In this document: positions 1 to 64,000 of the stretch, piece after piece
Layout of the letters: each line of letters begins with the position of its first letter
How positions within the stretch are numbered: position 1 is the stretch's first letter
DNA from: a virus
Direction: 5' to 3' (one strand)
IMG/VR virus record: IMGVR_UViG_3300032116_000025
DNA: 64,000 nt
Made by a program: the position numbers and the translations under genes
Notes under the pieces: model-generated
Told to the model about the DNA's origin: nothing
Seen by the model: the letters and a program-made list of their open reading frames with translations, nothing else
Database searches by the model: none

Positions 1-344
1 GCCCGACGGGTACAGGATCAGCCCGTTGGCAGAAACAGAAGGTGGCTCGTCAATCTGTACGAGCAACCGGTTGCCAAGGATGCGGATCTTTGTCCCGTCG
101 GGCGTTACGTAGGTGTCTTGCGGGTGGCTGCTCACTCCACCTTCTCCAGATTTTCAACCTCCACGATCTCGCGGCGCCCATCCGGGAACTGGACGTAAAT
201 GCTCCCGCCGGTCGGATGCACCGCGCGGGCAATACCCTCTTCGTTAGAGGCGGTCTTGCCGGGGGCACCCCCAGTCACTCGGACACGGTCACCGGGGAAA
301 AACGTATTGCTGTGCTTAGTATGGCTCATAGAGTCTCCTTGCGT

Positions 345-710
345 TCAGCCTACAGGAGTCTTGCTGATATCGCCAACCGACCCGTCGTCAACCGACAAGA
401 TCGAGGCGGGGATGTTATCTGCCGTTACAGGCTGCTGGGCGGCCATGAACCGGCGGACGGCATCTCGAACAAGAGGTCCGGCAATCTTGAGCTGCTCAGT
501 CATCTGAACCTGCTCTGCAAGAATGCAGACAAGCTCACCGCCGTCTTCCTTGTCCTTGCCGAACGAGATGGCAAGGCACGCGCTGATGCGGCTGTCACCG
601 TCGGTGAACTTCACCGCAAACTGCTGCACGGGGACAACGCCAATGACCTGGTTTGGTCGGCCCGGAGCGTATTCCGGAGCCTGAGTACCCTGCTGAATTC
701 GACCCGCCAT
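345..710 (-). CDS. hypothetical protein
   Basis: ORF with GGAG SD (aggagagaaacATG) in a tightly packed minus-strand run. Confidence 0.6.
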   Translation of the reverse strand: MAGRIQQGTQAPEYAPGRPNQVIGVVPVQQFAVKFTDGDSRISACLAISFGKDKEDGGELVCILAEQVQMTEQLKIAGPLVRDAVRRFMAAQQPVTADNIPASILSVDDGSVGDISKTPVG

Positions 711-975
711 GTTTCTCTCCTACTCGGCCAGTAGATCGGCCGTAGTTAGCTTTCCGTCTGCGATCATGCGAACTGTTGATGATGAAAGTTTGTGAAGGTT
801 GCCGCCGATAACTACAAACACGCGCGTAGGGCGGGAGTTAACGACGGTCTGACAGATGAGATCTACGGCCTTAACGCGACCCGTGGTTGAGTGTGCCTCG
901 TTGAACTCTTCTCCATCACGCACGTACGAGAAGGAGATTGAGTCGTCAGACCTCTCAATCAGAAGGTCCCCCGGC

Positions 976-1569
976 TCAACCTTGGCGGAATGGGTCGTCA
1001 TCCTGAATCTCCGGTCGCTCCAGCATTCGAACCGTCGGTGCAGGGCCGTTAACCTGGTGGTTTGCCGGAACGACGGGGTTTCCCACGTCATCTACTTCCA
1101 GAGTCCGCATGGGGGCCCTGCGGGCAATCTCGCGGCGTCGAGCTTCCTTCTCCTCCGCGATCTTTGCCTTAGTGCGAGGACGAGCGTCTAGGCCCTTCGC
1201 AATGAGTTCCTTGCGGAGAGACTCGGACGATTGCTGCTGGTTTGGTCGAGAGGCCACCACATCTTCCGTGGGGTTCTCAAACATTACGGGAGGGTTCACG
1301 GCCACATCTTCGGGGCCAGAGAACATCTCGTGCTCTAGGTCATCCTCTTCATCGTCTGAGGGCGCACCAGAGACGTTAACGGCCCGAGTCGTTGGTCCCG
1401 GTGTGACGCCAAGGGCCTGCGCCTCTCGGATGGCGTTGATGATGTCCGCCTCTTCGCACAGAACCCTGTGTTCTTGGCCTCCAAAACCAAATACTAGGTA
1501 GTTCTGCTGAGATCCCGTATCCGGCATCCAGTGCTGCTCGGCTCGGATAAACTCCACAAGAATCTTCAT
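976..1569 (-). CDS. hypothetical protein (acidic)
   Basis: 197-aa ORF, TAATG-coupled to the upstream 60-aa ORF. Confidence 0.6.
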   Translation of the reverse strand: MKILVEFIRAEQHWMPDTGSQQNYLVFGFGGQEHRVLCEEADIINAIREAQALGVTPGPTTRAVNVSGAPSDDEEDDLEHEMFSGPEDVAVNPPVMFENPTEDVVASRPNQQQSSESLRKELIAKGLDARPRTKAKIAEEKEARRREIARRAPMRTLEVDDVGNPVVPANHQVNGPAPTVRMLERPEIQDDDPFRQG

Positions 1570-1747
1570 TACTTGTACTCCAGGTGGATCTGCCCAACGG
1601 GCGTCTCCGGCTTGTAGGAGATCTTGACCTCTCCGTGCTTGTAAACGAGGGAGACCTCGTGAGAGAGGTTGACCCGGCCCTTCTTCACGTCTTCTGACAG
1701 AAGGTTCAGCGCAGAAAGCAGAGCATCCCGGTCTTCACTAGAGATGC

Positions 1748-2077
1748 TCACCGGTTACCTCCAATACCCGGAGGGGGCGGAGCCGCTGGAGTTCGAGACG
1801 CTGCCTGAGCGCGGGTCATTAGCTGCACAAGATTCGTGCTGTTGGTGCCCAGTTGGCCCAACAACACGACAAAAATGCACTTCTCCGGGCCTTGCACGGG
1901 TGATCCGTACTCATCCAGCTGGTCCGTGTTGAAGGCGATGCAGTCTGCGCCGCACACGCGTTGCGCGTTGTGCCAGCAAATCTCGCCGTCTAAGAGCTTT
2001 CGCTCGTCTGGAGTCTCAATCTTACGACGAGATCGGTTCTCCAGCTCTCGCAGGTCTGCCTCATTGTCGTCAATCAT
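1748..2077 (-). CDS. Cys-rich hypothetical protein
   Basis: CWH...CGADCIAF...C pattern, coupled to neighbouring ORFs. Confidence 0.55.
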   Translation of the reverse strand: MIDDNEADLRELENRSRRKIETPDERKLLDGEICWHNAQRVCGADCIAFNTDQLDEYGSPVQGPEKCIFVVLLGQLGTNSTNLVQLMTRAQAASRTPAAPPPPGIGGNR

Positions 2078-2615
2078 GCAGTTTACCCCGCTTTCGATCG
2101 ATGGGAGTCACGTTCCCACCAAACGACTTGGGTTCTTCGGCCAGTGCAGGGTGCACCTCGGTGCCCAACTTTGCTGCGTAGGCACGGTGGGCACGCTCCG
2201 CTGCCTCAAACCCACCGGTAATCGCTCCGCTCAGCATCGCCCGAACCACTTCTGAGCGCATTTCGTCCACAATCTCGTTGTGGGCAACCCTGGCGGCCTC
2301 GTCCTTATCGTCTCCAGGCTCCCTACGACGAGGAAGAAGGCCCGTAAACTCCATAACCTGGATAAACGGACCCGCCGCGTGCTTTGAAACTACGCGCAGG
2401 AGCACTTCGCCCACACGCTCGATGTCCCAAAACTGCTCGCTAGAGACAGCCCCGACGGTTTTAGAGAGAGGGCCCTCCCAACCGCAGTTTGGGCACCGGG
2501 CAGAAGCCCCAGTGTCCTCAGCTTCCGCAAGCAGAATGTACTGCCGCTGAACCTGAAGGTCGATCCCGCCACATTCTGGGCAAAAGTGACGTGCATCAGG
2601 CGTCGTATTCGACAT
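2070..2615 (-). CDS. Zn-ribbon protein
   Basis: CPECGG...CPNCGW pairs; likely start MSNTT after aggaggag. Confidence 0.6.
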   Translation of the reverse strand: MSNTTPDARHFCPECGGIDLQVQRQYILLAEAEDTGASARCPNCGWEGPLSKTVGAVSSEQFWDIERVGEVLLRVVSKHAAGPFIQVMEFTGLLPRRREPGDDKDEAARVAHNEIVDEMRSEVVRAMLSGAITGGFEAAERAHRAYAAKLGTEVHPALAEEPKSFGGNVTPIDRKRGKLHD

Positions 2616-3081
2616 CCTGCTCCTCCTCCTGAGCACCTTCGTCAGAATCGCTCAGATCGTCGTCTGAATCGCCGTCAAAGCCTTCGTCGCCAACGCCTTC
2701 ATCGTCCCCGGGACCGTCCTCGGGATCCGGGGAAAAGGCGTACTTCATGAGGTTGCTGTCAGACAGGAGAAGAACTGCATCGGTAGTCGTGGTCATGGCG
2801 TTAATCCTCTCAGGAATCAGAGTTTCTCTGCATTTCAAGCGCACGAACTGCCACGTCAAGATGGGTCCGTGCCTCGATAACCTTCGCGAAGATGGTTCCA
2901 AGGGACTCGGTGCAGATCTGGCCCTTGATCCGATCGTCGAACGTGGACTTGGGGCTGGACTCAACCGCTGCGCCCAGAAGGAACCGAGAGCGGGTAGCGT
3001 CCTGCTGCAACTGGTTGAGTTGCTTGTCCATCTTCTTCAGCAGATCGGCCGTAGCGGACATTACTTCTTGAAGCTCAGACA

Positions 3082-3618
3082 TCAGTGACCTCTTGCTTTC
3101 ACAATCCGGGCTAAACCAGCGAGCGCCGAGATTGGGTTATCCGCCCTAACAAACAGCTCTCCGATAGTTGCGGTGTACGAGGTAACCTTCCCGCGCTCTA
3201 CGACTAGGACTGGGTTGCGGCCAACAAGCATCGTTGGAATCACCCGATGAGCCCGTAAATGAGGCAGGCCCGGATCAGGCTCCACAGACCAGAAGTCGTG
3301 GGTCATCCACTCTGGCAGCGGGAAGCCCGCAAGGTTCTGACGCAGCAGTTTCGTCAGAACCTCGTAGTACCCATCCGCGTTCTTGTCTGTCTCCTTCAGC
3401 GCCTTAAGCATTGACTGGTGAATGGCCTGGGCGACGTCAACAGCTGGAGCGCCGTTAAGCAGCCTGACCCACTCATCTTCCAGCTCTAGCTCTGGGACTG
3501 TGACCGGGGGTAGCTTGCCGGATCGAAGTGTGACGACTCCGCTGACGGACTCGGTGACTTCCCACGGGGTTCTGCTTCGGTCCGACTTCTGCGCCCACCA
3601 GTCTCCGCGCTGAACCAT
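3082..3618 (-). CDS. hypothetical protein
   Basis: ORF with gaggagg SD, coupled to the downstream ORF. Confidence 0.55.
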   Translation of the reverse strand: MVQRGDWWAQKSDRSRTPWEVTESVSGVVTLRSGKLPPVTVPELELEDEWVRLLNGAPAVDVAQAIHQSMLKALKETDKNADGYYEVLTKLLRQNLAGFPLPEWMTHDFWSVEPDPGLPHLRAHRVIPTMLVGRNPVLVVERGKVTSYTATIGELFVRADNPISALAGLARIVKARGH

Positions 3619-3847
3619 GCGCCACGCCTCCTCTGGTACGCCGTCTCCTCTTCAGCTAGCTCAGACAAGCGTTCCGATAGCTCTGCGGTTACTTGATCTT
3701 TGGGCAGAGCCGAAGCAGCCATCAAGATGAGCTGCCGGATGCCCGAGGTTGTCTTGCCGAGAACGTCCAGGGCAGTGACGGCCTTCCTTGAAGGATCCTG
3801 CGCCCCGGGGCGGACTCCTCGCGCCTTACCCTTGTGCTTCGTAGGTT

Positions 3848-4252
3848 TCATGTTCCTGGATACCTCGGCTTGACACGAAGGTGCTTGTGGGTAGCGAGCT
3901 TCTTCTGCTGGTCGGCTTGCGCCTTGAGGATGGGAGCAAGGGCAATCGAGGCCCGCGTCTTGACGAACTCGGCAAGGCGCTTGTGCTGATCTTCCTTGTC
4001 TGTATCTCCAGCGCGCTCGATGTACGGGAACATCCTGTCGCAGTACTTCTGGAACGCCTCAATGGCGGGCTTGGCTGCCCCGCCCTCAGGCAACGTGCTT
4101 TGTACGATAGCCCGTGTCGCCAGAAGATGCGCTTCCTGGCGGGACAGGAAGACCAGGATAAAGATCGACTCAAGAAGACTCCCGCGCGGTGGCATGCCTT
4201 GAAAGCGGTCGTACCACATGCCGCTCATGGCCCAGCCAACCGGAGTCTTCAT
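3848..4252 (-). CDS. hypothetical protein, possibly partner of the upstream chaperone-like ORF
   Basis: ATGA overlap with 4249..5208. Confidence 0.5.
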   Translation of the reverse strand: MKTPVGWAMSGMWYDRFQGMPPRGSLLESIFILVFLSRQEAHLLATRAIVQSTLPEGGAAKPAIEAFQKYCDRMFPYIERAGDTDKEDQHKRLAEFVKTRASIALAPILKAQADQQKKLATHKHLRVKPRYPGT

Positions 4253-5208
4253 CCAGTTTTTAGCGCCTCGTGGCTGAACGCCTCCCGCGTGCGCTGCTCA
4301 AACCAGTAACCGTGCGTCCCGAGAGCGTGAAGGAGCACGGTAGGGTAGCGGATGAACAACTCGAACTTGCGCTGGAACGCATCCTCATCGAAGGTCTTGC
4401 TGTAGCCCGTGCCCAGCATGTGCGGCGGAAGCTCTTGGCCGTTGATGCGGTAGACGGTGCAGACCGTCTGCATCAAGCCGTAGATCTCCGGCGCGATGTT
4501 CTCCTTGCGCTTGTCCTTCTCAATCTCGCGGGCAAGGATGAGCCGCAACGCCTGGTTCTCAATCGCTGAGATGCTCCGGTAGTAAACAGTGAGCTGCCCG
4601 GGAATGATGGGCACCTCCTGGCGGAACTCTCCCTCTGCAAGCACGGACACCAGGTCAAACGCGGAGACACGGTCCCGCACAGCCTTGCGCGCCGCTTCGT
4701 TGTTGATGGCGTCGAACTGGATGTTCCGGAGAACCCGATCGAACTCCAGGTCGTCCAGCTCGTCCATTCGGTTACGGAGCTGCTTCTTGGTCTCCTCGTC
4801 CGTAGGAATGGACGCCTGCTTGGGTTTCTCTTTGACTTCCTCTGGCTCAGGCATCTTTGGGCTTTCTGGGGCAGACGGTTGCTGCTGCTGCTTTACAGCT
4901 TCCTGTAGAGCCTTCAGACCGGCGATAGTCTCTGGACGCAGACCGGGCGCTGCACGGGTTGGGTCGTTCACGGCTTCCTCCACACGCCTATTTGCCTCCC
5001 CAATTGTGCCAATCGTCATCGGCGGATCCTTGCCGGGTTTGTAGGCAGAGTTAGCCGCAACCAAGTCAGGCATCCGGGGCAACGCCGCACGCTGCTGCGC
5101 TGCACGTTCCGCCACGCCCTTCTTGTAGTTAGACAACACCGGGTCAACGCGCATCGCATCCGGTGTGGCTTTGACGACCTGCGGTGGCTTGTTGGGTGGC
5201 TTATTCAT
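4249..5208 (-). CDS. hypothetical protein (weakly resembles tail-assembly chaperones)
   Basis: 319-aa ORF; disordered N-half, globular C-half; preceded by a sigma70-like promoter; functional call is weak. Confidence 0.45.
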   Translation of the reverse strand: MNKPPNKPPQVVKATPDAMRVDPVLSNYKKGVAERAAQQRAALPRMPDLVAANSAYKPGKDPPMTIGTIGEANRRVEEAVNDPTRAAPGLRPETIAGLKALQEAVKQQQQPSAPESPKMPEPEEVKEKPKQASIPTDEETKKQLRNRMDELDDLEFDRVLRNIQFDAINNEAARKAVRDRVSAFDLVSVLAEGEFRQEVPIIPGQLTVYYRSISAIENQALRLILAREIEKDKRKENIAPEIYGLMQTVCTVYRINGQELPPHMLGTGYSKTFDEDAFQRKFELFIRYPTVLLHALGTHGYWFEQRTREAFSHEALKTG

Positions 5209-5220
5209 GAGAATACGATA

Positions 5221-5248
5221 AGAATACTTACTCAGTTGAGGGTGTCAA
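5221..5248 (-). promoter_or_regulatory. sigma70-like promoter
   Basis: minus strand TTGACA-16 nt-TATTCT upstream of the 5208 ATG. Confidence 0.5.
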
Positions 5249-5301
5249 GGAGAAAGAGTCAACAAGCAGAAAGAAGATGAGCAAAACGTCTTGCTGATCC
5301 T

Positions 5302-5309
5302 CCTATCAG
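5302..5309 (+). promoter_or_regulatory. phage promoter motif CCTAT(A/C)AG (one of 18 exact copies)
   Basis: CCTATCAG followed by GAGGAGG SD and ATG at 5326. Confidence 0.7.
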
Positions 5310-5325
5310 TAAATGAGGAGGAAAC

Positions 5326-5889
5326 ATGAACGAACTGTACAAAATCTGGCGATCATACACGATGGACAAAACCTGGTACGTACCGGGGTCGTGGGAGGCT
5401 CGCGCTCACGCAGTGCGTGTGTACTCGTGGGCCGTGCCCACAAACACCGCTATTCACGTTCTCACCCGGCAGCCAATCGTAGAGATTGGTGCAGGGACGG
5501 GATACTGGGCAAGACTTGTCCATGAGGCAGGCGGCGACGTCGTCGCCTACGACCCTGAGCCGTACCAGAACCGGTACGTCAGCGGAAAACACTTCCCCGT
5601 CCGCAAGGGCGGGACCAGGTCGGTAGCGCAACACGCCGATCGGGCACTCTTCATTTGCTGGCCGCCTTACAATGACGGAGTGGCCGCGCTTGCTCTCCGG
5701 ACATACCGGAGGGCAGGTGGAAAGAAGCTGTTCTACGTAGGTGAAGATAGGTACGGGTGCACCGCCAACAACCAGTTCTTCGACGAGTTGGAGAAGCACT
5801 GGTATTGCGGCGAATCGCTTTCCATCCCGAGATGGGATGGGATATACGATGGGTTCAACGTATACGACTTGGCTTCTACGGGCCGGTAG
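5326..5889 (+). CDS. class I SAM-dependent methyltransferase-fold protein
   Basis: motif I IVEIGAGTGYW, VVAYD, LFICWPPY. Confidence 0.7.
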   Translation: MNELYKIWRSYTMDKTWYVPGSWEARAHAVRVYSWAVPTNTAIHVLTRQPIVEIGAGTGYWARLVHEAGGDVVAYDPEPYQNRYVSGKHFPVRKGGTRSVAQHADRALFICWPPYNDGVAALALRTYRRAGGKKLFYVGEDRYGCTANNQFFDELEKHWYCGESLSIPRWDGIYDGFNVYDLASTGR

Positions 5890-5952
5890 CTCAACGGTGA
5901 GAGCCCCCGCCTTATAAGCGGGAGGTCACGGGTTCAACTCCCGTCCGGCCTA
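5880..5952 (+). tRNA. trnI: tRNA-Ile(UAU)
   Basis: cloverleaf GGGCCGG/CCGGCCT, anticodon arm CCCGC-CTTATAA-GCGGG, GGTTCAACTCC T-arm; no encoded CCA. Confidence 0.9.
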
Positions 5953-5953
5953 C

Positions 5954-5990
5954 TATGGGGATCTTGCGAAAGTAGGATCCCCATACTTTT
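5954..5990 (+). terminator. intrinsic terminator
   Basis: TATGGGGATCTTGC-GAAA-GTAGGATCCCCATA followed by CTTTT. Confidence 0.8.
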
Positions 5991-6024
5991 GCCCAGCTTT
6001 GGCTGACAGACCGGTTTTGTAAGC

Positions 6025-6057
6025 AAAAAAGAGGGCGGGGTGTTCCCCGCCCTCTTA
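6025..6057 (-). terminator. intrinsic terminator
   Basis: AAGAGGGCGGG/CCCGCCCTCTT hairpin with U-tract on the minus strand. Confidence 0.8.
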
Positions 6058-6272
6058 CCCTCAGCGGAGTAGCCTTCGGCTGACCCGGCTGTCGAGCCGC
6101 CGAAGCCGCTCCTCGTAGGAGAGAAGATCCATCATCAGTCCAATGACGGCCCCGGGCGAGCCGATTTCAAGCAGCTCGCGCGCCCGCTCAACAAAGGCTG
6201 CGGCGGTGTACGGGGACTTCTCAAACGCGAGGGGTGCCACCCTCCGCATCTCTTCTACCAATCCATCTGCAT

Positions 6273-6653
6273 TCATGACAGGTCCTTGTTGTTTTTGACG
6301 GCGATCTCGTCGATGGTCGATGCTACTGCGGAAAGCTGCTGAACAGCCCGAATGAACTGAACTGAGAGGGCTTGTTGCCAGCTGGCTTGCGGTAAGAGGT
6401 CTTGTAGAACAGCGATGACCCCTGAGACGGCCCTGAACGCGACTACGGGGTCAAGCTCCTCCCCGCTGCTCTGCTTTGCGACAGGGACGATGCTCATACT
6501 CCCGTCGCTCCCGTGCATCAGGGACAGAAGGAGCAAGTCGTGCGAGGCGCCTACGTCGGCCCCCAGCTCCTCGACCTGCTTTTCGGTAAGCCCCTTTGGA
6601 TGAACGTTGTAGCTGTACGTGACGTAGTACCTATTGAGGTCCTTCGGAGTCAT
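6273..6653 (-). CDS. hypothetical protein
   Basis: ATGA-coupled ORF. Confidence 0.55.
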   Translation of the reverse strand: MTPKDLNRYYVTYSYNVHPKGLTEKQVEELGADVGASHDLLLLSLMHGSDGSMSIVPVAKQSSGEELDPVVAFRAVSGVIAVLQDLLPQASWQQALSVQFIRAVQQLSAVASTIDEIAVKNNKDLS

Positions 6654-7123
6654 ACAGTGTCCTCCGAAATCTCAAACCATCCGGTTACGATGGTCGCGCC
6701 GTTTTCGTCGATGTAAGGCTCGCTTCCGAATGAGATCTCATCCCATCTTACGAGTGTCGCCGTACCCGTGCGGTCGAAGCGGACCGTGACTGTCTCCTTT
6801 TCAACGTGCACGATCTTGCCCGTGTCACCGCGCATGGCATGGATGTACTGGGGGTGAGGGAACTGCGCGCTTGTATCGCCAAACTCTCCACCCTCAGTGA
6901 TCGTGCGTTCGGCAACTACGCGGTCACCCTCATCAACTCCGTCTTCTTCGACCTCGATAAAGCCGGGACCGCCGCGAGGAGAAGAGAGAGACCAGGCGAT
7001 GACGTAGGTGTTGTCCTTTCGCATGATGACAAGCCCGTAAGCCGGGGGAGATCCCCCGTCATCCACGATGCCGACGATGACTCCGTTCTGGAGAGATCCC
7101 AAGTGCTTCTTCATGTAATCCAT
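6650..7123 (-). CDS. hypothetical protein with C-terminal SH3/KOW-like region
   Basis: start MDYMK after AAGGAGG and a promoter motif; GDRVVA...GDTGKIVHV...VTVRFD. Confidence 0.5.
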   Translation of the reverse strand: MDYMKKHLGSLQNGVIVGIVDDGGSPPAYGLVIMRKDNTYVIAWSLSSPRGGPGFIEVEEDGVDEGDRVVAERTITEGGEFGDTSAQFPHPQYIHAMRGDTGKIVHVEKETVTVRFDRTGTATLVRWDEISFGSEPYIDENGATIVTGWFEISEDTV

Positions 7124-7171
7124 TGGACGTTTGTCCTCCTTCATTCACTGATAGGAGAGGGGTGAGCCCTT

Positions 7172-7582
7172 TTAAGGCTTTCCTTTTTTGATGCCCAATT
7201 TTTGCTGCCAGGACCAGATGAGGCTTGGGCTGCGGTTAATCGCTCGGCCGATTTCCCGCATGGACGAACCAGCCCGGGTCATCTCAGCGATGACGTTTTG
7301 GTCCCGCTTCTTTATCCGGCGCCTGGATGCTTTTGGGGCGGCAGGCTCCCGAACCAGCTCCTTTTCCTTGCTCTCTTCCGGTGGGGCGGGAAAGGACTGG
7401 TTGTAGTACTTAACTACACGGTCTTGGATCTCCATGGTGTGAAGCTCCACCGTGAGAAGCATGGCGGCCCCGACGACCTCTCGAAGATGCTCTCGGGCTT
7501 CTTCAAAGCTTCCCTTACTGATCATTAACTCGACGCGACGACCACCGCTGCGAATGGTCCTTAAGTTTTGTTTGTATCCCAT
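7172..7582 (-). CDS. HTH DNA-binding protein
   Basis: C-terminal IAEMTRAGSSMREIGRAINRSPSLIWSW helix-turn-helix pattern. Confidence 0.6.
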   Translation of the reverse strand: MGYKQNLRTIRSGGRRVELMISKGSFEEAREHLREVVGAAMLLTVELHTMEIQDRVVKYYNQSFPAPPEESKEKELVREPAAPKASRRRIKKRDQNVIAEMTRAGSSMREIGRAINRSPSLIWSWQQKLGIKKGKP

Positions 7583-8013
7583 GCGCGCGTTTTCCTTTCT
7601 GTTGATCGCGTTAAAAGGCGCTCTAGCGTAGTCCCGTACGATGCCCGCAACTCTTGGAGTCCGGGAGTAGTTCCTGAGCATGGGCCGCGAGATCCTTCCC
7701 AAGCGGGACGGGTTCCGCATCGAACACACTCTTTGTTTCCTGTGTTCAAGTTCTTTGCCCAAAGGTGGATCACGAAAGCCTCCGCCGGTGTCAGCACCGA
7801 AAAAGAAAGCCCCGATATTACGCTCGGGGCCACACGTGTCACTCGTTTTCGGATCGAGGCTTAGTGCGGTGCCCGCACACGGGACACTCAGTTTCTCGTC
7901 CCTTTTCGATACGATCTAGCGATTCCACCAGCTTTTCAACTGCACGAACGAGGCGCGGCACTGTTCCTTCGTAGAACTTGTGCCCCATGATGGTTTTGTA
8001 GAAGTCCATGATG

Positions 8014-8271
8014 TTACTCCGGATCAACAGCACCGAAGAAGCAGACGCAGGTCAGCCCTTCTGCTGAGCCGTGGGCTTGCATCTCTACCAGTTCCCCGTC
8101 TGCTTCGCGGCAGAAGGATTCGCAGTATTGTCTTGCCGCCCTGGGATCGGAGAACCGCGCGCTAACGTTACCAGACGAGTAAGCTCCCACCATCCCGGCG
8201 GCTACTAGGAACACAACAAAGACAACTGCGGCGGTAACTGCCCTGTCTCCCATTTTGTAGACGAAACTCAC
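8014..8271 (-). CDS. small membrane-anchored Cys-containing protein
   Basis: hydrophobic N-terminus AVTAAVVFVVFLVAAGMVG; CESFC...CVC. Confidence 0.5.
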   Translation of the reverse strand: MSFVYKMGDRAVTAAVVFVVFLVAAGMVGAYSSGNVSARFSDPRAARQYCESFCREADGELVEMQAHGSAEGLTCVCFFGAVDPE

Positions 8272-8501
8272 TCGCCACCCAGTTTCTTGAAGCGGGGCTT
8301 TGTAAACGCTGTGCGCAGGAAGTACTCAGCCATGTTTCTTTTTCTTGCTCCTGATAATGATCGCCTTACGACGCAGACTGGGCACGACGGCGTTAAGGAT
8401 GTGCCTTCGCTCCTCATCGGTTAGCTGAGGGTGCGGCCGTCCAAACGTCTGTTCGAGAAGCTCGGCCGCGGTATCCCACGACCGAGCTTTTGACTCTGTG
8501 T

Positions 8502-9737
8502 TCACGCTCCGACCTTGTACGAGTGACCTACGACTTCCGTAGGAAGGTCCGCGCCGCGTACGTGGGGCTCGATCCACTTACGCGTGCGAAGGGTGTAACC
8601 CGGCCCGTGGGCTTGGTTGCGCCAGTGTCCTCGCACAAGAGTGCGGTACGTCAGCTTGTAGCCGCCGGTGCCTTCGGTGCGAATGATCTCCCGCATCTCG
8701 GCGTCTACCGAGACGTTGGTGCCCACCGCAAACACACGATCGTCCCGAAGCTGTTGAATCTTCTCTTGAACCCGCTTACGCAGGTTCTTGAACTTTTTGT
8801 TTCCGTGCAGCCGGTCAATCTCATCAGCATGCACATGCTTTACGGCCGCCTTCTCCGAGCCCATGTAGATGCACAGGTTCAAGACGAACCTGAGCAGCAG
8901 GTTTCGGATTTCCAAGCCGTCAAGGGTGCGCTCTCCTAGACGGCCGCTGTTTAGCGTCCGTTCGTATTCTGCGATATTGACGGTCCTGTCGCGCAGGCCC
9001 ACAAGGCCGCGGGTAGACCGCTCAATAGCAGATTCGACGTCCTCCTCTTTGTTATCGATCAGATACGTCTTGAACAGCCACGTATCGTCGAACGGATTTG
9101 AGGAGTTTTCGTTAGGCTCTCCGTAGGCTTCGATGAGGAGCCTCTCTCCAAGCTCGGGAGTCTTTGCGGTCGTATCGCCTTGCCGCGCGGCGATCTCAAG
9201 CGTGCGAGGGGTAATGCACCCCTGAGCGACTACGAGAGACCGGACACAGTGCCACCCCGTCTTCGCGTCCTCTAAGTAGAAGAGGTTGTCGGGCAGCTCA
9301 ACGTAAAATGCCTTCATCGGGAGCTTTAGGTCCCCGACGACTGCACCCTTCAGCTCCGTGGCGAGGAGCTTGTAGGTAAGCCCCTCGCTCGGGGCGAACC
9401 AGTTAGACGTCGCGCTGATGGTGCGCAACTTTGCAGTTACCCATGCGACAAGGCCCGAATGCATATCGGAGCCGCGCCCGTGAAGGGCGAGCATCGCGCG
9501 GAACTGCGGATCCTCCGCCAGTTCGGAGAACCAGTCTAGGTCCCGTCCCAAAGACCAGTTCTGCGACGCCTTCTCACGAAAGTCTGCGGACAAACGGAAA
9601 ACGGGCCGCTTTGCTTTGAACGCGCGCATGATCCTCTGCGCGTCAGCAATGAGGGTGCCCCTTCGGAACTTCTCCTTGGACTTGGCGTACTCCTCAAGAG
9701 CTGCCACGACCTCTTTCACTTCTTCTTCGTCATGCAT
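8502..9737 (-). CDS. conserved phage protein with C-terminal VRGHWRNQ..G...WI.PH.RG motif
   Basis: motif common in phage proteins; promoter motif at 9755 and GGAGG SD. Confidence 0.65.
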   Translation of the reverse strand: MHDEEEVKEVVAALEEYAKSKEKFRRGTLIADAQRIMRAFKAKRPVFRLSADFREKASQNWSLGRDLDWFSELAEDPQFRAMLALHGRGSDMHSGLVAWVTAKLRTISATSNWFAPSEGLTYKLLATELKGAVVGDLKLPMKAFYVELPDNLFYLEDAKTGWHCVRSLVVAQGCITPRTLEIAARQGDTTAKTPELGERLLIEAYGEPNENSSNPFDDTWLFKTYLIDNKEEDVESAIERSTRGLVGLRDRTVNIAEYERTLNSGRLGERTLDGLEIRNLLLRFVLNLCIYMGSEKAAVKHVHADEIDRLHGNKKFKNLRKRVQEKIQQLRDDRVFAVGTNVSVDAEMREIIRTEGTGGYKLTYRTLVRGHWRNQAHGPGYTLRTRKWIEPHVRGADLPTEVVGHSYKVGA

Positions 9738-9775
9738 GTGTGCGCCTCCAAAGGCTGATAGGGCACAATGCAAAG

Positions 9776-9806
9776 AAAAACGGGGAGGCCGTAGCCTCCC
9801 CGTTTC
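9776..9806 (-). terminator. intrinsic terminator
   Basis: AAACGGGGAGGC/GCCTCCCCGTTT hairpin plus U-tract. Confidence 0.75.
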
Positions 9807-9818
9807 CCTGACAACCGC

Positions 9819-10217
9819 TCAACCCTCGGTCATCTGGGCGCTAGCGCCCTCATCCAACTCTACAGCGTGCGTAGACGCCCCGTTAGTCACCGAAACCGCA
9901 GGAGGCGGAACGAAGATTGCGGCGGGACGCGGCTGCGAGATTGTGGCTCGCGCCTTTCGACCAGGCTTTGACGCAGCCTGAGCGGACTTAGGAGGACGAC
10001 CTCGGCGGACCTGCTTCTTAACAGGCTTGGCCGACGACTTGGACTTCGCCTTTGCCTTAGGCTTTGTAGCGCCCGAGTACTTGCTAAGCGCCTTGTCGCG
10101 CGAGATCCCCTTGTCCATGAGGTTCTGCGCGGCTTCCTTCTCCTCGATTCCGCGGGCCTTCGCCATCTTGGCGATGTAGGCGATTTGCTCGTCTGTAAAA
10201 CTGTATCCCTTTGCCAT
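9819..10217 (-). CDS. basic histone-like DNA-binding protein with AT-hook
   Basis: K/A-rich tract and RRGRPPK; GAGGT SD. Confidence 0.55.
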   Translation of the reverse strand: MAKGYSFTDEQIAYIAKMAKARGIEEKEAAQNLMDKGISRDKALSKYSGATKPKAKAKSKSSAKPVKKQVRRGRPPKSAQAASKPGRKARATISQPRPAAIFVPPPAVSVTNGASTHAVELDEGASAQMTEG

Positions 10218-10338
10218 CTCTACCTCGTTCTTATTCAGCGCAGAGCCTTGTTCTCCACCGCGGAGGCTGGCTGAGCACGCTGCTGATCCCAACGGTTTAG
10301 TGATGCGCCCTCATCAGATCTTTGTCAAGACCGATCTC

Positions 10339-11004
10339 TCAGAAAAGTTCTGGAAAAGGGCGCTCCGGGTCGTCCTCTATGTCAACGGGGGCAACAATCA
10401 CCTTCCAGTTATCTCCTACGAACTGGACTACTTCTGCATCCCCGTCCCCGCTTACATGCGGCCCCCGGTAGATGAACACGTCACAGGTACCGCTGGAGAC
10501 CCCGAGCATCTTTAGAACGATGTGGATCCGGCGCCGGTCAACTCTTACACCAGATATGCGCCCAGTGTGGGCGCCAATCGCCTTCGGATCGTTGTCTCCT
10601 TGAGACGTATATCTTGGAAACATACACAGCTTGTGTCCCTTGCACAGGGGGCAGTCAGCAGTGTCAACGCGGCACCACTGCTCAATGTGGTCTATTGAAA
10701 CATCCTCTTTGAACTCGATGTAATCAGTCCCAAACAACTCTACGATCCGGCCCACACCGGTCTGCACGTCTTCCTGCCAGTCTATTTCTTCTGGGTCAGG
10801 GAGCCCGTTCTCCAGCAGTAGGAGAACGAGCACAGAGCCGTCGGTAATACACAGATACGGATCGTCGCCGATGTAGAAGATGTGTGGGCACCGGGCGTAC
10901 GGGGAAGCCCCGTCGTGCCCTACACACAGCCTCAACAGGCTACGGACTGACTTGGGATCTATGCCAGGAATGCTGGGCACTTCGATTAGAGCCATGTTCA
11001 CCAC
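10339..11004 (-). CDS. hypothetical protein with CxxC motif
   Basis: CITDG, CPLCKG; coupled to the ligase gene. Confidence 0.5.
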   Translation of the reverse strand: MVNMALIEVPSIPGIDPKSVRSLLRLCVGHDGASPYARCPHIFYIGDDPYLCITDGSVLVLLLLENGLPDPEEIDWQEDVQTGVGRIVELFGTDYIEFKEDVSIDHIEQWCRVDTADCPLCKGHKLCMFPRYTSQGDNDPKAIGAHTGRISGVRVDRRRIHIVLKMLGVSSGTCDVFIYRGPHVSGDGDAEVVQFVGDNWKVIVAPVDIEDDPERPFPELF

Positions 11005-12110
11005 CGCTTGTTCTTGTGAAACACCTTGACCCTCGGAAACCGAGGGATTCCATCTGGCGTAAGGTGGAAGTATTCCACAGTCGCCTCTTTGCCCAGGTAG
11101 CTCGGGACATCAGCCAATAGATCGCGCAGGTACTCCCAGCTTCCCGTAATGTTTGCCCGAAAGGTTCTTCCGTCAGGCAGAGACAGTACGGCGTACCCGG
11201 CCATTCCAGACCGATTTCCTTCACCTTCATAGATCCCAATCACCGGGAACTCGGAGTCCATGCACTCTTTTCTCTTGAGCAGGAGCTTGCTCCTCTTCTG
11301 CTCATACGGACCTTCGAGTCGGATCATGGTGCCCTCAAAGCCATCGGAGATCCAACACTCATGGATCTCATCCAGCTCTTGCAGATCTTTCGGCGCTAAC
11401 GTGGGAACCATTACAACGCCGGAAACGCCCACCGCTGCGGCGCGGCGACCCATAACGCGGGCTTTGGTATCTCCTTCGCCGGGGGCGTCGTACACCCAGT
11501 ACTCGATGATGCGGGAGTCCTCTAGGTCTTGGGCAGTCGGCTTCTGCTTCTTTACCTTGGATACCAGCGCTGGAAAGTTTGCGCTGAAGTCATGGTTGTA
11601 AAGCTCACCGTCTAATACGAGTGACGGGTCCTGCTCGAACAACGGCAGAAGAGCCTTGTGAATATGCGGAACCGATACGATCGGGTTGCCAAGCCGAGAC
11701 CACAGCCCTCGGATGTTGGCTATGCAACGGACACCGTCCAGCTTTGGCTGGACGTATACTTGTCGTGTCCCTGAAGCCAGTGCGTTGGCTACGTCCTTGG
11801 CGTAGTCCTCGTACACCTTGGCAAGCATCGGGCTGAAACGATCAGACTCTCTAGCTCCGCTCAAAGTCTCTTGGTAGCCAGACTTTAGCTTGAGCGTGTA
11901 GTTTGAGGCGATCTCTAGTTCTGCCTGCTGCTCAGGCGTGGTCTCATTGGACCGGCCTACGTTTTTGGGTCGAGCAACCGTCCAGTTTGACGATACGATC
12001 TGACCACCGTCTTGTCCGCTATGGGTGCGGTACGACGATCCTTCTCGTTCTTGCCACCAAACTTGAATAGCGTTTGTAGCTGTCTGTTTGTAGAGCTTCT
12101 TGTGGTGCAT
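10998..12110 (-). CDS. lig: ATP-dependent DNA ligase
   Basis: PMLA, motif I QPKLDGVRC, LDGELY, FEGTMIR, LLKRK, OB-fold GIPRFP. Confidence 0.93.
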   Translation of the reverse strand: MHHKKLYKQTATNAIQVWWQEREGSSYRTHSGQDGGQIVSSNWTVARPKNVGRSNETTPEQQAELEIASNYTLKLKSGYQETLSGARESDRFSPMLAKVYEDYAKDVANALASGTRQVYVQPKLDGVRCIANIRGLWSRLGNPIVSVPHIHKALLPLFEQDPSLVLDGELYNHDFSANFPALVSKVKKQKPTAQDLEDSRIIEYWVYDAPGEGDTKARVMGRRAAAVGVSGVVMVPTLAPKDLQELDEIHECWISDGFEGTMIRLEGPYEQKRSKLLLKRKECMDSEFPVIGIYEGEGNRSGMAGYAVLSLPDGRTFRANITGSWEYLRDLLADVPSYLGKEATVEYFHLTPDGIPRFPRVKVFHKNKRW

Positions 12111-12126
12111 CAATAACTGATAGGCG

Positions 12127-12486
12127 CTAGCGGTCTTGCTCTAAAGAACGAGCAAGCCGCAATCCACGAGACAAAAGATCAGAGATGCGCACCTCCGCCG
12201 TACCCGGTAGCGTCGCTACCCAGTACTGGATGTCGGGGTTACCTGTCTTAGGGAGAAGAAAGTCCCCTGCTATCGTAGAAACCTGACACTCGTCTTGCCC
12301 AATAAGGACGCGAACGCCGGCGAACGTAGACAGCAGGGACTCTCCGTGCTCCATCATCCCCACGGCAGACGGTTGTGACAGCCGTATGCGCGGGGAAACG
12401 ATCAACGTGTGGTCTTTGACCTTCTCTAAAGCCCAAACCGTTGCGTACCCAATGTACCCACGGTCTGAGAATAGACTCAGCTTCAT
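12127..12486 (-). CDS. hypothetical protein
   Basis: coupled ORF upstream of the ligase. Confidence 0.5.
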   Translation of the reverse strand: MKLSLFSDRGYIGYATVWALEKVKDHTLIVSPRIRLSQPSAVGMMEHGESLLSTFAGVRVLIGQDECQVSTIAGDFLLPKTGNPDIQYWVATLPGTAEVRISDLLSRGLRLARSLEQDR

Positions 12487-12603
12487 CCTGGCTTCTTTAC
12501 CCACCCAGACGGTGGAGGTGGAGGAGCGGGAGGCGGAGGCTCGTTTAACACCTCAAGCCTTGCCGCTCCGCACTTGATGCAGCAAGCGTCCTGCCCAAAA
12601 CCA

Positions 12604-12936
12604 TCAACGGGCAGAAGACTTCCGATGGGCAGAGGGAATGCCGGGACGAGTAGCCTCTTCCGGATTCCGCACCCTTGGCACTTCAGCTGTAGGTAGTGAC
12701 ACCCCAGAGGCAGCGGCGGCTCGTATACCATGACCATTACCCCCGAGAAGTAGACCACCCTGTACGATGTGCGTTTCTAGCCAGTTATGGGCAAGAGAAC
12801 GGGCGCGGGAGATTGTAGACTCAACCTCCCGCTCCGCGTTCTCAGCCATAGCGTGGCACGGCGCGCACAGAAACAGGTGGTTAAACCGCTTGAGGTTTGT
12901 ACCACTGTGCTCTGTGTTGCAGCTCATGCACCGCAT
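12604..12936 (-). CDS. Zn-finger protein
   Basis: CMSC...CAPC. Confidence 0.5.
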   Translation of the reverse strand: MRCMSCNTEHSGTNLKRFNHLFLCAPCHAMAENAEREVESTISRARSLAHNWLETHIVQGGLLLGGNGHGIRAAAASGVSLPTAEVPRVRNPEEATRPGIPSAHRKSSAR

Positions 12937-13382
12937 ACGGCCTTTTAGATCTTGACCCGGCTCAGGTCAAGGTTTTGTGTAAGCCCCGGGGGCTCACCAA
13001 CGGTCGAGCGGGGCGTGGAACGCGCCTCGTCCACCGCCTCTCGGGCCATCCGCCTCGTCTGGTCGAACGACTCCTCGTCGTCATGCGGACGACGAAGAAT
13101 CGGAATGAACTGGATGTCCTCAAGGGACATCCTTTCGACCGGAATCGCCGGGCAGATTGCCCAGCCATCCGTGTAAGAGTACCGGAGCACCCCCCGGATA
13201 CTCTCACAGATCGCCGTCGCGCAGCGAACTTCAAGGTCCCCTTCCTTGTTCCTGTAGGACCTGAGGTTCCCCGTCACGACGGAGATCATCTTGAAGTTGT
13301 TGTCCTTCTTGTTGCCGTTATTGTGCACTGTTCCTCCTGCAAGGGACAAGGATCCCTTGCAGAAGCTTATAGGCTGTAAAGA

Positions 13383-14024
13383 TCAGTCTTCCGGGCCCTC
13401 GGACGCGTCTCGGCAACCGATGTCCACCCCGGGTCGGCAGTAAAAGTCGTTTGCCGTCTCCCCACACTCAATCTCTACCAGACCGATGCGCGCTGCTCGG
13501 TCGCGATCCATAGACCCACCCCAGTCATGCACCGGGGACTCGCAACGGCTCCAGTCTTCCACGTTGTCAAGGGACAGCGATACTACCTCTCGGGCTCGCT
13601 CCATCACGGATCGACACGAGTCTACGTAATGCGACCACGGCGGGTGCTCAACAACTCGGACAGAACCACCAACCCTACGAGTAGAGACCCGGGGCCACGA
13701 GGGTGGTTCTGTGCAATCGGGGGTTAGCTCCCCAACCCAATGCATGCGGCTAACGCGGTGCGGTCGTGCGCCAAATAGGCGGCCCGCGTATGCCCGGGCA
13801 AACCCCGCGTATGACATCCGGTTTCGGTGAGCGCCACGCAGTAACACCTCGTGGATTGCAAGCCCGTCTCCAGACTCAAAGCAGTCCCACCCTGCCTCGT
13901 TAATGCAGAGCAGAGCCAACGCGAGAGCTGAGGACATAGGCCGTGCTCGACTACCGGTATCCTGGCCCGCAGCCAACGTAGTGGCGAGCAAACACAGCAC
14001 GACGGTAACAACAAACCGATTCAT
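13383..14024 (-). CDS. secreted SleB/cell-wall-hydrolase-like protein
   Basis: signal peptide; LALLCINEAGW...AIHEVLLRGA resembles the Hydrolase_2 catalytic-Glu helix; paralog at 42824. Confidence 0.5.
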   Translation of the reverse strand: MNRFVVTVVLCLLATTLAAGQDTGSRARPMSSALALALLCINEAGWDCFESGDGLAIHEVLLRGAHRNRMSYAGFARAYAGRLFGARPHRVSRMHWVGELTPDCTEPPSWPRVSTRRVGGSVRVVEHPPWSHYVDSCRSVMERAREVVSLSLDNVEDWSRCESPVHDWGGSMDRDRAARIGLVEIECGETANDFYCRPGVDIGCRDASEGPED

Positions 14025-14653
14025 AAATCTTCCTTCCAACCTAATGCCGCAACCTTGACGTTGCGGTGCTGTGGTGATCTACCGTACCTCTCGATCGCCG
14101 CAGCGTGTTGCTTGGTTCCATAGCCCTTGTTTTCTACCCATCGGTAGACTGGGTACTCTTGATGCAGCAAAGCCATGAGGTTGTTTCGTGTTGTTTTAGC
14201 AACCACGCTGGCTGCGCCCACCGCAGGTACCTGATCTTCGGCGCTGGTAAGAAACCTTACGCTCGATATTCCAAGCTCCTTGTTGATCTTTCTTTCTGTC
14301 TTTACATCCAACAACCCGTCAATAACTATCTCTACAGAGGACTTCTCTATACCATGATCGAGTAAGCACTCAAGCACATATGCAACCGAGCGTAGGATCG
14401 CGGATCTCCATGCTGCGTGCTTACTCTGATCAATCTCCTCCACGCTGACGACGGTTGTTTTCGCGAACAGCGCAATCTCAGAAATTGCAGCCATTGATCC
14501 GCGCCTACGGATGTCGGTCATGCTCTTAGAGTCACGACCACCCGCGCTGCGCAGTAAGCTTGCGTCCTTTTCATAGCAAGCAAGCGCGGTCACCGTGTAC
14601 GGGCCCGCCCAAGCCCCGGTTCCACTCTCGTCAACCCCAACGATCACCTTCAT
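14021..14653 (-). CDS. rnhB: ribonuclease HII
   Basis: IVGVDESGTGAWAGP, RDSK, IVIDG, AASVVAKTTR, NKGYGTKQH. Confidence 0.93.
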   Translation of the reverse strand: MKVIVGVDESGTGAWAGPYTVTALACYEKDASLLRSAGGRDSKSMTDIRRRGSMAAISEIALFAKTTVVSVEEIDQSKHAAWRSAILRSVAYVLECLLDHGIEKSSVEIVIDGLLDVKTERKINKELGISSVRFLTSAEDQVPAVGAASVVAKTTRNNLMALLHQEYPVYRWVENKGYGTKQHAAAIERYGRSPQHRNVKVAALGWKEDL

Positions 14654-15280
14654 GACAGGCGCTTTGGGTCACCCATCAACGCCCTTTCCAAGAGCGTTTG
14701 CCACCCAGGGTCTAGGTCATAGACGGGCACAACGGTCACTTCGTCATCTTCGTTAGCAAACCGAAAGCAGATAATTCCGGCGGGACCGACGTCAACAGAA
14801 AGCCCCGGACCCAAAACCATAGTTTCAATCACGAGAGTGCCTCCAGAATTTGCCGCAGTAGATCTTCGCGCTCGTCGTCATCATCTAAGCACTTGGACGA
14901 GTTGCGTAGGAGGATCTCGGCAATCTTGTCCCGGCTAGGGCGTAACCCGGGGTCCAGCAGGGATACGTCTTGATCGGTAACAAGCATACTTGCGTCCGCA
15001 GGGGTGTCGTAGTTGCCGTCTTCCTCATCCAGAACAATGATTTGTCCGCTTTCGCTAAGCAGCCCGGCGGAGTCCTCTAGTTTCCACCCGTTCAACCCAC
15101 AAGCCTGCGCGTAAATAGCGGCCTGTTTGGATTCCAAAAGGCTTCGACTTTCAGCGGTAACGCTGATCGTTAGGTGTTCGCGTAGGTGATGGATTACTTC
15201 TACTCGGTACGTCGGCATATACCTCCAAATCCTGATAGGCGATCAAGAGTAAAGGTATGAGGGCGGGCCCCGGCCCGCCC

Positions 15281-15727
15281 TCATACCCACCTAATCGTCC
15301 CATCCCTGTGTACGGTTATGATCGGTATACCCTGGCAGACCGCTTGACGGATCACTCCGAGATCCGCTGACTCGGGCGGGTACCGCCGCTTGCCGTCAGC
15401 ATCTTCTACGGGGAAGGCCACGACGAGAGAAACCCCAACGGCTAGGTATGGGTCTCTTTCGTACGTGGCGGTCAGTCGTTTGTCCTTGTCGGGTCCTACT
15501 AAAGTTGCTGGCGCGCCGAGTTGCTCGGCTACCTCTTCAACTACTTGGTCGAAGGGGAACTTACCAGCGTGTACCACTTGGTAAGGCCGAACCAAGAACA
15601 GGTCAGCCATCACGTCCCGAACTAGATCTCTGTCTACGTACCACGTCCGGCACGCAGGACCTACTACGAGCAGTACGGGGTCTTCAGCCTGTAGAAGCGC
15701 GTAAACAGCGCGTCGATAGTCGTCCAT
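15281..15727 (-). CDS. SLOG/YspA-like protein (divergent)
   Basis: LLVVG...DRDLV...VVHAG...LVVAFP...IRQA..QGIP pattern; ATG 6 nt after a promoter motif. Confidence 0.4.
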   Translation of the reverse strand: MDDYRRAVYALLQAEDPVLLVVGPACRTWYVDRDLVRDVMADLFLVRPYQVVHAGKFPFDQVVEEVAEQLGAPATLVGPDKDKRLTATYERDPYLAVGVSLVVAFPVEDADGKRRYPPESADLGVIRQAVCQGIPIITVHRDGTIRWV

Positions 15728-15745
15728 CTGTGTCTGATAGGCGAC

Positions 15746-16321
15746 TCACTCAGACAACTCCAAGAATCTCCGGCGCACCATGCTCCAGGGAAGCCTCCCG
15801 CCGGTAGATTCAATCTCCATGAACGTTGCCCGGTTTGATACAGAAAAGACCGGGCGAATCCAGAAATCTTTGTCCCTTGTGGGAATGATCTTTAGAGAGA
15901 CTTGAACTTCTCCCCCGTCTTCTCCAATGAGGTCTGGATCAGTCCCGAGCAGTTCTTCTAGCTGCGACCCTTTTACAAACAGTAGGTCTTGATCCTGCTG
16001 CACTGCCCTCTGGAGGGGCATGCCGGAATAATGGTCGCTTCCAGGGTATGGCGCCCCGTCCCAGTCATCAGAGAACTCTTCAAGAGCCAGGTGCAACGCC
16101 ATATCGTCAAGCGCTGCACCTAGCCCAGAAGATAGGGCAACCTGGTACTGGGTAACTAGAAGACAGCTTGTCTTCTCTGGAACGTTCTCAAGCTCAGAAA
16201 CGAGCTGATCTAGTTCTTTGCTTACCCGAAGGTCTATGACTATGTGTGTTTGTAAATCTGATCCTGTGTCCGCAGCGCGAAATAACGCGTAGTAGGTGTT
16301 TGGATCGATACTAAAGTACAT
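15746..16321 (-). CDS. hypothetical protein
   Basis: 191-aa ORF within an operon. Confidence 0.55.
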   Translation of the reverse strand: MYFSIDPNTYYALFRAADTGSDLQTHIVIDLRVSKELDQLVSELENVPEKTSCLLVTQYQVALSSGLGAALDDMALHLALEEFSDDWDGAPYPGSDHYSGMPLQRAVQQDQDLLFVKGSQLEELLGTDPDLIGEDGGEVQVSLKIIPTRDKDFWIRPVFSVSNRATFMEIESTGGRLPWSMVRRRFLELSE

Positions 16322-16733
16322 GTTGAAGATGCTGCTCCACTACGTTGTAGACGTGCCCAAGGTCTTGGTGGTCCACGTCTTGATCCAACAAATCTCTAAG
16401 TAGCGCCCGTACCGCAAGAAGAACATCCCTAGGGCTGTTTGGGTCCTTCACAGACACGTTGGCCGCATCTAGCTCTCTACGGCGCTGTAGGATCCAAGCC
16501 TTTAGGTCTCCGTACTCTACCCGCTTAAAGACCAAACTCGCGTGGGTTCTTGACCGCCAGCTACGGTACTCACCCCTAGGCATGGGAGACCCATCCGAAC
16601 TTCGTCGGTCTCCCGGGGCAAGTTGCTTCTCGATGTTCATGATGTCGATCAGAAGCTCACGCATACGGGCCTGCGCAGCGCTGATAGACTTAGGGGGATC
16701 AAACTCGTATTTGTGTGCATGTGGGCTTGCCAT
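16311..16733 (-). CDS. hypothetical protein
   Basis: 140-aa ORF with GGAG SD. Confidence 0.55.
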   Translation of the reverse strand: MASPHAHKYEFDPPKSISAAQARMRELLIDIMNIEKQLAPGDRRSSDGSPMPRGEYRSWRSRTHASLVFKRVEYGDLKAWILQRRRELDAANVSVKDPNSPRDVLLAVRALLRDLLDQDVDHQDLGHVYNVVEQHLQHVL

Positions 16734-17064
16734 AGTCCTGCTCCATTTTATGCACGCTAACTAGAAGCCGGTGGCTTCTGGCCGCGTTCACGAGAATCTT
16801 AGTGCTAACACAGGTTCCATCGCAAATCGCGATGAGCCCGTCCGCGTGACGAATCATGCCTTGGTATTTAGCGCCGACCTCATCGTCGGAGAACCGGTGT
16901 AGCCGCAGTTTGCGGCTACGTGCATACCGCTCTACCGCCCCGTCAACGCCATGTACACCTCCGGTGATCACTTCGGTGACATCGTACTGAGAGGCAGCTA
17001 CCGCGTTTTCTACAACCGTCAGTGTGGGCTCAAACGAAAGGCTGCCAGCAATGATCACGCGCAC
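16699..17064 (-). CDS. YspA/SLOG-family (DUF2493-like) protein
   Basis: MRVIIAGS...EVITGG..GVD...ERYA...MIRHADGLIAICDG...TKILV. Confidence 0.75.
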   Translation of the reverse strand: MRVIIAGSLSFEPTLTVVENAVAASQYDVTEVITGGVHGVDGAVERYARSRKLRLHRFSDDEVGAKYQGMIRHADGLIAICDGTCVSTKILVNAARSHRLLVSVHKMEQDYGKPTCTQIRV

Positions 17065-17432
17065 GTCTTTCGCTCCGACAGAAGCTGTTGCACATACTGA
17101 GGCGTGTAGCTCAGTCCTACTGCTTCATCTGGGAAGAGCAGAAACGGGTGGGATTGGGATCCACCGGAAAACAACATCCACACGTTCCCAGTCTTTGAAT
17201 CCACCAAGACGTGGATCTCTGAAAAGTCTAGCGGCTTACAGGAAAAGTCTTTGAGCACGTGCCAAAAGCTGATCCTTTCGTTCTCTCGGTGAAATCCGAG
17301 CCAGCCCATCCCGCCGTCAGGGCTGTACACCTCTGCACCCCTCAACCAACTGTGCGGCGCAGGAAGGTTCTCGTATCCTCCCAGTGGGATCGCCTTCTCT
17401 TGTAACTTGTGCATGTAGGGCATTTATCTCCG

Positions 17433-17500
17433 CAAAAGAACAAGCGTCGTGTGCCTACTGGTTTGGTAGTAGGAGGACTTGGCACACGACGCTCGTTCAA
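17433..17500 (-). ncRNA. putative small RNA / attenuator hairpin
   Basis: promoter motif at 17504-17511 immediately followed by an 18-bp stem and TTTTGC. Confidence 0.45.
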
Positions 17501-17526
17501 ACTCTGATAGGCGAAAACTAAGATTT

Positions 17527-18408
17527 TCAGCCGATTCTGTAGATGCTTTCTCCCGGCATCATCTTTCGGTACTGGAACCACGGCACCGCAAAGTTGCCGA
17601 TGCACACAGGCAGATGCCTACCCCGCTCTTCGTCCCAGAGGTGATAAGCCACCCTGTTGATCTCCTCTTGTGTAGCTACGCGCGCCTGGTGCTCAAAGGG
17701 GCTCCAATGCCCACTAGCCTTCAGCGCATCATGTCGCGCAACGTACTCCGTTAACGACTTCTCTACGCGCTGCCGCTCGTAGCTAACGGCCGCGCATCGC
17801 GCGACGCTAATAGCTACGATGCGAATGTCGGGGTCATCGTGGTGGCCGTAGCCCATTTCGGAGTGCTCAACGTACGGGGCGTGCCACTCCCCTACGTTTA
17901 GCTCTTTAGGTACGCTTGCATCCATGGCGTCCTTCATTGCTTGTGCTGTCCTCTGGATCTCAGGGGCAGCATCCGGATGAAGACGCAGCGCGAAGAAGTT
18001 GTCCCACTCGGTCGCGGTAACGACTACCGTGTGCCAAACGTACGGCTCTAGGACTCGGTTAGCTTGCTGCTTGTGAACTTCAACACTCGCAAGGCTTTCG
18101 GCAAACTCAGCCGCCATATTTGACGCGCCGATCCAGTATGCGCTGGCGTTGCGTGCGTCGCTCTCTGCAAGAAGAACGTCCGCCTGCATTCCAGATTTGT
18201 TCTTGGTGAACTCTGGAATAAACGGGTTATCTTGTACCTGCTGGACCCGGGTCTTTACCGGGATCGCACGGCTGCTTGCTGAGTTCCTGCTAAACACTCT
18301 GTGGGTGTTGAACTCAGCGAGAATGTAACGAGGGAAGGTGACTTCCAAAGTAGTAAGGCGGACTCCCTGTGCGAGGGAATCCGCCACAACAACCGCGCTA
18401 TAGCTCAC
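17527..18408 (-). CDS. thyX: flavin-dependent thymidylate synthase
   Basis: EFNTHRVFSRNSASSRAIP, HKQQANRVLEP, NFFALR...APEI, HWSPFEHQA. Confidence 0.92.
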   Translation of the reverse strand: MSYSAVVVADSLAQGVRLTTLEVTFPRYILAEFNTHRVFSRNSASSRAIPVKTRVQQVQDNPFIPEFTKNKSGMQADVLLAESDARNASAYWIGASNMAAEFAESLASVEVHKQQANRVLEPYVWHTVVVTATEWDNFFALRLHPDAAPEIQRTAQAMKDAMDASVPKELNVGEWHAPYVEHSEMGYGHHDDPDIRIVAISVARCAAVSYERQRVEKSLTEYVARHDALKASGHWSPFEHQARVATQEEINRVAYHLWDEERGRHLPVCIGNFAVPWFQYRKMMPGESIYRIG

Positions 18409-18704
18409 TTCTTTGCCTGACGCTTCTTTGCGGGAGTTGGACGAGTAAGAGTTTTTGCGGGTCGCAGGTAGAACTCCAACTCGCTGCGGATCAGGTGCCG
18501 GAAGCTGTCGAGGTACTGAGCGTCGAGCAACTCCTGCTGCTCGACTACTGCTTGGGCGCGCCGAAGCTTGGTTTCCAGCTCACTAACTTTCTGGTTGAGT
18601 TTAGCCCGCTCCAAGATCAACTGCTTGTTTTCGTGATCAAGCTCCTGTACGCGCTTGAACACCGCATTCATCGCTGCCCGCTGTTCTTCAGTCATTTCTT
18701 CCAT
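18405..18704 (-). CDS. coiled-coil hypothetical protein
   Basis: heptad-rich ORF between dcd and thyX. Confidence 0.55.
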   Translation of the reverse strand: MEEMTEEQRAAMNAVFKRVQELDHENKQLILERAKLNQKVSELETKLRRAQAVVEQQELLDAQYLDSFRHLIRSELEFYLRPAKTLTRPTPAKKRQAKK

Positions 18705-19309
18705 TGCTTATTCTCCGCGTCTGGGCGTGCCTCTGTTACGCCCTGCTGTCCCTGGTACTTTGAGCGAAGCGCTGGATGTCCATACGGGCGCTCAACACGG
18801 CCGTCTACCCTAGAGAAGCTGAGCTGGCAGATCCGCATGCCCACCGTCAGGTCAATCGGCCTGGGGCTCAGGTTCATCATCTCTAACGTAATCGTTCCGT
18901 GAAATCCAGGGTCAATGAACCCCGCTGTCACATGAACCAGGAGCCCAAGGCGAGCTAGGCTGCTCTTTCCCTCTACGCGGGCGACTAGGTTGTTTGGGAT
19001 TTTTACCCGCTCAAGGGTCGTTGCAAGCGTAAATACCCCTGGGTCTAGTATGAAGGCCGCGCTGGCCTCACCAAGCTCTGTGGGAATCTTTGTGGTGGAT
19101 ACCCAAGAGTCAGGGTACGAAGACAGTGGGTCTAACGGCTCAGCATTCCGCGCGTTGAGCGGAACGGAGAACTGTTTGAACTCACCGCCTAGCCGGAGAT
19201 CAACAGAAGCTGGCTGGAACTGGGTATCGTGTGGGAACGGGTCAATCACCAGCCGAAAGGACTGCTCCTCTTCGGACAACGCGTGACGGATCATCGTGTC
19301 TGCTAACAT
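18692..19309 (-). CDS. dcd: dCTP deaminase
   Basis: QPASVDLRLG, ARVEGKSSLARLGL.VH.TAGFIDPGF.G.ITLE, YG...SKYQGQ. Confidence 0.95.
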   Translation of the reverse strand: MLADTMIRHALSEEEQSFRLVIDPFPHDTQFQPASVDLRLGGEFKQFSVPLNARNAEPLDPLSSYPDSWVSTTKIPTELGEASAAFILDPGVFTLATTLERVKIPNNLVARVEGKSSLARLGLLVHVTAGFIDPGFHGTITLEMMNLSPRPIDLTVGMRICQLSFSRVDGRVERPYGHPALRSKYQGQQGVTEARPDAENKQWKK

Positions 19310-19839
19310 TTTGCTGCACCTCCAAGGCCGTACCTGAGCGTGTGGAAGAACGGTGGCAGCTTGGACCAGCTGCCCTTGCTGACTAAGTCCCAATCACCAA
19401 CTGGAATGTAGTTAGGCACGTCAAGTACCCACGTTTTTGTCCCGTCGGTAACGTGCTCCATGTGCAATACCGCTACGCTTGCGGATCCCTCTGGCGGGAT
19501 ATTTAGTAGTTCACAGGCAACCTTTCGCGGAACAAGCGCAACCATTCCCGAGGCGAAGCAGTCCCTAGACCGCAAAGACACTTCTTCTGCGAGGGAGTGA
19601 ACGTCCTCAACGCTGTGGATGGGGTACCCAAGACTAGTGCGGGTAATTTCGAAGCTTTCGTCGCACATCCCCCTGCGGATGGAAATGCCGATCGGCATCG
19701 GGCGCTCGCCTAGTGCAAGAGCACCCTCAAAGCCACCTTGGTAAGCCTCAGTAAGGCACTCAATCTCGTCCCAGTCCATACCGTTCCTTGGCAAAAGTTG
19801 CGGGAAAAGGGGCTTTGTAAACCACTCTCCCGCAACTGG

Positions 19840-20415
19840 TCACTTTGACTCTACAAGGATCTCGTAGAGCACTTCCGCGTCTAGTTCTCCTAGCTCTGAG
19901 CGGGGCACCTCACGTCCCTCATGTGTAAGCACGCCCGTCGAGGTTTGCTTCGCCAAGAACTCATACTTGTCCGCAGACGACAGGTTGGGTTGTGGCTTCT
20001 GGTACCCCGCGGTCTCTACGGCCACCATGAAGTCTGACTCCGACTTCGACAGTCGGTGAACCACATCTGCAACCTTCATCACAGGTCGAATGTCAGACCT
20101 TGTCTGAGCACGGAAACGCGTAGGGGTGGGGGCCACTTCTTCTTGCTTCCAAGAGGTCACTAGATCTGTCAGGGCATAGTAAGCGTTCAGTGGGCTGATG
20201 CTTTGAACGCTCACGTCTCCAACGTGGCCGTCGCGCTCCTGCACAAGCGAAACCCGCGTCTGGCCGGAGTTCTTTCCGGTACCCCGAAGAACCACGAGAA
20301 ACACCTCGCCGGGAAAGACCCCAACGTCGAACCTTCGCTCGGGACGCCAACCCTCCGGTTGGGCGGGGGGTGCTGCTGTACGAGGCTTAACTACCGGAAT
20401 GTTTTTGATGTCCAT
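19840..20415 (-). CDS. hypothetical protein
   Basis: own promoter motif at 20452; AAGGAG SD. Confidence 0.6.
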   Translation of the reverse strand: MDIKNIPVVKPRTAAPPAQPEGWRPERRFDVGVFPGEVFLVVLRGTGKNSGQTRVSLVQERDGHVGDVSVQSISPLNAYYALTDLVTSWKQEEVAPTPTRFRAQTRSDIRPVMKVADVVHRLSKSESDFMVAVETAGYQKPQPNLSSADKYEFLAKQTSTGVLTHEGREVPRSELGELDAEVLYEILVESK

Positions 20416-21225
20416 GTACGTCTCCTTACGGAAGTACGACTCCCGCAGAAGCTGATAGGAGGTATCACTGCGCCTTTACAAGGTGCCCAGGAACCGCCCA
20501 CAACTGCTCAATCGCCGTAAGCACCGAGTAAACGGTGTCTGATCGTATGATCGCGGACGACGCCTTGCCGCGCTTATCATACCGCCCCTCAATGTGGTTC
20601 TTCCACCTAGAGAACGGGGGAGGGCAGCAGCGGCTAACAAAAGCGGGAGAGGCAGCGCAAGTGCAGGACATACGTCCGCCTTCCGGAGGCGCATGCACCG
20701 CTAAGTACACAGCAACCATGCTCTCCGCAAAGTCGTGCCGCCGCTGAATAGGGAGATCACGAGAGAAGCGACTAAAGCCGCCACACTTTTCCCGAGTTTC
20801 CGGGTTAAGCACGATGGACGACAACACGGACAAGGTGTCAGCAGGGGTAGCTTCCTCCCCCTGAAGCTTAAATAACGAAGATCCAAAGTCCTCGTTGCTG
20901 ATCATGAAGTTACTTTAAGCTCCAGTTTTGGGGTGGTGTGCACGGCCTCACTCTCCGCCTCCAGAACAAGCTTGAGCTGGTTGGGAGATACCTCTGAGAT
21001 GCGAATCTCAAAGTCAAAGTATTTCTGGCGGCTTGCATACTCCACCCAGGCAATCCTGCCTGCGGGTTCGCCAGAGCGAAAGATTACGGTTGTATAGATC
21101 AACTCGTCGTTACCGAACGTTTTTAGCAGATCTTTAAGCCCCCCGACACCATTTGTAGGACTCAGCGTCCACTGGTGCAGGGCGGTAATCTTCTCCATCG
21201 TTTGGGCCGAGACTGGATTACTCAC

Positions 21226-21594
21226 TCATCCTCCGTTTGCGAAATCGTAGTCGTCAACGAGGCTCCAACCCACGGTAGCAAGCGGGTCCGGGGTGACCAT
21301 CACAGAGACGGGATTGCGAGCACTAGTGCGCAAAACGTCATTCACGTCTGCCCTAGTGATCTTCCTCTCTAACTCAAGAAAATAGGTCTGGTTCTCGGGC
21401 CACCCCTTGCCTAGCTCAATCCGCGGGGGTGGTCTTCCACCAATGTCCTGCCAACGGATCCACAAGGAGTACCTAGTGATACCGTTGGCTTGGTCAATGA
21501 TCGTACGAAGCCGCTTGACTTCAGCGGAGTTACCCGCAAGCGCGGCGCTGATTAGGGCATCGTATTGAGGGCGGCTTAGGGTCACGCTGGGCAT
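21226..21594 (-). CDS. hypothetical protein
   Basis: TAAGGAG SD; first gene of a coupled run. Confidence 0.6.
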   Translation of the reverse strand: MPSVTLSRPQYDALISAALAGNSAEVKRLRTIIDQANGITRYSLWIRWQDIGGRPPPRIELGKGWPENQTYFLELERKITRADVNDVLRTSARNPVSVMVTPDPLATVGWSLVDDYDFANGG

Positions 21595-21642
21595 AAGGCT
21601 CCTTAGAAGCCCAAGTTTAGCACCCTAAGCCGCCACCATCGT

Positions 21643-22005
21643 TTACTTCGGCTCGTCGTTAGCCTTTAACGCAATTTTTAGCAGGACTAAGTAGCCCATC
21701 AGATCAAGTATGACGTCCTCTCCCGCGTCGCTACCCCGTGATAGGCGTGACAGCTTGTCGTCAAGGCGAACTAGTAGCTGCTCGACAGTGGACGCCTTGG
21801 AGAAAATACGTACGGGCTCTAGGGCAGAGTTGCCGTAGGCCGCGTTCTTCTGAATAAGCACCTCAGCAATGGCTAGGCATTCCTCTAGGATCTTCGTTCC
21901 AAGAGGAGCGCTCTGCGCTGCTTGGATAACATCGGTGATCTGGTTTCGCACGGGGTTCAGCGACACGCCGCCTCCTCTAGTAACCAATCTTTGAAAGCGA
22001 TCCAA
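21643..22005 (-). CDS. nucleotide-modification-associated domain 1 (Nmad1/DUF1599-like) protein
   Basis: KNAAYGNS...VRLDDKLSRL...EDVILDLMGYLVL; start uncertain. Confidence 0.8.
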   Translation of the reverse strand: MDRFQRLVTRGGGVSLNPVRNQITDVIQAAQSAPLGTKILEECLAIAEVLIQKNAAYGNSALEPVRIFSKASTVEQLLVRLDDKLSRLSRGSDAGEDVILDLMGYLVLLKIALKANDEPK

Positions 22006-22580
22006 CCTCTTGTATCAAAATCTGATCCGAGCTTTCCGTTATTCCAGGCATATTCAGTTGTGATCTCGTTAGCCAGCTGCCTAAGATCGTCCACGCTTAA
22101 GACGTGCTTATGCGATTTAACTAAGTCTTGGATCAACCCGGGCATATAGGTTTGTCGCCCAACGGAGTATCGGATAGAGCAGAAGAAGAGCGTGCGGAGA
22201 TCCGCGTTCCAGACTTCTGTTGCTCCCGGGCTCAGCCTAGGCAGCTTGGCTCGTTTTGGGGCGGGCGCGCTAACTGTCTCGCCGGTGAGAACCCAAACTG
22301 CTGCCCTGTTACCCGAGGGTGTGGTGCGGTAACCGCCGCTGTCCTTCACAAGGCCCGCAAGCACGAGGCCGCGCCGACGCGCCGATGCAGTGGATTGGCG
22401 CAGGTTGAGGGCCGATTCGATCTCCCTATCGGTCAAGCCTGACGAACCCGCGGATTGAAACAGCTCTAAGATCCTCTTGTTGTCAGATACCGCCTTTGTA
22501 GCCTCGTTCTTCGCGGCATCTTCGCTGGTACCAGAGCCAACTACGTAGGGCAGAGTTACTTGTTCCACCTTATTTACCAC
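21957..22580 (-). CDS. winged-HTH domain protein
   Basis: GLTDREIESALNLRQSTASARRRGLV..GLVKDSG..R.T.SG..A.VW; second domain RYSVGRQTYMP. Confidence 0.7.
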   Translation of the reverse strand: MVNKVEQVTLPYVVGSGTSEDAAKNEATKAVSDNKRILELFQSAGSSGLTDREIESALNLRQSTASARRRGLVLAGLVKDSGGYRTTPSGNRAAVWVLTGETVSAPAPKRAKLPRLSPGATEVWNADLRTLFFCSIRYSVGRQTYMPGLIQDLVKSHKHVLSVDDLRQLANEITTEYAWNNGKLGSDFDTRGWIAFKDWLLEEAACR

Positions 22581-22763
22581 CTGTCTGAAAGGCGCAGAAC
22601 ACCAGCCCTTTGCCGTCAGGGGACAGCATCATAGCTACCTCCTGATTTTCAGGCAGCTTCCACGCCTTCTTGAGAGTCGCCATGTAGCGGACGACCTCGT
22701 CATGTCCGTGCTCGCCAAGGAGAGCCTTGGGGCTCAGGTGGTAGACCTCTTCCTCTTTCATGT

Positions 22764-23339
22764 TCATTTCTCTCCTCTGATTGCCTTTAACGCGGCGTAG
22801 TACACAAGACGCGCATCCTCAGCGTCTTTGAGCGCGCTGTGACTGCCCTCCGTAGGCATCGCGAGGTGCTTACGGAGTTTGTCGAGGGACAGACCGGGTC
22901 CCGTCCCAGTCGCGTTCCACGCGGCGTAAGCCATCGTTACCGTATCCAGCCTGTGATACGGGATACGGACTTTTCGCCCGATGCGGGTGAACGCCGCCTC
23001 GATGAACCCAACGTCGAACCCAACGTTGTGCCCACAGATAATGCTGCCGGAGGCCAGCAGCTTCGCCAGCTCGTCAGCGATTTCGTTGAATGGCCGAGCG
23101 TCCTTCCACTTCTCCGGCGTGTAGCCGTTGACCTCAAGGGCCCTGGCATCAGCCGCCTCGATGCGCTCAGGGGCAATCTTAGCAGACCACCCGCCTACGA
23201 TACTGCCGCTGCCGTCTGCATGCACTGTCTCGGTTACGACGGCGACTTCAATGACTTCGTGCTCAGACGGGTTGAGGCCAGTCGTCTCCGTGTCAACCCA
23301 TAGCCTGCGCGGATTTACAATCTTGTGCGGTTCATTCAT
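22764..23339 (-). CDS. DEDDh 3'-5' exonuclease (DnaQ-like)
   Basis: VDTETTGL, GHNVGFD, HSALKDA. Confidence 0.9.
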   Translation of the reverse strand: MNEPHKIVNPRRLWVDTETTGLNPSEHEVIEVAVVTETVHADGSGSIVGGWSAKIAPERIEAADARALEVNGYTPEKWKDARPFNEIADELAKLLASGSIICGHNVGFDVGFIEAAFTRIGRKVRIPYHRLDTVTMAYAAWNATGTGPGLSLDKLRKHLAMPTEGSHSALKDAEDARLVYYAALKAIRGEK

Positions 23340-23686
23340 GGCTTTGCCTGTAGTTTGCTGAGACGCTCGATCGCTTCTTCTGCCTGCTGCACCTTATTGC
23401 TGCGGATGTCCTCGCGGGTCTGCGCGGGCTCCGGCCATACAACGAGGTCGTGCGGGTACGGGCTGTCGGTGCCGTGTGTTTTCCGCTGATTGAGCCGTGC
23501 ATCCTCAGTCAGGCGCATCGCTAGGTACGCCTCCATTTGAGACCTGTACGGCCCGGACCGCGCGAGCCCCGCGCCTGAGGCGTACCAATGAACATCTGCG
23601 GGCCTCATTTCGGATCGTTCCCTTTCCCGAGCAATATGTCCCAGATCGCTCCAAACATCGCCGCCACGAACACGAAGGGCATCCAC
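23336..23686 (-). CDS. small protein with WY..GP.S..EAY...WPE motif
   Basis: paralogous to 41212..41400. Confidence 0.5.
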   Translation of the reverse strand: MDALRVRGGDVWSDLGHIARERERSEMRPADVHWYASGAGLARSGPYRSQMEAYLAMRLTEDARLNQRKTHGTDSPYPHDLVVWPEPAQTREDIRSNKVQQAEEAIERLSKLQAKP

Positions 23687-23747
23687 AGCACCTCGGGCGC
23701 AGTGACCAAGAGCGCAAGGATGACCAAACCCAGCGTGGAAAAGGTGA

Positions 23748-24023
23748 TCACTTCACCACCTCTTTTAATGTGTCGTTAACCAAGTCTCGGATTGCGTCTA
23801 CTTTGTCCCTCTTGGCAGGATCAGTCGGACTCACGCCCACCCACGGGCGACACTCTACGAGGCGCCGACGAAGCTGACGGCGTTCACTGCGCAGTACAGC
23901 AGACTCGTTGCGAGACTCATTGAGTGCTACTTCCAGGCGTGCTACATGCATTTGGAGGCTAGTCACCTCTTCGGAGTAAAGCGCTACCCGATCTTTTAGC
24001 TGCCTGATCTCAACTTTGCTCAT
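23748..24023 (-). CDS. coiled-coil mosaic protein
   Basis: shares the RRR..EC.PWVG...DL..DTL.EV module with 24140..24703. Confidence 0.55.
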   Translation of the reverse strand: MSKVEIRQLKDRVALYSEEVTSLQMHVARLEVALNESRNESAVLRSERRQLRRRLVECRPWVGVSPTDPAKRDKVDAIRDLVNDTLKEVVK

Positions 24024-24139
24024 CGCTCGTGCTCTCCGCCTTCAAACGTAGTGATGCGCGTCCTGCCGCACCTCCACGCAGCCTGCGCGGCTGCACGTCG
24101 GCCCGCACGAGTGAATGTCATCGGCGTGTTGTTCAGTCG

Positions 24140-24703
24140 TCATTCCGGCACCTCGTCAAGCGTGTCTTTCGCAAGGTCGCGGCACGCGATCATCTCGTTG
24201 AACCCCGGCGTATTGGGGTAGGGCGTGCAACCCACCCATGGGAGACACTCCGCGATGCGACGCCGGAACATCCGGCGTTCGTAGCGCAGCTTGTCCACTT
24301 CGCTGCGAAGCGCGTTGCGCTGGTCTTCGACCTCTTTGACCTTCGCGCGCCATGCGTCCGCGACGGTGCGGTCATACCCGGCACGGATGCGCGCGTGCAT
24401 CTGGTACTCTGACTCTTCCTGCGCGGCGCGAAGGCTGCGGATCACGCCAGCCGCTCGTTCAGCGGCGGCATCCACGTCAGTGGGCCCATCTGCGCCAACT
24501 TCTGCGATCAGAGTCTGAGCCGCTTGCCTAGCCTTCTCCTTTGTCTCTCTGAAGGAAGCCCTCGCCTCGTCGAACGCCGCCAGAAGGTCCTCGGCCATCG
24601 CCAGCGAGAGGCGCGTCGCGGGCTGCGTCACATTGAACTCCGCAAGCCGCGCCCGCATCAGCCTGATTGTTTCGCGGATCTCTGCTTCACGTTCAGCGTT
24701 CAT
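24140..24703 (-). CDS. coiled-coil mosaic protein
   Basis: GAGGAG SD; modules shared with the 23748 and 27062 ORFs. Confidence 0.6.
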   Translation of the reverse strand: MNAEREAEIRETIRLMRARLAEFNVTQPATRLSLAMAEDLLAAFDEARASFRETKEKARQAAQTLIAEVGADGPTDVDAAAERAAGVIRSLRAAQEESEYQMHARIRAGYDRTVADAWRAKVKEVEDQRNALRSEVDKLRYERRMFRRRIAECLPWVGCTPYPNTPGFNEMIACRDLAKDTLDEVPE

Positions 24704-25123
24704 TGCTCCTCCTCTGTGTCGTGCAGCGACGCGATCCCGTCGTCCACGCGCACCTCCAGCGGAGCGCCGCACGCACAGGTGCCCGTGTCGCCTTCCTGCC
24801 ACCACGGATGGTGACCGGGATGCTGCGGCGGGTACGGCGGCATCTCGTGGCACCAGTCCCCGCATCGAGGGCACGGCAGCCACAGCCACCAGCCGTCGTC
24901 AGTCTGCGGTGCCGTCATCACGCCTTCTTCGGGGCGACCTCGAACACGTCGAAGTCGTCTCCTCCAAGGTTCCACTCATCAATGACGCGCAGGATGCCGC
25001 CGCTGTCCTCGATCAGCTCCCGCACCTGCTCTGCGTTCGGCTCCTTGGGCATATCGCCGTCAGGCCACAGCGCTCTCGCATTGAGCGTCACGTCAACCTT
25101 ATAGACGATCTGAAATTTCTTGT

Positions 25124-25600
25124 TCATTCATCACCTTCCCTCAAAATCGACGGTTTCCACCCCGCTTCGCGACAGAACCGCAGCAAGTGCTCGGCGCTCT
25201 CTGGATCGATCTTGCGAAGACGCCCCGCGATCATCGCGATGTTGCGGATTGATTTCATCGCGCGGTCATGTTCTTGCTCGGCTTCGCCTGCTACCCGATC
25301 CTCATCACCCTGATCAATACGGCCGAGAAGCCGCAGGGCCTCAGGCATTGTGCTCATGATCGAAAGCAAGCCCAAACTCACGCGGTATCCGCGCTTCTCT
25401 TCAACACCTCGGCGCACATCCTCGACTGCGGACGACAGCAAAGAACCCAACGCTCCGAGCCGCTTCCACGTGACCTCATTCTGGCATGCCTTGCGCGTCT
25501 CAGGTGACTTCTTTCCCGCGCATAGCTGGGGGCGCACCCCGTCGTCGGCCATGCCGCACTTCACGCAGACGCCCTCTACGTATTTATGCAGAACGATCAT
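25124..25600 (-). CDS. hypothetical protein
   Basis: coupled ORF, N-terminal CVKC. Confidence 0.5.
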   Translation of the reverse strand: MIVLHKYVEGVCVKCGMADDGVRPQLCAGKKSPETRKACQNEVTWKRLGALGSLLSSAVEDVRRGVEEKRGYRVSLGLLSIMSTMPEALRLLGRIDQGDEDRVAGEAEQEHDRAMKSIRNIAMIAGRLRKIDPESAEHLLRFCREAGWKPSILREGDE

Positions 25601-26126
25601 TTGCTTCTCCCGGGCGCGGGAGGGCTTCCAGCGCAGAAGCGATCTCCTGGTACGCGTGTTCAGTCATGCCGTCTGCAACGACGTGCAGACGACTGCGCGC
25701 CACCTCGCACATCTGCTGCGCTTCGCCAGCCCTTGAAACCCAGTCATCCAGTTCTACCAGTAACGCGTCTACGCGCTGAGCAAGAGAGTCGAAGACCACG
25801 GCCCTACCGACCATCACCTCGATCACCTCGCGCAGTCTCACGTCTTCTGGTTTTGCCAGTTCCTCCGCTAGGCTCTCGATGCGCTGTGCCATGGCGTCCA
25901 CCTGTCGCGACAGGGAAGCGTTCTCCGAGCTAAGCAAGTCGCTGTTCGACCGGAGGACCGCATTCTCTCGAAAAAGCTCTTTGACCGCCGCGCGCTGCTC
26001 TCTCCATGCCTGCGTAATGACAGTGAAGGCATCCTGATCGCGCGAACACTCTGGACAGAGAATCGGTCCAGCGCCGCTCCATCCCACGAGCCTCACGCCG
26101 TGACAGTAAGTGCACGTGTCGGTCAT
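25584..26126 (-). CDS. Zn-finger/coiled-coil protein
   Basis: CTYCHG...CPEC followed by coiled coil. Confidence 0.55.
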   Translation of the reverse strand: MTDTCTYCHGVRLVGWSGAGPILCPECSRDQDAFTVITQAWREQRAAVKELFRENAVLRSNSDLLSSENASLSRQVDAMAQRIESLAEELAKPEDVRLREVIEVMVGRAVVFDSLAQRVDALLVELDDWVSRAGEAQQMCEVARSRLHVVADGMTEHAYQEIASALEALPRPGEANDRSA

Positions 26127-26615
26127 TTGCTTCTACCCTCCTTCAGCCAGTCCTCAACTGCCCGCATCGCGGACACGATTCGATGAGACCCGGCCTGACC
26201 AGCCACAGCATACAAAGCTTGAACGGACAGCGCGTCAGCCGCGTTGACGCCGCTTGCTCGCAAAGCATCGCCCAGCCGAGAGTCGAGTTCTCGACGCCTT
26301 TGATGCTCGCGAAGGGCCCGCTCACCGATTGACTGATCCTCGTGCCATTGAGAGTTGCTCATCGCTCAATCACCTTCACCGAACGGTTGGAGTAGAAGTT
26401 GATCGAGTAATCGACACCGACGACCACATCGAAGAGCGCGCCGTCGGCGTCTCGGACTCGCACGTCGATGCTGTCGGGCATCGGATCGCCAGCCCAGCGG
26501 CCCTTCTCTTCCCATCGCTCGCACGCATCCTGCGCCGCGTCCTCCGCGTCCATCGCCTCGATCTCGATGGCGTTGTCCTCGTCCTCGTAGTCAGGAACCC
26601 AGCATAGGTGCTTCA

Positions 26616-27065
26616 TCACTCGTGCTCCCCTCGGTGGATTGCGTCGCAGATCGAAACCAGTTCATCGAGCGTCTGCATGGATGCGTTTGTCTTGTGGACC
26701 ACGCGATTTCGCATCCACGCCACGATCTTCATACGCTCGTTGAACGCCTCGTTGTGTACCGCCTGCTCCGCGTCGGCCTCGGCGTGCGCGAGGCGCGTCT
26801 TGAGTTCGTCGCGCTCTGTGCGAAGGTCCTCCAGTTCCCATATATGTCGCTCTGAGGAGCAATCTAGAGACGTGGATAGATTTGCTACGGTTCCACGCAG
26901 TTCGATTCGCTCTGCCTCAAGGGCCATCTTCTCCGACAGAATCCGCATCGCCGTCCGGTACACGGCGTTGAGCGCCTCGCGGTACTCGTAGACCGACACG
27001 CGGTCTGCGTCGTCGTTGGCACGGTCGAGGACCGCCTTGATGTCGTCTAGGTTGAGTTGGATCAC
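26616..27065 (-). CDS. coiled-coil hypothetical protein
   Basis: ATGA-coupled; ERDEL motif. Confidence 0.55.
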   Translation of the reverse strand: MIQLNLDDIKAVLDRANDDADRVSVYEYREALNAVYRTAMRILSEKMALEAERIELRGTVANLSTSLDCSSERHIWELEDLRTERDELKTRLAHAEADAEQAVHNEAFNERMKIVAWMRNRVVHKTNASMQTLDELVSICDAIHRGEHE

Positions 27066-27814
27066 GGCTCATGCTTCCTTGCGAAGTCGCACACTTCCAA
27101 TCCGGTTAGCGATCTCACGTTGATGTTTGCGCGGTCCTGGTCAACCGCCCACACGACTTCCTTGTGTGCCGCATCAAGCGCCCACTTCGCGCCGCGTTCC
27201 TCGGCGCACCGGAGGCACACGCCGCAGGGGCCGCTCTCGGGCTCGCCAGCCTTTGCTTCGCGGCATCCGACGCCTCGGAGCATCTCGACCTCGGCGTGGA
27301 GGCGCGCAATGCTGCAAGCGGTCGCCACGACCTCATCGACGCGTGCCACCTGACCGATGCGCCCGGTGTCGTCTGTGCTGACGAGGCCGAGAGCATCGGC
27401 CACGCGCACGAAGTCTCGCCGTGACTCTCGGATCTCGGCGGCGGCTCGCTCGGCAACCGAGTCCACGTCGGCGGGGCCGTCCGCGCCGATTTCCGCGACG
27501 AGCACCTGGCAAGCTCGACGGGCGCGATGCCGTGCCTCGTCGCGCTCCTTCACAAGCTGCTCGTAGTGTGACCGCAGCATCACTACATTGGTGTCTGTGA
27601 TGAACGTGTAGGTATGCCTGATCTCGTCCGCCATCTTCGTATCCTCAGTTTTTAGAGGGCACCAGTAAGGAGCGCTGACGACGCTATCTGCGCCGACCCT
27701 AAGTTCTAGTAGTGACTCTTCTGGCGCGTTGTTGTGGTCACACCGCGCCGACATCTCTCTGTGCTGCAATGACCAAGTAGAGTCGCGGTAGTAGCAAGCT
27801 CCGCAGTTTTTCAT
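27062..27814 (-). CDS. mosaic ERDEAR-repeat protein
   Basis: ERDEAR, ADGP.DVD..AERAA and RGAKWAL modules. Confidence 0.6.
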   Translation of the reverse strand: MKNCGACYYRDSTWSLQHREMSARCDHNNAPEESLLELRVGADSVVSAPYWCPLKTEDTKMADEIRHTYTFITDTNVVMLRSHYEQLVKERDEARHRARRACQVLVAEIGADGPADVDSVAERAAAEIRESRRDFVRVADALGLVSTDDTGRIGQVARVDEVVATACSIARLHAEVEMLRGVGCREAKAGEPESGPCGVCLRCAEERGAKWALDAAHKEVVWAVDQDRANINVRSLTGLEVCDFARKHEP

Positions 27815-28899
27815 CGCTTCTCCCTTGCGTATCGACAGATTTCTTGGGCGTACTGATCTAGTGTCTTGCTATCGAACGGGTTGTCGTGACGCTCCAAGGC
27901 CCACTTCGCGCCCCGCACCTCAGCAGCCTCAATGCTTGGGCGCGCCTTGTTTGCGAGGTTCTCTTGTAGCTGCGCCAGCAGCGTCTCGCGCTCAACTCCT
28001 GGCTGGACGTAGAGGCGCGGGTAGCTCCATTCCTGGATGATGTCGCGCAGCCGCTCAACCTCGGCCCGCGCCTCGTCGCGCTCCTCAAGGGTGCGCAGCA
28101 CATCGGCCAGCCCGCAGACGTGCTCCTGACCGCGGGCGTGGCGCTGCTTCATGACCGCTACCCAGCGGGCTTCGTCCTCTCGGTGGGGATCCCAGTTTAT
28201 GGCTGCGCCCGCGCGAGTCAGTCGCGCCAACTCAGCCCATGCCTCGTTGCGTTGGCGGATCAGCGCATCCACCGGAGTCTCGTCTTGCCGCCACCGGAAG
28301 TCGAAGTCGGTACCTTCAACGCGCGTGACCACCGCCGTGCGGGCTTTATTAGTCTCCGTGCGCGATGTGTCGCGCTCAGCTACCAGAGCTGCCCAGACAG
28401 CGTGCGCGTCAGAGACGCTCTGTGAAACGCCGACGGCTTCGGTGTGATGTCCGCCGTCGCCGTGAATGACTGCCAGTAGCTCACCTAGCCAGTGCCGTGC
28501 CTCGTCGCGTTCGCCCCGCGCGGTTTCCATGCGTGTTAGGTCGGCAGTCGCAAACTCGGTCATCATCTGCAATCCGTTAAGCGCGCGGTCCTGCGCTTGT
28601 CCTTGCTCAGTCGCAAGAATCAGCTTGGTGTGCAGGTCGGTATTCTCTTTGGACAGCTTTTTGCTCCATTCCAGCATCTCTACGATGCTCATGTAGCGGA
28701 CTGGAAAGCCGTAGTACGACTTCTCGTATTCCGTACCCGTCTTTAGGCACTTATGCCGGACGGTATCTTCTTCCTGGGAGATGTATGTGATCTCCCCGAC
28801 GTACGAGCTGCCGTCTGCGGGGACGACCAGGTCTCCCACCTTGTACTTCATCTCCAGCCCCCGCTTTTCAGTCATCTTCCCCTCCGTCTTGTTGCTCAT
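27811..28899 (-). CDS. mosaic ERDEAR-repeat coiled-coil protein with N-terminal KOW/SH3-like domain
   Basis: KYKVGDLV; two ERDEAR motifs; RGAKWAL. Confidence 0.6.
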   Translation of the reverse strand: MSNKTEGKMTEKRGLEMKYKVGDLVVPADGSSYVGEITYISQEEDTVRHKCLKTGTEYEKSYYGFPVRYMSIVEMLEWSKKLSKENTDLHTKLILATEQGQAQDRALNGLQMMTEFATADLTRMETARGERDEARHWLGELLAVIHGDGGHHTEAVGVSQSVSDAHAVWAALVAERDTSRTETNKARTAVVTRVEGTDFDFRWRQDETPVDALIRQRNEAWAELARLTRAGAAINWDPHREDEARWVAVMKQRHARGQEHVCGLADVLRTLEERDEARAEVERLRDIIQEWSYPRLYVQPGVERETLLAQLQENLANKARPSIEAAEVRGAKWALERHDNPFDSKTLDQYAQEICRYAREKR

Positions 28900-29054
28900 G
28901 CTCCCACTCCTTCTTTGCGCATTTGGCGCAAAAAACAGCAGGCGGGAGCCAGTCATAGACTCGCACCCGCCTGCCGCAAACTGCACATTTGTACGTGCCG
29001 ATAAACTGCTTGGCTGTTTGTTTGCCCAGCGATCCCCCTAGTGATCTAGCAAAG

Positions 29055-29125
29055 CTCGGGGCCGTGGATTCGAACCACGATTCACGGATTCAAAGTCCGC
29101 TGTCCTGCCCTTAGACGAGCCCCGA
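29055..29125 (-). tRNA. trnQ: tRNA-Gln(UUG)
   Basis: TCGGGGC/GCCCCGA acceptor, GCGGA-CTTTGAA-TCCGT anticodon arm, GGTTCGAATCC. Confidence 0.92.
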
Positions 29126-29129
29126 TTAA

Positions 29130-29561
29130 TCACTTAGCTCCGTCTACGCGGAGTTCACTCCACCATGGCAGGGACTTCTCAAACCTCCTGGCCATCGCTT
29201 CGATCTTCTCCCGCGTAACTCCGTGGGTGTTTCTTGCTGCCGCCACCTCAACAGAAACGTCCACGCGGACAAATGACACTCGATAGCCGCGAGCTTCGGC
29301 AACCGCGACGTAGGGCGATGCCTCCCACAGAGACACGTTCGTGTTGTCCACAACCACGGTCGGCGTACGGTTCATTGTGGCGACCAAGAACTGCCTCATG
29401 CAGTGCTGGTGCGCTTCGTTAATCCGTGAGGCGTCGTACTTGTAAACCCCGTTGTTCACGAACAGGTTGTCCGCCGAACATACGGTGGCGTCGGGGTAGT
29501 TCTTCTTAGCGTAAGTGGACTTTCCGCTGCCCGGAAGCCCTCTCATGATTACGCAGATCAA
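29130..29561 (-). CDS. P-loop kinase (AAA_33 / N4BP2-like)
   Basis: MRGLPGSGKST, CSAD, VVVDNTN, RNTHGV. Confidence 0.85.
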   Translation of the reverse strand: MICVIMRGLPGSGKSTYAKKNYPDATVCSADNLFVNNGVYKYDASRINEAHQHCMRQFLVATMNRTPTVVVDNTNVSLWEASPYVAVAEARGYRVSFVRVDVSVEVAAARNTHGVTREKIEAMARRFEKSLPWWSELRVDGAK

Positions 29562-29563
29562 GG

Positions 29564-29923
29564 TTACTCTCCCTTCACAACAGCGTATCCGCGCTCACAC
29601 GCCTTAAAGTATGACCCCAGCCGAAGCGGCTTAGCCGACTTGGTAACGTAGTAGTGCTCGGACATGCAGTCCAAACAGTAGATCGGACCACGCAAAAGCT
29701 TTGTCCCATCGTCGTCCTTGTCAGACACCGGAACTGGCGAATCTGTGATGGTGCGGGAGATCCACTCCCAGCCCTCGTTTGAGTTATTCCAGCTTTCGGT
29801 AGCGTCCACCTGCCCGACCTTCAAGCCTCCGATCTTGATTGACCCGCCTCGGTCAGCAAGAGGGATGAGCTTCACGATTGGGGTTACTCCGTACAGGGTT
29901 CCGCCACAGTTCAGACACTTCAT
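29564..29923 (-). CDS. Zn-ribbon protein
   Basis: MKCLNCGG...YCLDC; GGAGGT SD. Confidence 0.55.
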   Translation of the reverse strand: MKCLNCGGTLYGVTPIVKLIPLADRGGSIKIGGLKVGQVDATESWNNSNEGWEWISRTITDSPVPVSDKDDDGTKLLRGPIYCLDCMSEHYYVTKSAKPLRLGSYFKACERGYAVVKGE

Positions 29924-29981
29924 AAATACCTCCAAATCCTTATACGACGATCTTTGGCGCCTATCAGTGTGTGGAGGCAAT

Positions 29982-30743
29982 ATGCTGATCCACACACCAG
30001 ATTCTAATTACGTAACCAACTACTCGTCCCAGATCATCAAGGGTGCAGACGACCCTCAGTACGGCATGCCGCTCGTGGTCATGGACTCTCGGTTTCTGAC
30101 GCCCCATGACGAAGAGCTGATGCTGGCGCTCTCACAGTACAGCCCGCGAACTCGGTTCAAGCCGGGCGATCTAGCCATGCTAGACGGGGCGGTTCCAAAG
30201 AAGCTCGTGGTAACGCAAGAGAAGATCCCCAGAGTATGGGAGGTTCGCTTTGTGGTATCGCGGTGGGCAATGGAGGCCATGCTCACTATTCACTCAAAGC
30301 TAGACGTGCATGGCATCGACCACCTGTTCGAGATCATCAGGTCTCACGGTGGCCTCCCACAGCACACGTACAACAGCCCGGTCATTTACGCCCATGGATA
30401 CCCTCACGGTATCTATCCCAACACAGCAGCTTGGCTGTCGGACTGGAACCTGAAGAAGCTGGCAATCCGCGATCCTATCGTGGGGTGGCACGAGATTGTG
30501 GAAGAGGCCGGAGCGCCGTTTCTCGGCTACGACACCTCAGGGCTTGTAGCGCCCTTTCAGTTCGAGGTTGCTCCCGACAAGTACAGCGTTGGCAACAACC
30601 TAAAGCACCCGTTTATGCACGAAGAACCTGGGGTTCATACCCTGTGCACAATGGGATTTGAAGAGCAGCTGTTCGACCCGATCGTTGTCGGGTCAAATCG
30701 ACGACTGAAGCCAATCGCCAAAGACCACGACATCTTCCGGTGA
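29982..30743 (+). CDS. hypothetical protein in a stand-alone plus-strand cassette
   Basis: CCTATCAG at 29960, GGAGG SD, terminator at 30748. Confidence 0.65.
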   Translation: MLIHTPDSNYVTNYSSQIIKGADDPQYGMPLVVMDSRFLTPHDEELMLALSQYSPRTRFKPGDLAMLDGAVPKKLVVTQEKIPRVWEVRFVVSRWAMEAMLTIHSKLDVHGIDHLFEIIRSHGGLPQHTYNSPVIYAHGYPHGIYPNTAAWLSDWNLKKLAIRDPIVGWHEIVEEAGAPFLGYDTSGLVAPFQFEVAPDKYSVGNNLKHPFMHEEPGVHTLCTMGFEEQLFDPIVVGSNRRLKPIAKDHDIFR

Positions 30744-30747
30744 TCTG

Positions 30748-30776
30748 AATGGGGGCAAACGCCCCCATTCTTTTTG
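30748..30776 (+). terminator. intrinsic terminator
   Basis: GAATGGGGGC-AAAC-GCCCCCATTC followed by TTTTT. Confidence 0.8.
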
Positions 30777-31361
30777 CTATTTTACCCAGTCTTCGCTCAT
30801 CTTCGTGAAGCTCTTTCCAACCTCTTTGCCGCGCATGAGGTGGCGAGTCACCTGAGCAAGTAACTGAGCGTCCGTCTTTGCGTCGTGAAGGTCCTTAACG
30901 CTGTAGTCTAGCCTAAAGAAGTTTGCCAGATCAGCCAGCTTGTGTCCCCTGTGGTACTTCATCTCAACGTGATGCTTTTTGGCGTATGTCATAGAGCACA
31001 GCGTAGGGATTCCACGCGGCCATCGTTCTGTCGGGATCTCTCGAAGGAGCATCTTTGCGTCAAACTGTAGGTTGTGAGCCACCCATGGTGCGCGAGTTAG
31101 CTCCTCCAAGACCTCATCCATTACGTCTTGAAACGACGGGGCCTTCGCCACCATGTCATCGGTAATGCCGTGAATCCGGGTAGCCTCTGCGGGGATGGAT
31201 TTCCCCGGGTAAACCAGCCAAGACTGCGTCTTGAGCCGACCGTCTCCAAAGAAGGAGGCTACGGCAACCTGGCAAATGCGATCATCGCGCCCAAGCCCCG
31301 TGGTTTCCGTGTCAATCGCTACAAACGGGATCTGATCCCAAAAAAGTTCATCCCAGTTCAT
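30777..31361 (-). CDS. DEDDh 3'-5' exonuclease (DNA pol III epsilon-like)
   Basis: IDTETTGL, IHGITD, VAHNLQFD, HDAKTDA. Confidence 0.9.
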   Translation of the reverse strand: MNWDELFWDQIPFVAIDTETTGLGRDDRICQVAVASFFGDGRLKTQSWLVYPGKSIPAEATRIHGITDDMVAKAPSFQDVMDEVLEELTRAPWVAHNLQFDAKMLLREIPTERWPRGIPTLCSMTYAKKHHVEMKYHRGHKLADLANFFRLDYSVKDLHDAKTDAQLLAQVTRHLMRGKEVGKSFTKMSEDWVK

Positions 31362-31999
31362 GGCTTCTTCCCGTGGATAATCTCGTGGTTGGCGTCGTTT
31401 GGATGCTTAAACGCCAGAAATAGGGCAATAGACAAAGATCGACACACGTCTTCGAGGGCAAAGTCGTTCAGAGACCAAATTGTTGTTGGGTTTCCGTCAG
31501 GAGCCACGCCCGGTTGAGCGTCCGCCTTCTTGCGGATCAGGTCACGGGCAGCCAGGGCAACGACAGCAAGCCGGTCAGACACTTCTGGATCGTCAATCTG
31601 CCCCGGGACCGACAGTGTCTCAGAAATGGGTGCAGCGAAGCCGGCAAGCCATTGCTTACACATCTCAGAGACTAGGTACTCAGGGGCAACAAAACGGGAA
31701 GTTAGGGGGTTGCCCCCTTCGTGGTACTCACGGACGACGTCAACAATTTCTGCCTCGACGGCCATTGCAAAGTCTTGGCTAGGCTTGCCAGCGTTTGCTG
31801 CAACGCGTCCAGCTTGGATTGCTTCAGACAGAAGCACCTCTGCAACGCTCTCCAGAACAGCTTGCTCGTGCCCCGCAGCTAAAAGCTTCCTGAGCACCTT
31901 TACGCTTGCGGCACTTCTAAGTCCAGCACCCTTTAGGGCTCCCGTCAAAGACGAACTAGGGCCAGCCTTTTGCGCTGGCGTCTGTTTCTTACTATTCAT
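31358..31999 (-). CDS. hypothetical protein
   Basis: first gene of the leftward arm, downstream of TTGACA...TAAAAT. Confidence 0.6.
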   Translation of the reverse strand: MNSKKQTPAQKAGPSSSLTGALKGAGLRSAASVKVLRKLLAAGHEQAVLESVAEVLLSEAIQAGRVAANAGKPSQDFAMAVEAEIVDVVREYHEGGNPLTSRFVAPEYLVSEMCKQWLAGFAAPISETLSVPGQIDDPEVSDRLAVVALAARDLIRKKADAQPGVAPDGNPTTIWSLNDFALEDVCRSLSIALFLAFKHPNDANHEIIHGKKP

Positions 32000-32084
32000 A
32001 CTTACTATTTATCTTACGCTTTTTGTTCCTTGTCAAGTAAGTATTTTCGGTATAGTAAGATAAGTAGTAAGTACAAGTAGTAAG
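31988..32084. repeat. AT-rich divergent intergenic region with inverted TAGTAAG array
   Basis: CTTACTA at 31988 and 32001, CTTACG at 32013; TAGTAAG at 32053, 32065, 32078. Confidence 0.7.
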
Positions 32085-32102
32085 AAACGGAGCTAAGAGA
32101 AA

Positions 32103-32747
32103 ATGGGAGGAACGCTACGGGAGGAGTTTGCTGCTCAGCTAGACAGCATTGTGGAAGGGGCAGCAAGCCAGCCCAGAACTTACGAGCCTCCGGCTTCTCT
32201 AAGCCCAAAAGGCAAGCGGCGAGCTACACGAGTACCTAGAGAAGAGAGCTTCGGGCGTTTAGACGAGTTCTTGGCAGAAGCACAGGCTGGAGCGCCTGAC
32301 GACTGGCTTGCCAAGCAAGCCAACGTCTCGGGAGAGTCCGTCCTTCTGTGGAGAAAGTCTCGGCAGGTCTCTCGTCGGCGCGGCAGGGGAGGCCAGAGAG
32401 ACCGGGACTTGTGGGCTGTGGATCTACTGGGCGGGTTTAAGTCACCTATCCACGTAGCGCACTCGCCGTTTGACGGGCTTTGGGAAGCGCCTGAGTACGT
32501 TCTCCGAAGGCCACTAAACTACCGAGAGCTTTGTCGGATGGTCTACGCCCTGAACACCACGCTGGGTGCAGGCCCGGAGCTTGTATGTGAGGCGCTCGGA
32601 CTCCGCGAGCGCGATGTAGAGCTAGCCCTGACTGTTTGGACCAACCACCTGTCTAGGCGCGGCGCGCCGTGTAAGGCGTGCGGAGAGCTACTGGACCCTA
32701 GGTACGGCGAGTTCTGCTCAGTTCGCTGCGCAGTGGAGGAAGCATGA
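32103..32747 (+). CDS. putative DNA-binding regulator (HTH-like segments plus C-terminal Zn finger)
   Basis: DDWLAKQANVSGESVLLWRK; PELVCEALGL; CKAC...FCSVRC. Confidence 0.55.
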   Translation: MGGTLREEFAAQLDSIVEGAASQPRTYEPPASLSPKGKRRATRVPREESFGRLDEFLAEAQAGAPDDWLAKQANVSGESVLLWRKSRQVSRRRGRGGQRDRDLWAVDLLGGFKSPIHVAHSPFDGLWEAPEYVLRRPLNYRELCRMVYALNTTLGAGPELVCEALGLRERDVELALTVWTNHLSRRGAPCKACGELLDPRYGEFCSVRCAVEEA

Positions 32748-33355
32748 CGTTAGAGTGGTGGGAGTGGCTTACCTTTTCGGTAGCTGAGCTAAAGGCTGCC
32801 GAGGTAGACCCGTGCGAGAGGTACGACCGTACCGGGCACCGCAGGGCTCTGTCCCGGGTCTGGGCGCGCACCGTGGGCCTATGGGGATTACAGGAAGCAA
32901 GGGACATCATGCGCGTCGCGGGCAAATCCCCGTCAGACCACCGCAATGCCTACGACATCTTTAAGCACCGGCACCAGCTCTGGACGAAGCGGCAGCTTAT
33001 TCGCCGGCAACAAGAGCTTTATCCGGAAAAGACCGGGACTGACTACACACAGTTCTGGCTGGGGCGAGCTTGCTTTGCTGCAATCTACGGAAAGGGAAAA
33101 GCCCTAGACGATGTTCAGCCCGGCCTCTTTGCCCTGCGTCGTGGGTCCATTATCGAAGAGACCGCACAAGCCTACGGCATCCTTCCAATAGAGGCGTGCC
33201 TCTATTACGAAGCCGTCCTTGACCTGCTTGCTGCCAACGACATCAGTGTCTCTTTGTGGGAGGTCATGGACACAAAAGAGAAACGCCATTACTGGGATAC
33301 CGCGTGGGGTGGCAAAGGCGTTCGGGTAGAAGCGCCGCCTTGCATGTTTGGGTAG
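32744..33355 (+). CDS. hypothetical protein
   Basis: ATGA-coupled 203-aa ORF. Confidence 0.55.
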   Translation: MTLEWWEWLTFSVAELKAAEVDPCERYDRTGHRRALSRVWARTVGLWGLQEARDIMRVAGKSPSDHRNAYDIFKHRHQLWTKRQLIRRQQELYPEKTGTDYTQFWLGRACFAAIYGKGKALDDVQPGLFALRRGSIIEETAQAYGILPIEACLYYEAVLDLLAANDISVSLWEVMDTKEKRHYWDTAWGGKGVRVEAPPCMFG

Positions 33356-33364
33356 AATGGCGGC

Positions 33365-33862
33365 ATGGCTACTCGGAGCTTCACTGATTTACACGCACCC
33401 AGGCACCTAGGGCTTGCGCAGTGGGATGAGTACGTAAAGCCGGTGCAGTACACGCAGTTCGTGGCCACCGCAGACCCCGTGCCGCGGCCACAAACACTGC
33501 TGGACTTCTACCTGAACGGAGATCTTCGGCAGATTCTAAACGACGCAGATCTTCGTCCGGATCACTACACCGACAGGCAGAGAGAGGTTCTTCGCCACCT
33601 CGTTTACGGCACCCAGGCGTCTAGCCCGGTTACCACCAAAGACAAGGACGACCTGTTCTATCAATGGACCCGGCAATCGGAACTCAGCTCAAAAAGCAAA
33701 GAGCTAGTGTCGGCAATCTCTGACGCCCGCCATCGGCAAGAGGCAACAGAGAACGAGGGCATCATCATGGACGATGGGCGGTCGTTGGCAGAGCACCAAC
33801 AGGGCCCTTCGTCTTCTCCGACTTTTGAGGGTCAAGACTTCGGGGACAAGATCATCATCTGA
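33365..33862 (+). CDS. hypothetical protein
   Basis: 165-aa ORF. Confidence 0.55.
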   Translation: MATRSFTDLHAPRHLGLAQWDEYVKPVQYTQFVATADPVPRPQTLLDFYLNGDLRQILNDADLRPDHYTDRQREVLRHLVYGTQASSPVTTKDKDDLFYQWTRQSELSSKSKELVSAISDARHRQEATENEGIIMDDGRSLAEHQQGPSSSPTFEGQDFGDKIII

Positions 33863-33926
33863 AATACCCTTAAAAAACCTCCTATAAGTAGTTGAAGCCG
33901 GAACTAATGTTCTGGCTAGGAGGGGT

Positions 33927-34295
33927 ATGACAAAAGAAGAAAAGGAAGAGATCAAGTCGCTCCAGCGGCTGGTCTCCTCTCGTGATGAAGAGATCCGCCA
34001 ACTCCGCAAGGAGTTGGCGGAGGCGGTACGTCCGCCCAGCCAGCTTGTGCTGTTGCGACGGCTCTCCCGGCTTAGCCCGGGAGAGCAAGCACAAATCACT
34101 GTGAACCGCGATCAGTATAATGCGCGGTATCAAGTGGTGTTCCAAGAGAACGACGTGCGATATGAGGGAGAGGCCAACGCGCTTACCGAAGCGCTGTCAT
34201 TGGTAGTGATGGTGCTCCGTCAAGAAAAACAAAAGGAGCTGGAGGAGACAGAGAGGCAGCTCCAGCTCCTCCGCGAGGAGCTGGAGCAGTACTGA
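33927..34295 (+). CDS. coiled-coil hypothetical protein
   Basis: promoter motif at 33881, AGGAGG SD, downstream terminator. Confidence 0.65.
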   Translation: MTKEEKEEIKSLQRLVSSRDEEIRQLRKELAEAVRPPSQLVLLRRLSRLSPGEQAQITVNRDQYNARYQVVFQENDVRYEGEANALTEALSLVVMVLRQEKQKELEETERQLQLLREELEQY

Positions 34296-34299
34296 TCTC

Positions 34300-34345
34300 A
34301 AGCCTGCTCCCCGCCGCAAGGCGGGTCGAGCGGGCTTTCTCTTGC
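34300..34345 (+). terminator. bulged terminator hairpin, family copy 1
   Basis: AAGCCTGCTC-CCCGCC-GCAA-GGCGGG-TC-GAGCGGGCTT followed by TCTCTTG. Confidence 0.7.
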
Positions 34346-34417
34346 CTAACTTTGCCCGTAAAGTCCCTATAAGCGTTTGAAGCGCGGACCTATTGACGCC
34401 GCGATTCAGGAGATAAC

Positions 34418-34768
34418 GTGGCGGTAAACGCGTGCTATCGGTGTGGGTGCTCACACGAACAGTGTGAGTGCCATCTGCGACGCTCCTCCGGAGAGATCCT
34501 CTCTCCGGAGCAAACCGTGGAGGAAGCGGGGAAAGTCCTCGCTATGCTTCGTCGCTCCCGCCCGCCCTACCGGGTCGGGCAATGGGTCGTGCTCGGAGGT
34601 AGTGCCCCCGAGCACCTTCGCGGGGCGGAAGGCCGAGTCTCGGCCGTTCGCTCTGACGGCTCAATTCTGATCAGGCAGCTCAACGAGACTCCGGTAGAAG
34701 TTGAGTCTGCGTGGATCGCCCGCACGGGCACCACGTGGGACAAACTGGCGAAGGCCAAGGAGTCATGA
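34418..34768 (+). CDS. small protein with KOW/SH3-like domain
   Basis: YRVGQWVVL...GRVSAV; promoter motif at 34366. Confidence 0.55.
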   Translation: MAVNACYRCGCSHEQCECHLRRSSGEILSPEQTVEEAGKVLAMLRRSRPPYRVGQWVVLGGSAPEHLRGAEGRVSAVRSDGSILIRQLNETPVEVESAWIARTGTTWDKLAKAKES

Positions 34769-34771
34769 GTC

Positions 34772-34817
34772 AGTTACCCCACTCCCCTACCAAGGGGTCG
34801 AGTGGGGTAACTTTTTG
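34772..34817 (+). terminator. bulged terminator hairpin, family copy 2
   Basis: AGTTACCCCACTC-CCCT..GGGG-TC-GAGTGGGGTAACT followed by TTTTG. Confidence 0.75.
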
Positions 34818-34873
34818 CCAAAAACACCTATAAGAAGATAGATCGGAAACGGTTGTTTCCGCAGGAGGACCAC

Positions 34874-35320
34874 ATGATCAAGAACGGTGCTGAAGACTTG
34901 AACGAGCAGATCAAGAACCTGAGCGAGCAGATCGACAAGCAGAAGCGTACCGAAAAGGCGACCGAGAAGTTCTTCGAAAGGCCGGAGGAGCTTCCGGTCC
35001 TCATGCCGGTGAGGCCGCAGTCGATGACCGTGAACGCGGTCATCGAGTCGATTCTCGCCAAGGGCCCGTTGCCCGAGAGTTCGTTCCGGCAGGTGGTGCT
35101 CCTGCTGGCAGGAGCGAACAAGGCGGCGGATTTGGAGATCTCGATGGCGGTCATGGACCGCATCGAGCGAACGCTTCCGGCGTTCGCCATGCTCATGCAG
35201 AAGCGCCTCTCCCCCGAGGAGGCGGAGATCCATGAACTGGAACTCCGGCTGCGCAAAGCGCAGCTACAGGTGCAGCTTGACGATCTGGAAATCGTCAAGC
35301 ACGCCAAGATCAAGGCGTGA
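34874..35320 (+). CDS. hypothetical protein
   Basis: AGGAGG SD before MIKNG; promoter motif at 34827. Confidence 0.6.
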   Translation: MIKNGAEDLNEQIKNLSEQIDKQKRTEKATEKFFERPEELPVLMPVRPQSMTVNAVIESILAKGPLPESSFRQVVLLLAGANKAADLEISMAVMDRIERTLPAFAMLMQKRLSPEEAEIHELELRLRKAQLQVQLDDLEIVKHAKIKA

Positions 35321-35327
35321 CACTAGG

Positions 35328-35367
35328 TTGATCCGCCGCCCGCAAGGGCCTGGCGGATCAACTTTTT
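35328..35367 (+). terminator. bulged terminator hairpin, family copy 3
   Basis: GTTGATCCGCC-GCCC-GCAA-GGGC-CT-GGCGGATCAAC followed by TTTTTG. Confidence 0.75.
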
Positions 35368-35432
35368 GCCAGTAAAAAGTAAAGGAGGGCGCCCAGATCA
35401 GCAGCACGTCCGGGCGCCCCCCTCTACCTAGC

Positions 35433-38400
35433 TTAGAATGCCCGACCAGCGCCTTGGTACGCGGGTGCAGCAAGGGGGCGGGAGGTCTGAGACTCTTCCT
35501 GCGCCATCTGCGTCTGGTTTAGCATATGGCCTGCTCCTACCGCCAGCCCGCCAAGGCCCAACGCGGCAGCTCCACCGGCAATCGGGATGGCATTACGGCG
35601 CAGGAACCCAGGCTGTTTGGGTGCTTCCGGAGCGGCTGGCTGGCCCGCGGGTGCTACCGGTGTAGCCGCTCCGGTAGCTGCTACGGGCGTAGCGGCGGGA
35701 GATGCAGCGGCTGGGGCAGGAGGAGGAGGCGGCGCCACTCCCGCTGACTGCTGCGGTGGTGGCGGCGGGGGCGGAGGTGGGGGCGGCGCAGCACGCTGCG
35801 GAGGTGGTGGGGGTGGAGGCACTGGGCGCGCTGCCGCTGCGGGCGGTGGCGGTGGAGCAACAACGCGCCCCGTCTGGTTCTCAAGAGAGAAGCCAGGGGG
35901 CAGGGCAGGCCCGGGGGTTACGGGCAGCTGAGCCCGCGCGGGCGCGGAACTCGCGCCGGAGGCACGAACTAGCTCAGACAACTCTGGAACGCGACCAGCC
36001 TCTTGCGTAACCGCTTTTGACTCTAGGTTAGCCAGCAGCGACTCAACCTGTGGGGACATTTGTCCCGGATCAGGCTTGGGTAGTGACGACGGCGCTGGTC
36101 GAGGTGCTACTTGGGTTGCCTCGTTCCCAATAGCCTCTCGACGCATGCGATCTTGGGAGGCTCGTAGAGCTTCTGCCCTTCGAGTTTCCTTTGCCGCCGC
36201 GTCAGCTTGACCCTTTGCTAGAACCTCTGCTTGCGAAGGTTCAGCGGGGCGCGCAGCAGGCGTGGCGGGGGGCTTAGCTGCGGGCTTAGCGGCAGGCGCA
36301 GCAGCGGGCGTAGCAGCGGGCGTAGTGGCTGGAGCAGTCGCAGGCGAAGTCTTTGGCGCAGGCGGTGCTTTTTCCCAGCCTAGCGCTTGGCGAGCCTTGC
36401 GGACCTCAGCGGCTTCTGCCGCTCCGCGCCCAGAGACTTCCTTCTTAACTTCGTCGACAAGCTTCTTGTCTTCCGCCCTGGCTGCGGCTCGCGCTGCCTC
36501 AGCCTTATCCAGCTTGGCTTTGTACTCCGGGCTGCCCGTTACGGGGTTTTGCTCACGCTGTTTTGACCTTTGGGCGGCCTCAGACTCCCGCTGTGTCTTA
36601 CGCGCTGCCGCGGCCTGTTCTTCCCGCTCAATGGCAGCACGCTCACGCGCCTGACGCTCAGCGGCCCTGGTTCCCGGCTTTACGTCTGAGCGCCCAGCAA
36701 ACTGTTGGTCTAGCTGGTCCTTACGCTGCTGAATGCGCGCCTGATCCTTTGCTGTCGCAGCCTCAAGCTTGTTGCGGTCTGCTGCGTCGGCCATTTCCCG
36801 CTTAAGTGTATCCCGCGCGGTGTCCTGAGCCTTTAGGCGAGCTACCTCTTTAGAGGCTGCCTCCGGACCCCGGACCTTTGCTCCCGCAAGCCCTTCTCCG
36901 CTCCTAAGCGCCTGTACCTCGGCGCCTAGTTGCTTAGCTTTTCCTGAAACAAAGTTTCGACCCTGACGGCCAAAGTGAATAGCATCGTCGGCAAACTCCC
37001 GCCCTACGTCTTTCAGGGCTCCCAGCGCCTGCCGGGCAATACCTTTGGCGATCTTTTCCTGCTCCTCATTGGTCATGTACTCCCAGTCGGGGTACATGAT
37101 CTGAGCAACCTTGACCGCCTGCCGCATGGCCAAGGCAGCGTTTGCCTTCTTTTCCTTTGACTTGTACTTCATGTAGTCGTGGACGGCGTCAATCGCCTCC
37201 GACGCACGGTCAATCTTGCTCTCAACCCAAGGCTCCGCGTTGTCCCGAACGGATACAGCACCAGAGAGCCGCTTAGACTGATCCGCAAGCCGCTTGAGGT
37301 TGCTGACCATCATGTAGCCGGGCGGGTCATTGTGCTCGGAAAGCACGGACTTTCTGGAGGCTGTCTTTGGGGCTTCCGCCGGAACATAGTCTTCCGGCTT
37401 TTTACCGCCGGGAAGAAGCCGGTCGATCCCGCGAGATACGGGCTTGATAACGCCCGGAGCAACAAGGGCTAGTCCGCCGATCTCCTGAAGATGGTAATCC
37501 TTCATCTTCTTGCCAGCGCCGTGGATTGCGGCTCCCATGGCCTTAATCCTTGGATCGCTGGCGTGCTCCATCTTTTCGCCAGCAAACTGAGCGATAGACG
37601 GGGCCGCTAAAGCAGCAATACCAACGTCGTCTAGCCGATCAGCAATAAACTCGGCGCGCTCGCTGTCCTTAGCCGCCTTGATGTTATCGCCTTGGATCGA
37701 GGCTGCAAAATCGGTAACCGGCGGGATGTCGTCCCCGACGCCATTCCGCTCACCGTTACGCTTTGCAGGCTGAACCAGCGAGGCAATCTTCAAAGAACCA
37801 AAATCGATGTCTTGACCGCTGCTGATGCGCGCAAGGTTCAGCTCAATGAAGGCGTCGAGTTGTGTTCCACCGACTTTGGCGGCCTGCCCCGAGCCGTATG
37901 CCGAGTTCTGCTTAGTCATGTACATTCCGGCTCCAACGCCGGCAAGACCAACGGTTGGGGTTACCCACCACGGCAGCTTAAACCCACCGCCCTCAGCTGC
38001 CGCAGCGGCTGGTGCGCCTGCGGGCGCGGCCGCTGCTGGAGCTGCGCCTGCGGCAGCGGCTGGGGGAGGCGGAGGTACCGCTGCGCCCGGAACCGGGGGA
38101 GGAGCAGCAGCCGGCACTCGGCTGCCTCCTTCGTACTTGACGTGGCCTCCGGACATAAGCCGGTCGCCTGCCCGGGTGGCTTTTACGTCTTGAGTGATGT
38201 TAGACAGCTGCTGTGGCGTCAGGCTTGTGCCCTGTAGGCCGGCCTTGAACGACGCTGCGCTGCGGGCAGATCCTGCGGCTAGTGCGTCACCAGCAGCATG
38301 GGCTACGTTCTTAGTGCCCTGAACTGCCCGGCCAGCAAGGTTAGCCGTGCCTTGAACAGCCTGCTGACCTGCGCGCACTACCCGTCCGAACATGTTTGCT

Positions 38401-39866
38401 GCAACGTTGGCAGCCTTTTCCTGCTCTTCAGGCGACATCCGGTCCCAGTCTGGGAACACCGCACGCGCCAGCTTTACGGCGTCACCGGCGTAGCGTGGAG
38501 TAACCGGCGTGTACGCAAGGCTGGCCTTCTTGTCCCGGTTTGCCAGGTACAAGCCCGTTCCGCCTGCTGCGAGTAAGCCTCCTCCTACTACAAGCGGCGC
38601 ATAACCGCCGGATCCGGTTGCCGGGGCAGCAGCTGGAGTTGCGGCCGGGGCAGCCGCTGGTACCGCCGCTGCACCTTCGTTTTGAACGGCTTGCCGAACG
38701 ACGTTTTCCCGCTGCGTCCTGCTGGCCTCTGCCGCTGCGTTAAGATTCTGCTCAAACGCCTTTTCAGCTGCACGCGCCTGATTCTTAGCCTCTGCATCGA
38801 TAACTGCGGCAGCTTGGGGAAAGCGACCGCTAGGGTCTGTTGCTGAGGGTCGAAGCGGGGGTGTGTAGCCCGTAGTAGGCGCAGGTTGAACCGGTGTCGC
38901 GGCAGGAGACACGCCCCGGGTTGGCGCGGGGATTGGTGCATGCCCTTGTCCGGCTAGATCTCGCCCACGAGCACGGTAGCCCTGCTGAATCGCGTCGTCT
39001 AGGTCCTTGCCACCACGAAGCCCCCCAACCACGTGCTCTATCGGGGCGCCGCGGCGGGTGCTCTGCGACAGCTCTCCTACAGCTTTGCGAGCGCCGGATA
39101 CCCCACCCACTACGCGGCTGTTTGCGGCTTCGCGTGCCTGCTGGGCAATTGCGTTTGCAATGTCTGGCGTAACTTCGTGGCCAGCGGTGGCTAGGCGCTT
39201 GGTTAGCCCAGCGGCAACCCGCTTCTCAATATCGGCCGCAGAAATGGCCAGCTTGGTTACTTCTGCTTTCTTTGATCGCATTGTAGGCTTGCCCTTCTCG
39301 GCCGGAGCACGCTCAGGGAGGTTCTTCATGTTGGGAGTCTCGTCTGCCCATTCCTTCGCCTTCTCTTTTGAGAAGCCAGGAATATGGCCGCCGAATGCGG
39401 CGCGCTGCTGACGCTTGGACGTGAAGGGCATCTTATTCTCCGAAATCTTTTGGCCGTGGTTCTTCTTATCGAGAACCTTACCCTTAAACTCTTCAACGCC
39501 CATCTCCCTCATCGAGCCGAAGAAGCGGGGGTCATTATAGTGAGCTAGGTAAGCCGCCTTAGCCGCTTTGGCGTCCTTAAATCCGAGCATCACCTTCTGC
39601 TCGTCAAACCGCCTGAAGTCTGGCTTCTTCATCTGATCGACGATGAACACGGAGCTGGAGTCGGTATCCGGGCCGACGTAGACATCGACGTGGTCGCCGT
39701 CAGTGCCCTCTGTGCGGCGGAAGTAGCCGTAGTCGTACTTCATCACCGTGGTGCCAGATTCTCCGCTGTGGGGATCCTTCCAATGGCGCGACGACCCTCG
39801 CGGGTTTTCGATAGAAATATCGAACCCGTAGAGCTTTACCCTCTTTTTTATCGGATGTGCGGCCAT
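35433..39866 (-). CDS. 1477-aa modular (polyvalent-type) protein with N-terminal InPase-like domain, probable internal virion protein
   Basis: ISIENP.GS.R...M...YGY...TEG.DGDH.DV.VG...DE.KVMLGF matches the InPase domain of polyvalent proteins; Gly-rich hydrophobic segments, Pro/Ala linkers, many KxA motifs. Confidence 0.75.
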   Translation of the reverse strand: MAAHPIKKRVKLYGFDISIENPRGSSRHWKDPHSGESGTTVMKYDYGYFRRTEGTDGDHVDVYVGPDTDSSSVFIVDQMKKPDFRRFDEQKVMLGFKDAKAAKAAYLAHYNDPRFFGSMREMGVEEFKGKVLDKKNHGQKISENKMPFTSKRQQRAAFGGHIPGFSKEKAKEWADETPNMKNLPERAPAEKGKPTMRSKKAEVTKLAISAADIEKRVAAGLTKRLATAGHEVTPDIANAIAQQAREAANSRVVGGVSGARKAVGELSQSTRRGAPIEHVVGGLRGGKDLDDAIQQGYRARGRDLAGQGHAPIPAPTRGVSPAATPVQPAPTTGYTPPLRPSATDPSGRFPQAAAVIDAEAKNQARAAEKAFEQNLNAAAEASRTQRENVVRQAVQNEGAAAVPAAAPAATPAAAPATGSGGYAPLVVGGGLLAAGGTGLYLANRDKKASLAYTPVTPRYAGDAVKLARAVFPDWDRMSPEEQEKAANVAANMFGRVVRAGQQAVQGTANLAGRAVQGTKNVAHAAGDALAAGSARSAASFKAGLQGTSLTPQQLSNITQDVKATRAGDRLMSGGHVKYEGGSRVPAAAPPPVPGAAVPPPPPAAAAGAAPAAAAPAGAPAAAAAEGGGFKLPWWVTPTVGLAGVGAGMYMTKQNSAYGSGQAAKVGGTQLDAFIELNLARISSGQDIDFGSLKIASLVQPAKRNGERNGVGDDIPPVTDFAASIQGDNIKAAKDSERAEFIADRLDDVGIAALAAPSIAQFAGEKMEHASDPRIKAMGAAIHGAGKKMKDYHLQEIGGLALVAPGVIKPVSRGIDRLLPGGKKPEDYVPAEAPKTASRKSVLSEHNDPPGYMMVSNLKRLADQSKRLSGAVSVRDNAEPWVESKIDRASEAIDAVHDYMKYKSKEKKANAALAMRQAVKVAQIMYPDWEYMTNEEQEKIAKGIARQALGALKDVGREFADDAIHFGRQGRNFVSGKAKQLGAEVQALRSGEGLAGAKVRGPEAASKEVARLKAQDTARDTLKREMADAADRNKLEAATAKDQARIQQRKDQLDQQFAGRSDVKPGTRAAERQARERAAIEREEQAAAARKTQRESEAAQRSKQREQNPVTGSPEYKAKLDKAEAARAAARAEDKKLVDEVKKEVSGRGAAEAAEVRKARQALGWEKAPPAPKTSPATAPATTPAATPAAAPAAKPAAKPPATPAARPAEPSQAEVLAKGQADAAAKETRRAEALRASQDRMRREAIGNEATQVAPRPAPSSLPKPDPGQMSPQVESLLANLESKAVTQEAGRVPELSELVRASGASSAPARAQLPVTPGPALPPGFSLENQTGRVVAPPPPPAAAARPVPPPPPPPQRAAPPPPPPPPPPPQQSAGVAPPPPPAPAAASPAATPVAATGAATPVAPAGQPAAPEAPKQPGFLRRNAIPIAGGAAALGLGGLAVGAGHMLNQTQMAQEESQTSRPLAAPAYQGAGRAF

Positions 39867-39947
39867 GCCAATGCGGTGCCCAGCATAACACAGGCTTACG
39901 CCAAGCTAAAAGCCCAAGAAACCCGCTATTCCCCCTATAAGCTATTG

Positions 39948-40610
39948 ATGAGCACCAATGTCTCGCTCAACAGCGGTAACCCCGCCGGCGCGGAGCCGAA
40001 CTCCGCGATTGCCTGCATTGCGGGCATTTTCGTGCAGGTCTACGGTATTGCCGCCTCGAAGTTCGAGACGGCGTGTGTCGGAACGCGGGTAGCGTTCCCG
40101 ATGCAACAATTCGTCCAGGAGTTTGTCGCCCAGGCGGTGAACTCCTGGAAGGGCCCCGATCGGGCGCCCGGGCAGCACTTCATCCAGCTGAAGCTGAACG
40201 AGTACATGCTGGGGAAGTTCCTTAGCGGGGTCGGGCGCCGGACGACAGACCCAAAGGAATACTTCCCCGCTCTGTGGAGGGGAGAAGTGGTTCTGCTCGG
40301 CCGGCGAAAGCTGGCCGAACCCACCACTGGAGTGGCAGTGATCGTGTACACCCGCGAGGCGTACCTCAACGATCCACAGATCGACGAGGCGGGAAGGCGG
40401 TGGCTGGACCCGAGGACGACCCACGTCCTTGTGGACGTCCTCGCATTCTCGAACACGATCGGCTCCCCGCAGCTTAGCCCGCACCGCTTCGTGCGGAACA
40501 TGGCTGGCGGCAACAATACCCAGCTCACGGCAAGCGCCGACGAGCTTCGAGCAGAGGCTCAACTCGTGGCCGCGTACGATGCGAGCTACGTCACGGTCGG
40601 CGACGACTGA
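39948..40610 (+). CDS. DUF3228-like protein
   Basis: VIVYTREAY...P.SP.RF.RN.AGG resemblance; ATG 6 nt after CCTATAAG. Confidence 0.45.
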   Translation: MSTNVSLNSGNPAGAEPNSAIACIAGIFVQVYGIAASKFETACVGTRVAFPMQQFVQEFVAQAVNSWKGPDRAPGQHFIQLKLNEYMLGKFLSGVGRRTTDPKEYFPALWRGEVVLLGRRKLAEPTTGVAVIVYTREAYLNDPQIDEAGRRWLDPRTTHVLVDVLAFSNTIGSPQLSPHRFVRNMAGGNNTQLTASADELRAEAQLVAAYDASYVTVGDD

Positions 40611-40616
40611 CCACAC

Positions 40617-40660
40617 CGCCCGCTCCCCGGCTTCGGCCGGGTTGAGCGGGCGTTCTCTTG
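40617..40660 (+). terminator. bulged terminator hairpin, family copy 4
   Basis: CGCCCGCTC-CCCGGC-TTCG-GCCGGG-TT-GAGCGGGCG followed by TTCTCTTG. Confidence 0.75.
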
Positions 40661-40704
40661 CCTAGTAATACCGCGTTTTCCCCTATAAGCATGTGGAGGA
40701 AACT

Positions 40705-40845
40705 ATGCGACGAAACCGACGATTGGCTGACCTGGCGCGTGAGCGTCAGGCAGCGGAAGTTCGTGAGGAGGTCAAGCAAATCGCGCTTGGCCTCCTCGCG
40801 CTCGTAGGGCTGCTGGCCACATCGTGGCTAGCGGCGTTTATCTGA
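40705..40845 (+). CDS. 46-aa membrane-anchored microprotein (not in ORF track)
   Basis: CCTATAAG, GGAGG SD, MRRNRRLADLARERQAAEVREEVKQIALGLLALVGLLATSWLAAFI*, followed by a terminator. Confidence 0.7.
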   Translation: MRRNRRLADLARERQAAEVREEVKQIALGLLALVGLLATSWLAAFI

Positions 40846-40880
40846 AAGATGGGGAGCCTAACAGGCTCCCCATCTTTTTT
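40846..40880 (+). terminator. intrinsic terminator
   Basis: AAGATGGGGAGCCT-AAC-AGGCTCCCCATCTT followed by U-tract. Confidence 0.8.
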
Positions 40881-41211
40881 GCTTTGCTATCTGTATCCAG
40901 ACCTAGGTAAACCAAACGTATGAGTCGTTCAGAACGCGAGCGGTCCCTTCTTCGTCGGCTACTTGCTATTGCTGTTCACCGGCTTGGTGGGGAAATGCGG
41001 GTCACCAAAGAAGAGGTCTTTACCGGCACTTGGGAGCTGGGGATGGACCACGCAACTCTCCCAACAGTGGTTACCGGATTTCGTGTAGCTTCTAAAGATC
41101 GTGATACTCTGTAGATAGGCCGGTGAGCAGTTTCTGCTGCTTCCTGCTCTTTACCGACCCCGAAGCAGAGCAGCGTCAGGGGAAAGACGGCCACCCTTTA
41201 GGAGCGCACCT

Positions 41212-41400
41212 GTGAACGTCACACGCACCGTCTGGTACATCAGCTCAGACGAAACGGGAAAGCTGGGCCCGTTTTCTACTCAAGAGCAAGCCTACAGCGC
41301 GATCCGCAAAGATCTTTACGCAAGCACAGATCTAGCAAAGCGCCCATCTAACGTAGTCTTGTGGCCCGAGTACGTATCGAGCGCAGACCCAAAGGGATGA
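41212..41400 (+). CDS. small GYF_2-like motif protein
   Basis: WYISSDETGKLGPFSTQEQAY...VLWPE; AGGAG SD. Confidence 0.5.
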   Translation: MNVTRTVWYISSDETGKLGPFSTQEQAYSAIRKDLYASTDLAKRPSNVVLWPEYVSSADPKG

Positions 41401-41445
41401 AATAGCGCTCCTTTTTGCCTATCAGTAGGTAGAAAGGAACGCAAA

Positions 41446-41745
41446 ATGTGCATCCTAAACGATAGCGAGAAGGCCGCGGTATCCGCCGCGGTCACCACCA
41501 TCCTGGAGAAGGGTCTGCCCTTCACGGGTCAGTCGGTCACGCACGAGTTGCGTGACCGGGGCGTCAACCTCCCTCACAGGGAGATTTCCTCGTACACGCG
41601 GGAGATCTTCAACGGCGGAAAGATGCCTGGGTGGGCTTCCACCCAGGTCGTCCCGGGCCTTGGCCCGGTGATGTACTTCCCGGTCCCGCCGCGTAGCGCG
41701 GCGGGGATGGCGGCGGCGAAGCTTCGAAAGAAGCTGGTCCCGTGA
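41446..41745 (+). CDS. small putative winged-helix protein
   Basis: promoter motif at 41418; FTGQSVTHELR. Confidence 0.5.
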   Translation: MCILNDSEKAAVSAAVTTILEKGLPFTGQSVTHELRDRGVNLPHREISSYTREIFNGGKMPGWASTQVVPGLGPVMYFPVPPRSAAGMAAAKLRKKLVP

Positions 41746-42479
41746 AGGACGGTAAGCGGCGGAGGGCGAAAGCCCTCCGCCTGCCGGACGTCCCTGCTTT
41801 CCAGCAGGCGGCGTCCATCCCGGTTAAGGGCCAAAAGCCCCTAACCCAATTGGCTGACCTGGCGCGTGAGCGTCAGGCAAAGGGGCAGGAGGACATGCGT
41901 GAGGTGCGCAGGCACCTTGAGCGCTCCTGCAAAGAGTCGGGACGGCAGAACACCTACGGCGGGGTGTTCTACAGCTACACAGTGTTGAAGCCGAAAGAGC
42001 TTCGGCACAAGGACAACACGCGGACCCTGTGGCACGGTACCGCCCTCGGCAATCTCACGAACATCCTAATACACGGATTTAGGCCTTCGTACGGAGGGCT
42101 TATGGGTCCGGGCGTCTACTTCGGTGGACGCCAGAAAGCCGAGGCATACTCAAGGGCCCCCCTCGGAGCGCTGCTCCGATGCGAGGTGGCCCTGGGCCGA
42201 ACAGCGGATGCCGTTCCCTCGTGGGAGGACGCGCGCCCGCCGTACGACACCCTACACGGCGTGCCCGGCCAGACGCGCACGTATGGATCGTCCACCCTTC
42301 TTAACGAAGAATGGGCGGTCCTTGACCCTGCCCGAATCTCCATTCACGAAATTCGGGTGTTCACTGCAAATCGAGGCGAGTGTGTCCGATGCGGACGCCT
42401 TGTCAGCGATGAGCACCTTCAGTCGAGGTGGTCACCGCGCCACAAAGACTTCATCAGGCTTTGTGGCCACTGTCTGTGA
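41742..42479 (+). CDS. PARP-like (H-Y-E) ADP-ribosyltransferase with C-terminal Zn finger
   Basis: LWHGT...ILIHGF...MGPGVYF...AEAYS...LLRCEVALGR...YD...NEEWAV; CVRC...CGHC. Confidence 0.85.
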   Translation: MKDGKRRRAKALRLPDVPAFQQAASIPVKGQKPLTQLADLARERQAKGQEDMREVRRHLERSCKESGRQNTYGGVFYSYTVLKPKELRHKDNTRTLWHGTALGNLTNILIHGFRPSYGGLMGPGVYFGGRQKAEAYSRAPLGALLRCEVALGRTADAVPSWEDARPPYDTLHGVPGQTRTYGSSTLLNEEWAVLDPARISIHEIRVFTANRGECVRCGRLVSDEHLQSRWSPRHKDFIRLCGHCL

Positions 42480-42484
42480 GTAAT

Positions 42485-42522
42485 GCGGCCTCCCCATAAC
42501 GGGTTGAGGCCGCTTTACTTTT
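42485..42522 (+). terminator. bulged terminator hairpin, family copy 5
   Basis: GCGGCCTC-CCC-ATAAC-GGG-TT-GAGGCCGC followed by TTTACTTTTG. Confidence 0.7.
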
Positions 42523-42575
42523 GCTCCCAAAATATGCGCCGTTTCTCGTATAAGATATTGCGGCTCAACTTACCT

Positions 42576-42647
42576 GCCCCCTTAGCTCAGCGGTAGAGCA
42601 ACGGTTTTGTAAACCGTAGGTCGTCGGTTCAATCCCGACAGGGGGCT
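42576..42647 (+). tRNA. trnT: tRNA-Thr(UGU)
   Basis: cloverleaf, ACGGT-TTTGTAA-ACCGT. Confidence 0.95.
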
Positions 42648-42650
42648 CAC

Positions 42651-42731
42651 GCGGGAATGGCGGAATGGCAGACGCACCAGACTTAGGATCTGGCGCCGAA
42701 AGGTGTGGGGGTTCAAATCCCCCTTCCCGCA
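42651..42731 (+). tRNA. trnL: tRNA-Leu(UAG)
   Basis: CCAGA-CTTAGGA-TCTGG, long variable arm. Confidence 0.95.
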
Positions 42732-42735
42732 CAAA

Positions 42736-42809
42736 CGGGGTGTAGCACAGCCTGGTAGTGCGCCAGCTTTGGGAGCTGGAAGTCGCAGGTTCAAATCCTG
42801 TCGCCCCGA
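42736..42809 (+). tRNA. trnP: tRNA-Pro(UGG)
   Basis: CGGGGTG acceptor, CCAGC-TTTGGGA-GCTGG. Confidence 0.95.
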
Positions 42810-42823
42810 CTAAGGAGGTACGA

Positions 42824-43324
42824 ATGAAAAAGGTAATGGCCGCTCTCATGATGGCCTACGCCTCTACCGCAGAGGCCCAAGACCCCTACGAACTAGGCCG
42901 CCGTGATCCTGCTCTGCTACTGGGCCAAGCTCTAGTAGCAGAAGCAGGATGGCGGTTTCACGCAGATCATCTTGCAATACCCTGGGTTATTTCTCGCCGG
43001 GCAACCCTTCCGGCATTTCGCCGAGCGTCAAACCCAGAGGTCGCAGCGTTGATTGCTTACGTCTCAGCGTTAAAGTGCGCCGATCCCGCTCGTCGGTGCG
43101 ACTCTGAACGGCGTCGCCGGATGCGATCTATAACTTGGGGGATGCTTGACTCCCTTGCCCCGAAGATTGCGCGCGTTGCCCGTGATTGGTTCGGGGGTCG
43201 TCGTCATCCAGACCCCTGCCCAGACGCCTGGCACTGGGGCAGTGGGTTGCGCCGTTCGTCTCAGTTGGTTGTGCAGTGCGGGCACACGACTAACACGTTT
43301 CTTGGCAGACCCGTCTACCCGTAA
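42824..43324 (+). CDS. secreted SleB/cell-wall-hydrolase-like protein
   Basis: TAAGGAGGT SD, signal peptide MKKVMAALMMAYASTAEA, LGQALVAEAGW...AI.WVI.RR. Confidence 0.55.
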   Translation: MKKVMAALMMAYASTAEAQDPYELGRRDPALLLGQALVAEAGWRFHADHLAIPWVISRRATLPAFRRASNPEVAALIAYVSALKCADPARRCDSERRRRMRSITWGMLDSLAPKIARVARDWFGGRRHPDPCPDAWHWGSGLRRSSQLVVQCGHTTNTFLGRPVYP

Positions 43325-43344
43325 ACCGCCACACAAGGAACAGA

Positions 43345-43896
43345 ATGCCTAACTGGTGCAGCAACCACGGATTCATCAAGCTTCCAACCAACGCTTCTCC
43401 AGAGGCTGTTGCGGCGTTTAGGGCGCTAAGCAAGGTCGAGGATGACAAAGATGAGTGGTTCGCTAAGGTGCTCCCGTGCCCCCCTGAAGCGGACTGGTAC
43501 GAATGGCGGATCCGCCGTTACGGAACAAAATGGGACGTAACCCCCTCGCTTGCCGTAACGGACGACCAGATCAACTTCTCGTTTGAGTCGGCGTGGGCTC
43601 CGCCGCTAGAGTTTTTCAAGCATCTCGCGGAGACCTACGGCCTTCACTACCAGATTCAGTACTCAGAGCCGGGCTGCTGCTTCGGCGGTACCGCGTCCTA
43701 CGACGGGGATTTTCAAGACAAGTACGTTGAAAACGAGGAGTACCTCGTCGCGGCGGTGGATGAGTTTGGCGAGCCGATAGAGTCGGTCCTGTGCGTCGAA
43801 TCGTACGAGTCCTTCGACGCTTTCTGTAAGGCTCACAAAATTGATAGCCCAAGGCTCAAAGACTTGGTACGAGATTATTACCGCGACCACAACTAG
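43345..43896 (+). CDS. DUF1281/YubB ferredoxin-like domain protein
   Basis: MPNWCSN, WYEWR...GTKWD, FESAWAPP, YSEPG..FGG. Confidence 0.85.
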   Translation: MPNWCSNHGFIKLPTNASPEAVAAFRALSKVEDDKDEWFAKVLPCPPEADWYEWRIRRYGTKWDVTPSLAVTDDQINFSFESAWAPPLEFFKHLAETYGLHYQIQYSEPGCCFGGTASYDGDFQDKYVENEEYLVAAVDEFGEPIESVLCVESYESFDAFCKAHKIDSPRLKDLVRDYYRDHN

Positions 43897-43902
43897 TGGT
43901 CG

Positions 43903-43987
43903 GGAGGAGTGGCCGAGTGGTCTAAGGCAGCGGTTTTGAAAACCGCCGTGGGGCAACCCACCAGGGGTTCGAATCCCTTCTCCTCCG
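43903..43987 (+). tRNA. trnS: tRNA-Ser(UGA)
   Basis: GCGGT-TTTGAAA-ACCGC, long variable arm. Confidence 0.95.
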
Positions 43988-43989
43988 CT

Positions 43990-44188
43990 CGTGCCCGCCA
44001 ACCACGGGCTAGTGAGGGTGGAATACCTCATGAAGAAGCGGGGTGGTTCCCGTACGTTAGATAGCCCCGGACCCCGGAGGGGTCGGAGGCGTACAGCCCG
44101 TAAGCGGTTCTGGCTGGAGGTCGTTTGGCTGGAGGCGAAAGCCGATGAAAGTCGAGTAGCCGACGAAGGTCAACCGTACTGTACGAAC
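43990..44188 (+). ncRNA. unidentified structured RNA 1 between tRNA-Ser and tRNA-Val
   Basis: multiple nested helices and GNRA loops; no credible ORF. Confidence 0.6.
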
Positions 44189-44189
44189 T

Positions 44190-44261
44190 GCGGGAATAGC
44201 TCAGGGGTAGAGCGCCTCCTTTACACGGAGGAAGTCGGGGGTTCGAAACCCTCTTCCCGTA
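44190..44261 (+). tRNA. trnV: tRNA-Val(UAC)
   Basis: CCTCC-TTTACAC-GGAGG. Confidence 0.95.
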
Positions 44262-44265
44262 CTAA

Positions 44266-44351
44266 GCGAGCGTGGCGAAATCGGCATACGCAGCGGATTT
44301 AAAATCCGCGGGGCCGCAAGGCTCGTGAGGGTTCAAACCCCTCCGCTCGCA
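44266..44351 (+). tRNA. trnL: tRNA-Leu(UAA)
   Basis: GCGGA-TTTAAAA-TCCGC, long variable arm. Confidence 0.95.
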
Positions 44352-44354
44352 CTG

Positions 44355-44526
44355 TTAGTCCCGGTGAGGTGAGATCGGTCTCTCAGGAGACTAGGGCACC
44401 GGGATGGTAGTCAGATGAGCAACGTCGCTGTTGACCACGCGAAAGCGTACGAGGCGCGCCAAGTCGTCTGGCGAAAGGCACACCGGAAGGTGGCAAAGCC
44501 CAAGCCGTGGATATGCTGCACGGCAT
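44355..44526 (+). ncRNA. unidentified structured RNA 2 between tRNA-Leu and tRNA-Lys
   Basis: TCCCGGTG/CACCGGGA, GTCAGATGA/TCGTCTGGC, ACGC-GAAA-GCGT, CACC-GGAA-GGTG, GCCGTG/CACGGC. Confidence 0.6.
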
Positions 44527-44528
44527 TA

Positions 44529-44600
44529 GGGATCGTAGATCAGTGGTAGATCAGCGGGCTTTTAACCCGTAGGTCGTGGGTTCGATCCCCACCGGTCCCA
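44529..44600 (+). tRNA. trnK: tRNA-Lys(UUU)
   Basis: GCGGG-CTTTTAA-CCCGT. Confidence 0.93.
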
Positions 44601-44604
44601 CTTC

Positions 44605-44675
44605 TCGGGGTTCGTCTAAGGGCAGGACATCGGCCTTTGAAGCCGCGAATGATGGTTCGATTCCATCACCCCGAA
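44605..44675 (+). tRNA. trnQ: tRNA-Gln(UUG), second copy
   Basis: CGGC-CTTTGAA-GCCG; 5' half nearly identical to the 29055 copy. Confidence 0.88.
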
Positions 44676-44689
44676 TCAGGTTACCACCT

Positions 44690-44727
44690 AACGCGCACTA
44701 GCCCCTCCCTAGTGCGCGTTTCTTTTG
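44690..44727 (+). terminator. intrinsic terminator ending the tRNA operon
   Basis: AACGCGCACTAG/CTAGTGCGCGTT followed by TCTTTT. Confidence 0.8.
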
Positions 44728-44772
44728 CCCAAAATTTAAGGGGTTTCCGCCTATAAGAAGATAGGAGGAAAC

Positions 44773-44967
44773 ATGCACCACAACGAGTTCAAGTGCGATA
44801 CCTGTGGGTCCGAGATGAGCCTCGTTTTGTACGGGGCAGGCAACTGCCCCGGCTGCCCGGGAGATATGTCATGCGCGCTCGAGGCGCGCTGCGACCGGTG
44901 CAACCCGCCGCCACCGCCGAAGCCGCGGTACGTGCCGCCGCCGGAGCCCCCCACCGATTACTGGTGA
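44773..44967 (+). CDS. small Cys-rich, poly-Pro protein
   Basis: promoter motif at 44750, AGGAGG SD, three CxxC pairs. Confidence 0.6.
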   Translation: MHHNEFKCDTCGSEMSLVLYGAGNCPGCPGDMSCALEARCDRCNPPPPPKPRYVPPPEPPTDYW

Positions 44968-44975
44968 GGGGCCGC

Positions 44976-45016
44976 GCGCCCTGCTCCCCGAAAGGGTTGA
45001 GCGGGGCGTTTCTTTT
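44976..45016 (+). terminator. bulged terminator hairpin, family copy 6
   Basis: CGCCCTGCTC-CCC-GAAA-GGG-TT-GAGCGGGGCG followed by TTTCTTTTG. Confidence 0.75.
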
Positions 45017-45052
45017 GCCAATACGGCCTATAAGCAGACGAAGGAGGGTTGA

Positions 45053-45235
45053 GTGTCTGCCCTAAAGAACTACTACAAAGCGTGTACCCGCGCGGCAATC
45101 GCAGTCGAAAACAATGACAAGGCTGAAGAGCTGGCGGCGCTGGAGCTGGTAAAAACTACGTGGAGTGAGTTACAGAAGGAGGATCCCAGACTCGCGAAGT
45201 TCCTCACGCAAACTGGGATTGACCCGCCAAAGTAA
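45053..45235 (+). CDS. hypothetical protein
   Basis: promoter motif at 45027, AAGGAGG SD. Confidence 0.55.
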   Translation: MSALKNYYKACTRAAIAVENNDKAEELAALELVKTTWSELQKEDPRLAKFLTQTGIDPPK

Positions 45236-45236
45236 A

Positions 45237-45273
45237 ATAGGGCTGGACACATCGTGTCCAGCCCTATCTTTTT
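45237..45273 (+). terminator. terminator at the convergence of the plus-strand and virion modules
   Basis: ATAGGGCTGGACAC-ATC-GTGTCCAGCCCTAT followed by CTTTTT. Confidence 0.8.
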
Positions 45274-45285
45274 GCCTAGGTAAGC

Positions 45286-46005
45286 TCAGGCCATCTGCTC
45301 TAGCGTGATGTTCTGCACCGCGATCGGAATCGCTAGCTCAAACTGCACGGCAACCGACTCCTGAACGATGACGCCCTGCGCGTCTGTCGCAAAGGTGTGG
45401 TTGGGGATGTAGCAGCTCTCAAGGTAGAAAGCGCCGTAGGTCTTGAGGTTGGAGTCCTTGACCATGATCAGCAAGCCGATGGGCTGGCTAAACAGGTCCG
45501 AGGCAAGGTTGATGTAGAAGTTCTCGTAGCCCGGGGGCACAACGACGTTGTGCGGGTTAGGCATCGCCGCCGCACCCGGGTTCGGGAACACCGGGGGGAT
45601 CTCCGTCGGCAGCTGCGTGTCCGTGTAGTAGGCATAAAGCACCCGTAGGATGCTTGGGCCGTGGTACAGGATGCGCGAAAGGCCGAGCTGGCCAATCGTG
45701 CGGCCCGAGATGAAGTACGACCGCTCCGAGCCAAGCTCGAAGATACGGCTGAACTGCCGGTTGTGGCTAAGGTTGATGTTCTGCGTAACACCAATCGGGT
45801 AAACGATGGTGGACCCGCCCGCGGGGGTAGAAATCGCGGGTGTGAACCCAAGAACACCGCCTACCGAAGCCAGCCGTGACGGGCCAGCAAAGATTCCGCA
45901 GAAGGCGCCGGAGACGAACTGCCCGTCCACCATGCCCGGGCCTTCACCTCCCGTCTGGACGTAGTTCTCGTAGGGCTTCCAGTTAGCGTAACTAGCGTTA
46001 GCCAT
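45286..46005 (-). CDS. tail tube protein
   Basis: downstream of the sheath; IGVTQNINLSHNRQFSRIFELGS...YLESCYI..H.F......IVQESV.VQFE tube-like beta pattern. Confidence 0.7.
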   Translation of the reverse strand: MANASYANWKPYENYVQTGGEGPGMVDGQFVSGAFCGIFAGPSRLASVGGVLGFTPAISTPAGGSTIVYPIGVTQNINLSHNRQFSRIFELGSERSYFISGRTIGQLGLSRILYHGPSILRVLYAYYTDTQLPTEIPPVFPNPGAAAMPNPHNVVVPPGYENFYINLASDLFSQPIGLLIMVKDSNLKTYGAFYLESCYIPNHTFATDAQGVIVQESVAVQFELAIPIAVQNITLEQMA

Positions 46006-46025
46006 GATCTTCTCCTAGCGGGCCT

Positions 46026-46343
46026 TCAGCCCTTCACATCTTGAAGAAATGCGTCAACGGTACGCTGACCGGCGAGCATCATTTCCGCCAGCTTCATGCT
46101 TACTTTGTGCTCGCGCAGCTTCTCTTCTGCGCGCTCCCGCTTGCTGCGGGCAATCTCCTCGACAACCTCTCGCGGAGACCGCCCGCCAGCCACAAAGTCC
46201 ATGCCCGACTCCTTGCTTTGCAGCTCGGCACGCTCTGAGGCTTCCTCGTCCTGACGGCTGCGGTGCTCTGTAAGCTCCACAACAAGGGCGTCGTCTAGCG
46301 CCTGAGCGTGCTGGCTGTACTTGAAGTCGTCCATGGTGCTCAC
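46026..46343 (-). CDS. hypothetical protein between sheath and tube
   Basis: GTGA-coupled to the sheath gene. Confidence 0.55.
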   Translation of the reverse strand: MSTMDDFKYSQHAQALDDALVVELTEHRSRQDEEASERAELQSKESGMDFVAGGRSPREVVEEIARSKRERAEEKLREHKVSMKLAEMMLAGQRTVDAFLQDVKG

Positions 46344-49300
46344 ACCACCAGAGTAACCTGGATGTAGTTAAGCGGGTAGAAGACGCCCACAGTGACGTCG
46401 ATCTCAAGCCGCGTGGGATCAGTCGCGTTCTGGCGAATCGCGTTGATCTCAAACGACTCAAAGACGCTCAGGCGGATGAGGAAGTTCCGCAACCCCTCCA
46501 TCGTGGTGGTAATCGCGTCCTGTACCGAGGTGGTGATGTTGAACCGCCCGATAAAGTTGCGAAGCGAGGCGCGAATCAGCTTGGAGGCAAAGTCGAGCGC
46601 CGTGGTGATCGAGAACTCGCGCTTCTCAACGGTGCTCATGTCGGTTGTGAGCTGGTGGCGGGTCCGAACAGGCTGGCCATCGGCCTCCTGGTAGAACACC
46701 CACAGACCACTGCCAGACAGGATCTTGAGTTGCGCCTCGGAGTAACGGTCCTGGCTACCCACGACGCCGGTGAACCCGACAAGCGTGGACTCCGTCATGG
46801 GCTCCTGCGGAAGCTTGGCGCTTGTCTTACCAGCCAACGCGCAGGACAGGTAGTAGCCGTCGATAAGCGTCTCTAGCCCGTCCAAGGTCGCCTTGGCCTG
46901 GGCAGGAGCAGTTGCGATCACGCGACGGTCACGATAGCCGAGGGCCAGCTCGCCGTAAGCAACCGCCTCTTCGGTGCGGTTAGCGATGAGCGCACCACGA
47001 ATCTTGACCGTGAATGGACGGTCAACAATCGAGGCGGTGAACACAGGGCTACCGGGAGCGTAGTAGAACCCGTCATCGTTGCCCGCCGTAAGCGGGCCGT
47101 CGTTGATTGTTACCTGGCCGCCGGATACCGACTGAACCAGGTACTTGTTGGTGTCATCCTCGAACTCCAGGTAGACGGGAACGTCTACCGTGGACGCGGG
47201 GTTGTACGGACCCGGGTAGCCTAGGGCAGCCAGGAGAGCCTGTAGGTTGGCGATGCCAGTCTCGACTACGTTTGACGTCGGGGCAGCAGTTACGTTGCCA
47301 AGGGGGCCGCTCGCGACAAGCGTAGAAGACTTACGCGTCGGGCGGCTGGGGTTGAGCATGAGCACGCGCTCAAGCCCGTTAGCCGGGAGGCTCATCTCGT
47401 CTACGTGAACCTGTCCGACAAGGCCCACCTCACCCGAGTGGGTGAGGGGTGCGATGGCGTACACGTCCTTAGACTCGATGAACTCAAACGCGCGGGTATA
47501 CGCGTCGAGGGTGCCCTCGGGCTCCGTGGTTGACGTGTCGTCGACGCCCACGCCGGTAACCTCTAGCCCAGGGGCGTTGAGGATGGCGAAGTACATGCCC
47601 AGACCCAGCGGATTCTGGGTGTCGATGGGAGATAGCTGCGCCTCAAGGTCGGCCACACTGCCGATTCGAAGGAGGTTGAAGTCCTCCGTCGCGGGGCTCA
47701 CGTCCTTACGGAGCGCGGTGTACCCTAGGTAGATCGCTAGCGGACCTGCTACCGTGGGAGTTCCGCCAGAATCGCGGAAGATGTTGTGCTTGACCCGAAC
47801 CGTGCCCGAGTCGGTGTCAATGTACAGGTCCGAGCTGGGGCGAGTCGTGGTCCAGAGGTCGTTGTCCAGGCCCTTGGCGACGACGTACCAGCTTGTTCCC
47901 GTGTAGGTGAGCAGCTGCTCCGCCGAGATACGCAGACGGTTGGAGACGCCCGTGGGAATCTCGGTAACCTGACCCAAGCGGATGCCGTCTACCCACACCT
48001 CGTCGCCCACAGCCGGGGCGAACGCGGTACCGTAAACAGCCGAGGTGCCCGTAGACGCAGCCGCGCCGAATGGGCCACCAAGACCCGTTAGGCCGACGGT
48101 GGAGAGCATCGTGGCGTCAGAGGCGTCCTTGTCGATAAGGATGACGCTTTCCTTGCCCCGGATGGTTACGCCACCCGTAGACGAGACGCTACGAAGAACC
48201 AGCTGGTTATCAAACGTAGAGATAGACGCTACGTTTGCTCCCCAAAGCGTGTTGATGGCCGCAACAAGGGTCGCGCCCGAAACAACCGATGTGGGCATAA
48301 CAAGCTGCTGCCAGTAGTCGCCGTCAAGCGACATGCGCAGAACCTTGCCCTGAACGTCGGTAGCCCAGGTAGCTACGGATGTTAGGTCGACAACCCCTAG
48401 CGCACGCGCAAAGCCCGGCTTTGGGCCGCCGTACAGGCTGGGAAGTAGCCCGATGACGCCAAAGCCGATCGAGCTTCCGCCGGTAACAGGACCAATCTGG
48501 ATGCTACCAGCACAGGTAGCGCCAGGCGCGGTGCTGCTGGTGATAACCGGGCGGTTGCTTGCGTTAAGGACTGCTGTTGCGCCCGTTAACCCAGCGTTTA
48601 GCTGCGAAATAGCTCCCGCAGCGTCTACCGGGTTGGCAAACGTGATGTTATTGAGAACACCGTCGACGTATACTTCAAGCGTAAACGTGCCAAAGTCGGC
48701 GGGGTAAGTAAGCGTAGTCCAGTCCACGGTGCCCGTGACGCTGGCATTGCGAGCCTGGAACTCCGCTCCGGTAAACTGAAGGTACGGAGAAAGGTTGTCG
48801 CCGTCACCGTCGTTGATGACCGACACCGCGGTTCCGGCGCCGTCAAGGAAGGTCTCGGTCTTGAGCGCCTCCCGCACGTTCCCGGCACCGTTGTTGATGA
48901 ACACGCGGACCGTAGCGTAGTCAATCGTAAGATCGCTAAGGTTGCTACGGGGGTCCGGGTAGTCCGAAAGCTGCGGCTCAAACGAGAAGAAGTTGGTGTA
49001 CCCCAGACGACCTACCGCCTTGTACCCGGGCAGTAGGTTGAAGCCTGTACCGGGCCACGCCGTAGCGAGGAGAGCCGCCGAGGTCGTCGTCCCAACCGCA
49101 ATGGTGGCATTCTCGCCCTTCGCAGTTGTGCGAAGAACGACGCGGGAGCTACCACCGCTCTCCTCTACCTCTGCAAGGAGGCCGGTGATCTCCTCGTCGT
49201 TGATAGCTTGGGCTACCTGGGCAGGAGTCTTGTTTGCAGGCAGCGCCGCAAACGTAATCCCTACTTCAGCAGCGTTATCTACGCTGAGCCTCAGCGTGGT

Positions 49301-49531
49301 TCCGCCGATGCCCGTGTAGGTAGCGCCGACAAACCCAAACGCGAGCCGCGCCGGAAGGGTGACCTGAGCTTCCGAGTTCAGAGTGCCGTCGTCAAGGACA
49401 GCCTCAATGACCTGGAAGCAGGGTCCCATGACGCAGGCCGGGAGCGTGGGAACAAGGATCTGGGGAGAGGTCGTCCGGAACTCCTGGATGACCTGAACTC
49501 CGGGCCTTTCGATCGTGGGCGGACTTGCCAT
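46340..49531 (-). CDS. contractile tail sheath protein
   Basis: N-terminal RPGVQVIQEF; C-terminal RHQLTTD....REFSI...DF...IR..LRNFIGR.NIT...P.NYI.VTL. Confidence 0.85.
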   Translation of the reverse strand: MASPPTIERPGVQVIQEFRTTSPQILVPTLPACVMGPCFQVIEAVLDDGTLNSEAQVTLPARLAFGFVGATYTGIGGTTLRLSVDNAAEVGITFAALPANKTPAQVAQAINDEEITGLLAEVEESGGSSRVVLRTTAKGENATIAVGTTTSAALLATAWPGTGFNLLPGYKAVGRLGYTNFFSFEPQLSDYPDPRSNLSDLTIDYATVRVFINNGAGNVREALKTETFLDGAGTAVSVINDGDGDNLSPYLQFTGAEFQARNASVTGTVDWTTLTYPADFGTFTLEVYVDGVLNNITFANPVDAAGAISQLNAGLTGATAVLNASNRPVITSSTAPGATCAGSIQIGPVTGGSSIGFGVIGLLPSLYGGPKPGFARALGVVDLTSVATWATDVQGKVLRMSLDGDYWQQLVMPTSVVSGATLVAAINTLWGANVASISTFDNQLVLRSVSSTGGVTIRGKESVILIDKDASDATMLSTVGLTGLGGPFGAAASTGTSAVYGTAFAPAVGDEVWVDGIRLGQVTEIPTGVSNRLRISAEQLLTYTGTSWYVVAKGLDNDLWTTTRPSSDLYIDTDSGTVRVKHNIFRDSGGTPTVAGPLAIYLGYTALRKDVSPATEDFNLLRIGSVADLEAQLSPIDTQNPLGLGMYFAILNAPGLEVTGVGVDDTSTTEPEGTLDAYTRAFEFIESKDVYAIAPLTHSGEVGLVGQVHVDEMSLPANGLERVLMLNPSRPTRKSSTLVASGPLGNVTAAPTSNVVETGIANLQALLAALGYPGPYNPASTVDVPVYLEFEDDTNKYLVQSVSGGQVTINDGPLTAGNDDGFYYAPGSPVFTASIVDRPFTVKIRGALIANRTEEAVAYGELALGYRDRRVIATAPAQAKATLDGLETLIDGYYLSCALAGKTSAKLPQEPMTESTLVGFTGVVGSQDRYSEAQLKILSGSGLWVFYQEADGQPVRTRHQLTTDMSTVEKREFSITTALDFASKLIRASLRNFIGRFNITTSVQDAITTTMEGLRNFLIRLSVFESFEINAIRQNATDPTRLEIDVTVGVFYPLNYIQVTLVV

Positions 49532-49541
49532 TTTCGTTCTC

Positions 49542-50450
49542 CTACTTGGTCTCGATATTGACCGTCAGAGGCTGACTGTATTGTGCCTCGTTCTGGTCGT
49601 TTTGTGGAAGTCCCCCGCCTCCTGACGTGAAACCGCCGGACACGATTGACGGGGGGACGGCAGCATTTCGGGAAGCCGCAGTCTGTACAGGTTGTGCCAC
49701 CGCGGTGCCTTGGAGAAGCGCCACGTTTGTCCCGCCCGAAGCTGGTGAAGTGTTGGCCGACGGTGTAGCGGAGGCTGCGGGAGAAGTACCCGTAGAGCCT
49801 GCTGGTGTCGTGGCTCCAGACACCGAAACCCCACTCACAATCTTCTTATTGAGTGGCAGCTTAGACGTGCTGTGTTGCAAATACGCTGGAAGCGAAATGA
49901 CTACAACACACCACTCAAAATCAGTGCTTTCAACAAGTGCCCCAGCGGGAGACGGGGCAGAAATAGAAGCCCTAGCCCCTGTGTAGAGGAGCTGGGGCAT
50001 TGACTTCACAATCTCCTCTCGGAACGTGAAGATCTGCTCCTGAATGAACCACGCGAGCGACTCTGCCTCTACCGGCATGCGGCTTAACACGTTGATCATC
50101 AGATTGGTGGGAATCAGATCCATGCGGACCTGAGCACCGGTCTGTAAATCAACGTAGGCAAGATCTCCGATACCAACGCCTTGGAACGCCGCTCCGCTAC
50201 GAAGAACGGTGATGGCGGGCCGCTTGCCAACAACTTGTGGCTTGATGGGCGTATCCGCAGAGATAAAAATCTCGGCCCCAGCCTGGTCAGGAGAGCTTTC
50301 TGCCTCCGGCTTCCATTGGTAAGCGCCAGCGGGCAGCGTAGAGAACCGCCATTTTAGAAAGCTAATGATGTGGCGGACCAGCTCAAAGGTGGGCGGGAAT
50401 ACCTGGCCCTGTAGGTATCCTTCAGGCGTAGTTGGGGAGATTGCCGTCAT
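49542..50450 (-). CDS. tail completion/terminator-like protein
   Basis: immediately upstream of the sheath; KRPAITV.RS...INVLSR...EAE.LAW. Confidence 0.5.
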   Translation of the reverse strand: MTAISPTTPEGYLQGQVFPPTFELVRHIISFLKWRFSTLPAGAYQWKPEAESSPDQAGAEIFISADTPIKPQVVGKRPAITVLRSGAAFQGVGIGDLAYVDLQTGAQVRMDLIPTNLMINVLSRMPVEAESLAWFIQEQIFTFREEIVKSMPQLLYTGARASISAPSPAGALVESTDFEWCVVVISLPAYLQHSTSKLPLNKKIVSGVSVSGATTPAGSTGTSPAASATPSANTSPASGGTNVALLQGTAVAQPVQTAASRNAAVPPSIVSGGFTSGGGGLPQNDQNEAQYSQPLTVNIETK

Positions 50451-51070
50451 GGGCGTCTCGCAAGTCGGGAGCCCACGAATACAGAAAACTCGCCTGACAG
50501 CTTTTCCTGCACCTGTTGCTGCGGAGACCGAGCACCGGCCTCATCTCGCCTGCGGGCCATCTCTCCACGGCTCCGACCCATGGCGTAAGAACCAACTGAA
50601 GAGAGGAGTGCCGTTGCAGCGGGAATGTGTTTCGTCCACTCGGGACGCACACCTTCCCGCGCAAGCCGCTCCCCTACTGCGCCGGAAATCGTCTTTCCGA
50701 TCCCCCAACCTAAGCCGGTTGCAAGAATAACAAGAGGGATGTCTTTGAGCGTCTGCTTCCAACGCTCTTCGTCCATCTTTTCTGCGCTGGTCTTGCTGCG
50801 CTTAGCGATCGGGGCGCGGTATTCCTCTTCAGTCGTTTTGATCTCGGCGTTGGTGACGCCACCGCACGCGTCGTCCGCGCGCTTTACAATCCCAGTCCCA
50901 GGTATCGAGCTTTTAACTCCAAACGTTCCTAGGGCAGGCGGTTTTAGGGCTTTATTTGTTGGCCCTACTGCGCCGAGCACCCGCCCAGCATCAAGCTGAC
51001 GAAAGACGCCAGGCACGTTCGATAGCTTATCGAACGTATGCCTCAGCACAGTTTCGTCAGCCCGCGGCAT
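50447..51070 (-). CDS. virion protein with hydrophobic Gly-rich segments and KxA/S motifs
   Basis: KRAD, KTSA, KLSG; two TM-like segments. Confidence 0.55.
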   Translation of the reverse strand: MPRADETVLRHTFDKLSNVPGVFRQLDAGRVLGAVGPTNKALKPPALGTFGVKSSIPGTGIVKRADDACGGVTNAEIKTTEEEYRAPIAKRSKTSAEKMDEERWKQTLKDIPLVILATGLGWGIGKTISGAVGERLAREGVRPEWTKHIPAATALLSSVGSYAMGRSRGEMARRRDEAGARSPQQQVQEKLSGEFSVFVGSRLARRP

Positions 51071-51071
51071 C

Positions 51072-51695
51072 TCAGCCCTTTGTCGCCCGGCCTACCATGG
51101 CGGCGGTTCCAAGCGTGCCTACCGCTCCAGCCGCCCCAAGACCCTTATGGAGCAGGTCCCTACCGGCCGCTCGCGTGGCGCCCGGCCCTAGGAAGTTCTG
51201 AGCTGCCGTGATTCCCTTATTGTAGAGCCCGGCGCCCGCGCTGCCCATACCAGCGCTGCTCATACCCTTTAGACCCAGCCCGGCAACACCCTTGCCCAGG
51301 GCGCCTAGAGTAGCCCCTAGAAACGCGGTCTTCTCAACCTCGTCGGAGAATGCGGCCCACATAACACGGTCATAAGGGGTCATGGCTTCCTTGGTTTCCT
51401 CTGAAGGTTTTTTCTTCCGGGCTGATGCGCGAGCTTCGGCACGCTGGTGCATCCTCTGCTGCGTAACGACATCCCGCATTGACTTCTCACGGCCCTTTAG
51501 CCCGCCGTGAACAGCCCCAATGATACCACCCACGGTCCCGAGGGTACCAGGCCCAACCTTTCCACCAGTATGCTTCAGCAGCGCTCCTAGCGCAGTACCC
51601 GCAGCGGTCCCCTTGGCGGCCTCGCCAAGGATCTCCTTTGCGTACATCGTGCTGTGGAGACCGGACTCCCCTTCGACTTTAGGACGGTCAGTCAT
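51072..51695 (-). CDS. Gly-zipper-rich virion protein
   Basis: GTAAGTALGALL, GTVGGIIGAVHGG; FSDEVEKTAF. Confidence 0.55.
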   Translation of the reverse strand: MTDRPKVEGESGLHSTMYAKEILGEAAKGTAAGTALGALLKHTGGKVGPGTLGTVGGIIGAVHGGLKGREKSMRDVVTQQRMHQRAEARASARKKKPSEETKEAMTPYDRVMWAAFSDEVEKTAFLGATLGALGKGVAGLGLKGMSSAGMGSAGAGLYNKGITAAQNFLGPGATRAAGRDLLHKGLGAAGAVGTLGTAAMVGRATKG

Positions 51696-51696
51696 A

Positions 51697-52608
51697 TCAC
51701 TCTTCCCCTACGTTGCTGGGGTAGGTCGGGTAGTTAGCAAAGATGTTGGGGGTTCTCTCGTCGATCGCGGAGAACAGATCCGTGGGGTTTGTAAACATCC
51801 TAGGAGGGCTCGGCTGAATGTCCTTGAGCGCCCTAGTGAGGTTGATGGGCAGGCGGTATTCAATGTCAGTCAAAGCAATCTGTCGGAGTGTTAACTCCTG
51901 CTTGATCGGGGCGCGTAGCCGCTCAGACTGTGTGACTGATAAAACCCGCCACCGCTTGTTTTCTGCTTCAACCAGCACATCCCCAGGCCCAATGTTTGGG
52001 TAGAACGACGTACGGGCTGACGTGGCTGTCTGCTGGTCAATCTGCTGCGCGTTGTTCTGTTGAGACTTTGCAGCAGGATCAATCTGAATCCAGACTTCGA
52101 TGGGGTCGAGGTACCCGCGCAGGTAGCCGGTGTCGAAGCAGTCGATACAGCTAGACCGTGTCCGCTTGTGGCTTGTTGTATCCCAGCAAGAAGGGCACCT
52201 TGCCCCAAAACTGCGGAGCTTAAACAGCCAACAAGCCCTTCCAATGACCTGCGTTAGCAGTGTCATCTCACTACGGCGGATGTACTGAGCAACTAGATCC
52301 GGGTCAGCCTCATGGGTTGCCGGGCCATGCTCACGAACATCTCCTGAAGACTTGTGGACGACCCGAAGCTTGTACCAAAGCTGGCGAAACCGGTCTCCCT
52401 GTGGGACCCGCGCGTCTACAAAGATATAGCGGTCCTCAAACGTTGCAGTGACCGGATCAAACGGCCCCTCGGGAGACTCCGAGCGTAGAACCTGAAACGT
52501 GTAATCGAGGGCGTCCTCTTGGGTGTCATTGACCTCCCAAGTGAACTCCTTTCGATCCACGTCTAGGCTCCGCACTCGGAGCTTATCGATGGGCAGGTAG
52601 TGCGGCAT
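51697..52608 (-). CDS. neck/head-closure protein with Zn finger
   Basis: RCPSCWD...CIDCFDTGYLRGY..PI...P.I.PGDVLVEAENKRWRV. Confidence 0.55.
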   Translation of the reverse strand: MPHYLPIDKLRVRSLDVDRKEFTWEVNDTQEDALDYTFQVLRSESPEGPFDPVTATFEDRYIFVDARVPQGDRFRQLWYKLRVVHKSSGDVREHGPATHEADPDLVAQYIRRSEMTLLTQVIGRACWLFKLRSFGARCPSCWDTTSHKRTRSSCIDCFDTGYLRGYLDPIEVWIQIDPAAKSQQNNAQQIDQQTATSARTSFYPNIGPGDVLVEAENKRWRVLSVTQSERLRAPIKQELTLRQIALTDIEYRLPINLTRALKDIQPSPPRMFTNPTDLFSAIDERTPNIFANYPTYPSNVGEE

Positions 52609-52617
52609 ACAGGGTGG

Positions 52618-54549
52618 TCAAGCAGCACTGAATAGTGATAGCGGCGGAGCAGGAACGTTTGTGGGGTACACCCCGCTGCTTCGAAGCTTTTGTCCCGCAG
52701 CGGCCATGCCGCTAAGCATGTTGTTGGGCTGCTTAGCTAGGTTCCTAGCTACTTCGTGAGAAACCCCATGAGACAGCTCCTGCGCCGACATAGCCGCCGT
52801 AGGAATGAGCTTTCTTTGGACTGTCTTAGCTACAGCGGACGCGGGGAGCGCAGCGCTTAGCTTTTTAAAAAGCAGCGAGCTGGCCTTTCGCAAATAGCGG
52901 TCTTCAAGCGCGGTCAACTCACTGTCTAAGCGCCTTCGAGCAGCGAGGCCCTTTTCAGACGGCACTCCTCGGGTAAGCACTGGCGGCGAAGATACGGGCT
53001 TAGTGGGGACCAGCGTAGGCGCTACTCGGCTAGCAGCGCGAGCCTCGCCGCTCTCAAACTTACGGATAGCGGAAGCGATGCCACCAAAGTCGTGCGGGGC
53101 GGCGCTGCTCAGTCCACCGGTAAGGATCTGGCCCGGCTTGAACGCGACCTTCATAGACGACTTCTTGACCCCCGGCAGGTCTAGGTTGCTAATCCTTATA
53201 AACCTTGTTCTGTCGGTGCGAGGGCCAACTGGCAGTCCTCTGGGCGGGCCGAGCGTCTTCTTCAGTTTTTCTGCCGCCGCAACCGCAGACGGGTTGTTAT
53301 GGAACAGCTCACTAAGCGCCATCCCAGCCCGGTCATTCATGCCGGCGTACTTGCCAAGCGCGGCAGATACCTTGGTGGGCGCGTCGTACTTTCCGACGTA
53401 ACTAACCCGCGGGGACTGAAGGAAGTCCGAGGGCTTTGTGGCGTGGCGAGCTACCCCAGGAGCAATCCGATGCTTGCCAAACGCGTTGGCGACCATCGAC
53501 GAGCAGATAACCTGGTTCTCGTTAATCGGCTTGTCGCCGATGTCCATGAAGGCGCTAGCCGCCGCGGGAATGAGATCCTTCGTGTTGTAGTGGATCTTAT
53601 CCCGGTTCTTGAAGTAGCTTTCGGCGCGCTGAACTGCTTCTTGCCGCGCTTTACCCCGGACGTTGGGGCGCACCACGGCGACCCCAAGATCCTTGGTTAG
53701 ACTCTTCAAAGGAACCTTGCGCACACCCGTTTCGGCGCGGATGTCGATTACGTTGCCATCACCGGTGTAGATACCTGCGTGGGTGTACTTGCCCTGAATG
53801 GCTCCGGATACAGCACCAAAGACGCTTCCACCAATCCGCTGGAGCAGGCCAGCATCTTCGGGAAGCGGCTGGGGCGTCATAAGAACGACGTCGCCCGGCT
53901 TCATGTTCTTGGTAAGATCTTCAACCGTCTTGTGGCTCTGAAGCTCACGAGCAACCTTAGCCACCCCGCCGCTAAACAGCGAGATCAGCTTCTCGTCGTG
54001 GGCGCCCTTGGTAACAAAGCCTTCGCCGTCGGTTCGGGGGCTTACGTGCTGTACGTCGGGAGAGACGCTTGTGTCTTGCTGACGGCGCTCTTCACGAGTT
54101 GCGAGGCGGCCCGCAGAGTCAATCCCAAGCGCAGCACGGGGCCACTCGGGAGCCGTGGCAATCCCGTTGTTTACCTGGCCGCCGTACTCAACGTCTTCTG
54201 CGCGCTTAATCTTGCTGACTAACCCCTTGATCTTAGTGCCAAGCCCAACAGGGGGAGCAGACGCCCCGCGGGAAGCAACTGCTCGCTCTAACGAACCGCG
54301 GTCAACGGGCGCATTAAACTGAGCTACGAGCTTTTTTGTGAACTCTGGGTCTAGCTCAGACTTCTTCTTGAGCTGACCTAGCCGATGCATCTTCTCCCGA
54401 AGGGGGTCTCCGTTTGCAGCAAGCTTTTGACCCTCTCGCAGATCCGCTAGGGCGCGCATATCAAACAAAGACAACTCCTCTGGGGTCTCTGTGCGGTGGG
54501 GCGCGATGAGGCCAGCTACCACGTCATCTAAATCTGTTCGACGAGACAT
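52618..54549 (-). CDS. modular virion protein with permuted papain-like NlpC/P60 (YiiX/YaeF-type) domain
   Basis: KPGDVVL...YTHAGIY.GDG.VI...GVR...Y...ICSSMVANAF...PSD; His precedes Cys. Confidence 0.75.
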   Translation of the reverse strand: MSRRTDLDDVVAGLIAPHRTETPEELSLFDMRALADLREGQKLAANGDPLREKMHRLGQLKKKSELDPEFTKKLVAQFNAPVDRGSLERAVASRGASAPPVGLGTKIKGLVSKIKRAEDVEYGGQVNNGIATAPEWPRAALGIDSAGRLATREERRQQDTSVSPDVQHVSPRTDGEGFVTKGAHDEKLISLFSGGVAKVARELQSHKTVEDLTKNMKPGDVVLMTPQPLPEDAGLLQRIGGSVFGAVSGAIQGKYTHAGIYTGDGNVIDIRAETGVRKVPLKSLTKDLGVAVVRPNVRGKARQEAVQRAESYFKNRDKIHYNTKDLIPAAASAFMDIGDKPINENQVICSSMVANAFGKHRIAPGVARHATKPSDFLQSPRVSYVGKYDAPTKVSAALGKYAGMNDRAGMALSELFHNNPSAVAAAEKLKKTLGPPRGLPVGPRTDRTRFIRISNLDLPGVKKSSMKVAFKPGQILTGGLSSAAPHDFGGIASAIRKFESGEARAASRVAPTLVPTKPVSSPPVLTRGVPSEKGLAARRRLDSELTALEDRYLRKASSLLFKKLSAALPASAVAKTVQRKLIPTAAMSAQELSHGVSHEVARNLAKQPNNMLSGMAAAGQKLRSSGVYPTNVPAPPLSLFSAA

Positions 54550-54561
54550 CGTTATCTCCTG

Positions 54562-55956
54562 TCAGGCGCCCGTAGCCTGGCTAATCGCTGCTTGTTGCCC
54601 CTGAATCTGCGCTTCCTGAGAGGCGCGCTGCGCTTCAGCGGTCTCTTCCTTAGCCCGAGGCCCGCCCTGCTGCATAGCGGCCATCTGCTCGGAAGCTAGC
54701 TGACCAATAGCCTGCTGCTGGGCCATTTGCTGTTGCTGCTGAGTAGCCGTAGATACGTCGCCCGGACCAGCAACAGCCGGCATGCCAAGACCCTCTTCAC
54801 CAGCTGCATCTTGCGAAGCCATATTCGCTAGCTGCTGGCGAATCTGAGACAACCGCACGGAGAGCCGCATCTTTGCCTCGGCTTCCGCAGCGGCTTGGGC
54901 CTGCGCTTGAGTTGTGGCAGTTTGCGCAGCCTGTGCCATTTGCTGCTGGGCCGCTGCTTGCTGCATAGCCTGGCTTGCCTGCATCGCTGCCTGCTGCGCA
55001 GACATGTTCGACTGCTCGGCCATCATCTGAACTTGAGCGGCAGTGTTCTGCGCTTGCTGTAGCCGAGCGGCAAGATCCTGCCGCTCGGCCTCACTCTGGG
55101 CTAAAGATAACTGGTGCTCACGTTGAACGTAGGACTCAATGGGCTCTGAGCCCGGCGCAGGCACCATCTCTTGCGCGCTCTTGCGTCGAGCGATCTTAAT
55201 CGCCGCAGCTAGCTTAGGCCCCGCTGCGGCCGGAACCTGCGCCACTTCCATCATGGGCTGCGGGGACTGGTGCATCGGAACGCCAGCTGGCATAAACTGC
55301 CAAAGCTTATCAAGGTGTCCCTGCTCCTCCGAGAGCATCTCCTCGACCGTGTACTTCATGGGGTTTTCCCCCATCTGGCTGTGCAGAGCCTTAAGCAGCA
55401 CAATAGCCTGCTGCTCCCCGGCAATCATCTGGTTAAGGATCTGAACTGGATCCACCATTGGAGTCGGGCTGGGCGGAATGGGAATCTGCACACCGCCCGG
55501 CATGAGGACCGAGATACGCTTTAGGAGATACTGAGCATCTTCGATCTCTTGCTTAGCGATGTCGCCAAACACCTTGGACAGGTCGCGGTTAAGCCCGCGG
55601 AGCATCTCCGCATAGAAGAGGTAGGCTAGCTGAAGCTTTAGCTCGTGACTAACAAGCTGGGCCATCGTCATCACGGCCTGATCGACCGGAACTGCAAACT
55701 CACCCTCAAGGTGGCCCGAGGTATCAGGAGTTGCCTGCTGGTACAGCGCTTCTGCATCAGCAGGGGACGCTTCGTCACCCGAAGCTACCGCCTCAGTGTG
55801 CGTAGCCAGATTCTGGTCTGGTGCGGCCTCGCCGGGAGCAGCCAGCTTACGAAGAGCGTGCAAAAAGATGCCGCCCTGAACCGGTGTACCGGCAGACTTC
55901 TGAAGAGATAGGATGTCTAGGTCCAGCTCTTGGTAGTGGCGCATTAGAGCCCTCAC
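54562..55956 (-). CDS. ferritin-like domain protein with Q/A-rich coiled coil
   Basis: four-helix pattern HELKLQLAY...QEIEDA...GEQQAI...EEQGHL. Confidence 0.7.
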   Translation of the reverse strand: MRALMRHYQELDLDILSLQKSAGTPVQGGIFLHALRKLAAPGEAAPDQNLATHTEAVASGDEASPADAEALYQQATPDTSGHLEGEFAVPVDQAVMTMAQLVSHELKLQLAYLFYAEMLRGLNRDLSKVFGDIAKQEIEDAQYLLKRISVLMPGGVQIPIPPSPTPMVDPVQILNQMIAGEQQAIVLLKALHSQMGENPMKYTVEEMLSEEQGHLDKLWQFMPAGVPMHQSPQPMMEVAQVPAAAGPKLAAAIKIARRKSAQEMVPAPGSEPIESYVQREHQLSLAQSEAERQDLAARLQQAQNTAAQVQMMAEQSNMSAQQAAMQASQAMQQAAAQQQMAQAAQTATTQAQAQAAAEAEAKMRLSVRLSQIRQQLANMASQDAAGEEGLGMPAVAGPGDVSTATQQQQQMAQQQAIGQLASEQMAAMQQGGPRAKEETAEAQRASQEAQIQGQQAAISQATGA

Positions 55957-56420
55957 GGAGAGACAATGAGTGTTAGCTGCCCAAAGGAGGGTCCGCCCGT
56001 CATCCCAGAGATCTTAGCAATCGGGATGATGCCAGCAGAGGTAAAGGCCGATAGCCCCAGGTCCGCAAGCGCCGTTCCAGTCCCATCCAGCGCCAGCCCA
56101 GCATCTCGCTGAAACACGAGGCGCTGCTTAGGGATGAGCCTTCCGTCGCCCGCGCGGCTCGTTGTGTGCGGGCCGTAGTCATACGCGCGTGAAACAGCGA
56201 CCGTAGAGCCAACAGCGGCGTTGATCTCTGTCACAACCGCCGCTAGCGACATAAACGAACCTACGGCACCTGACAAGGTCACGGTTACCGCCGGAGTCGT
56301 AAAGACCAGGGTCTTTCCCCCCACAGGCAAGTCCAGCGTAGGGATTGGGTTCCCGAGCGTTGCCCCGTTGATGTAATCCTCTAGCGTCTCTCGGGTCCCG
56401 ACGATGATCTTGTGTGGCAT
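55953..56420 (-). CDS. virion structural protein (hypothetical)
   Basis: beta-rich ORF in the head/neck module. Confidence 0.5.
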   Translation of the reverse strand: MPHKIIVGTRETLEDYINGATLGNPIPTLDLPVGGKTLVFTTPAVTVTLSGAVGSFMSLAAVVTEINAAVGSTVAVSRAYDYGPHTTSRAGDGRLIPKQRLVFQRDAGLALDGTGTALADLGLSAFTSAGIIPIAKISGMTGGPSFGQLTLIVSP

Positions 56421-56483
56421 GGCCTAGTTCCTTCTGATCTTGCCCACAAACGCGGCGAACTTGCCCAAACGCGGCTTGTGGCT

Positions 56484-56990
56484 TTAGTAGAATCCGATGG
56501 CCGACAGCGCGTAGTAGTCCGAGTGTACACCGCTTGGACTGGCGTCCATAATCCCCTCTACGTTCAACGACGTTTTTACGAGTCGCTTTTGCTGCTCGTA
56601 GGCGCTCTGAAACAATCCCAGCATGGACTGGATGATGGGCGCCTTGTCGTTGATGGATACGCTCAGCCCACCATCCGAAAATGGAAGGTGGTTCCTTGCG
56701 TAGAAGATCATCAGACTTTGCATCAAGCTGATGACAGTTCCCCGGACGCAGAAGCTCTGGAGATTTAGAGAAAACAGATCATCCAGAGAGTAGTTTGTCA
56801 GGTACGGGGTGCCATTAAAGTCGCTTAAAAAGTCTACGGTAGCCCAGGCAACCATGCGGTCTGAGCTTTCCTCCCCACGAATGAGGAGGTTAAGCTCAGA
56901 GAAATCGCGGGTGAACAGCCGAACGCTCTGAATGTGCGCGTTAAACGCGTCAGAGCTTGACTGCCCTAATGGCTGTAGCTGGGTAGGCAC
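56484..56990 (-). CDS. head-tail adaptor/neck protein
   Basis: position after the MCP; VRLF.RD..ELN.L...S...DFN...RNHL.FSDGG.SV. Confidence 0.55.
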   Translation of the reverse strand: MPTQLQPLGQSSSDAFNAHIQSVRLFTRDFSELNLLIRGEESSDRMVAWATVDFLSDFNGTPYLTNYSLDDLFSLNLQSFCVRGTVISLMQSLMIFYARNHLPFSDGGLSVSINDKAPIIQSMLGLFQSAYEQQKRLVKTSLNVEGIMDASPSGVHSDYYALSAIGFY

Positions 56991-57602
56991 TCAAGCGCCC
57001 TGGCTGCTCTCGAAAGATGACAGGACCGCGGTTAGCTCGCGGTTCGACATCTTGTCGTTAACGTTAAGGCCACGCTCTAAGCCGAGGGTAAGCAGAACGC
57101 GCTTGCTCTGCGTACGCCAGCCATCTGGGAGAGGCTCGTAGGCGGGAGCGGCCATCTCGGCCTCTACCTGCTCGGGCTCCTCAAGAGGAGAGCTAGTGGG
57201 TTCCGGGGCGTCATCTTCAACGGCGGGAGTCTCGACGAGAGGCTCCATTACCTCAGGCTCAGCCTGGGGAAGAACTTCAGTCTCAGGCTCCGGCTCCGGC
57301 CGATACTCCTCTGACGCCTTAACTAGCGGCTCCCCACGAACGAGAGCACGCAGCTCGTTCGGGTCTAAGTAGCGGTCCGAGTCGCTCTGAAGCCTAAGGG
57401 CTCCCCGCTCTACATGACCGATAACCTCCTCTAGGTGGTCGGCAATGTACTTCACTGAGATGGGAATCCGGCGACCTGCGCGGACTACGACATCCGCACC
57501 GATGCGGAAAGTCCGCTCACCAAAACGGTCAAGCCGACGTGCCATCTTTGTCTGCGGGTCACGTCCTGAGCCAAACGCGTAGATAACCTGGTCTTGGATC
57601 AT
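56991..57602 (-). CDS. protein with acidic linker and C-terminal Rho-N/HeH-like motif
   Basis: SKRVLLTLGLERGLNVNDKMSNRELTAVL; follows the MCP terminator. Confidence 0.5.
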   Translation of the reverse strand: MIQDQVIYAFGSGRDPQTKMARRLDRFGERTFRIGADVVVRAGRRIPISVKYIADHLEEVIGHVERGALRLQSDSDRYLDPNELRALVRGEPLVKASEEYRPEPEPETEVLPQAEPEVMEPLVETPAVEDDAPEPTSSPLEEPEQVEAEMAAPAYEPLPDGWRTQSKRVLLTLGLERGLNVNDKMSNRELTAVLSSFESSQGA

Positions 57603-57635
57603 GTGGCGCTCCTTGTTTTTTGCTTATATCAGCAC

Positions 57636-57668
57636 AAAGGGGCACCGGCACAGTAGCCGGTGCCCCTC
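57636..57668 (-). terminator. terminator downstream of the MCP
   Basis: GGGGCACCGGC/GCCGGTGCCCC hairpin followed by TTTG on the minus strand. Confidence 0.65.
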
Positions 57669-57700
57669 CGTACTGGGGTTGGGGCCGTTCCCCCTAGTTA

Positions 57701-58813
57701 TCAGAAGCTGACAACCTGCGGGTAGAACTGGCGGTTGCCCGCACGGTTGTTCTGCGCGCCCAGGTTCTCCTCGCTCACCGGCGTAACCGAGGCAAGGATC
57801 GCGTTCGCGTTCGTCGTCGGGTTCGCGTCGCCGGAGTACAGCTCCAGCTTACGAACCGAGGCGATGTTCACGATCGACATGCCAACATCCTTCCAAGCGA
57901 CAAACTTGATGATGTTGATGACCTTGTCGATGTAGAACTTGACCTGGTTGAGCACGTAGAAGCGCCCCAGGAAGTCCGGCGAGGTGAAGCAGTACACGTT
58001 GCCCGGGCGAAGGATGTCCGTCTTGATGGTACGGACATAGCGCTTGCCAAGAAGCAGGTTGTACTTGTAGCCGTTGACGACCGTCTCCGACTGGATCTTG
58101 TCGCCCTGGTCCTCGACGGTCCACTGAAGGATGTCGTTCCAGTCCTGCGACGTCATAAGGATCATGTCCGACTCTAGGCGGTTGCCGTCGAGCAGCTTCA
58201 TGAGCCGAACCACGTCGGGGCGCTGGATAGGACGAACAACCGCGTCGTTCGTGGCCGCGATACGAGCAAGCTCGCCCTTCGTGACCGAGAACTCCACGAC
58301 CGAACCCGCGCCGATGGTGGCCGCGTTGAGCGCCGTAGCGACGCCACCGTTGGCCTCCGTCTGGAGGGCCTGAACCGCGCTCTCGATGTGAATCGTGAAC
58401 TCGCGGTCCTGGATCTCGCCCAGGTCACGGACGGCGTTCTGCTCGATGACCTTCCCGATTGGGAAGGCGTAAGCAAGGAACTCCTGCTCCGGCTTCTGGA
58501 ACATCTCCGACATGATCGTGATGAAGGGAACCTCCACCTTCTCACCCCGGATGAAGTTCGCACGCGGCTCGCCACGGAACGTGACAACCATCGCGCGGCT
58601 GCGCGGCTCAAGGTACTCGATCTTCACGAGCGCGTCGTGATTGGTCGAGACCTGACACTGCGAGCGGTCGACGTTCTCGGGCGGCAGAACCCGCTCAACG
58701 AACGACGCCTCACGAAGGCGGTCCCGAATGTACCCACCGAAACGGGCAGCAATCTTGCTCTTTGCACCCGGATCGGAGAGCTGGCTGAGTAGCATCTCCT
58801 TGGCGTTCGACAT
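57701..58813 (-). CDS. major capsid protein (HK97 fold)
   Basis: 370 aa, strongly biased codons, strong SD, downstream of protease/scaffold/decoration genes; YIRDRLRE.SF..RVLPP...EIQDREF. Confidence 0.8.
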   Translation of the reverse strand: MSNAKEMLLSQLSDPGAKSKIAARFGGYIRDRLREASFVERVLPPENVDRSQCQVSTNHDALVKIEYLEPRSRAMVVTFRGEPRANFIRGEKVEVPFITIMSEMFQKPEQEFLAYAFPIGKVIEQNAVRDLGEIQDREFTIHIESAVQALQTEANGGVATALNAATIGAGSVVEFSVTKGELARIAATNDAVVRPIQRPDVVRLMKLLDGNRLESDMILMTSQDWNDILQWTVEDQGDKIQSETVVNGYKYNLLLGKRYVRTIKTDILRPGNVYCFTSPDFLGRFYVLNQVKFYIDKVINIIKFVAWKDVGMSIVNIASVRKLELYSGDANPTTNANAILASVTPVSEENLGAQNNRAGNRQFYPQVVSF

Positions 58814-58866
58814 GATGTGGTTCCTTTCCTTTCCTGGCCCTGGTTCTCTTTTGCCTTCCCTGGGGC

Positions 58867-59346
58867 TCAGGCGAAGGTCTGGATAAAGCGGAGGCGGTTA
58901 CCGTTGCTGGCCGGAAGCCGCATGACGTAACCGAGCACGATGTTAGCGCCCGCGTGAGCCACAAGGCCCCAGCGCGCCACGCTGCCCGAAAGCGCGTTGT
59001 TCACAACGCCGCCCATGAGCGCCTGGCCAAGCGTGACGACACCGACGTTGTCAAAGACAACCGTGTCCGCCTCGAAGGTCGGGCCGATGATGGCCGAGAG
59101 CTTACGCGAGGCCTGAACACCGTAGTCGCCGCGATCCTCGATAACGAAGAAGCCCGGCTTCGCGGCGTCAGTCCCGCGCGCCCACTTGTACGACGAGTTG
59201 ACCTGAACGATCTCACCGTCGATAAGGGGAACGGGCGAGGTGCCCTGGGGATTAAGCAGACCCACGTCTGCCACCTCAAGCGGCTTGCGCATAAGGCGGT
59301 CGAGGGTCGGCTGGATGATCTCGAACTTGCGATCAAACGATGCCAT
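58867..59346 (-). CDS. capsid decoration/cement protein
   Basis: 159-aa beta-rich ORF directly upstream of the MCP. Confidence 0.55.
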   Translation of the reverse strand: MASFDRKFEIIQPTLDRLMRKPLEVADVGLLNPQGTSPVPLIDGEIVQVNSSYKWARGTDAAKPGFFVIEDRGDYGVQASRKLSAIIGPTFEADTVVFDNVGVVTLGQALMGGVVNNALSGSVARWGLVAHAGANIVLGYVMRLPASNGNRLRFIQTFA

Positions 59347-59396
59347 GGTGGTTCTCTCCTAGTTGCTTTCTTTACCTAGCCTTGGCCAGCCGAGCC

Positions 59397-59801
59397 TCAG
59401 CTGTAGGCGGACATTGTCTCTACGAAACCCTCTAACACATCACCGCTGTCACCGGCGGAGTAAAGCTCCCCGCTCGAAGCCCGCTTCTCGCCCGTCTGCG
59501 GCTGCTCGACGTGCCCGAGGCGGAACCCACCCGCTGTAAGCTCAACGGCCTCTTCTACGGCCGCTAGCTTAGTGACGGGAAGCTGCGCGATCTTCGCCAC
59601 CTTCGACTCAAAGTCGAGCGCTGGCTCAATCCCGCGAACCTCCATACGGCGAGCAAGCTTCATCGTGCGAAGCTCGTGCCGAAGACCGTCGTTTTCCTCA
59701 GCAAGGCCGACGTTGGCCTCAGCTAGCTTACGCATGTGCTGCGCAGCCTCGTGAAGAACGCCGGGAACTTGCCCCGCTACCTTTGTCATCTTGTTACTCA
59801 T
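59397..59801 (-). CDS. scaffold-like head protein
   Basis: coiled coil with many KxA motifs. Confidence 0.5.
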   Translation of the reverse strand: MSNKMTKVAGQVPGVLHEAAQHMRKLAEANVGLAEENDGLRHELRTMKLARRMEVRGIEPALDFESKVAKIAQLPVTKLAAVEEAVELTAGGFRLGHVEQPQTGEKRASSGELYSAGDSGDVLEGFVETMSAYS

Positions 59802-59809
59802 GCTGTTCC

Positions 59810-59983
59810 TCACTTCCTAAGCTGCGCAAAAACCTGACCAAGATGTTTGTCGTTGGCCGATTTTACAGCGGCTACAACTTGTTGAGCGTAAGCGCGCTCG
59901 TGAGTGTCCGCGTCTGGGTCTGACGCCACCTTTACTGCGCGCTCTAAGAACGCGCGGCCAAGATCAACGTTAGGGCGAGTCAT
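59810..59983 (-). CDS. 57-aa head-module protein (not in ORF track)
   Basis: MTRPNVDLGRAFLERAVKVASDPDADTHERAYAQQVVAAVKSANDKHLGQVFAQLRK*. Confidence 0.6.
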   Translation of the reverse strand: MTRPNVDLGRAFLERAVKVASDPDADTHERAYAQQVVAAVKSANDKHLGQVFAQLRK

Positions 59984-59995
59984 CGTTCCGATTCC

Positions 59996-61654
59996 TCACT
60001 TCCTAAGCTCCGCAAGCGTTTTGCTGCTGAGAATGCGGTCTTTCAGATCTTCAGCCGCCCAGGTTACAGACTTTGCACTCCTCCTCGGGTCTAGGTACTC
60101 TATCTTGCGCCCCCCCTGCTCGATAGCATCCGCCACTCGGCGGCCCGCTGAAGCAGCACCTTCCCCGGCACTACGTACTGCTAGCCCAGCGCGCTGGACG
60201 GCTTGTCCGGTACCAGCTAGCGCGCGATCTGTAGCGGTGAGTAGGCCACGACCAGCCTTTCCGGCCAGGTGCTTTGCGGCATCCGCAACGCCCGCTTCTT
60301 TCAACCGTTCAGCGTCAATGGTGGTTAAGGCGGAGGTCTTTTCACGCGCCTTCTGCTCAAGGAAAGCACGCGCAGCCTCCCGGCGTCCACGATCCCAATC
60401 CGCGTACGCGGGCCCGCCCCAGAAGTACTTTGCGCCAGACGGCCGAGCGTTAAGAATGTCCCGAGCCGCCGACTCGGTCATCTCATTCTTGGCTTGGTGC
60501 TTTTTGTACGCCTGCTGGTACTTTTCGGACTTGAACTCAGCCTTGGCCTTCTGTTTTTCGGATAGGCCTTTGCTCTCGGCTTTCGCCTTGAGCTTCTCAA
60601 GCTTCTCCTCCCACGACTTGGCCGTCTTCTCACTTCCGCCGAAAGGGAGGCCGAGTGCTTCTCCCACAGCGTCAAGCGAGGAAACCTTCAGGCCGTCAGT
60701 ACGAAGAGTGTGGGCCGCCACGGCGTTATCCTGCCGCGGGGTCTCCGACAGATACTCAGACGTAGTGCGGACTGAGCGATCCTTCGCCTGAGCCCTGCTC
60801 ATGGCAATGAGGCCAGCGTTATCCGGAATCATGCTGGACTCGCCGGGCTCCGTGCTCATACGGAAGCTCTCGTTGTGGGCCGGAAGCTCCGGGGGAGGTG
60901 AGGAAGGGTCCTGCGCCTGCTTGTAGACCTCTTGCATGAGCGCCTCAGCCGCCTTGGTCTGGCCAAGGCGAGAAAGCAGCTCAGCCTGGGCGACCTTGGC
61001 GCGAAGAACCCGCTCCGAAGCCTCCTTGCTGCGTGTCCAGCCGGCGGTCTTGCCCGTGTTATTCGGGGGCATCTGACCGTCAAGCTTGCCCGTGTGGTCA
61101 GCCTTGCTCGTCGGAAGGTCCGAGTTGCTGAGCGACGGGCCGGAAATGCGGCCCGACACTGTAGACTGAGCGCGCGGGTGTGCAGTCTGCTCCCCGATGA
61201 ACCCGCTAGACATTACGTCTGGGCCGGGGGCGCTTAATGGCGATGTACCCGCACCCCCGGTGCCCACCGTAACGGGCGACGGGTGCGTGGAGGGATCAGT
61301 GTCCGCAGCCAGCTTTGCGACAAGGTAGGCGCTTTGCTCAAGCGCGGTCGCAAGCTTCAGCCCATAGGCGGCGTCATCCCGAATACGAAGGGCGCTCTCC
61401 TTCTTTTCATGCTCCCCGTGCTCGTGGTGCATGGAGCGCTCGTGCTCCTTCATGATCTTCTTTGCGCCCTCACGCTCCTTCTTGGAGAAGGAATCCTCCT
61501 CCGAAGCAGCGGTCTTGGCCCGGGGCTCCGCCAGCTCAGCAGCGAGGAAGTCCCCTGAGTCTACAGTCGTAGCGTCGTAGGCAGACGCAATCTTGAGGTT
61601 CCTGTCAGCGTCAGACAGGGCCGAGTTCACGATCTCGCTTAGGGACTTACCCAT
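59996..61654 (-). CDS. scaffold/internal head protein, KxA-rich
   Basis: low-complexity, charged, more than 8 KxA/S motifs. Confidence 0.55.
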   Translation of the reverse strand: MGKSLSEIVNSALSDADRNLKIASAYDATTVDSGDFLAAELAEPRAKTAASEEDSFSKKEREGAKKIMKEHERSMHHEHGEHEKKESALRIRDDAAYGLKLATALEQSAYLVAKLAADTDPSTHPSPVTVGTGGAGTSPLSAPGPDVMSSGFIGEQTAHPRAQSTVSGRISGPSLSNSDLPTSKADHTGKLDGQMPPNNTGKTAGWTRSKEASERVLRAKVAQAELLSRLGQTKAAEALMQEVYKQAQDPSSPPPELPAHNESFRMSTEPGESSMIPDNAGLIAMSRAQAKDRSVRTTSEYLSETPRQDNAVAAHTLRTDGLKVSSLDAVGEALGLPFGGSEKTAKSWEEKLEKLKAKAESKGLSEKQKAKAEFKSEKYQQAYKKHQAKNEMTESAARDILNARPSGAKYFWGGPAYADWDRGRREAARAFLEQKAREKTSALTTIDAERLKEAGVADAAKHLAGKAGRGLLTATDRALAGTGQAVQRAGLAVRSAGEGAASAGRRVADAIEQGGRKIEYLDPRRSAKSVTWAAEDLKDRILSSKTLAELRK

Positions 61655-61664
61655 GGTGCTCTCC

Positions 61665-61877
61665 TCACACTGGCGGTGATTGAATGGCTTTTTGTGAAGT
61701 GATCATGTCTGGCACGGTACCGCTTGTTGGCGGGTTGGGCTGGGAGTATTCCTGCCTGCGGCGGTTGTACCCCTCCAAAGCCCGCTGCGAGTCACCTACC
61801 CCGTAGGGCTCCATCATGGCGGACTGAGCCTCCTTGATGAAGCTGTCGATCATCTCTACGGGATAGGTGGTTCGCAT
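61665..61877 (-). CDS. small head-module protein
   Basis: 70-aa ORF; FIKEAQ. Confidence 0.5.
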   Translation of the reverse strand: MRTTYPVEMIDSFIKEAQSAMMEPYGVGDSQRALEGYNRRRQEYSQPNPPTSGTVPDMITSQKAIQSPPV

Positions 61878-61891
61878 GGGTACCTGCTAGG

Positions 61892-62800
61892 TCACTCCAC
61901 CCAGCCGCTCTCCTTAAGGATTTCAAGCGCACGGATACGCACGAGGTCGTCGTCCGACGCAACCTTGCCGGTGTCCGGGTCGATCCCGTTGTCAACGAGA
62001 GCCTGACGCGCCATCTCCAGCGCGGCCGCCTCAATCGCTGACTCCTTATCCATGTCCTGCATCATCTTGCGCTTCTGCTTCGAGCGGCCCACGCCCTTAC
62101 CGACCATGTAGGCGCCGCCGGTCGTAGCCGTGCCAAGCGCGAGGCCACCCTTGTGCTCCTTGGCGAAGTCAAGAGCCTTGTCGGTGTTGCGACCGACAAA
62201 GTCCTTAGCCTTCGACAGGCCACCCTTGATGCTCTCGTAAACGCCCTTAGCGGCCTCGGTCTTCGCGTCGCTGGCCAGCTTGTACTGCTCGTCAACAAAC
62301 GCGCGCGCCATAAGGCGGCCGATAGCGTCAGCCTCGGCGACCTTCGCCTCTACCTCGGCGTTCGCCATCTTCTCAGCCTCGTACTCCGGGCTGGTCATCG
62401 CGGCGGCCATACGGTCAAAGGCCTCGTGGTACGCCTCGCGGCTAACCTCGTTAAGGTCGATGCCGTTCGCCGCCGCGTACTTGCCAAGCTCGGCAGCAAC
62501 GTCGGCAAACGTAACGGTGTCGGGGATGCCCGCCTTCTTCTCTGAGGTCTCACGCTTCTCACGCTTCTCCGCGTGCTCCTTGCGCTCCTCCTCCTCGGAC
62601 TCAGCGGCCTCATGGTCAGCGGCGAGCTTGCTGGGCATAAGCTCAACGATAAGCTCGGCCACCTGGTCGTCTGTAAGAAGACTGAGATCCACGCCCTGAT
62701 CGAGGGCGACCTTCTCTAACACCTGGGCAGCGGTAGCCAGCTCCGCGTCAAGGTCGGTGCCCGCGGTGTCCTGCTCAAAGATCTCTCGGATATCATCCAT
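61892..62800 (-). CDS. scaffold/internal head protein, KxA-rich
   Basis: acidic helical; KVAL, KLAA, KKAG, KYAA, KMAN, KVAE, KLAS, KVAS. Confidence 0.6.
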   Translation of the reverse strand: MDDIREIFEQDTAGTDLDAELATAAQVLEKVALDQGVDLSLLTDDQVAELIVELMPSKLAADHEAAESEEEERKEHAEKREKRETSEKKAGIPDTVTFADVAAELGKYAAANGIDLNEVSREAYHEAFDRMAAAMTSPEYEAEKMANAEVEAKVAEADAIGRLMARAFVDEQYKLASDAKTEAAKGVYESIKGGLSKAKDFVGRNTDKALDFAKEHKGGLALGTATTGGAYMVGKGVGRSKQKRKMMQDMDKESAIEAAALEMARQALVDNGIDPDTGKVASDDDLVRIRALEILKESGWVE

Positions 62801-62868
62801 GGTTGTCTCCGTATCTCTCTACCTGTAGATCCTTTGGTCCTCGGCGGCGCGGAGCTGCCTATAAAGGA

Positions 62869-64000
62869 TCAAACCATCAGCCCCGCTTTGCCGAAAAGGT
62901 GCTCCGCAGCCTGCACCAAACTACTTGTCTTGTCGACTAGCATAGTTTGACGGAGGGCAGCTCCAATGGTGTGCATCGCTTCAAACGAGCCGTTGTCTGC
63001 GATGAGTTTAGCCATTTTGCTGATCTGGGATCCCTCTTCGCCAGAGCGACGAAGATGCGATGAAATAAACTGTATCATAGGCCCGTGACCTAGGAGAAGT
63101 TCTCCGAGGTCCGGTTCAACCTGCGCACCCTCAGCTCCGGAGAGTAAGTCTAGGTCCAGATACTCTGCGGACTTTGGGAATAGAGAATGCGCCTGTTCTA
63201 GTACAGAAATTCGGTAGCCGTTGTACATCTCCGCAACCTTGTTTAGGAGCGGAGCGTTCAACTCTACGCGCCGAGATGAAGCAAGCTTTGGCCCGCTCTC
63301 AGACATGCGGCGCATGAGGAACGGGTCGAAGCTTGAACGCTCGTCCATTAGGGCGGAAAAAGCCGAAGCAAGCTTGGCGTCGTAGTGTTGAGGAGAAACT
63401 GCGTATGTGTTGTCTACGCCAGGGGCTCGGGTGTCGAACGTAGCGTTACGCTCGTCCAACGCCTTCTTGAGCAGATCGCCACCCTCCATCCCCGGCAACA
63501 CCAAAGACTGGAACTCTCCGGGGGTAGGAATGATGCCAAGAGCAGCGAGGGTGGACAGCACCTTTCGTGGGTCAGAGCCCGACCCACGAACAATAACGCT
63601 CATGCTCAGCTCTGGCGTGGTGTCCGCATCCCTAAACGCGGCCTCAGAAACGCCGCCAGGGATTTCCTTCTCAATCATCGAACGCTTTGTCGATGCGTGA
63701 GACACCTTAGCCGAAAGCATGTTGAGGAGTTTCTCCAGCATACCGGCTGGAGGCCCTAAGCGCGGGGCAGACACTGGAGCATCTGGAGAGGACAGATGCC
63801 ACATCACGCGGGCCGTTCGGTCTGCGCCAATCCAAACGAAGCTAATGTCAAAGAAGCGGGGGAAGTCGTTGTACACGAAGACCTTGCGGCCATCCGGGTA
63901 CACCTTCCCGCCCTCGTTGATCATGTGCTGGCAGTAGTCAACCTTAGTCACCGCCAAGCCCCGGATCGGCCGGACCTTTCGGTGGTACTCAAGGATTGCG
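62869..64000 (-). CDS. prohead maturation protease (5' end beyond the window)
   Basis: frame is open to the window edge; YCQHM...PDGRKV...N..PRFFDISFV..GAD..A resembles the C-terminal part of phage prohead proteases; upstream of scaffold and MCP. Confidence 0.7.
   Translation of the reverse strand, partial: AILEYHRKVRPIRGLAVTKVDYCQHMINEGGKVYPDGRKVFVYNDFPRFFDISFVWIGADRTARVMWHLSSPDAPVSAPRLGPPAGMLEKLLNMLSAKVSHASTKRSMIEKEIPGGVSEAAFRDADTTPELSMSVIVRGSGSDPRKVLSTLAALGIIPTPGEFQSLVLPGMEGGDLLKKALDERNATFDTRAPGVDNTYAVSPQHYDAKLASAFSALMDERSSFDPFLMRRMSESGPKLASSRRVELNAPLLNKVAEMYNGYRISVLEQAHSLFPKSAEYLDLDLLSGAEGAQVEPDLGELLLGHGPMIQFISSHLRRSGEEGSQISKMAKLIADNGSFEAMHTIGAALRQTMLVDKTSSLVQAAEHLFGKAGLMV

Follow-up and report, generated by a model that had tools for sequence, protein, structure and literature searches.

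The locus described here raises a simple question: what is a single long minus-strand gene, lying outside the head module, doing with a chain of unrelated domains, and is its product cut into pieces? A sequence-only reading of the window (the whole stretch of DNA analysed, 64,000 nucleotides) had proposed a packaged polyprotein of KxA-delimited modules, cut into separate effectors or channel subunits. The protein, P0001, comes from an uncultured phage with a genome of 160.7 kb (~161 kb), and an identical protein is found on 10 contigs from public assemblies. Its gene had been described as a lone minus-strand gene in a plus-strand block, 10 kb from the head genes; indeed, it is the only minus-strand gene between the plus-strand cassettes that flank it on both sides (32103-35320 and about 39950-44675), and the head module starts at ~50447-52618, about 10.6-12.7 kb away. 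In a syntenic relative (L002), the corresponding gene also has opposite-strand neighbours on both sides. The P0001 gene sits among early-looking cassettes, has the same orientation as the late genes, and keeps its position in relatives; opposite-strand cassettes lie between it and the late genes, and it has its own terminator. As this terminator-like hairpin and T-run come directly after the stop codon, the gene looks monocistronic. No promoter motif common to the P0001 gene and the late genes was found; CTTATAGG, a strand-biased word near the gene, belongs to the divergent plus-strand cassettes. The features of the locus are the following:

35433-39866, minus strand: whole ORF of P0001, 1477 aa, stop-free translation, TAA stop at 35433-35435
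39438-39866, minus strand: InPase domain, aa 1-143, ending in K-I-S (aa 140-142)
39441-39449, minus strand: candidate site K-I-S, aa 140-142, InPase-to-A linker, low pLDDT
39264-39431, minus strand: module A, aa 146 to ~201-203, MPFTSKRQQR...LPERAPAEKGKPTMRSKKA, own Met first, K-K-A last
38481-38708, minus strand: unit U1, aa 387-462, Pro/Ala linker, Gly-rich hydrophobic segment 424-442, KKAS 446-449, PRYAG tail-like motif
38523-38531, minus strand: candidate site K-K-A↓S, aa 446-448, AF2-disordered
38409-38480, minus strand: repeat R1, aa 463-486, VKLARAVFPDWDRMSPEEQEKAA
37887-38156, minus strand: unit U2, aa 571-660, Pro/Ala linker, Gly-rich hydrophobic segment 631-651, SAYGSG
37782-37790, minus strand: candidate site K-I-A↓S, aa 693-695, before the low-pLDDT linker 697-711
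37416-37682, minus strand: module B, aa 729-817, helical bundle (AF2 helices) with two hydrophobic LA.AP helices, starting at KAA 730
37359-37367, minus strand: candidate site K-T-A↓S, aa 834-836, within the low-pLDDT linker 834-844
37137-37358, minus strand: module C, aa 837-910, ..EPWVESKIDRASEAIDAVHDYMKYK, helical hairpin between KTAS 834 and KKA 906
37047-37118, minus strand: repeat R2, aa 917-940, VKVAQIMYPDWEYMTNEEQEKIA
35592-36989, minus strand: aa 960-1425, charged helical or coiled-coil-like, then Pro/Ala and poly-Pro low-complexity linkers, described from composition only
35436-35591, minus strand: unit U3, aa 1426-1477, Gly-rich hydrophobic segment, C-terminal ..PAYQGAGRAF
35372-35421, minus strand: terminator-like G+C-rich hairpin and T-run just past the P0001 stop, read from the sequence

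By its profile and acidic residues, the P0001 InPase is assigned to the phage-type family I inorganic pyrophosphatases. The “InPase-like domain” first seen by eye matches PF18823 of Pfam over aa 7-129 (E 6.5e-39, 133.3 bits vs. a cut-off of 26.8) and retains the family-invariant residues E20, R27, Y46, D56, D58, D61, D88, E89, and K91; P0001 positions were compared with about 50 relatives, and the matching positions are 90-100% conserved. We take the conserved acidic residues to be metal-binding or catalytic-site positions, a mapping that draws in part on PMC5512222. AF2 models the domain as a beta-barrel (pLDDT >90), which matches the C-terminal domain of portal PDB 9b41 (E 3e-20); in the Pa193 virion portal, the C-terminal part is an InPase domain (PDB 9b41; PMC11456595), and in Bordetella phage PHB04 the InPase domain adjoins the portal gene. 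PMC5512222 treats the InPase domain as confined to the polyvalent proteins of phages; this paper and the virion portal bear out the statement that such domains occur in polyvalent proteins.

Judged from the sequences of its relatives, P0001 is a member of a family of multi-module phage proteins that is widespread but uncatalogued, with a layout of InPase, module A, helical module B, K-h-A..YPDxEYMT, Pro/Ala linker, Gly-rich hydrophobic segment, and Y.G.GR.F tail. P0001 has at least eight modules, the InPase and at least seven uncatalogued swappable ones; it looks like an enlarged version, as if two or three such proteins had been strung together, given its three linker, hydrophobic, and tail units and its two R motifs. 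Among 154 relatives, modules A, B, and C are each found alone in small proteins, the stand-alone homologs that the sequence-only reading had suggested looking for, as well as in other combinations and orders. Module B accompanies InPase in dozens of proteins and also forms stand-alone proteins of 112-172 aa; the R motif K-h-A...YPD[WFY]EYMT..E is present in 15 relatives, and its duplication in P0001 was rightly noticed (YPDW..EEQEK at aa 463-486 and 917-940). The helical PWVESKI...HDYM module, our module C, is modelled by AF2 as a confident helical hairpin (pLDDT 85-97); it shares 84-88% identity with part of the ferritin-domain proteins P0008-P0010 of the head module, and in a relative the ferritin-like module C proteins are encoded a few genes after an MCP-sized gene. 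Most of the 51 listed relatives have a hydrophobic segment with a Y.G.GR.F-type C-terminal tail. In P0001, the three Pro/Ala linker plus Gly-rich hydrophobic units span aa 387-442, 571-651, and 1323-1449, as had been described; only the C-terminal Gly-rich segment reaches usual transmembrane hydropathy (1.65), the two internal ones being marginal (1.2-1.4), and AF2 gives pLDDT <50 for aa 399-455 and leaves 424-442 unstructured, which makes the “channel subunits” weak.

These modules have hardly any catalogued counterpart: A, B, C, R, and the Gly-rich tail have no match in Pfam or PHROGs, apart from a weak match of stand-alone A-like peptides to phrog_1375 (PHROGs). When 50,697 deposited phage genomes were searched at the DNA and protein levels, the InPase domain was the only match, modules A, B, and C being left unmatched; Foldseek of the AF2 model of aa 650-960 vs. 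PDB gave nothing better than E 0.9, generic helical bundles only; the ESM Atlas feature search gave no usable match. In IMG/VR, a search with the module A profile found relatives, and a pattern-based search with aa 136-1010 confirmed none.

Module A is the clearest case of portability: this 56-residue unit forms the N-terminus of dozens of unrelated proteins of 62-1259 aa, ends in K-x-[AS] in 50/55 extended copies, and its alignment falls from 70% identity before the tripeptide to 10% after it. In P0001 it is internal (aa 146-201), after the InPase, and begins with its own Met, as had been noticed. In the phage's own genome, P0001 modules have no further copy by whole-protein tblastn or by the profile of module A, so A is not a targeting tag common to several proteins of the phage. 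Met146 has GGAG 6 nt upstream, like late genes, and this is also present in the ortholog P0002; as GGAG-type cores precede 4/28 in-frame ATGs of the ORF, we keep an internal start only as a hint.

We then come to the tripeptides themselves. The nine K-x-A instances reported at the outset are all present (aa 199, 205, 446, 465, 693, 834, 906, 919, and 938). K-x-A is found 15 times vs. 19.3 expected and K-x-[AS] 19 times vs. 24.5 (z -1.3), with z up to 5.5 in some head ORFs of the same genome; roughly one in two K-x-A sites falls within a predicted helix or a conserved motif and is an unlikely cut site. Placement is another matter: over 428 homology breakpoints of P0001 against the 154 relatives, 55% fall ≤5 residues from a K-x-[AS] site vs. 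15% by chance (p 0.0004). By these alignments, K-x-[AS] exceeds chance in its placement at module joints and its conservation in relatives, not in number; of the “KxA-delimited modules”, the coincidence of joints with sites is supported. Four unrelated modules (InPase, A, B, and R) have K-x-[AS] at an edge beyond which similarity falls sharply, and relatives retain sites that lie in non-conserved linkers. The AlphaFold check that had been advised places K-x-[AS] at predicted linkers: the K-x-A-S sites 446, 693, and 834 and KIS140 are in low-confidence linkers of the AF2 models. In P0002, module swaps and insertions start right after the aligned K-x-[AS] sites: KIS140 aligns with K-I-A, directly followed by a 310-aa insertion; KKA446 with K-E-S, followed by a different module (DUF5661); KIA693 with K-F-S. 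Nine close relatives have K-x-A at equal distance before module C.

On the protease side, the Pfam S77 prohead protease profile has no match in the genome, two head-module ORFs have no sequence match in PDB, and Pfam and PHROGs scans found no peptidase domain in P0001. A Lys-x-Ala↓Ser head-protease specificity was not found in the literature, and the phage G multi-omics paper contains no cleavage-site data.

Domain content, module portability, K-x-[AS] at joints and linkers, and a module C common to head-module proteins are direct results; a modular chain with K-x-[AS]-tagged joints makes head loading and cutting of P0001 probable. The explanation that we favour, giving it about an even chance of being right, is that P0001 is a head-packaged polyvalent protein, putatively processed at the candidate linker K-x-A↓S sites. 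P0001 would be synthesised alongside the late proteins and taken up by the prohead, as is thought for other InPase polyvalent proteins; the head-maturation protease would cut it at K-x-A↓S/E in flexible joints, near aa 142, 201, 448, 695, and 836, giving an InPase fragment, a basic A peptide, and fragments each with a Gly-rich hydrophobic anchor at the end. The pieces would exit with the DNA at infection; in the new host, InPase would remove pyrophosphate or a nucleotide-like signal, and the hydrophobic Pro-rich pieces would act at the envelope. Against this explanation count the K-x-A total, which is not above expectation, the sites inside helices or conserved motifs, the failure to find a prohead protease by sequence, and the position of the gene outside the head module with a terminator of its own. 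Of the packaged polyprotein first proposed, the separately occurring modules and the K-x-[AS] joints are supported, and the channel subunits are weak.

On this reading, P0001 is of a known kind (polyvalent or internal head proteins), with uncatalogued modules and K-x-A/S joints. Polyvalent proteins combine two to fifteen distinct domains per phage or plasmid polypeptide in varied combinations (Iyer, Burroughs, Anand, de Souza, Aravind 2017, PMC5512222); their delivery with DNA and processing into units have been proposed, and a self-processing MPTase domain is frequent, not obligatory (PMC5512222). Among those with an InPase are giant proteins of the DarB-like type and gp19, the Pbunavirus portal, which carries it at the C-terminus (PDB 9b41). 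P0001 resembles them in its several unrelated domains, in variable combinations in relatives, in an InPase of the same monophyletic phage type (PF18823), and in a gene co-oriented with late genes; it differs from them in having no metallopeptidase or other peptidase domain, partner modules absent from Pfam/PHROGs, K-x-A/S joints, and a gene outside the head module.

In T4, IPI-III and Alt carry an N-terminal capsid-targeting sequence that is removed by the prohead protease gp21 at L/I-x-E. Module A is likewise a conserved leader with a tripeptide at its end and variable cargo after it, and the head-internal location and ejection that we propose for P0001 are also similar; however, the A leader has 56 aa vs. 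about 10 in T4, ends in K-x-A/S instead of L/I-x-E, is internal in P0001 and single-copy in the genome, and comes with no S77 protease by sequence. Herpesvirus assemblin has maturation and release sites of the form (V/L)-x-A↓S; the candidate linker sites K-K-A-S, K-I-A-S, and K-T-A-S share this Ala-Ser pair but have Lys at P3. The Dar proteins of P1 (DarB, DdrB) are, as cited by PMC5512222, large head-packaged proteins, DdrB being proteolytically processed before packaging. P0001 is comparable as a large multi-domain protein, head-carried and injected in our proposal, but has no methylase or helicase domains, and a DarA-type partner was not identified. At another locus (L019), the same InPase is part of a 3249-aa protein of the DarB-like type, and a module A-like reading frame comes after it.

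A bolder version, less likely than not, makes module A a portable head-loading leader that closes with a candidate K-x-A↓S cut site, recognised by a protease whose assemblin-like specificity has not been described before. On that view, P0001 would be a polyprotein in the full sense: cleavage in the prohead would yield a working pyrophosphatase, a short basic peptide, and at least three Gly-rich anchored pieces ejected into the host, and the out-of-frame A mini-gene in giant polyvalent genes of other phages would be a mobile loading unit. If the joints are real cut sites, P0001 would be a test substrate for Lys-x-Ala↓Ser head-protease specificity and help define at least five portable, uncatalogued modules shuffled among the head cargo of large uncultured phages; module A alone would flag as likely cargo dozens of proteins that otherwise defy annotation, and the injected protein repertoire of uncultured phages would be predictable from sequence. 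If the joints are uncut, what remains is a useful account, domain by domain, of a widespread family that bears InPase.

That P0001 stays uncut, as a functional or packaged multi-domain protein whose K-x-[AS] are helical-module caps or favoured recombination joints, is a serious contender that we nevertheless find doubtful. It would account for tripeptides that are not enriched by count, for the failure to find a protease by sequence, and for sites within conserved helices (K-h-A in the R motif, KAA730 where B begins, KKA906 in a long helix), but not easily for one tripeptide tagging the edges of InPase, A, B, and R with a sharp drop in similarity past it, for sites kept by relatives in non-conserved linkers, or for the high z of some head ORFs. 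We consider it rather improbable that P0001 is a non-virion, Gly-rich tail-anchored inner-membrane protein of the infected cell, serving for example exclusion, envelope remodelling, or replication-site anchoring: an independent transcription unit in an early-looking cassette block, a family-conserved C-terminal hydrophobic segment with basic residues before it, and long Pro-rich spacers would suit such a role, whereas the marginal internal Gly-rich segments, the missing AF2 helix at 424-442, a module C common to head-module proteins, and the ties of InPase domains to portals and polyvalent virion proteins speak against it.

Favouring, as we do, a packaged and processed protein, we also had to consider a tail tape-measure protein, since P0001 is long and partly helical with Gly-rich hydrophobic segments, and since sheath (46340-49531), tube (45286-46005), and P0001 genes follow each other on the minus strand with only opposite-strand islands between. 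This is most unlikely: same-position orthologs vary between 1092 and 1578 aa and have exchanged whole modules, with a tube protein 92% identical, which is not ruler-like; no tape-measure family of Pfam or PHROGs matches; and poly-Pro stretches would be unusual in a tape measure. A stronger candidate of 1284 aa (genome 73357-77211) adjoins baseplate-sized genes and has N-terminal Gly-rich hydrophobic segments and a tail-like Lys depletion. On ortholog lengths, module swaps, profiles, and this candidate, we rejected the tape-measure identity. The closest cultured MCP is that of Salmonella phage Arash, at 24% identity, and, in favour of our main reading, P0001 with 6.7% Lys sides with the head-assembly proteins of its genome (6-9%) and not with its tail proteins (0.2-2%).

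The ORF at 35433-39866 (minus strand) is stop-free over 1477 residues and encodes P0001, a protein found in identical form on 10 public contigs; the IMG/VR virus record containing the window is 160,725 bp long and rated complete. The gene is the sole minus-strand gene between plus-strand cassettes, with a G+C-rich hairpin and a T-run 3' of its stop codon, and its orthologs at loci L002 and L005 likewise stand alone on the strand opposite to their neighbours. The flanking plus-strand cassettes are preceded by a strand-biased CCTATAAG box, 10 of the 11 genome copies having the same orientation. On the minus strand, the first base of [CT]TTATAGG (CCTATAA[AG] on the plus strand) is at window positions 33888, 34373, 34834, 39941, 40689, 44757, and 45034; further positions are genome 154551 and 34222. 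In the three places read closely, the CCTATAAG box lies 6-20 nt 5' of a start codon, and it has the look of a -10 element belonging to one promoter class, that of these single-gene cassettes.

P0001 is rich in Ala (19.5%), Pro (9.4%), and Gly (8.9%), contains 6.7% Lys, and can be divided as follows.

Segments of P0001 (residues)
1-143: InPase domain (PF18823, 133 bits), AlphaFold2 (AF2) beta-barrel with pLDDT above 90
146-201: module A
208-386: helical stretch
387-462: unit U1, Pro/Ala linker, Gly-rich hydrophobic segment (424-442), KKAS, and "PRYAG" motif
463-486: repeat R1
571-660: unit U2, same build as U1
729-817: module B, helical bundle with two hydrophobic LA.AP helices
837-910: module C, confident helical hairpin
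917-940: repeat R2
960-1425: charged helical stretch, then poly-Pro/Ala
1426-1477: unit U3, Gly-rich segment (hydropathy 1.65) and C-terminal ..PAYQGAGRAF

The InPase domain retains the acidic residues that are invariant in its family. Neither Pfam nor PHROGs gave a match for module A, B, C, the repeat motif or the tail, and the model of residues 650-960 found no matching fold in the PDB. Most of the 51 relatives listed have, at their C-terminus, a Y.G.GR.F-type tail preceded by a Gly-rich hydrophobic segment, and U1 is similar to the "PARYAG" tail seen in a second subfamily; because relatives end in this way and U1 is tail-like, P0001 looks, from its sequence, like two or three family members fused end to end.

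The nine K-x-A instances quoted in the sequence-only reading are all present in P0001. Their number is not above chance, with 15 K-x-A seen for 19.3 expected from shuffles, 19 K-x-[AS] for 24.5 (z -1.3), and 6 K-[LVIMT]-A for 3.9; their placement, however, is. We matched P0001 locally to 154 homologs, took all match ends in residues 130-1000 (428 ends), and compared them with a null of circularly shifted sites: 55% of the ends are no more than 5 residues away from a K-x-[AS] site vs. 15% under circular shifts (p 0.0004), and 35% vs. 15% when only unique ends are counted (p 0.005). K-x-[AS] sites are aligned between P0001 and its closest full-length ortholog P0002 (1578 aa) at residues 140, 199, 205, 446, 484, 693, 730, 834, and 919. 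At some of these sites the module content differs: P0002 has a 310-aa insertion directly after the K-I-A closing InPase, DUF5661 after the site aligned to residue 446, and DUF6582 in place of module C between sites 834 and 919. In nine close relatives, a K-x-A precedes module C by a constant number of residues in otherwise divergent surroundings, and in most of them another follows it. In the AF2 models, low-confidence linkers contain or adjoin KIS140, KKA199/KLA205, KKAS446, KIAS693, and KTAS834, the linker sites 446, 693, and 834 all reading K-x-A-S; the sites at 97-103, 465, 484, 730, 906, 919, and 938 are in helices. Given these aligned joints and linkers, the domain boundaries are not unrelated to the K-x-A positions.

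Some observations connect P0001 to the head. The ferritin-domain head-module proteins P0008-P0010 contain a segment with 84-88% identity to module C, and in a 155-kb relative, the ferritin gene bearing this segment lies a few genes past an MCP-sized gene, where our genome has a shorter ferritin-like gene (54562-55956). This protein has 464 aa here vs. 944-1217 aa in relatives (P0008, P0009, P0010, and P0019), whose longer version carries module C and further segments. Since module C sits in the relatives' ferritin-like protein, the head-module and InPase genes exchange modules. The InPase domain itself matches (E 3e-20) a C-terminal part of the Pa193 portal that is unresolved in PDB 9b41, where residues 529-765 are without density (PMC11456595), and in Bordetella phage PHB04, InPase occurs as a separate protein, encoded a few genes past the portal gene and next to a giant methylase. 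Iyer et al. count InPase as one of the domains confined to phage polyvalent proteins and propose that it clears PPi or attacks nucleotide signals (PMC5512222).

P0001 is a putative variation on the polyvalent/internal-head-protein theme, in which K-x-A/S marks the joints and several of the modules are new. The sequence-only reading, a packaged polyprotein cut into separate products, is partly supported: the separate modules and their marked joints speak for it, and against it stands the head protease, which we sought by sequence in the genome and did not find. On this reading, cuts would be expected after residues 142, 201, 448, 695, and 836. Searches of deposited phage genomes returned no cultured relative, and we found no cleavage data in the accessible literature. 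That P0001 is a multi-domain protein left uncut is a minority reading that we take seriously; that it is a membrane protein foreign to the virion, its Gly-rich hydrophobic segments and its head-linked module C both considered, is less likely still.

A tape-measure role for P0001 is unlikely, as its orthologs span 1092-1578 aa with module swaps, against 92% identity for the tube protein. The ORF at genome 73357-77211, which encodes 1284 aa with 15% Gly, 0.2% Lys, and Gly-rich hydrophobic N-terminal segments, is a better candidate and the likelier tape measure. Tail proteins are nearly devoid of Lys, and P0001 resembles head-assembly proteins in this respect (6-9% Lys vs. 0.2-2.0% in tail, sheath, and baseplate-sized proteins; low-Lys ORFs at genome 73357-77211, 67628-71344, 45019-49020, and 39843-44057, and window 45286-49531). 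K-x-[AS] density per 100 aa is 1.3 in P0001, 2-5 in head-assembly ORFs, and 0-0.4 in tail ORFs.

Module A had been described as beginning "with its own Met like a fused small gene", and its 40-65-aa core is indeed a common stand-alone phage ORF. Dozens of proteins (62-1259 aa) start with it at their residue 1; in others, it is internal and follows InPase, and in a third group, it precedes InPase. An ..APAEKGKPT.. extension is found in 55 of 81 aligned copies, 50 of which end at a K-x-[AS] a few residues further on; mean pairwise identity is 70% over the 15 residues before this end and 10% after it. Judged by its sequence, this conservation is what one would see in a leader that stops at a defined point, although the genome has a single copy of the module. 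The in-frame Met146, residue 1 of module A, has a GGAG 6 nt upstream, at late-gene spacing (window 39429-39449, minus strand); no GGAG-type element precedes the annotated start at 39866, and the internal MPF of P0002 also has GGGAGAGG 6 nt upstream despite different local amino acids. A second product from Met146 is possible, but similar cores precede 4 of the 28 ATGs that are in frame.

In 19 of 80 loci, a module A-like ORF of 40-58 aa lies inside a long same-strand ORF (270-3703 aa), with its own ATG, poly-Lys tail, and stop, and always in the +1 frame (L019, L035, L036, L037, L044, L045, L047, L048, L051, L057, L063, L064, L066, L071, L076, L077, L082, L085, and L086; the module A match is at about 10001-10130 in loci with full 10-kb flanks and elsewhere in the remaining ones). 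The contigs range from 32 to 58% GC, and the unrelated host ORFs are similar only over the approximately 45 aa of overlap. In L019, the mini-ORF begins 28 nt past the InPase of its host, a DarB-like polyvalent protein of 3249 aa. The arrangement in these loci looks like a nested, overprinted mini-gene travelling with polyvalent genes.

Elsewhere in the genome, a 2067-aa ORF (1089-7292) looks like a fused, multisubunit-type RNA polymerase, with hits to several beta/beta-prime PHROGs of phage RNA polymerases spread over its length.

What the first reader, a model, noticed from the sequence alone, without database searches (positions are those of the whole stretch)
43990..44188. Unidentified ~200-nt multibranched RNA between tRNA-Ser and tRNA-Val
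Seen: the other tRNA-tRNA spacers are 3-4 nt, but this one is about 200 nt and folds extensively. Hairpins: GCCCG/CGGGC, TGAGG-GTGGAATA-CCTCA (T-loop-like) and GACCCC/GGGGTC. A nested domain is closed by CGTACAG/CTGTACG and contains GGT..TGGCT/GGTCA.ACC, TCGTTTGGCT/AGCCGACGA and twin GAAA-capped stems (GGC-GAAA-GCC, GAT-GAAA-GTC). No SD-led ORF is present. Established: phage tRNA arrays host structured ncRNAs such as GOLLD, and flanking tRNA processing can release them. Inference: a ncRNA I cannot assign to a known family, matured by tRNA excision.
Basis: partly seen in the sequence, partly recalled or inferred. Interest (0 to 1): 0.78.

Follow-up and report, generated by a model that had tools for sequence, protein, structure and literature searches.

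The report
Orphan spacer in phage tRNA operon
A 202-base non-coding gap between two tRNA genes of a freshwater phage is real and matches no known RNA family. It folds no better than the rest of the genome and has no relatives anywhere I could search, so it is more likely an ordinary transcribed spacer than a new RNA machine.

Summary
The gap (43988-44189) between tRNA-Ser(UGA) and tRNA-Val(UAC) is real.

The evidence for a structured RNA gene does not hold up:
- The fold has z about -1.5 to -1.8 against dinucleotide shuffles. 22% of arbitrary 201-nt windows of the same genome do as well.
- The best sub-domain is a 98-nt four-way junction (44004-44101, z -3.3). That value is matched in 22-26% of random 202-nt genome segments.

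No homologue exists in 50,697 phage records, in exact-pattern scans of IMG/VR, JGI metagenomes and GTDB genomes, or in about 30 related phages. These relatives carry entirely different content in this hypervariable island and no tRNA array. All recovered copies of this phage are identical here, so covariation cannot be tested.

Most likely (about 0.5) this is a lineage-specific internal transcribed spacer. It would be co-transcribed with the tRNAs and cut out as a by-product by RNase Z and RNase P.

A lineage-specific stable small RNA remains possible (about 0.28).

The scan flagged this same stretch in an overlapping window. It also flagged similar tRNA-array spacers in other phages, where conserved RNAs were found. 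Here none was.

The parts
42547..42554 (+). Promoter-like motif (CGTATAAG, a variant of the recurrent CCTATAAG), about 22 nt upstream of tRNA-Thr. Presumed start of the tRNA operon.
   Evidence: CCTATAAG occurs 8 times in the window against 0.79 expected. The TATAAG contexts, each after a terminator hairpin, are listed.
43903..43987 (+). tRNA-Ser(UGA). No encoded CCA: discriminator G43987 is followed by CUC.
   Evidence: ARAGORN; Rfam tRNA 59.4 bits; 3' context.
43988..44189 (+). The 202-nt non-coding spacer (the finding).
   Evidence: No Rfam match at E<=10. No called gene.
43989..43994 (+). 5' strand of the predicted terminal helix, pairing with 44181-44186 (p >= 0.9). It leaves 1 nt and 3 nt to the flanking tRNAs.
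   Evidence: Base-pair probabilities.
44004..44101 (+). Best-defined predicted sub-domain. A 7-bp stem (44004-10 with 44095-101) closes three hairpins: 44012-31, 44038-53 and 44064-90.
   Evidence: Pair probabilities 0.8-1.0. z -3.3, 0 of 300 shuffles. This is matched in 22-26% of random 202-nt genome segments. A covariance model of it finds nothing in relatives.
44012..44031 (+). 44007-44019 is 12/13 identical to the variable-arm/T-arm junction of tRNA-Leu(UAA) at 44320-44332.
   Evidence: Repeat D4. Local alignment to tRNA-Leu(UAA) gives p = 0.023 uncorrected and 0.19 after taking the best of 10 tRNAs.
44038..44055 (+). Hairpin 2. Its 3' strand plus 2 nt (44047-44055) is identical to the last 9 nt of tRNA-Val, i.e. 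acceptor 3' strand, discriminator and C (44254-44262).
   Evidence: Repeat D9. About 0.5 such exact 9-mers are expected by chance (my estimate).
44102..44180 (+). Poorly defined 3' half. It holds a 10-nt direct repeat (44111-20 and 44126-35) and the two 3-bp GAAA-capped hairpins (44134-53).
   Evidence: z -0.6 for 44102-44189 and -1.4 for 44090-44185. Repeat D7. Only the 44134-36/44141-43 stem reaches p > 0.5 here (0.55-0.56), and nothing reaches 0.6.
44190..44261 (+). tRNA-Val(UAC). Its RNase P site defines the 3' end of the spacer.
   Evidence: ARAGORN; Rfam tRNA 67 bits.
44690..44720 (+). Intrinsic terminator ending the tRNA operon.
   Evidence: 12-bp stem followed by a T-run.

Best explanation
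The stretch is a lineage-specific internal transcribed spacer of a phage tRNA operon, not a conserved RNA gene.

How it would work:
- The operon is read from a phage promoter-like motif just upstream of tRNA-Thr to the terminator after tRNA-Gln.
- It carries eight tRNAs, two protein genes and two long gaps.
- None of the tRNAs encodes CCA. The host's RNase Z-type enzyme would therefore cut after the tRNA-Ser discriminator (43987), and RNase P would cut before G44190 of tRNA-Val (inferred from established tRNA processing).
- This releases a fragment of about 202 nt as a by-product, which is then probably degraded.

Its G+C-rich sequence forms hairpins as any such sequence does. It may be debris of array rearrangement: two of its hairpins faintly echo pieces of the neighbouring tRNA-Leu and tRNA-Val.

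Shown: position, non-coding status, absence of known-family matches, absence of homologues, and unexceptional folding energy. Inferred: co-transcription, the cleavage sites, and the lack of a sequence-specific function.
For: (1) No Rfam family matches at gathering score or at E<=10 on the isolated stretch.

(2) Folding energy is unexceptional. z is -1.78 or -1.47. The genome background has a mean of -0.92, and 22% of windows do as well. The best 98-nt sub-window is matched in 22-26% of random segments.

(3) No homologue was found by any search:
- BLASTN (word size 11) against 50,697 phage records;
- exact 19-22-mers and tRNA-anchored gap patterns in IMG/VR, JGI metagenomes and GTDB genomes;
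- nhmmer, tblastx and a covariance model over about 0.7 Mb of related loci and four whole related genomes.

(4) The island 39867-45285 is hypervariable.
- The relative closest in the flanking 239-aa gene (92% aa) carries different genes there, as do relatives at 85% major-capsid identity.
- None of the relatives examined has a tRNA array.

(5) The gap holds no promoter or terminator of its own.

(6) There are faint echoes of neighbouring tRNAs.
Against: - Phage genomes are compact, and two gaps of about 200 nt are kept inside an otherwise tight array with 3-4-nt junctions.
- The 5' half forms a well-defined 98-nt four-way junction whose z (-3.3) equals that of the real tRNAs beside it.
- The ends of the gap pair with each other with p >= 0.9, as expected of a stable excised RNA.
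- In other phages, gaps of this kind have turned out to hold conserved small RNAs. One example is T4 RNAC/RNAD (PMC3014915); others are in earlier notes of this scan.
- Absence of homologues is weak evidence. The large collections could only be searched by exact words, and every recovered copy of this phage is identical here. Purifying selection could therefore not be measured.
- The tRNA-remnant similarity is not significant after correction (p 0.19).
Confidence: 0.5

Rival explanations
1. A lineage-specific stable small RNA gene. The excised fragment, or its 98-nt four-way-junction domain at 44004-44101, would accumulate because its ends are paired. It would act in trans, for example as a decoy or sponge for a host RNA-binding protein or tRNA-directed nuclease, or as a base-pairing regulator.
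For: - The sub-domain is well defined, with pair probabilities 0.8-1.0 and z -3.3, like the flanking tRNAs.
- A terminal helix at p >= 0.9 closes the gap.
- There is precedent for small RNAs in phage tRNA regions (T4 RNAC/RNAD, PMC3014915; GOLLD/ROOL near tRNAs, PMC5737381).
- A curated ncRNA motif, CyVA-1, sits in the same island.
Against: - The sub-domain's boundaries were chosen after folding. With a fair sliding-window control, 22-26% of random segments do as well.
- The whole gap is not better than background.
- No homologue, no covariation and no partner protein were found. TROVE/Ro60 is absent.
- The best antisense match in the phage genome is 14 nt at E about 0.1.
Confidence: 0.28
2. 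A cis-acting element of the operon. Mutually exclusive pairings would tune processing, decay or read-through for the four downstream tRNAs. CGGGC at 44005-09 can pair either with GCCCG at 43993-97 or with GCCCG at 44096-100.
For: - Two copies of GCCCG compete for one CGGGC.
- The terminal helix would bring tRNA-Ser and tRNA-Val to an effective distance of 4 nt, like the other junctions.
Against: - The alternative hairpin has negligible weight in the predicted ensemble.
- No ligand-binding or known leader motif matches.
- There is no conservation to support a switch.
Confidence: 0.1
3. A DNA-level feature. It could be the scar of an inserted or rearranged segment, or a protein-binding site. Candidate features are the 10-nt direct repeat 15 nt apart and four GTAC sites.
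For: - There is an exact 10-nt direct repeat at 44111-20 and 44126-35.
- GTAC occurs 4 times. Only 1.3% of genome windows have 4 or more.
- The island is a hot spot of gene turnover bounded by terminator-promoter cassettes.
Against: - The repeat word is not enriched elsewhere in the window.
- The terminal inverted repeat is only 6 bp and imperfect.
- There is no target-site duplication and no second copy in the genome.
Confidence: 0.07
4. A small protein translated from ATG 44030, a basic, Arg-rich N-terminus behind a GAGGG.
For: An ATG with a GAGGG 11 nt upstream opens a frame of about 90 codons.
Against: - The frame has no stop before it crosses all of tRNA-Val and enters tRNA-Leu, so RNase P cleavage would truncate the message.
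- No gene caller called it in any public copy.
- No protein among 5.8 billion shares words with it.
Confidence: 0.03
5. An HDV-like (theta-type) self-cleaving ribozyme in the 3' half, with P1 starting at 44081/44082 and P2 formed by the reader's CGTACAG/CTGTACG helix.
For: A loose nested double-pseudoknot descriptor can be satisfied there, with a C at the start of J4/2.
Against: - The same descriptor fires 0.6 times per 200 nt across the genome.
- The site is 94 nt from the tRNA-Ser 3' end. Theta ribozymes cleave within 5 nt of it (PMC10879173).
- P1 overlaps the very stable hairpin 3.
- No Rfam HDV-like model matches at E<=10.
Confidence: 0.02

Closest known systems
[quoted passage not shown]
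   Same: A non-coding, tRNA-flanked stretch inside a phage tRNA cluster. It would be released by the same end-processing that matures the tRNAs.
   Different: BLASTN of the gap against 50,697 phage records found no similarity to any record. Stable accumulation is shown for T4 and unknown here. The array here is unique to one phage lineage.
Internal transcribed spacers of bacterial tRNA and rRNA operons
   Same: Co-transcribed, removed by RNase P and 3' endonucleases, poorly conserved in sequence, and with ends that often pair.
   Different: This gap is unusually long for this array, whose other junctions are 3-4 nt. Nothing shows that it carries processing signals.
GOLLD (RF01998) and ROOL (RF03087), large RNAs often near tRNAs in phages and prophages (PMC5737381)
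   Same: Genomic neighbourhood: phage, next to tRNAs.
   Different: Those RNAs are several hundred nucleotides long and widely conserved with covariation. No covariance-model match was found here.
Theta (minimal HDV-like) ribozymes next to phage tRNAs (PMC10879173)
   Same: A non-coding element immediately downstream of a CCA-less phage tRNA.
   Different: The theta cleavage site lies within 5 nt of the tRNA 3' end. Here only a chance-level HDV-like topology can be drawn, 94 nt away.
Bacterial and phage Y RNAs (YrlA/YrlB, RF02553) with Ro60
   Same: Paired 5' and 3' ends plus a tRNA-sized multi-helix module, in a location among phage tRNAs.
   Different: No TROVE/Ro60 gene in the genome, no model match, and no tRNA-like D or T loops recognised.

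Membership tests
Any Rfam 15 family (including GOLLD, ROOL, tmRNA, YrlA, HDV-like, hammerhead, 6S, tRNA) | Covariance-model score at or above the family's gathering threshold | tested here: not met
   No match in 43988-44189 at gathering thresholds, at E<=10 in an 851-nt stretch, or at E<=10 on the 208-nt stretch alone.
Structured non-coding RNA (generic) | Folding energy clearly below dinucleotide shuffles and below the genomic background | tested here: not met
   z is -1.78 or -1.47. 22% of genome windows are as low. The best 98-nt sub-window, z -3.0 to -3.3, is matched in 22-26% of random segments.
Structured non-coding RNA (generic) | Covariation (compensatory changes) across homologues | not testable with these tools
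   No homologue was found. All public copies are 100% identical across 43345-44800, or as far as each contig reaches.
Theta / HDV-like ribozyme | Cleavage site (G1 of P1) within about 5 nt of the tRNA 3' end | tested here: not met
   The descriptor scan finds no candidate near 43987. The only candidates start at 44081/44082. The criterion is taken from PMC10879173.
Theta / HDV-like ribozyme | Nested double pseudoknot (P1, P1.1, P2, P3, P4) with a catalytic C in J4/2 | tested here: inconclusive
   A loose version can be drawn from 44082 to 44185. The same descriptor hits 0.6 times per 200 nt genome-wide, or 0.13 with G1 and a G.U wobble required.
Y RNA (YrlA/YrlB) with Ro60 | A Ro60/TROVE protein partner encoded in the genome | tested here: not met
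   PF05731 gave no match at E<=1 in the 160.7-kb record, while the Deinococcus and Bacteroides controls ring.
tRNA or tRNA pseudogene | Cloverleaf recognised by ARAGORN or the Rfam tRNA model | tested here: not met
   Nothing was found in the gap with ARAGORN at default, -ps, -ps80 or -ps60, or with the Rfam tRNA model at E<=10.
tRNA or tRNA pseudogene | Residual sequence similarity to tRNAs | tested here: inconclusive
   12/13 match to the T-arm junction of tRNA-Leu(UAA), and an exact 9-mer equal to the 3' end of tRNA-Val. The best local alignment has p 0.023 uncorrected and 0.19 corrected.
T4 RNAC/RNAD-type small RNA of a phage tRNA region | Lies between tRNA genes in one transcription unit | tested here: met
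   tRNA-Ser and tRNA-Val abut the gap. Promoter-like motif at 42547-42554, terminator at 44690-44720, and none in between.
T4 RNAC/RNAD-type small RNA of a phage tRNA region | Accumulates as a discrete stable RNA | not testable with these tools
No expression data were available.

The most novel reading that the evidence does not exclude
The gap encodes an orphan, phage-lineage-specific stable RNA. Its core would be the 98-nt four-way junction at 44004-44101, cut out ready-made by the host's tRNA-processing enzymes. It would act as a decoy or competitor for a host factor that recognises tRNA-like shapes, for example a tRNA-directed defence nuclease. That would fit an array made only of U34 tRNAs.
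Probability: 0.15. Interest if true: 0.5.

Novelty: new member of a known kind. Interest (0 to 1): 0.17.

Why it matters
If this is an ordinary spacer, it shows that hand-drawn hairpins in G+C-rich phage DNA are not evidence. This genome's coding regions fold as well or better. It also shows that phage tRNA arrays can sit in fast-turnover islands where comparative tests are impossible. If a discrete RNA does accumulate, it would add one more orphan small RNA to the poorly understood set made from phage tRNA operons, such as T4 RNAC/RNAD. It would also be worth testing against tRNA-targeting host defences.

Tried and rejected
- **Known RNA family:** rejected. Rfam gave nothing, even at E<=10.
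- **tmRNA-like RNA:** rejected. ARAGORN -m and the Rfam tmRNA models gave nothing.
- **Y RNA with Ro60:** no TROVE gene.
- **Hammerhead:** a CCGAUGA...GAA arrangement at 44143-44168 looks similar by eye. It has C instead of the invariant U4, two extra A before stem II, and no model match (my reading).
- **Group II intron domain V:** resemblance of the GAU-GAAA-GUC hairpin only. There is no 14-bp helix and no Rfam hit.
- **Theta/HDV-like ribozyme:** chance-level.
- **Decayed tRNA:** not significant.
- **Paralogue elsewhere in the genome, or relation to the second gap:** none.
- **Antisense target in the phage genome:** the best match is 14 nt at E about 0.1.
- **Metagenome hits to a 20-mer of the twin-GAAA region:** six soil contigs matched. 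The match lies inside a 422-aa ORF, has no flank similarity and no Rfam hit, so it is chance.
- **Orthologous arrays:**
  - tRNA-anchored gap patterns for Ser-gap-Val and Val-Leu found nothing.
  - A tRNA-Ser 3' 22-mer found five unrelated contigs.
- **Relatives reached through flanking proteins (DUF1281_C, the 239-aa gene) and the major capsid protein:** none carries the array. The only relative of the upstream gene (53% aa, L064) ends inside tRNA-Ser.
- **Population variation:** all copies are identical in the gap.

Full report
**Setting**

The window is bases 85491-149490 of a 160,725-bp IMG/VR virus record (57.4% G+C). It has a myovirus-like head and tail module, with a major head protein at 57701-58813 and a 1063-aa sheath at 46340-49531. 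The exact phage recurs in many freshwater metagenome assemblies.

ARAGORN and Rfam agree on ten tRNAs, eight of them in one cluster:
- Thr, Leu(UAG) and Pro at 42576-42810.
- Two protein genes: 166 aa at 42824-43324, and 183 aa with a DUF1281_C domain at 43345-43896.
- tRNA-Ser(UGA) at 43903-43987.
- The 202-nt gap at 43988-44189.
- tRNA-Val(UAC) and tRNA-Leu(UAA) to 44352.
- A second gap of 176 nt at 44353-44528.
- tRNA-Lys and tRNA-Gln to 44675.
- A strong intrinsic terminator at 44690-44720.

A phage-specific promoter-like word, CCTATAAG, occurs 8 times in the window against 0.79 expected. It always follows a terminator hairpin. The variant CGTATAAG sits about 22 nt upstream of tRNA-Thr. 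Neither gap holds this word or a terminator. The gap is therefore internal to one transcript on the + strand (inference).

None of the tRNAs encodes CCA, and the phage has no CCA-adding enzyme. From established tRNA processing, an RNase Z-type cut after G43987 and an RNase P cut before G44190 would release the gap as a fragment of about 202 nt.

**The observation**

The question is whether this is more than a 61% G+C sequence gives by chance. It is not.
- The whole gap has MFE -80.8/-81.0 kcal/mol against shuffle means of -73.1/-73.7. That gives z -1.78 (11/200) or z -1.47 (21/300).
- The opposite strand gives z -1.63, and the second gap z -1.87.
- Among 54 arbitrary 201-nt windows of the same genome, mostly coding, the mean z is -0.92. 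22% reach -1.78 or lower, and several reach -4 to -6.
That is 8.5 kcal/mol above the MFE, equal to the shuffle mean, and about 5e-7 of the ensemble.
- The nested 3' domain with the twin GAAA caps has z -1.4.

**What the ensemble does predict**

Two things are predicted with high probability:
- A 6-bp helix joining the two ends of the gap (43989-94 with 44181-86).
- A 98-nt four-way junction at 44004-44101. A 7-bp stem closes three hairpins.

Taken alone this domain has z -3.3 (0 of 300 shuffles). That is the same as the real tRNA-Ser and tRNA-Leu beside it. But its borders were chosen after folding. I therefore slid a 98-nt window over 23 random 202-nt segments of the genome. 22-26% of them contained a window with z <= -3.0 to -3.3. 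This is a lead, not evidence.

**Known families**

No Rfam 15 model matches the gap at gathering thresholds, at E<=10 in an 851-nt stretch, or at E<=10 on the 208 nt alone. I tested leads from earlier notes of this scan and from the literature.
- Ro60/Y RNA: no TROVE gene.
- tmRNA-like: nothing from ARAGORN or Rfam.
- tRNA remnant: nothing from ARAGORN even at 60% thresholds.
  - Short echoes of neighbours exist. One is 12/13 nt of the tRNA-Leu(UAA) T-arm junction. The other is the last 9 nt of tRNA-Val.
  - These are not significant after correction (p 0.19).
- Theta ribozyme:
  - The published definition puts the cleavage site within 5 nt of the tRNA end (PMC10879173).
  - My loose HDV-like descriptor finds nothing there. 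Its only candidates start at 44081/44082.
  - That is at a genome-wide false-hit rate of 0.6 per 200 nt.

**Homologues**

I found none.
- BLASTN (word size 11) against 50,697 phage records hits only the flanking tRNAs. With the gap alone it gives five chance-level matches at E 2 to 8.
- Exact words from three parts of the gap, and tRNA-anchored gapped patterns, gave nothing in IMG/VR or GTDB genomes.
- A 20-mer hit six soil metagenome contigs. The match lies inside a 422-aa ORF and is a chance match.
- The translated open frame has no protein relative.

The flanking proteins opened a large family of related phages.
- This includes the closest relative, at 92% identity in the adjacent 239-aa gene. 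It also includes whole genomes at 85% capsid identity.
- In all of them the interval between the InPase-type polyprotein gene and the 239-aa gene holds entirely different genes and no tRNA array.
- nhmmer, tblastx and a covariance model of the 98-nt domain found nothing in these loci. The covariance model also found nothing in four whole related genomes.
- All public copies of the phage itself are identical across the array. Rare SNPs occur only in neighbouring genes.

Covariation, the decisive test, is therefore unavailable.

**Reading**

The most economical explanation (about 0.5) is an ordinary, lineage-specific internal transcribed spacer in a recently assembled tRNA island. It would be excised as a by-product and may be built from debris of rearrangements.

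A stable lineage-specific small RNA (about 0.28) is the main rival. It rests on the compactness of phage genomes, the well-defined 5' domain, the paired ends, and precedent. That precedent is T4 RNAC/RNAD (PMC3014915) and GOLLD/ROOL near tRNAs (PMC5737381).

The minor rivals are:
- a cis-acting switch using the competing GCCCG/CGGGC/GCCCG strands (0.10);
- a DNA-level scar or binding site (0.07);
- a small protein (0.03);
- an HDV-like ribozyme (0.02).

**Verdict**

The gap is real and unassigned. Interest is low unless expression data show a discrete product.

Noticed in passing
window 41117-41193 (+): A CyVA-1 RNA (RF02965) match above the gathering score (47.7 against 41.4 bits). It lies between two small ORFs in the same variable island, 2.8 kb upstream of the finding.
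   Followed up: no
window 44353-44528 (+): A second long gap (176 nt) between tRNA-Leu(UAA) and tRNA-Lys, with the same status as the finding. z is -1.87, and it has no Rfam match and no homologue. At an 80% threshold ARAGORN draws a poor tRNA-Asn-like cloverleaf at about 44400-44468, with mismatches and no T-loop consensus.
   Followed up: partly
window 33881, 34366, 34827, 39934, 40682, 44750, 45027 (+), 13366 (-); variant at 42547: The word CCTATAAG occurs 8 times against 0.79 expected. In most + strand copies it follows a terminator hairpin and a TTGCC box and lies 10-30 nt before a start codon. These terminator-promoter cassettes bracket the small genes of the island and probably drive its module shuffling.
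   Followed up: partly
window 39867-45285, compared with L076, L077, L078, L085-L108: The interval between the InPase-type polyprotein gene and the conserved 239-aa gene is a hypervariable island. Every relative examined carries different genes there. The closest one (L078) has a 124-aa RRM-domain protein. Only this phage has the tRNA array.
   Followed up: yes
window 5880-5953, 29054-29125, 42576-44675: All ten phage tRNAs have U at anticodon position 34 (UAU, UUG x2, UGU, UAG, UGG, UGA, UAC, UAA, UUU). None encodes CCA, and the phage has no CCA-adding enzyme.
   Followed up: partly
window 41511-41711 and 56511-56711; genome 34001-34201 (outside the window): These 201-nt windows fold far better than shuffles, with z -4.3, -5.6 and -6.2 (the first has MFE -111 kcal/mol). 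That is much stronger than the finding. The first lies inside the 99-aa ORF upstream of the PARP-like gene.
   Followed up: no
window 41742-42479 (+) and 43345-43896 (+): A PARP-type ADP-ribosyltransferase domain protein (PF00644, E 1.3e-9) lies just upstream of the tRNA operon. A DUF1281_C (Api92-like ferredoxin-fold) protein is encoded inside it.
   Followed up: no
L058-L063 (public contigs of the same phage): Six independent assemblies break between 43953 and 44593, that is inside tRNA-Ser, the gaps or tRNA-Lys. This is probably because tRNA words are shared with other genomes in the samples. A strain-level difference downstream of tRNA-Ser is not excluded.
   Followed up: partly
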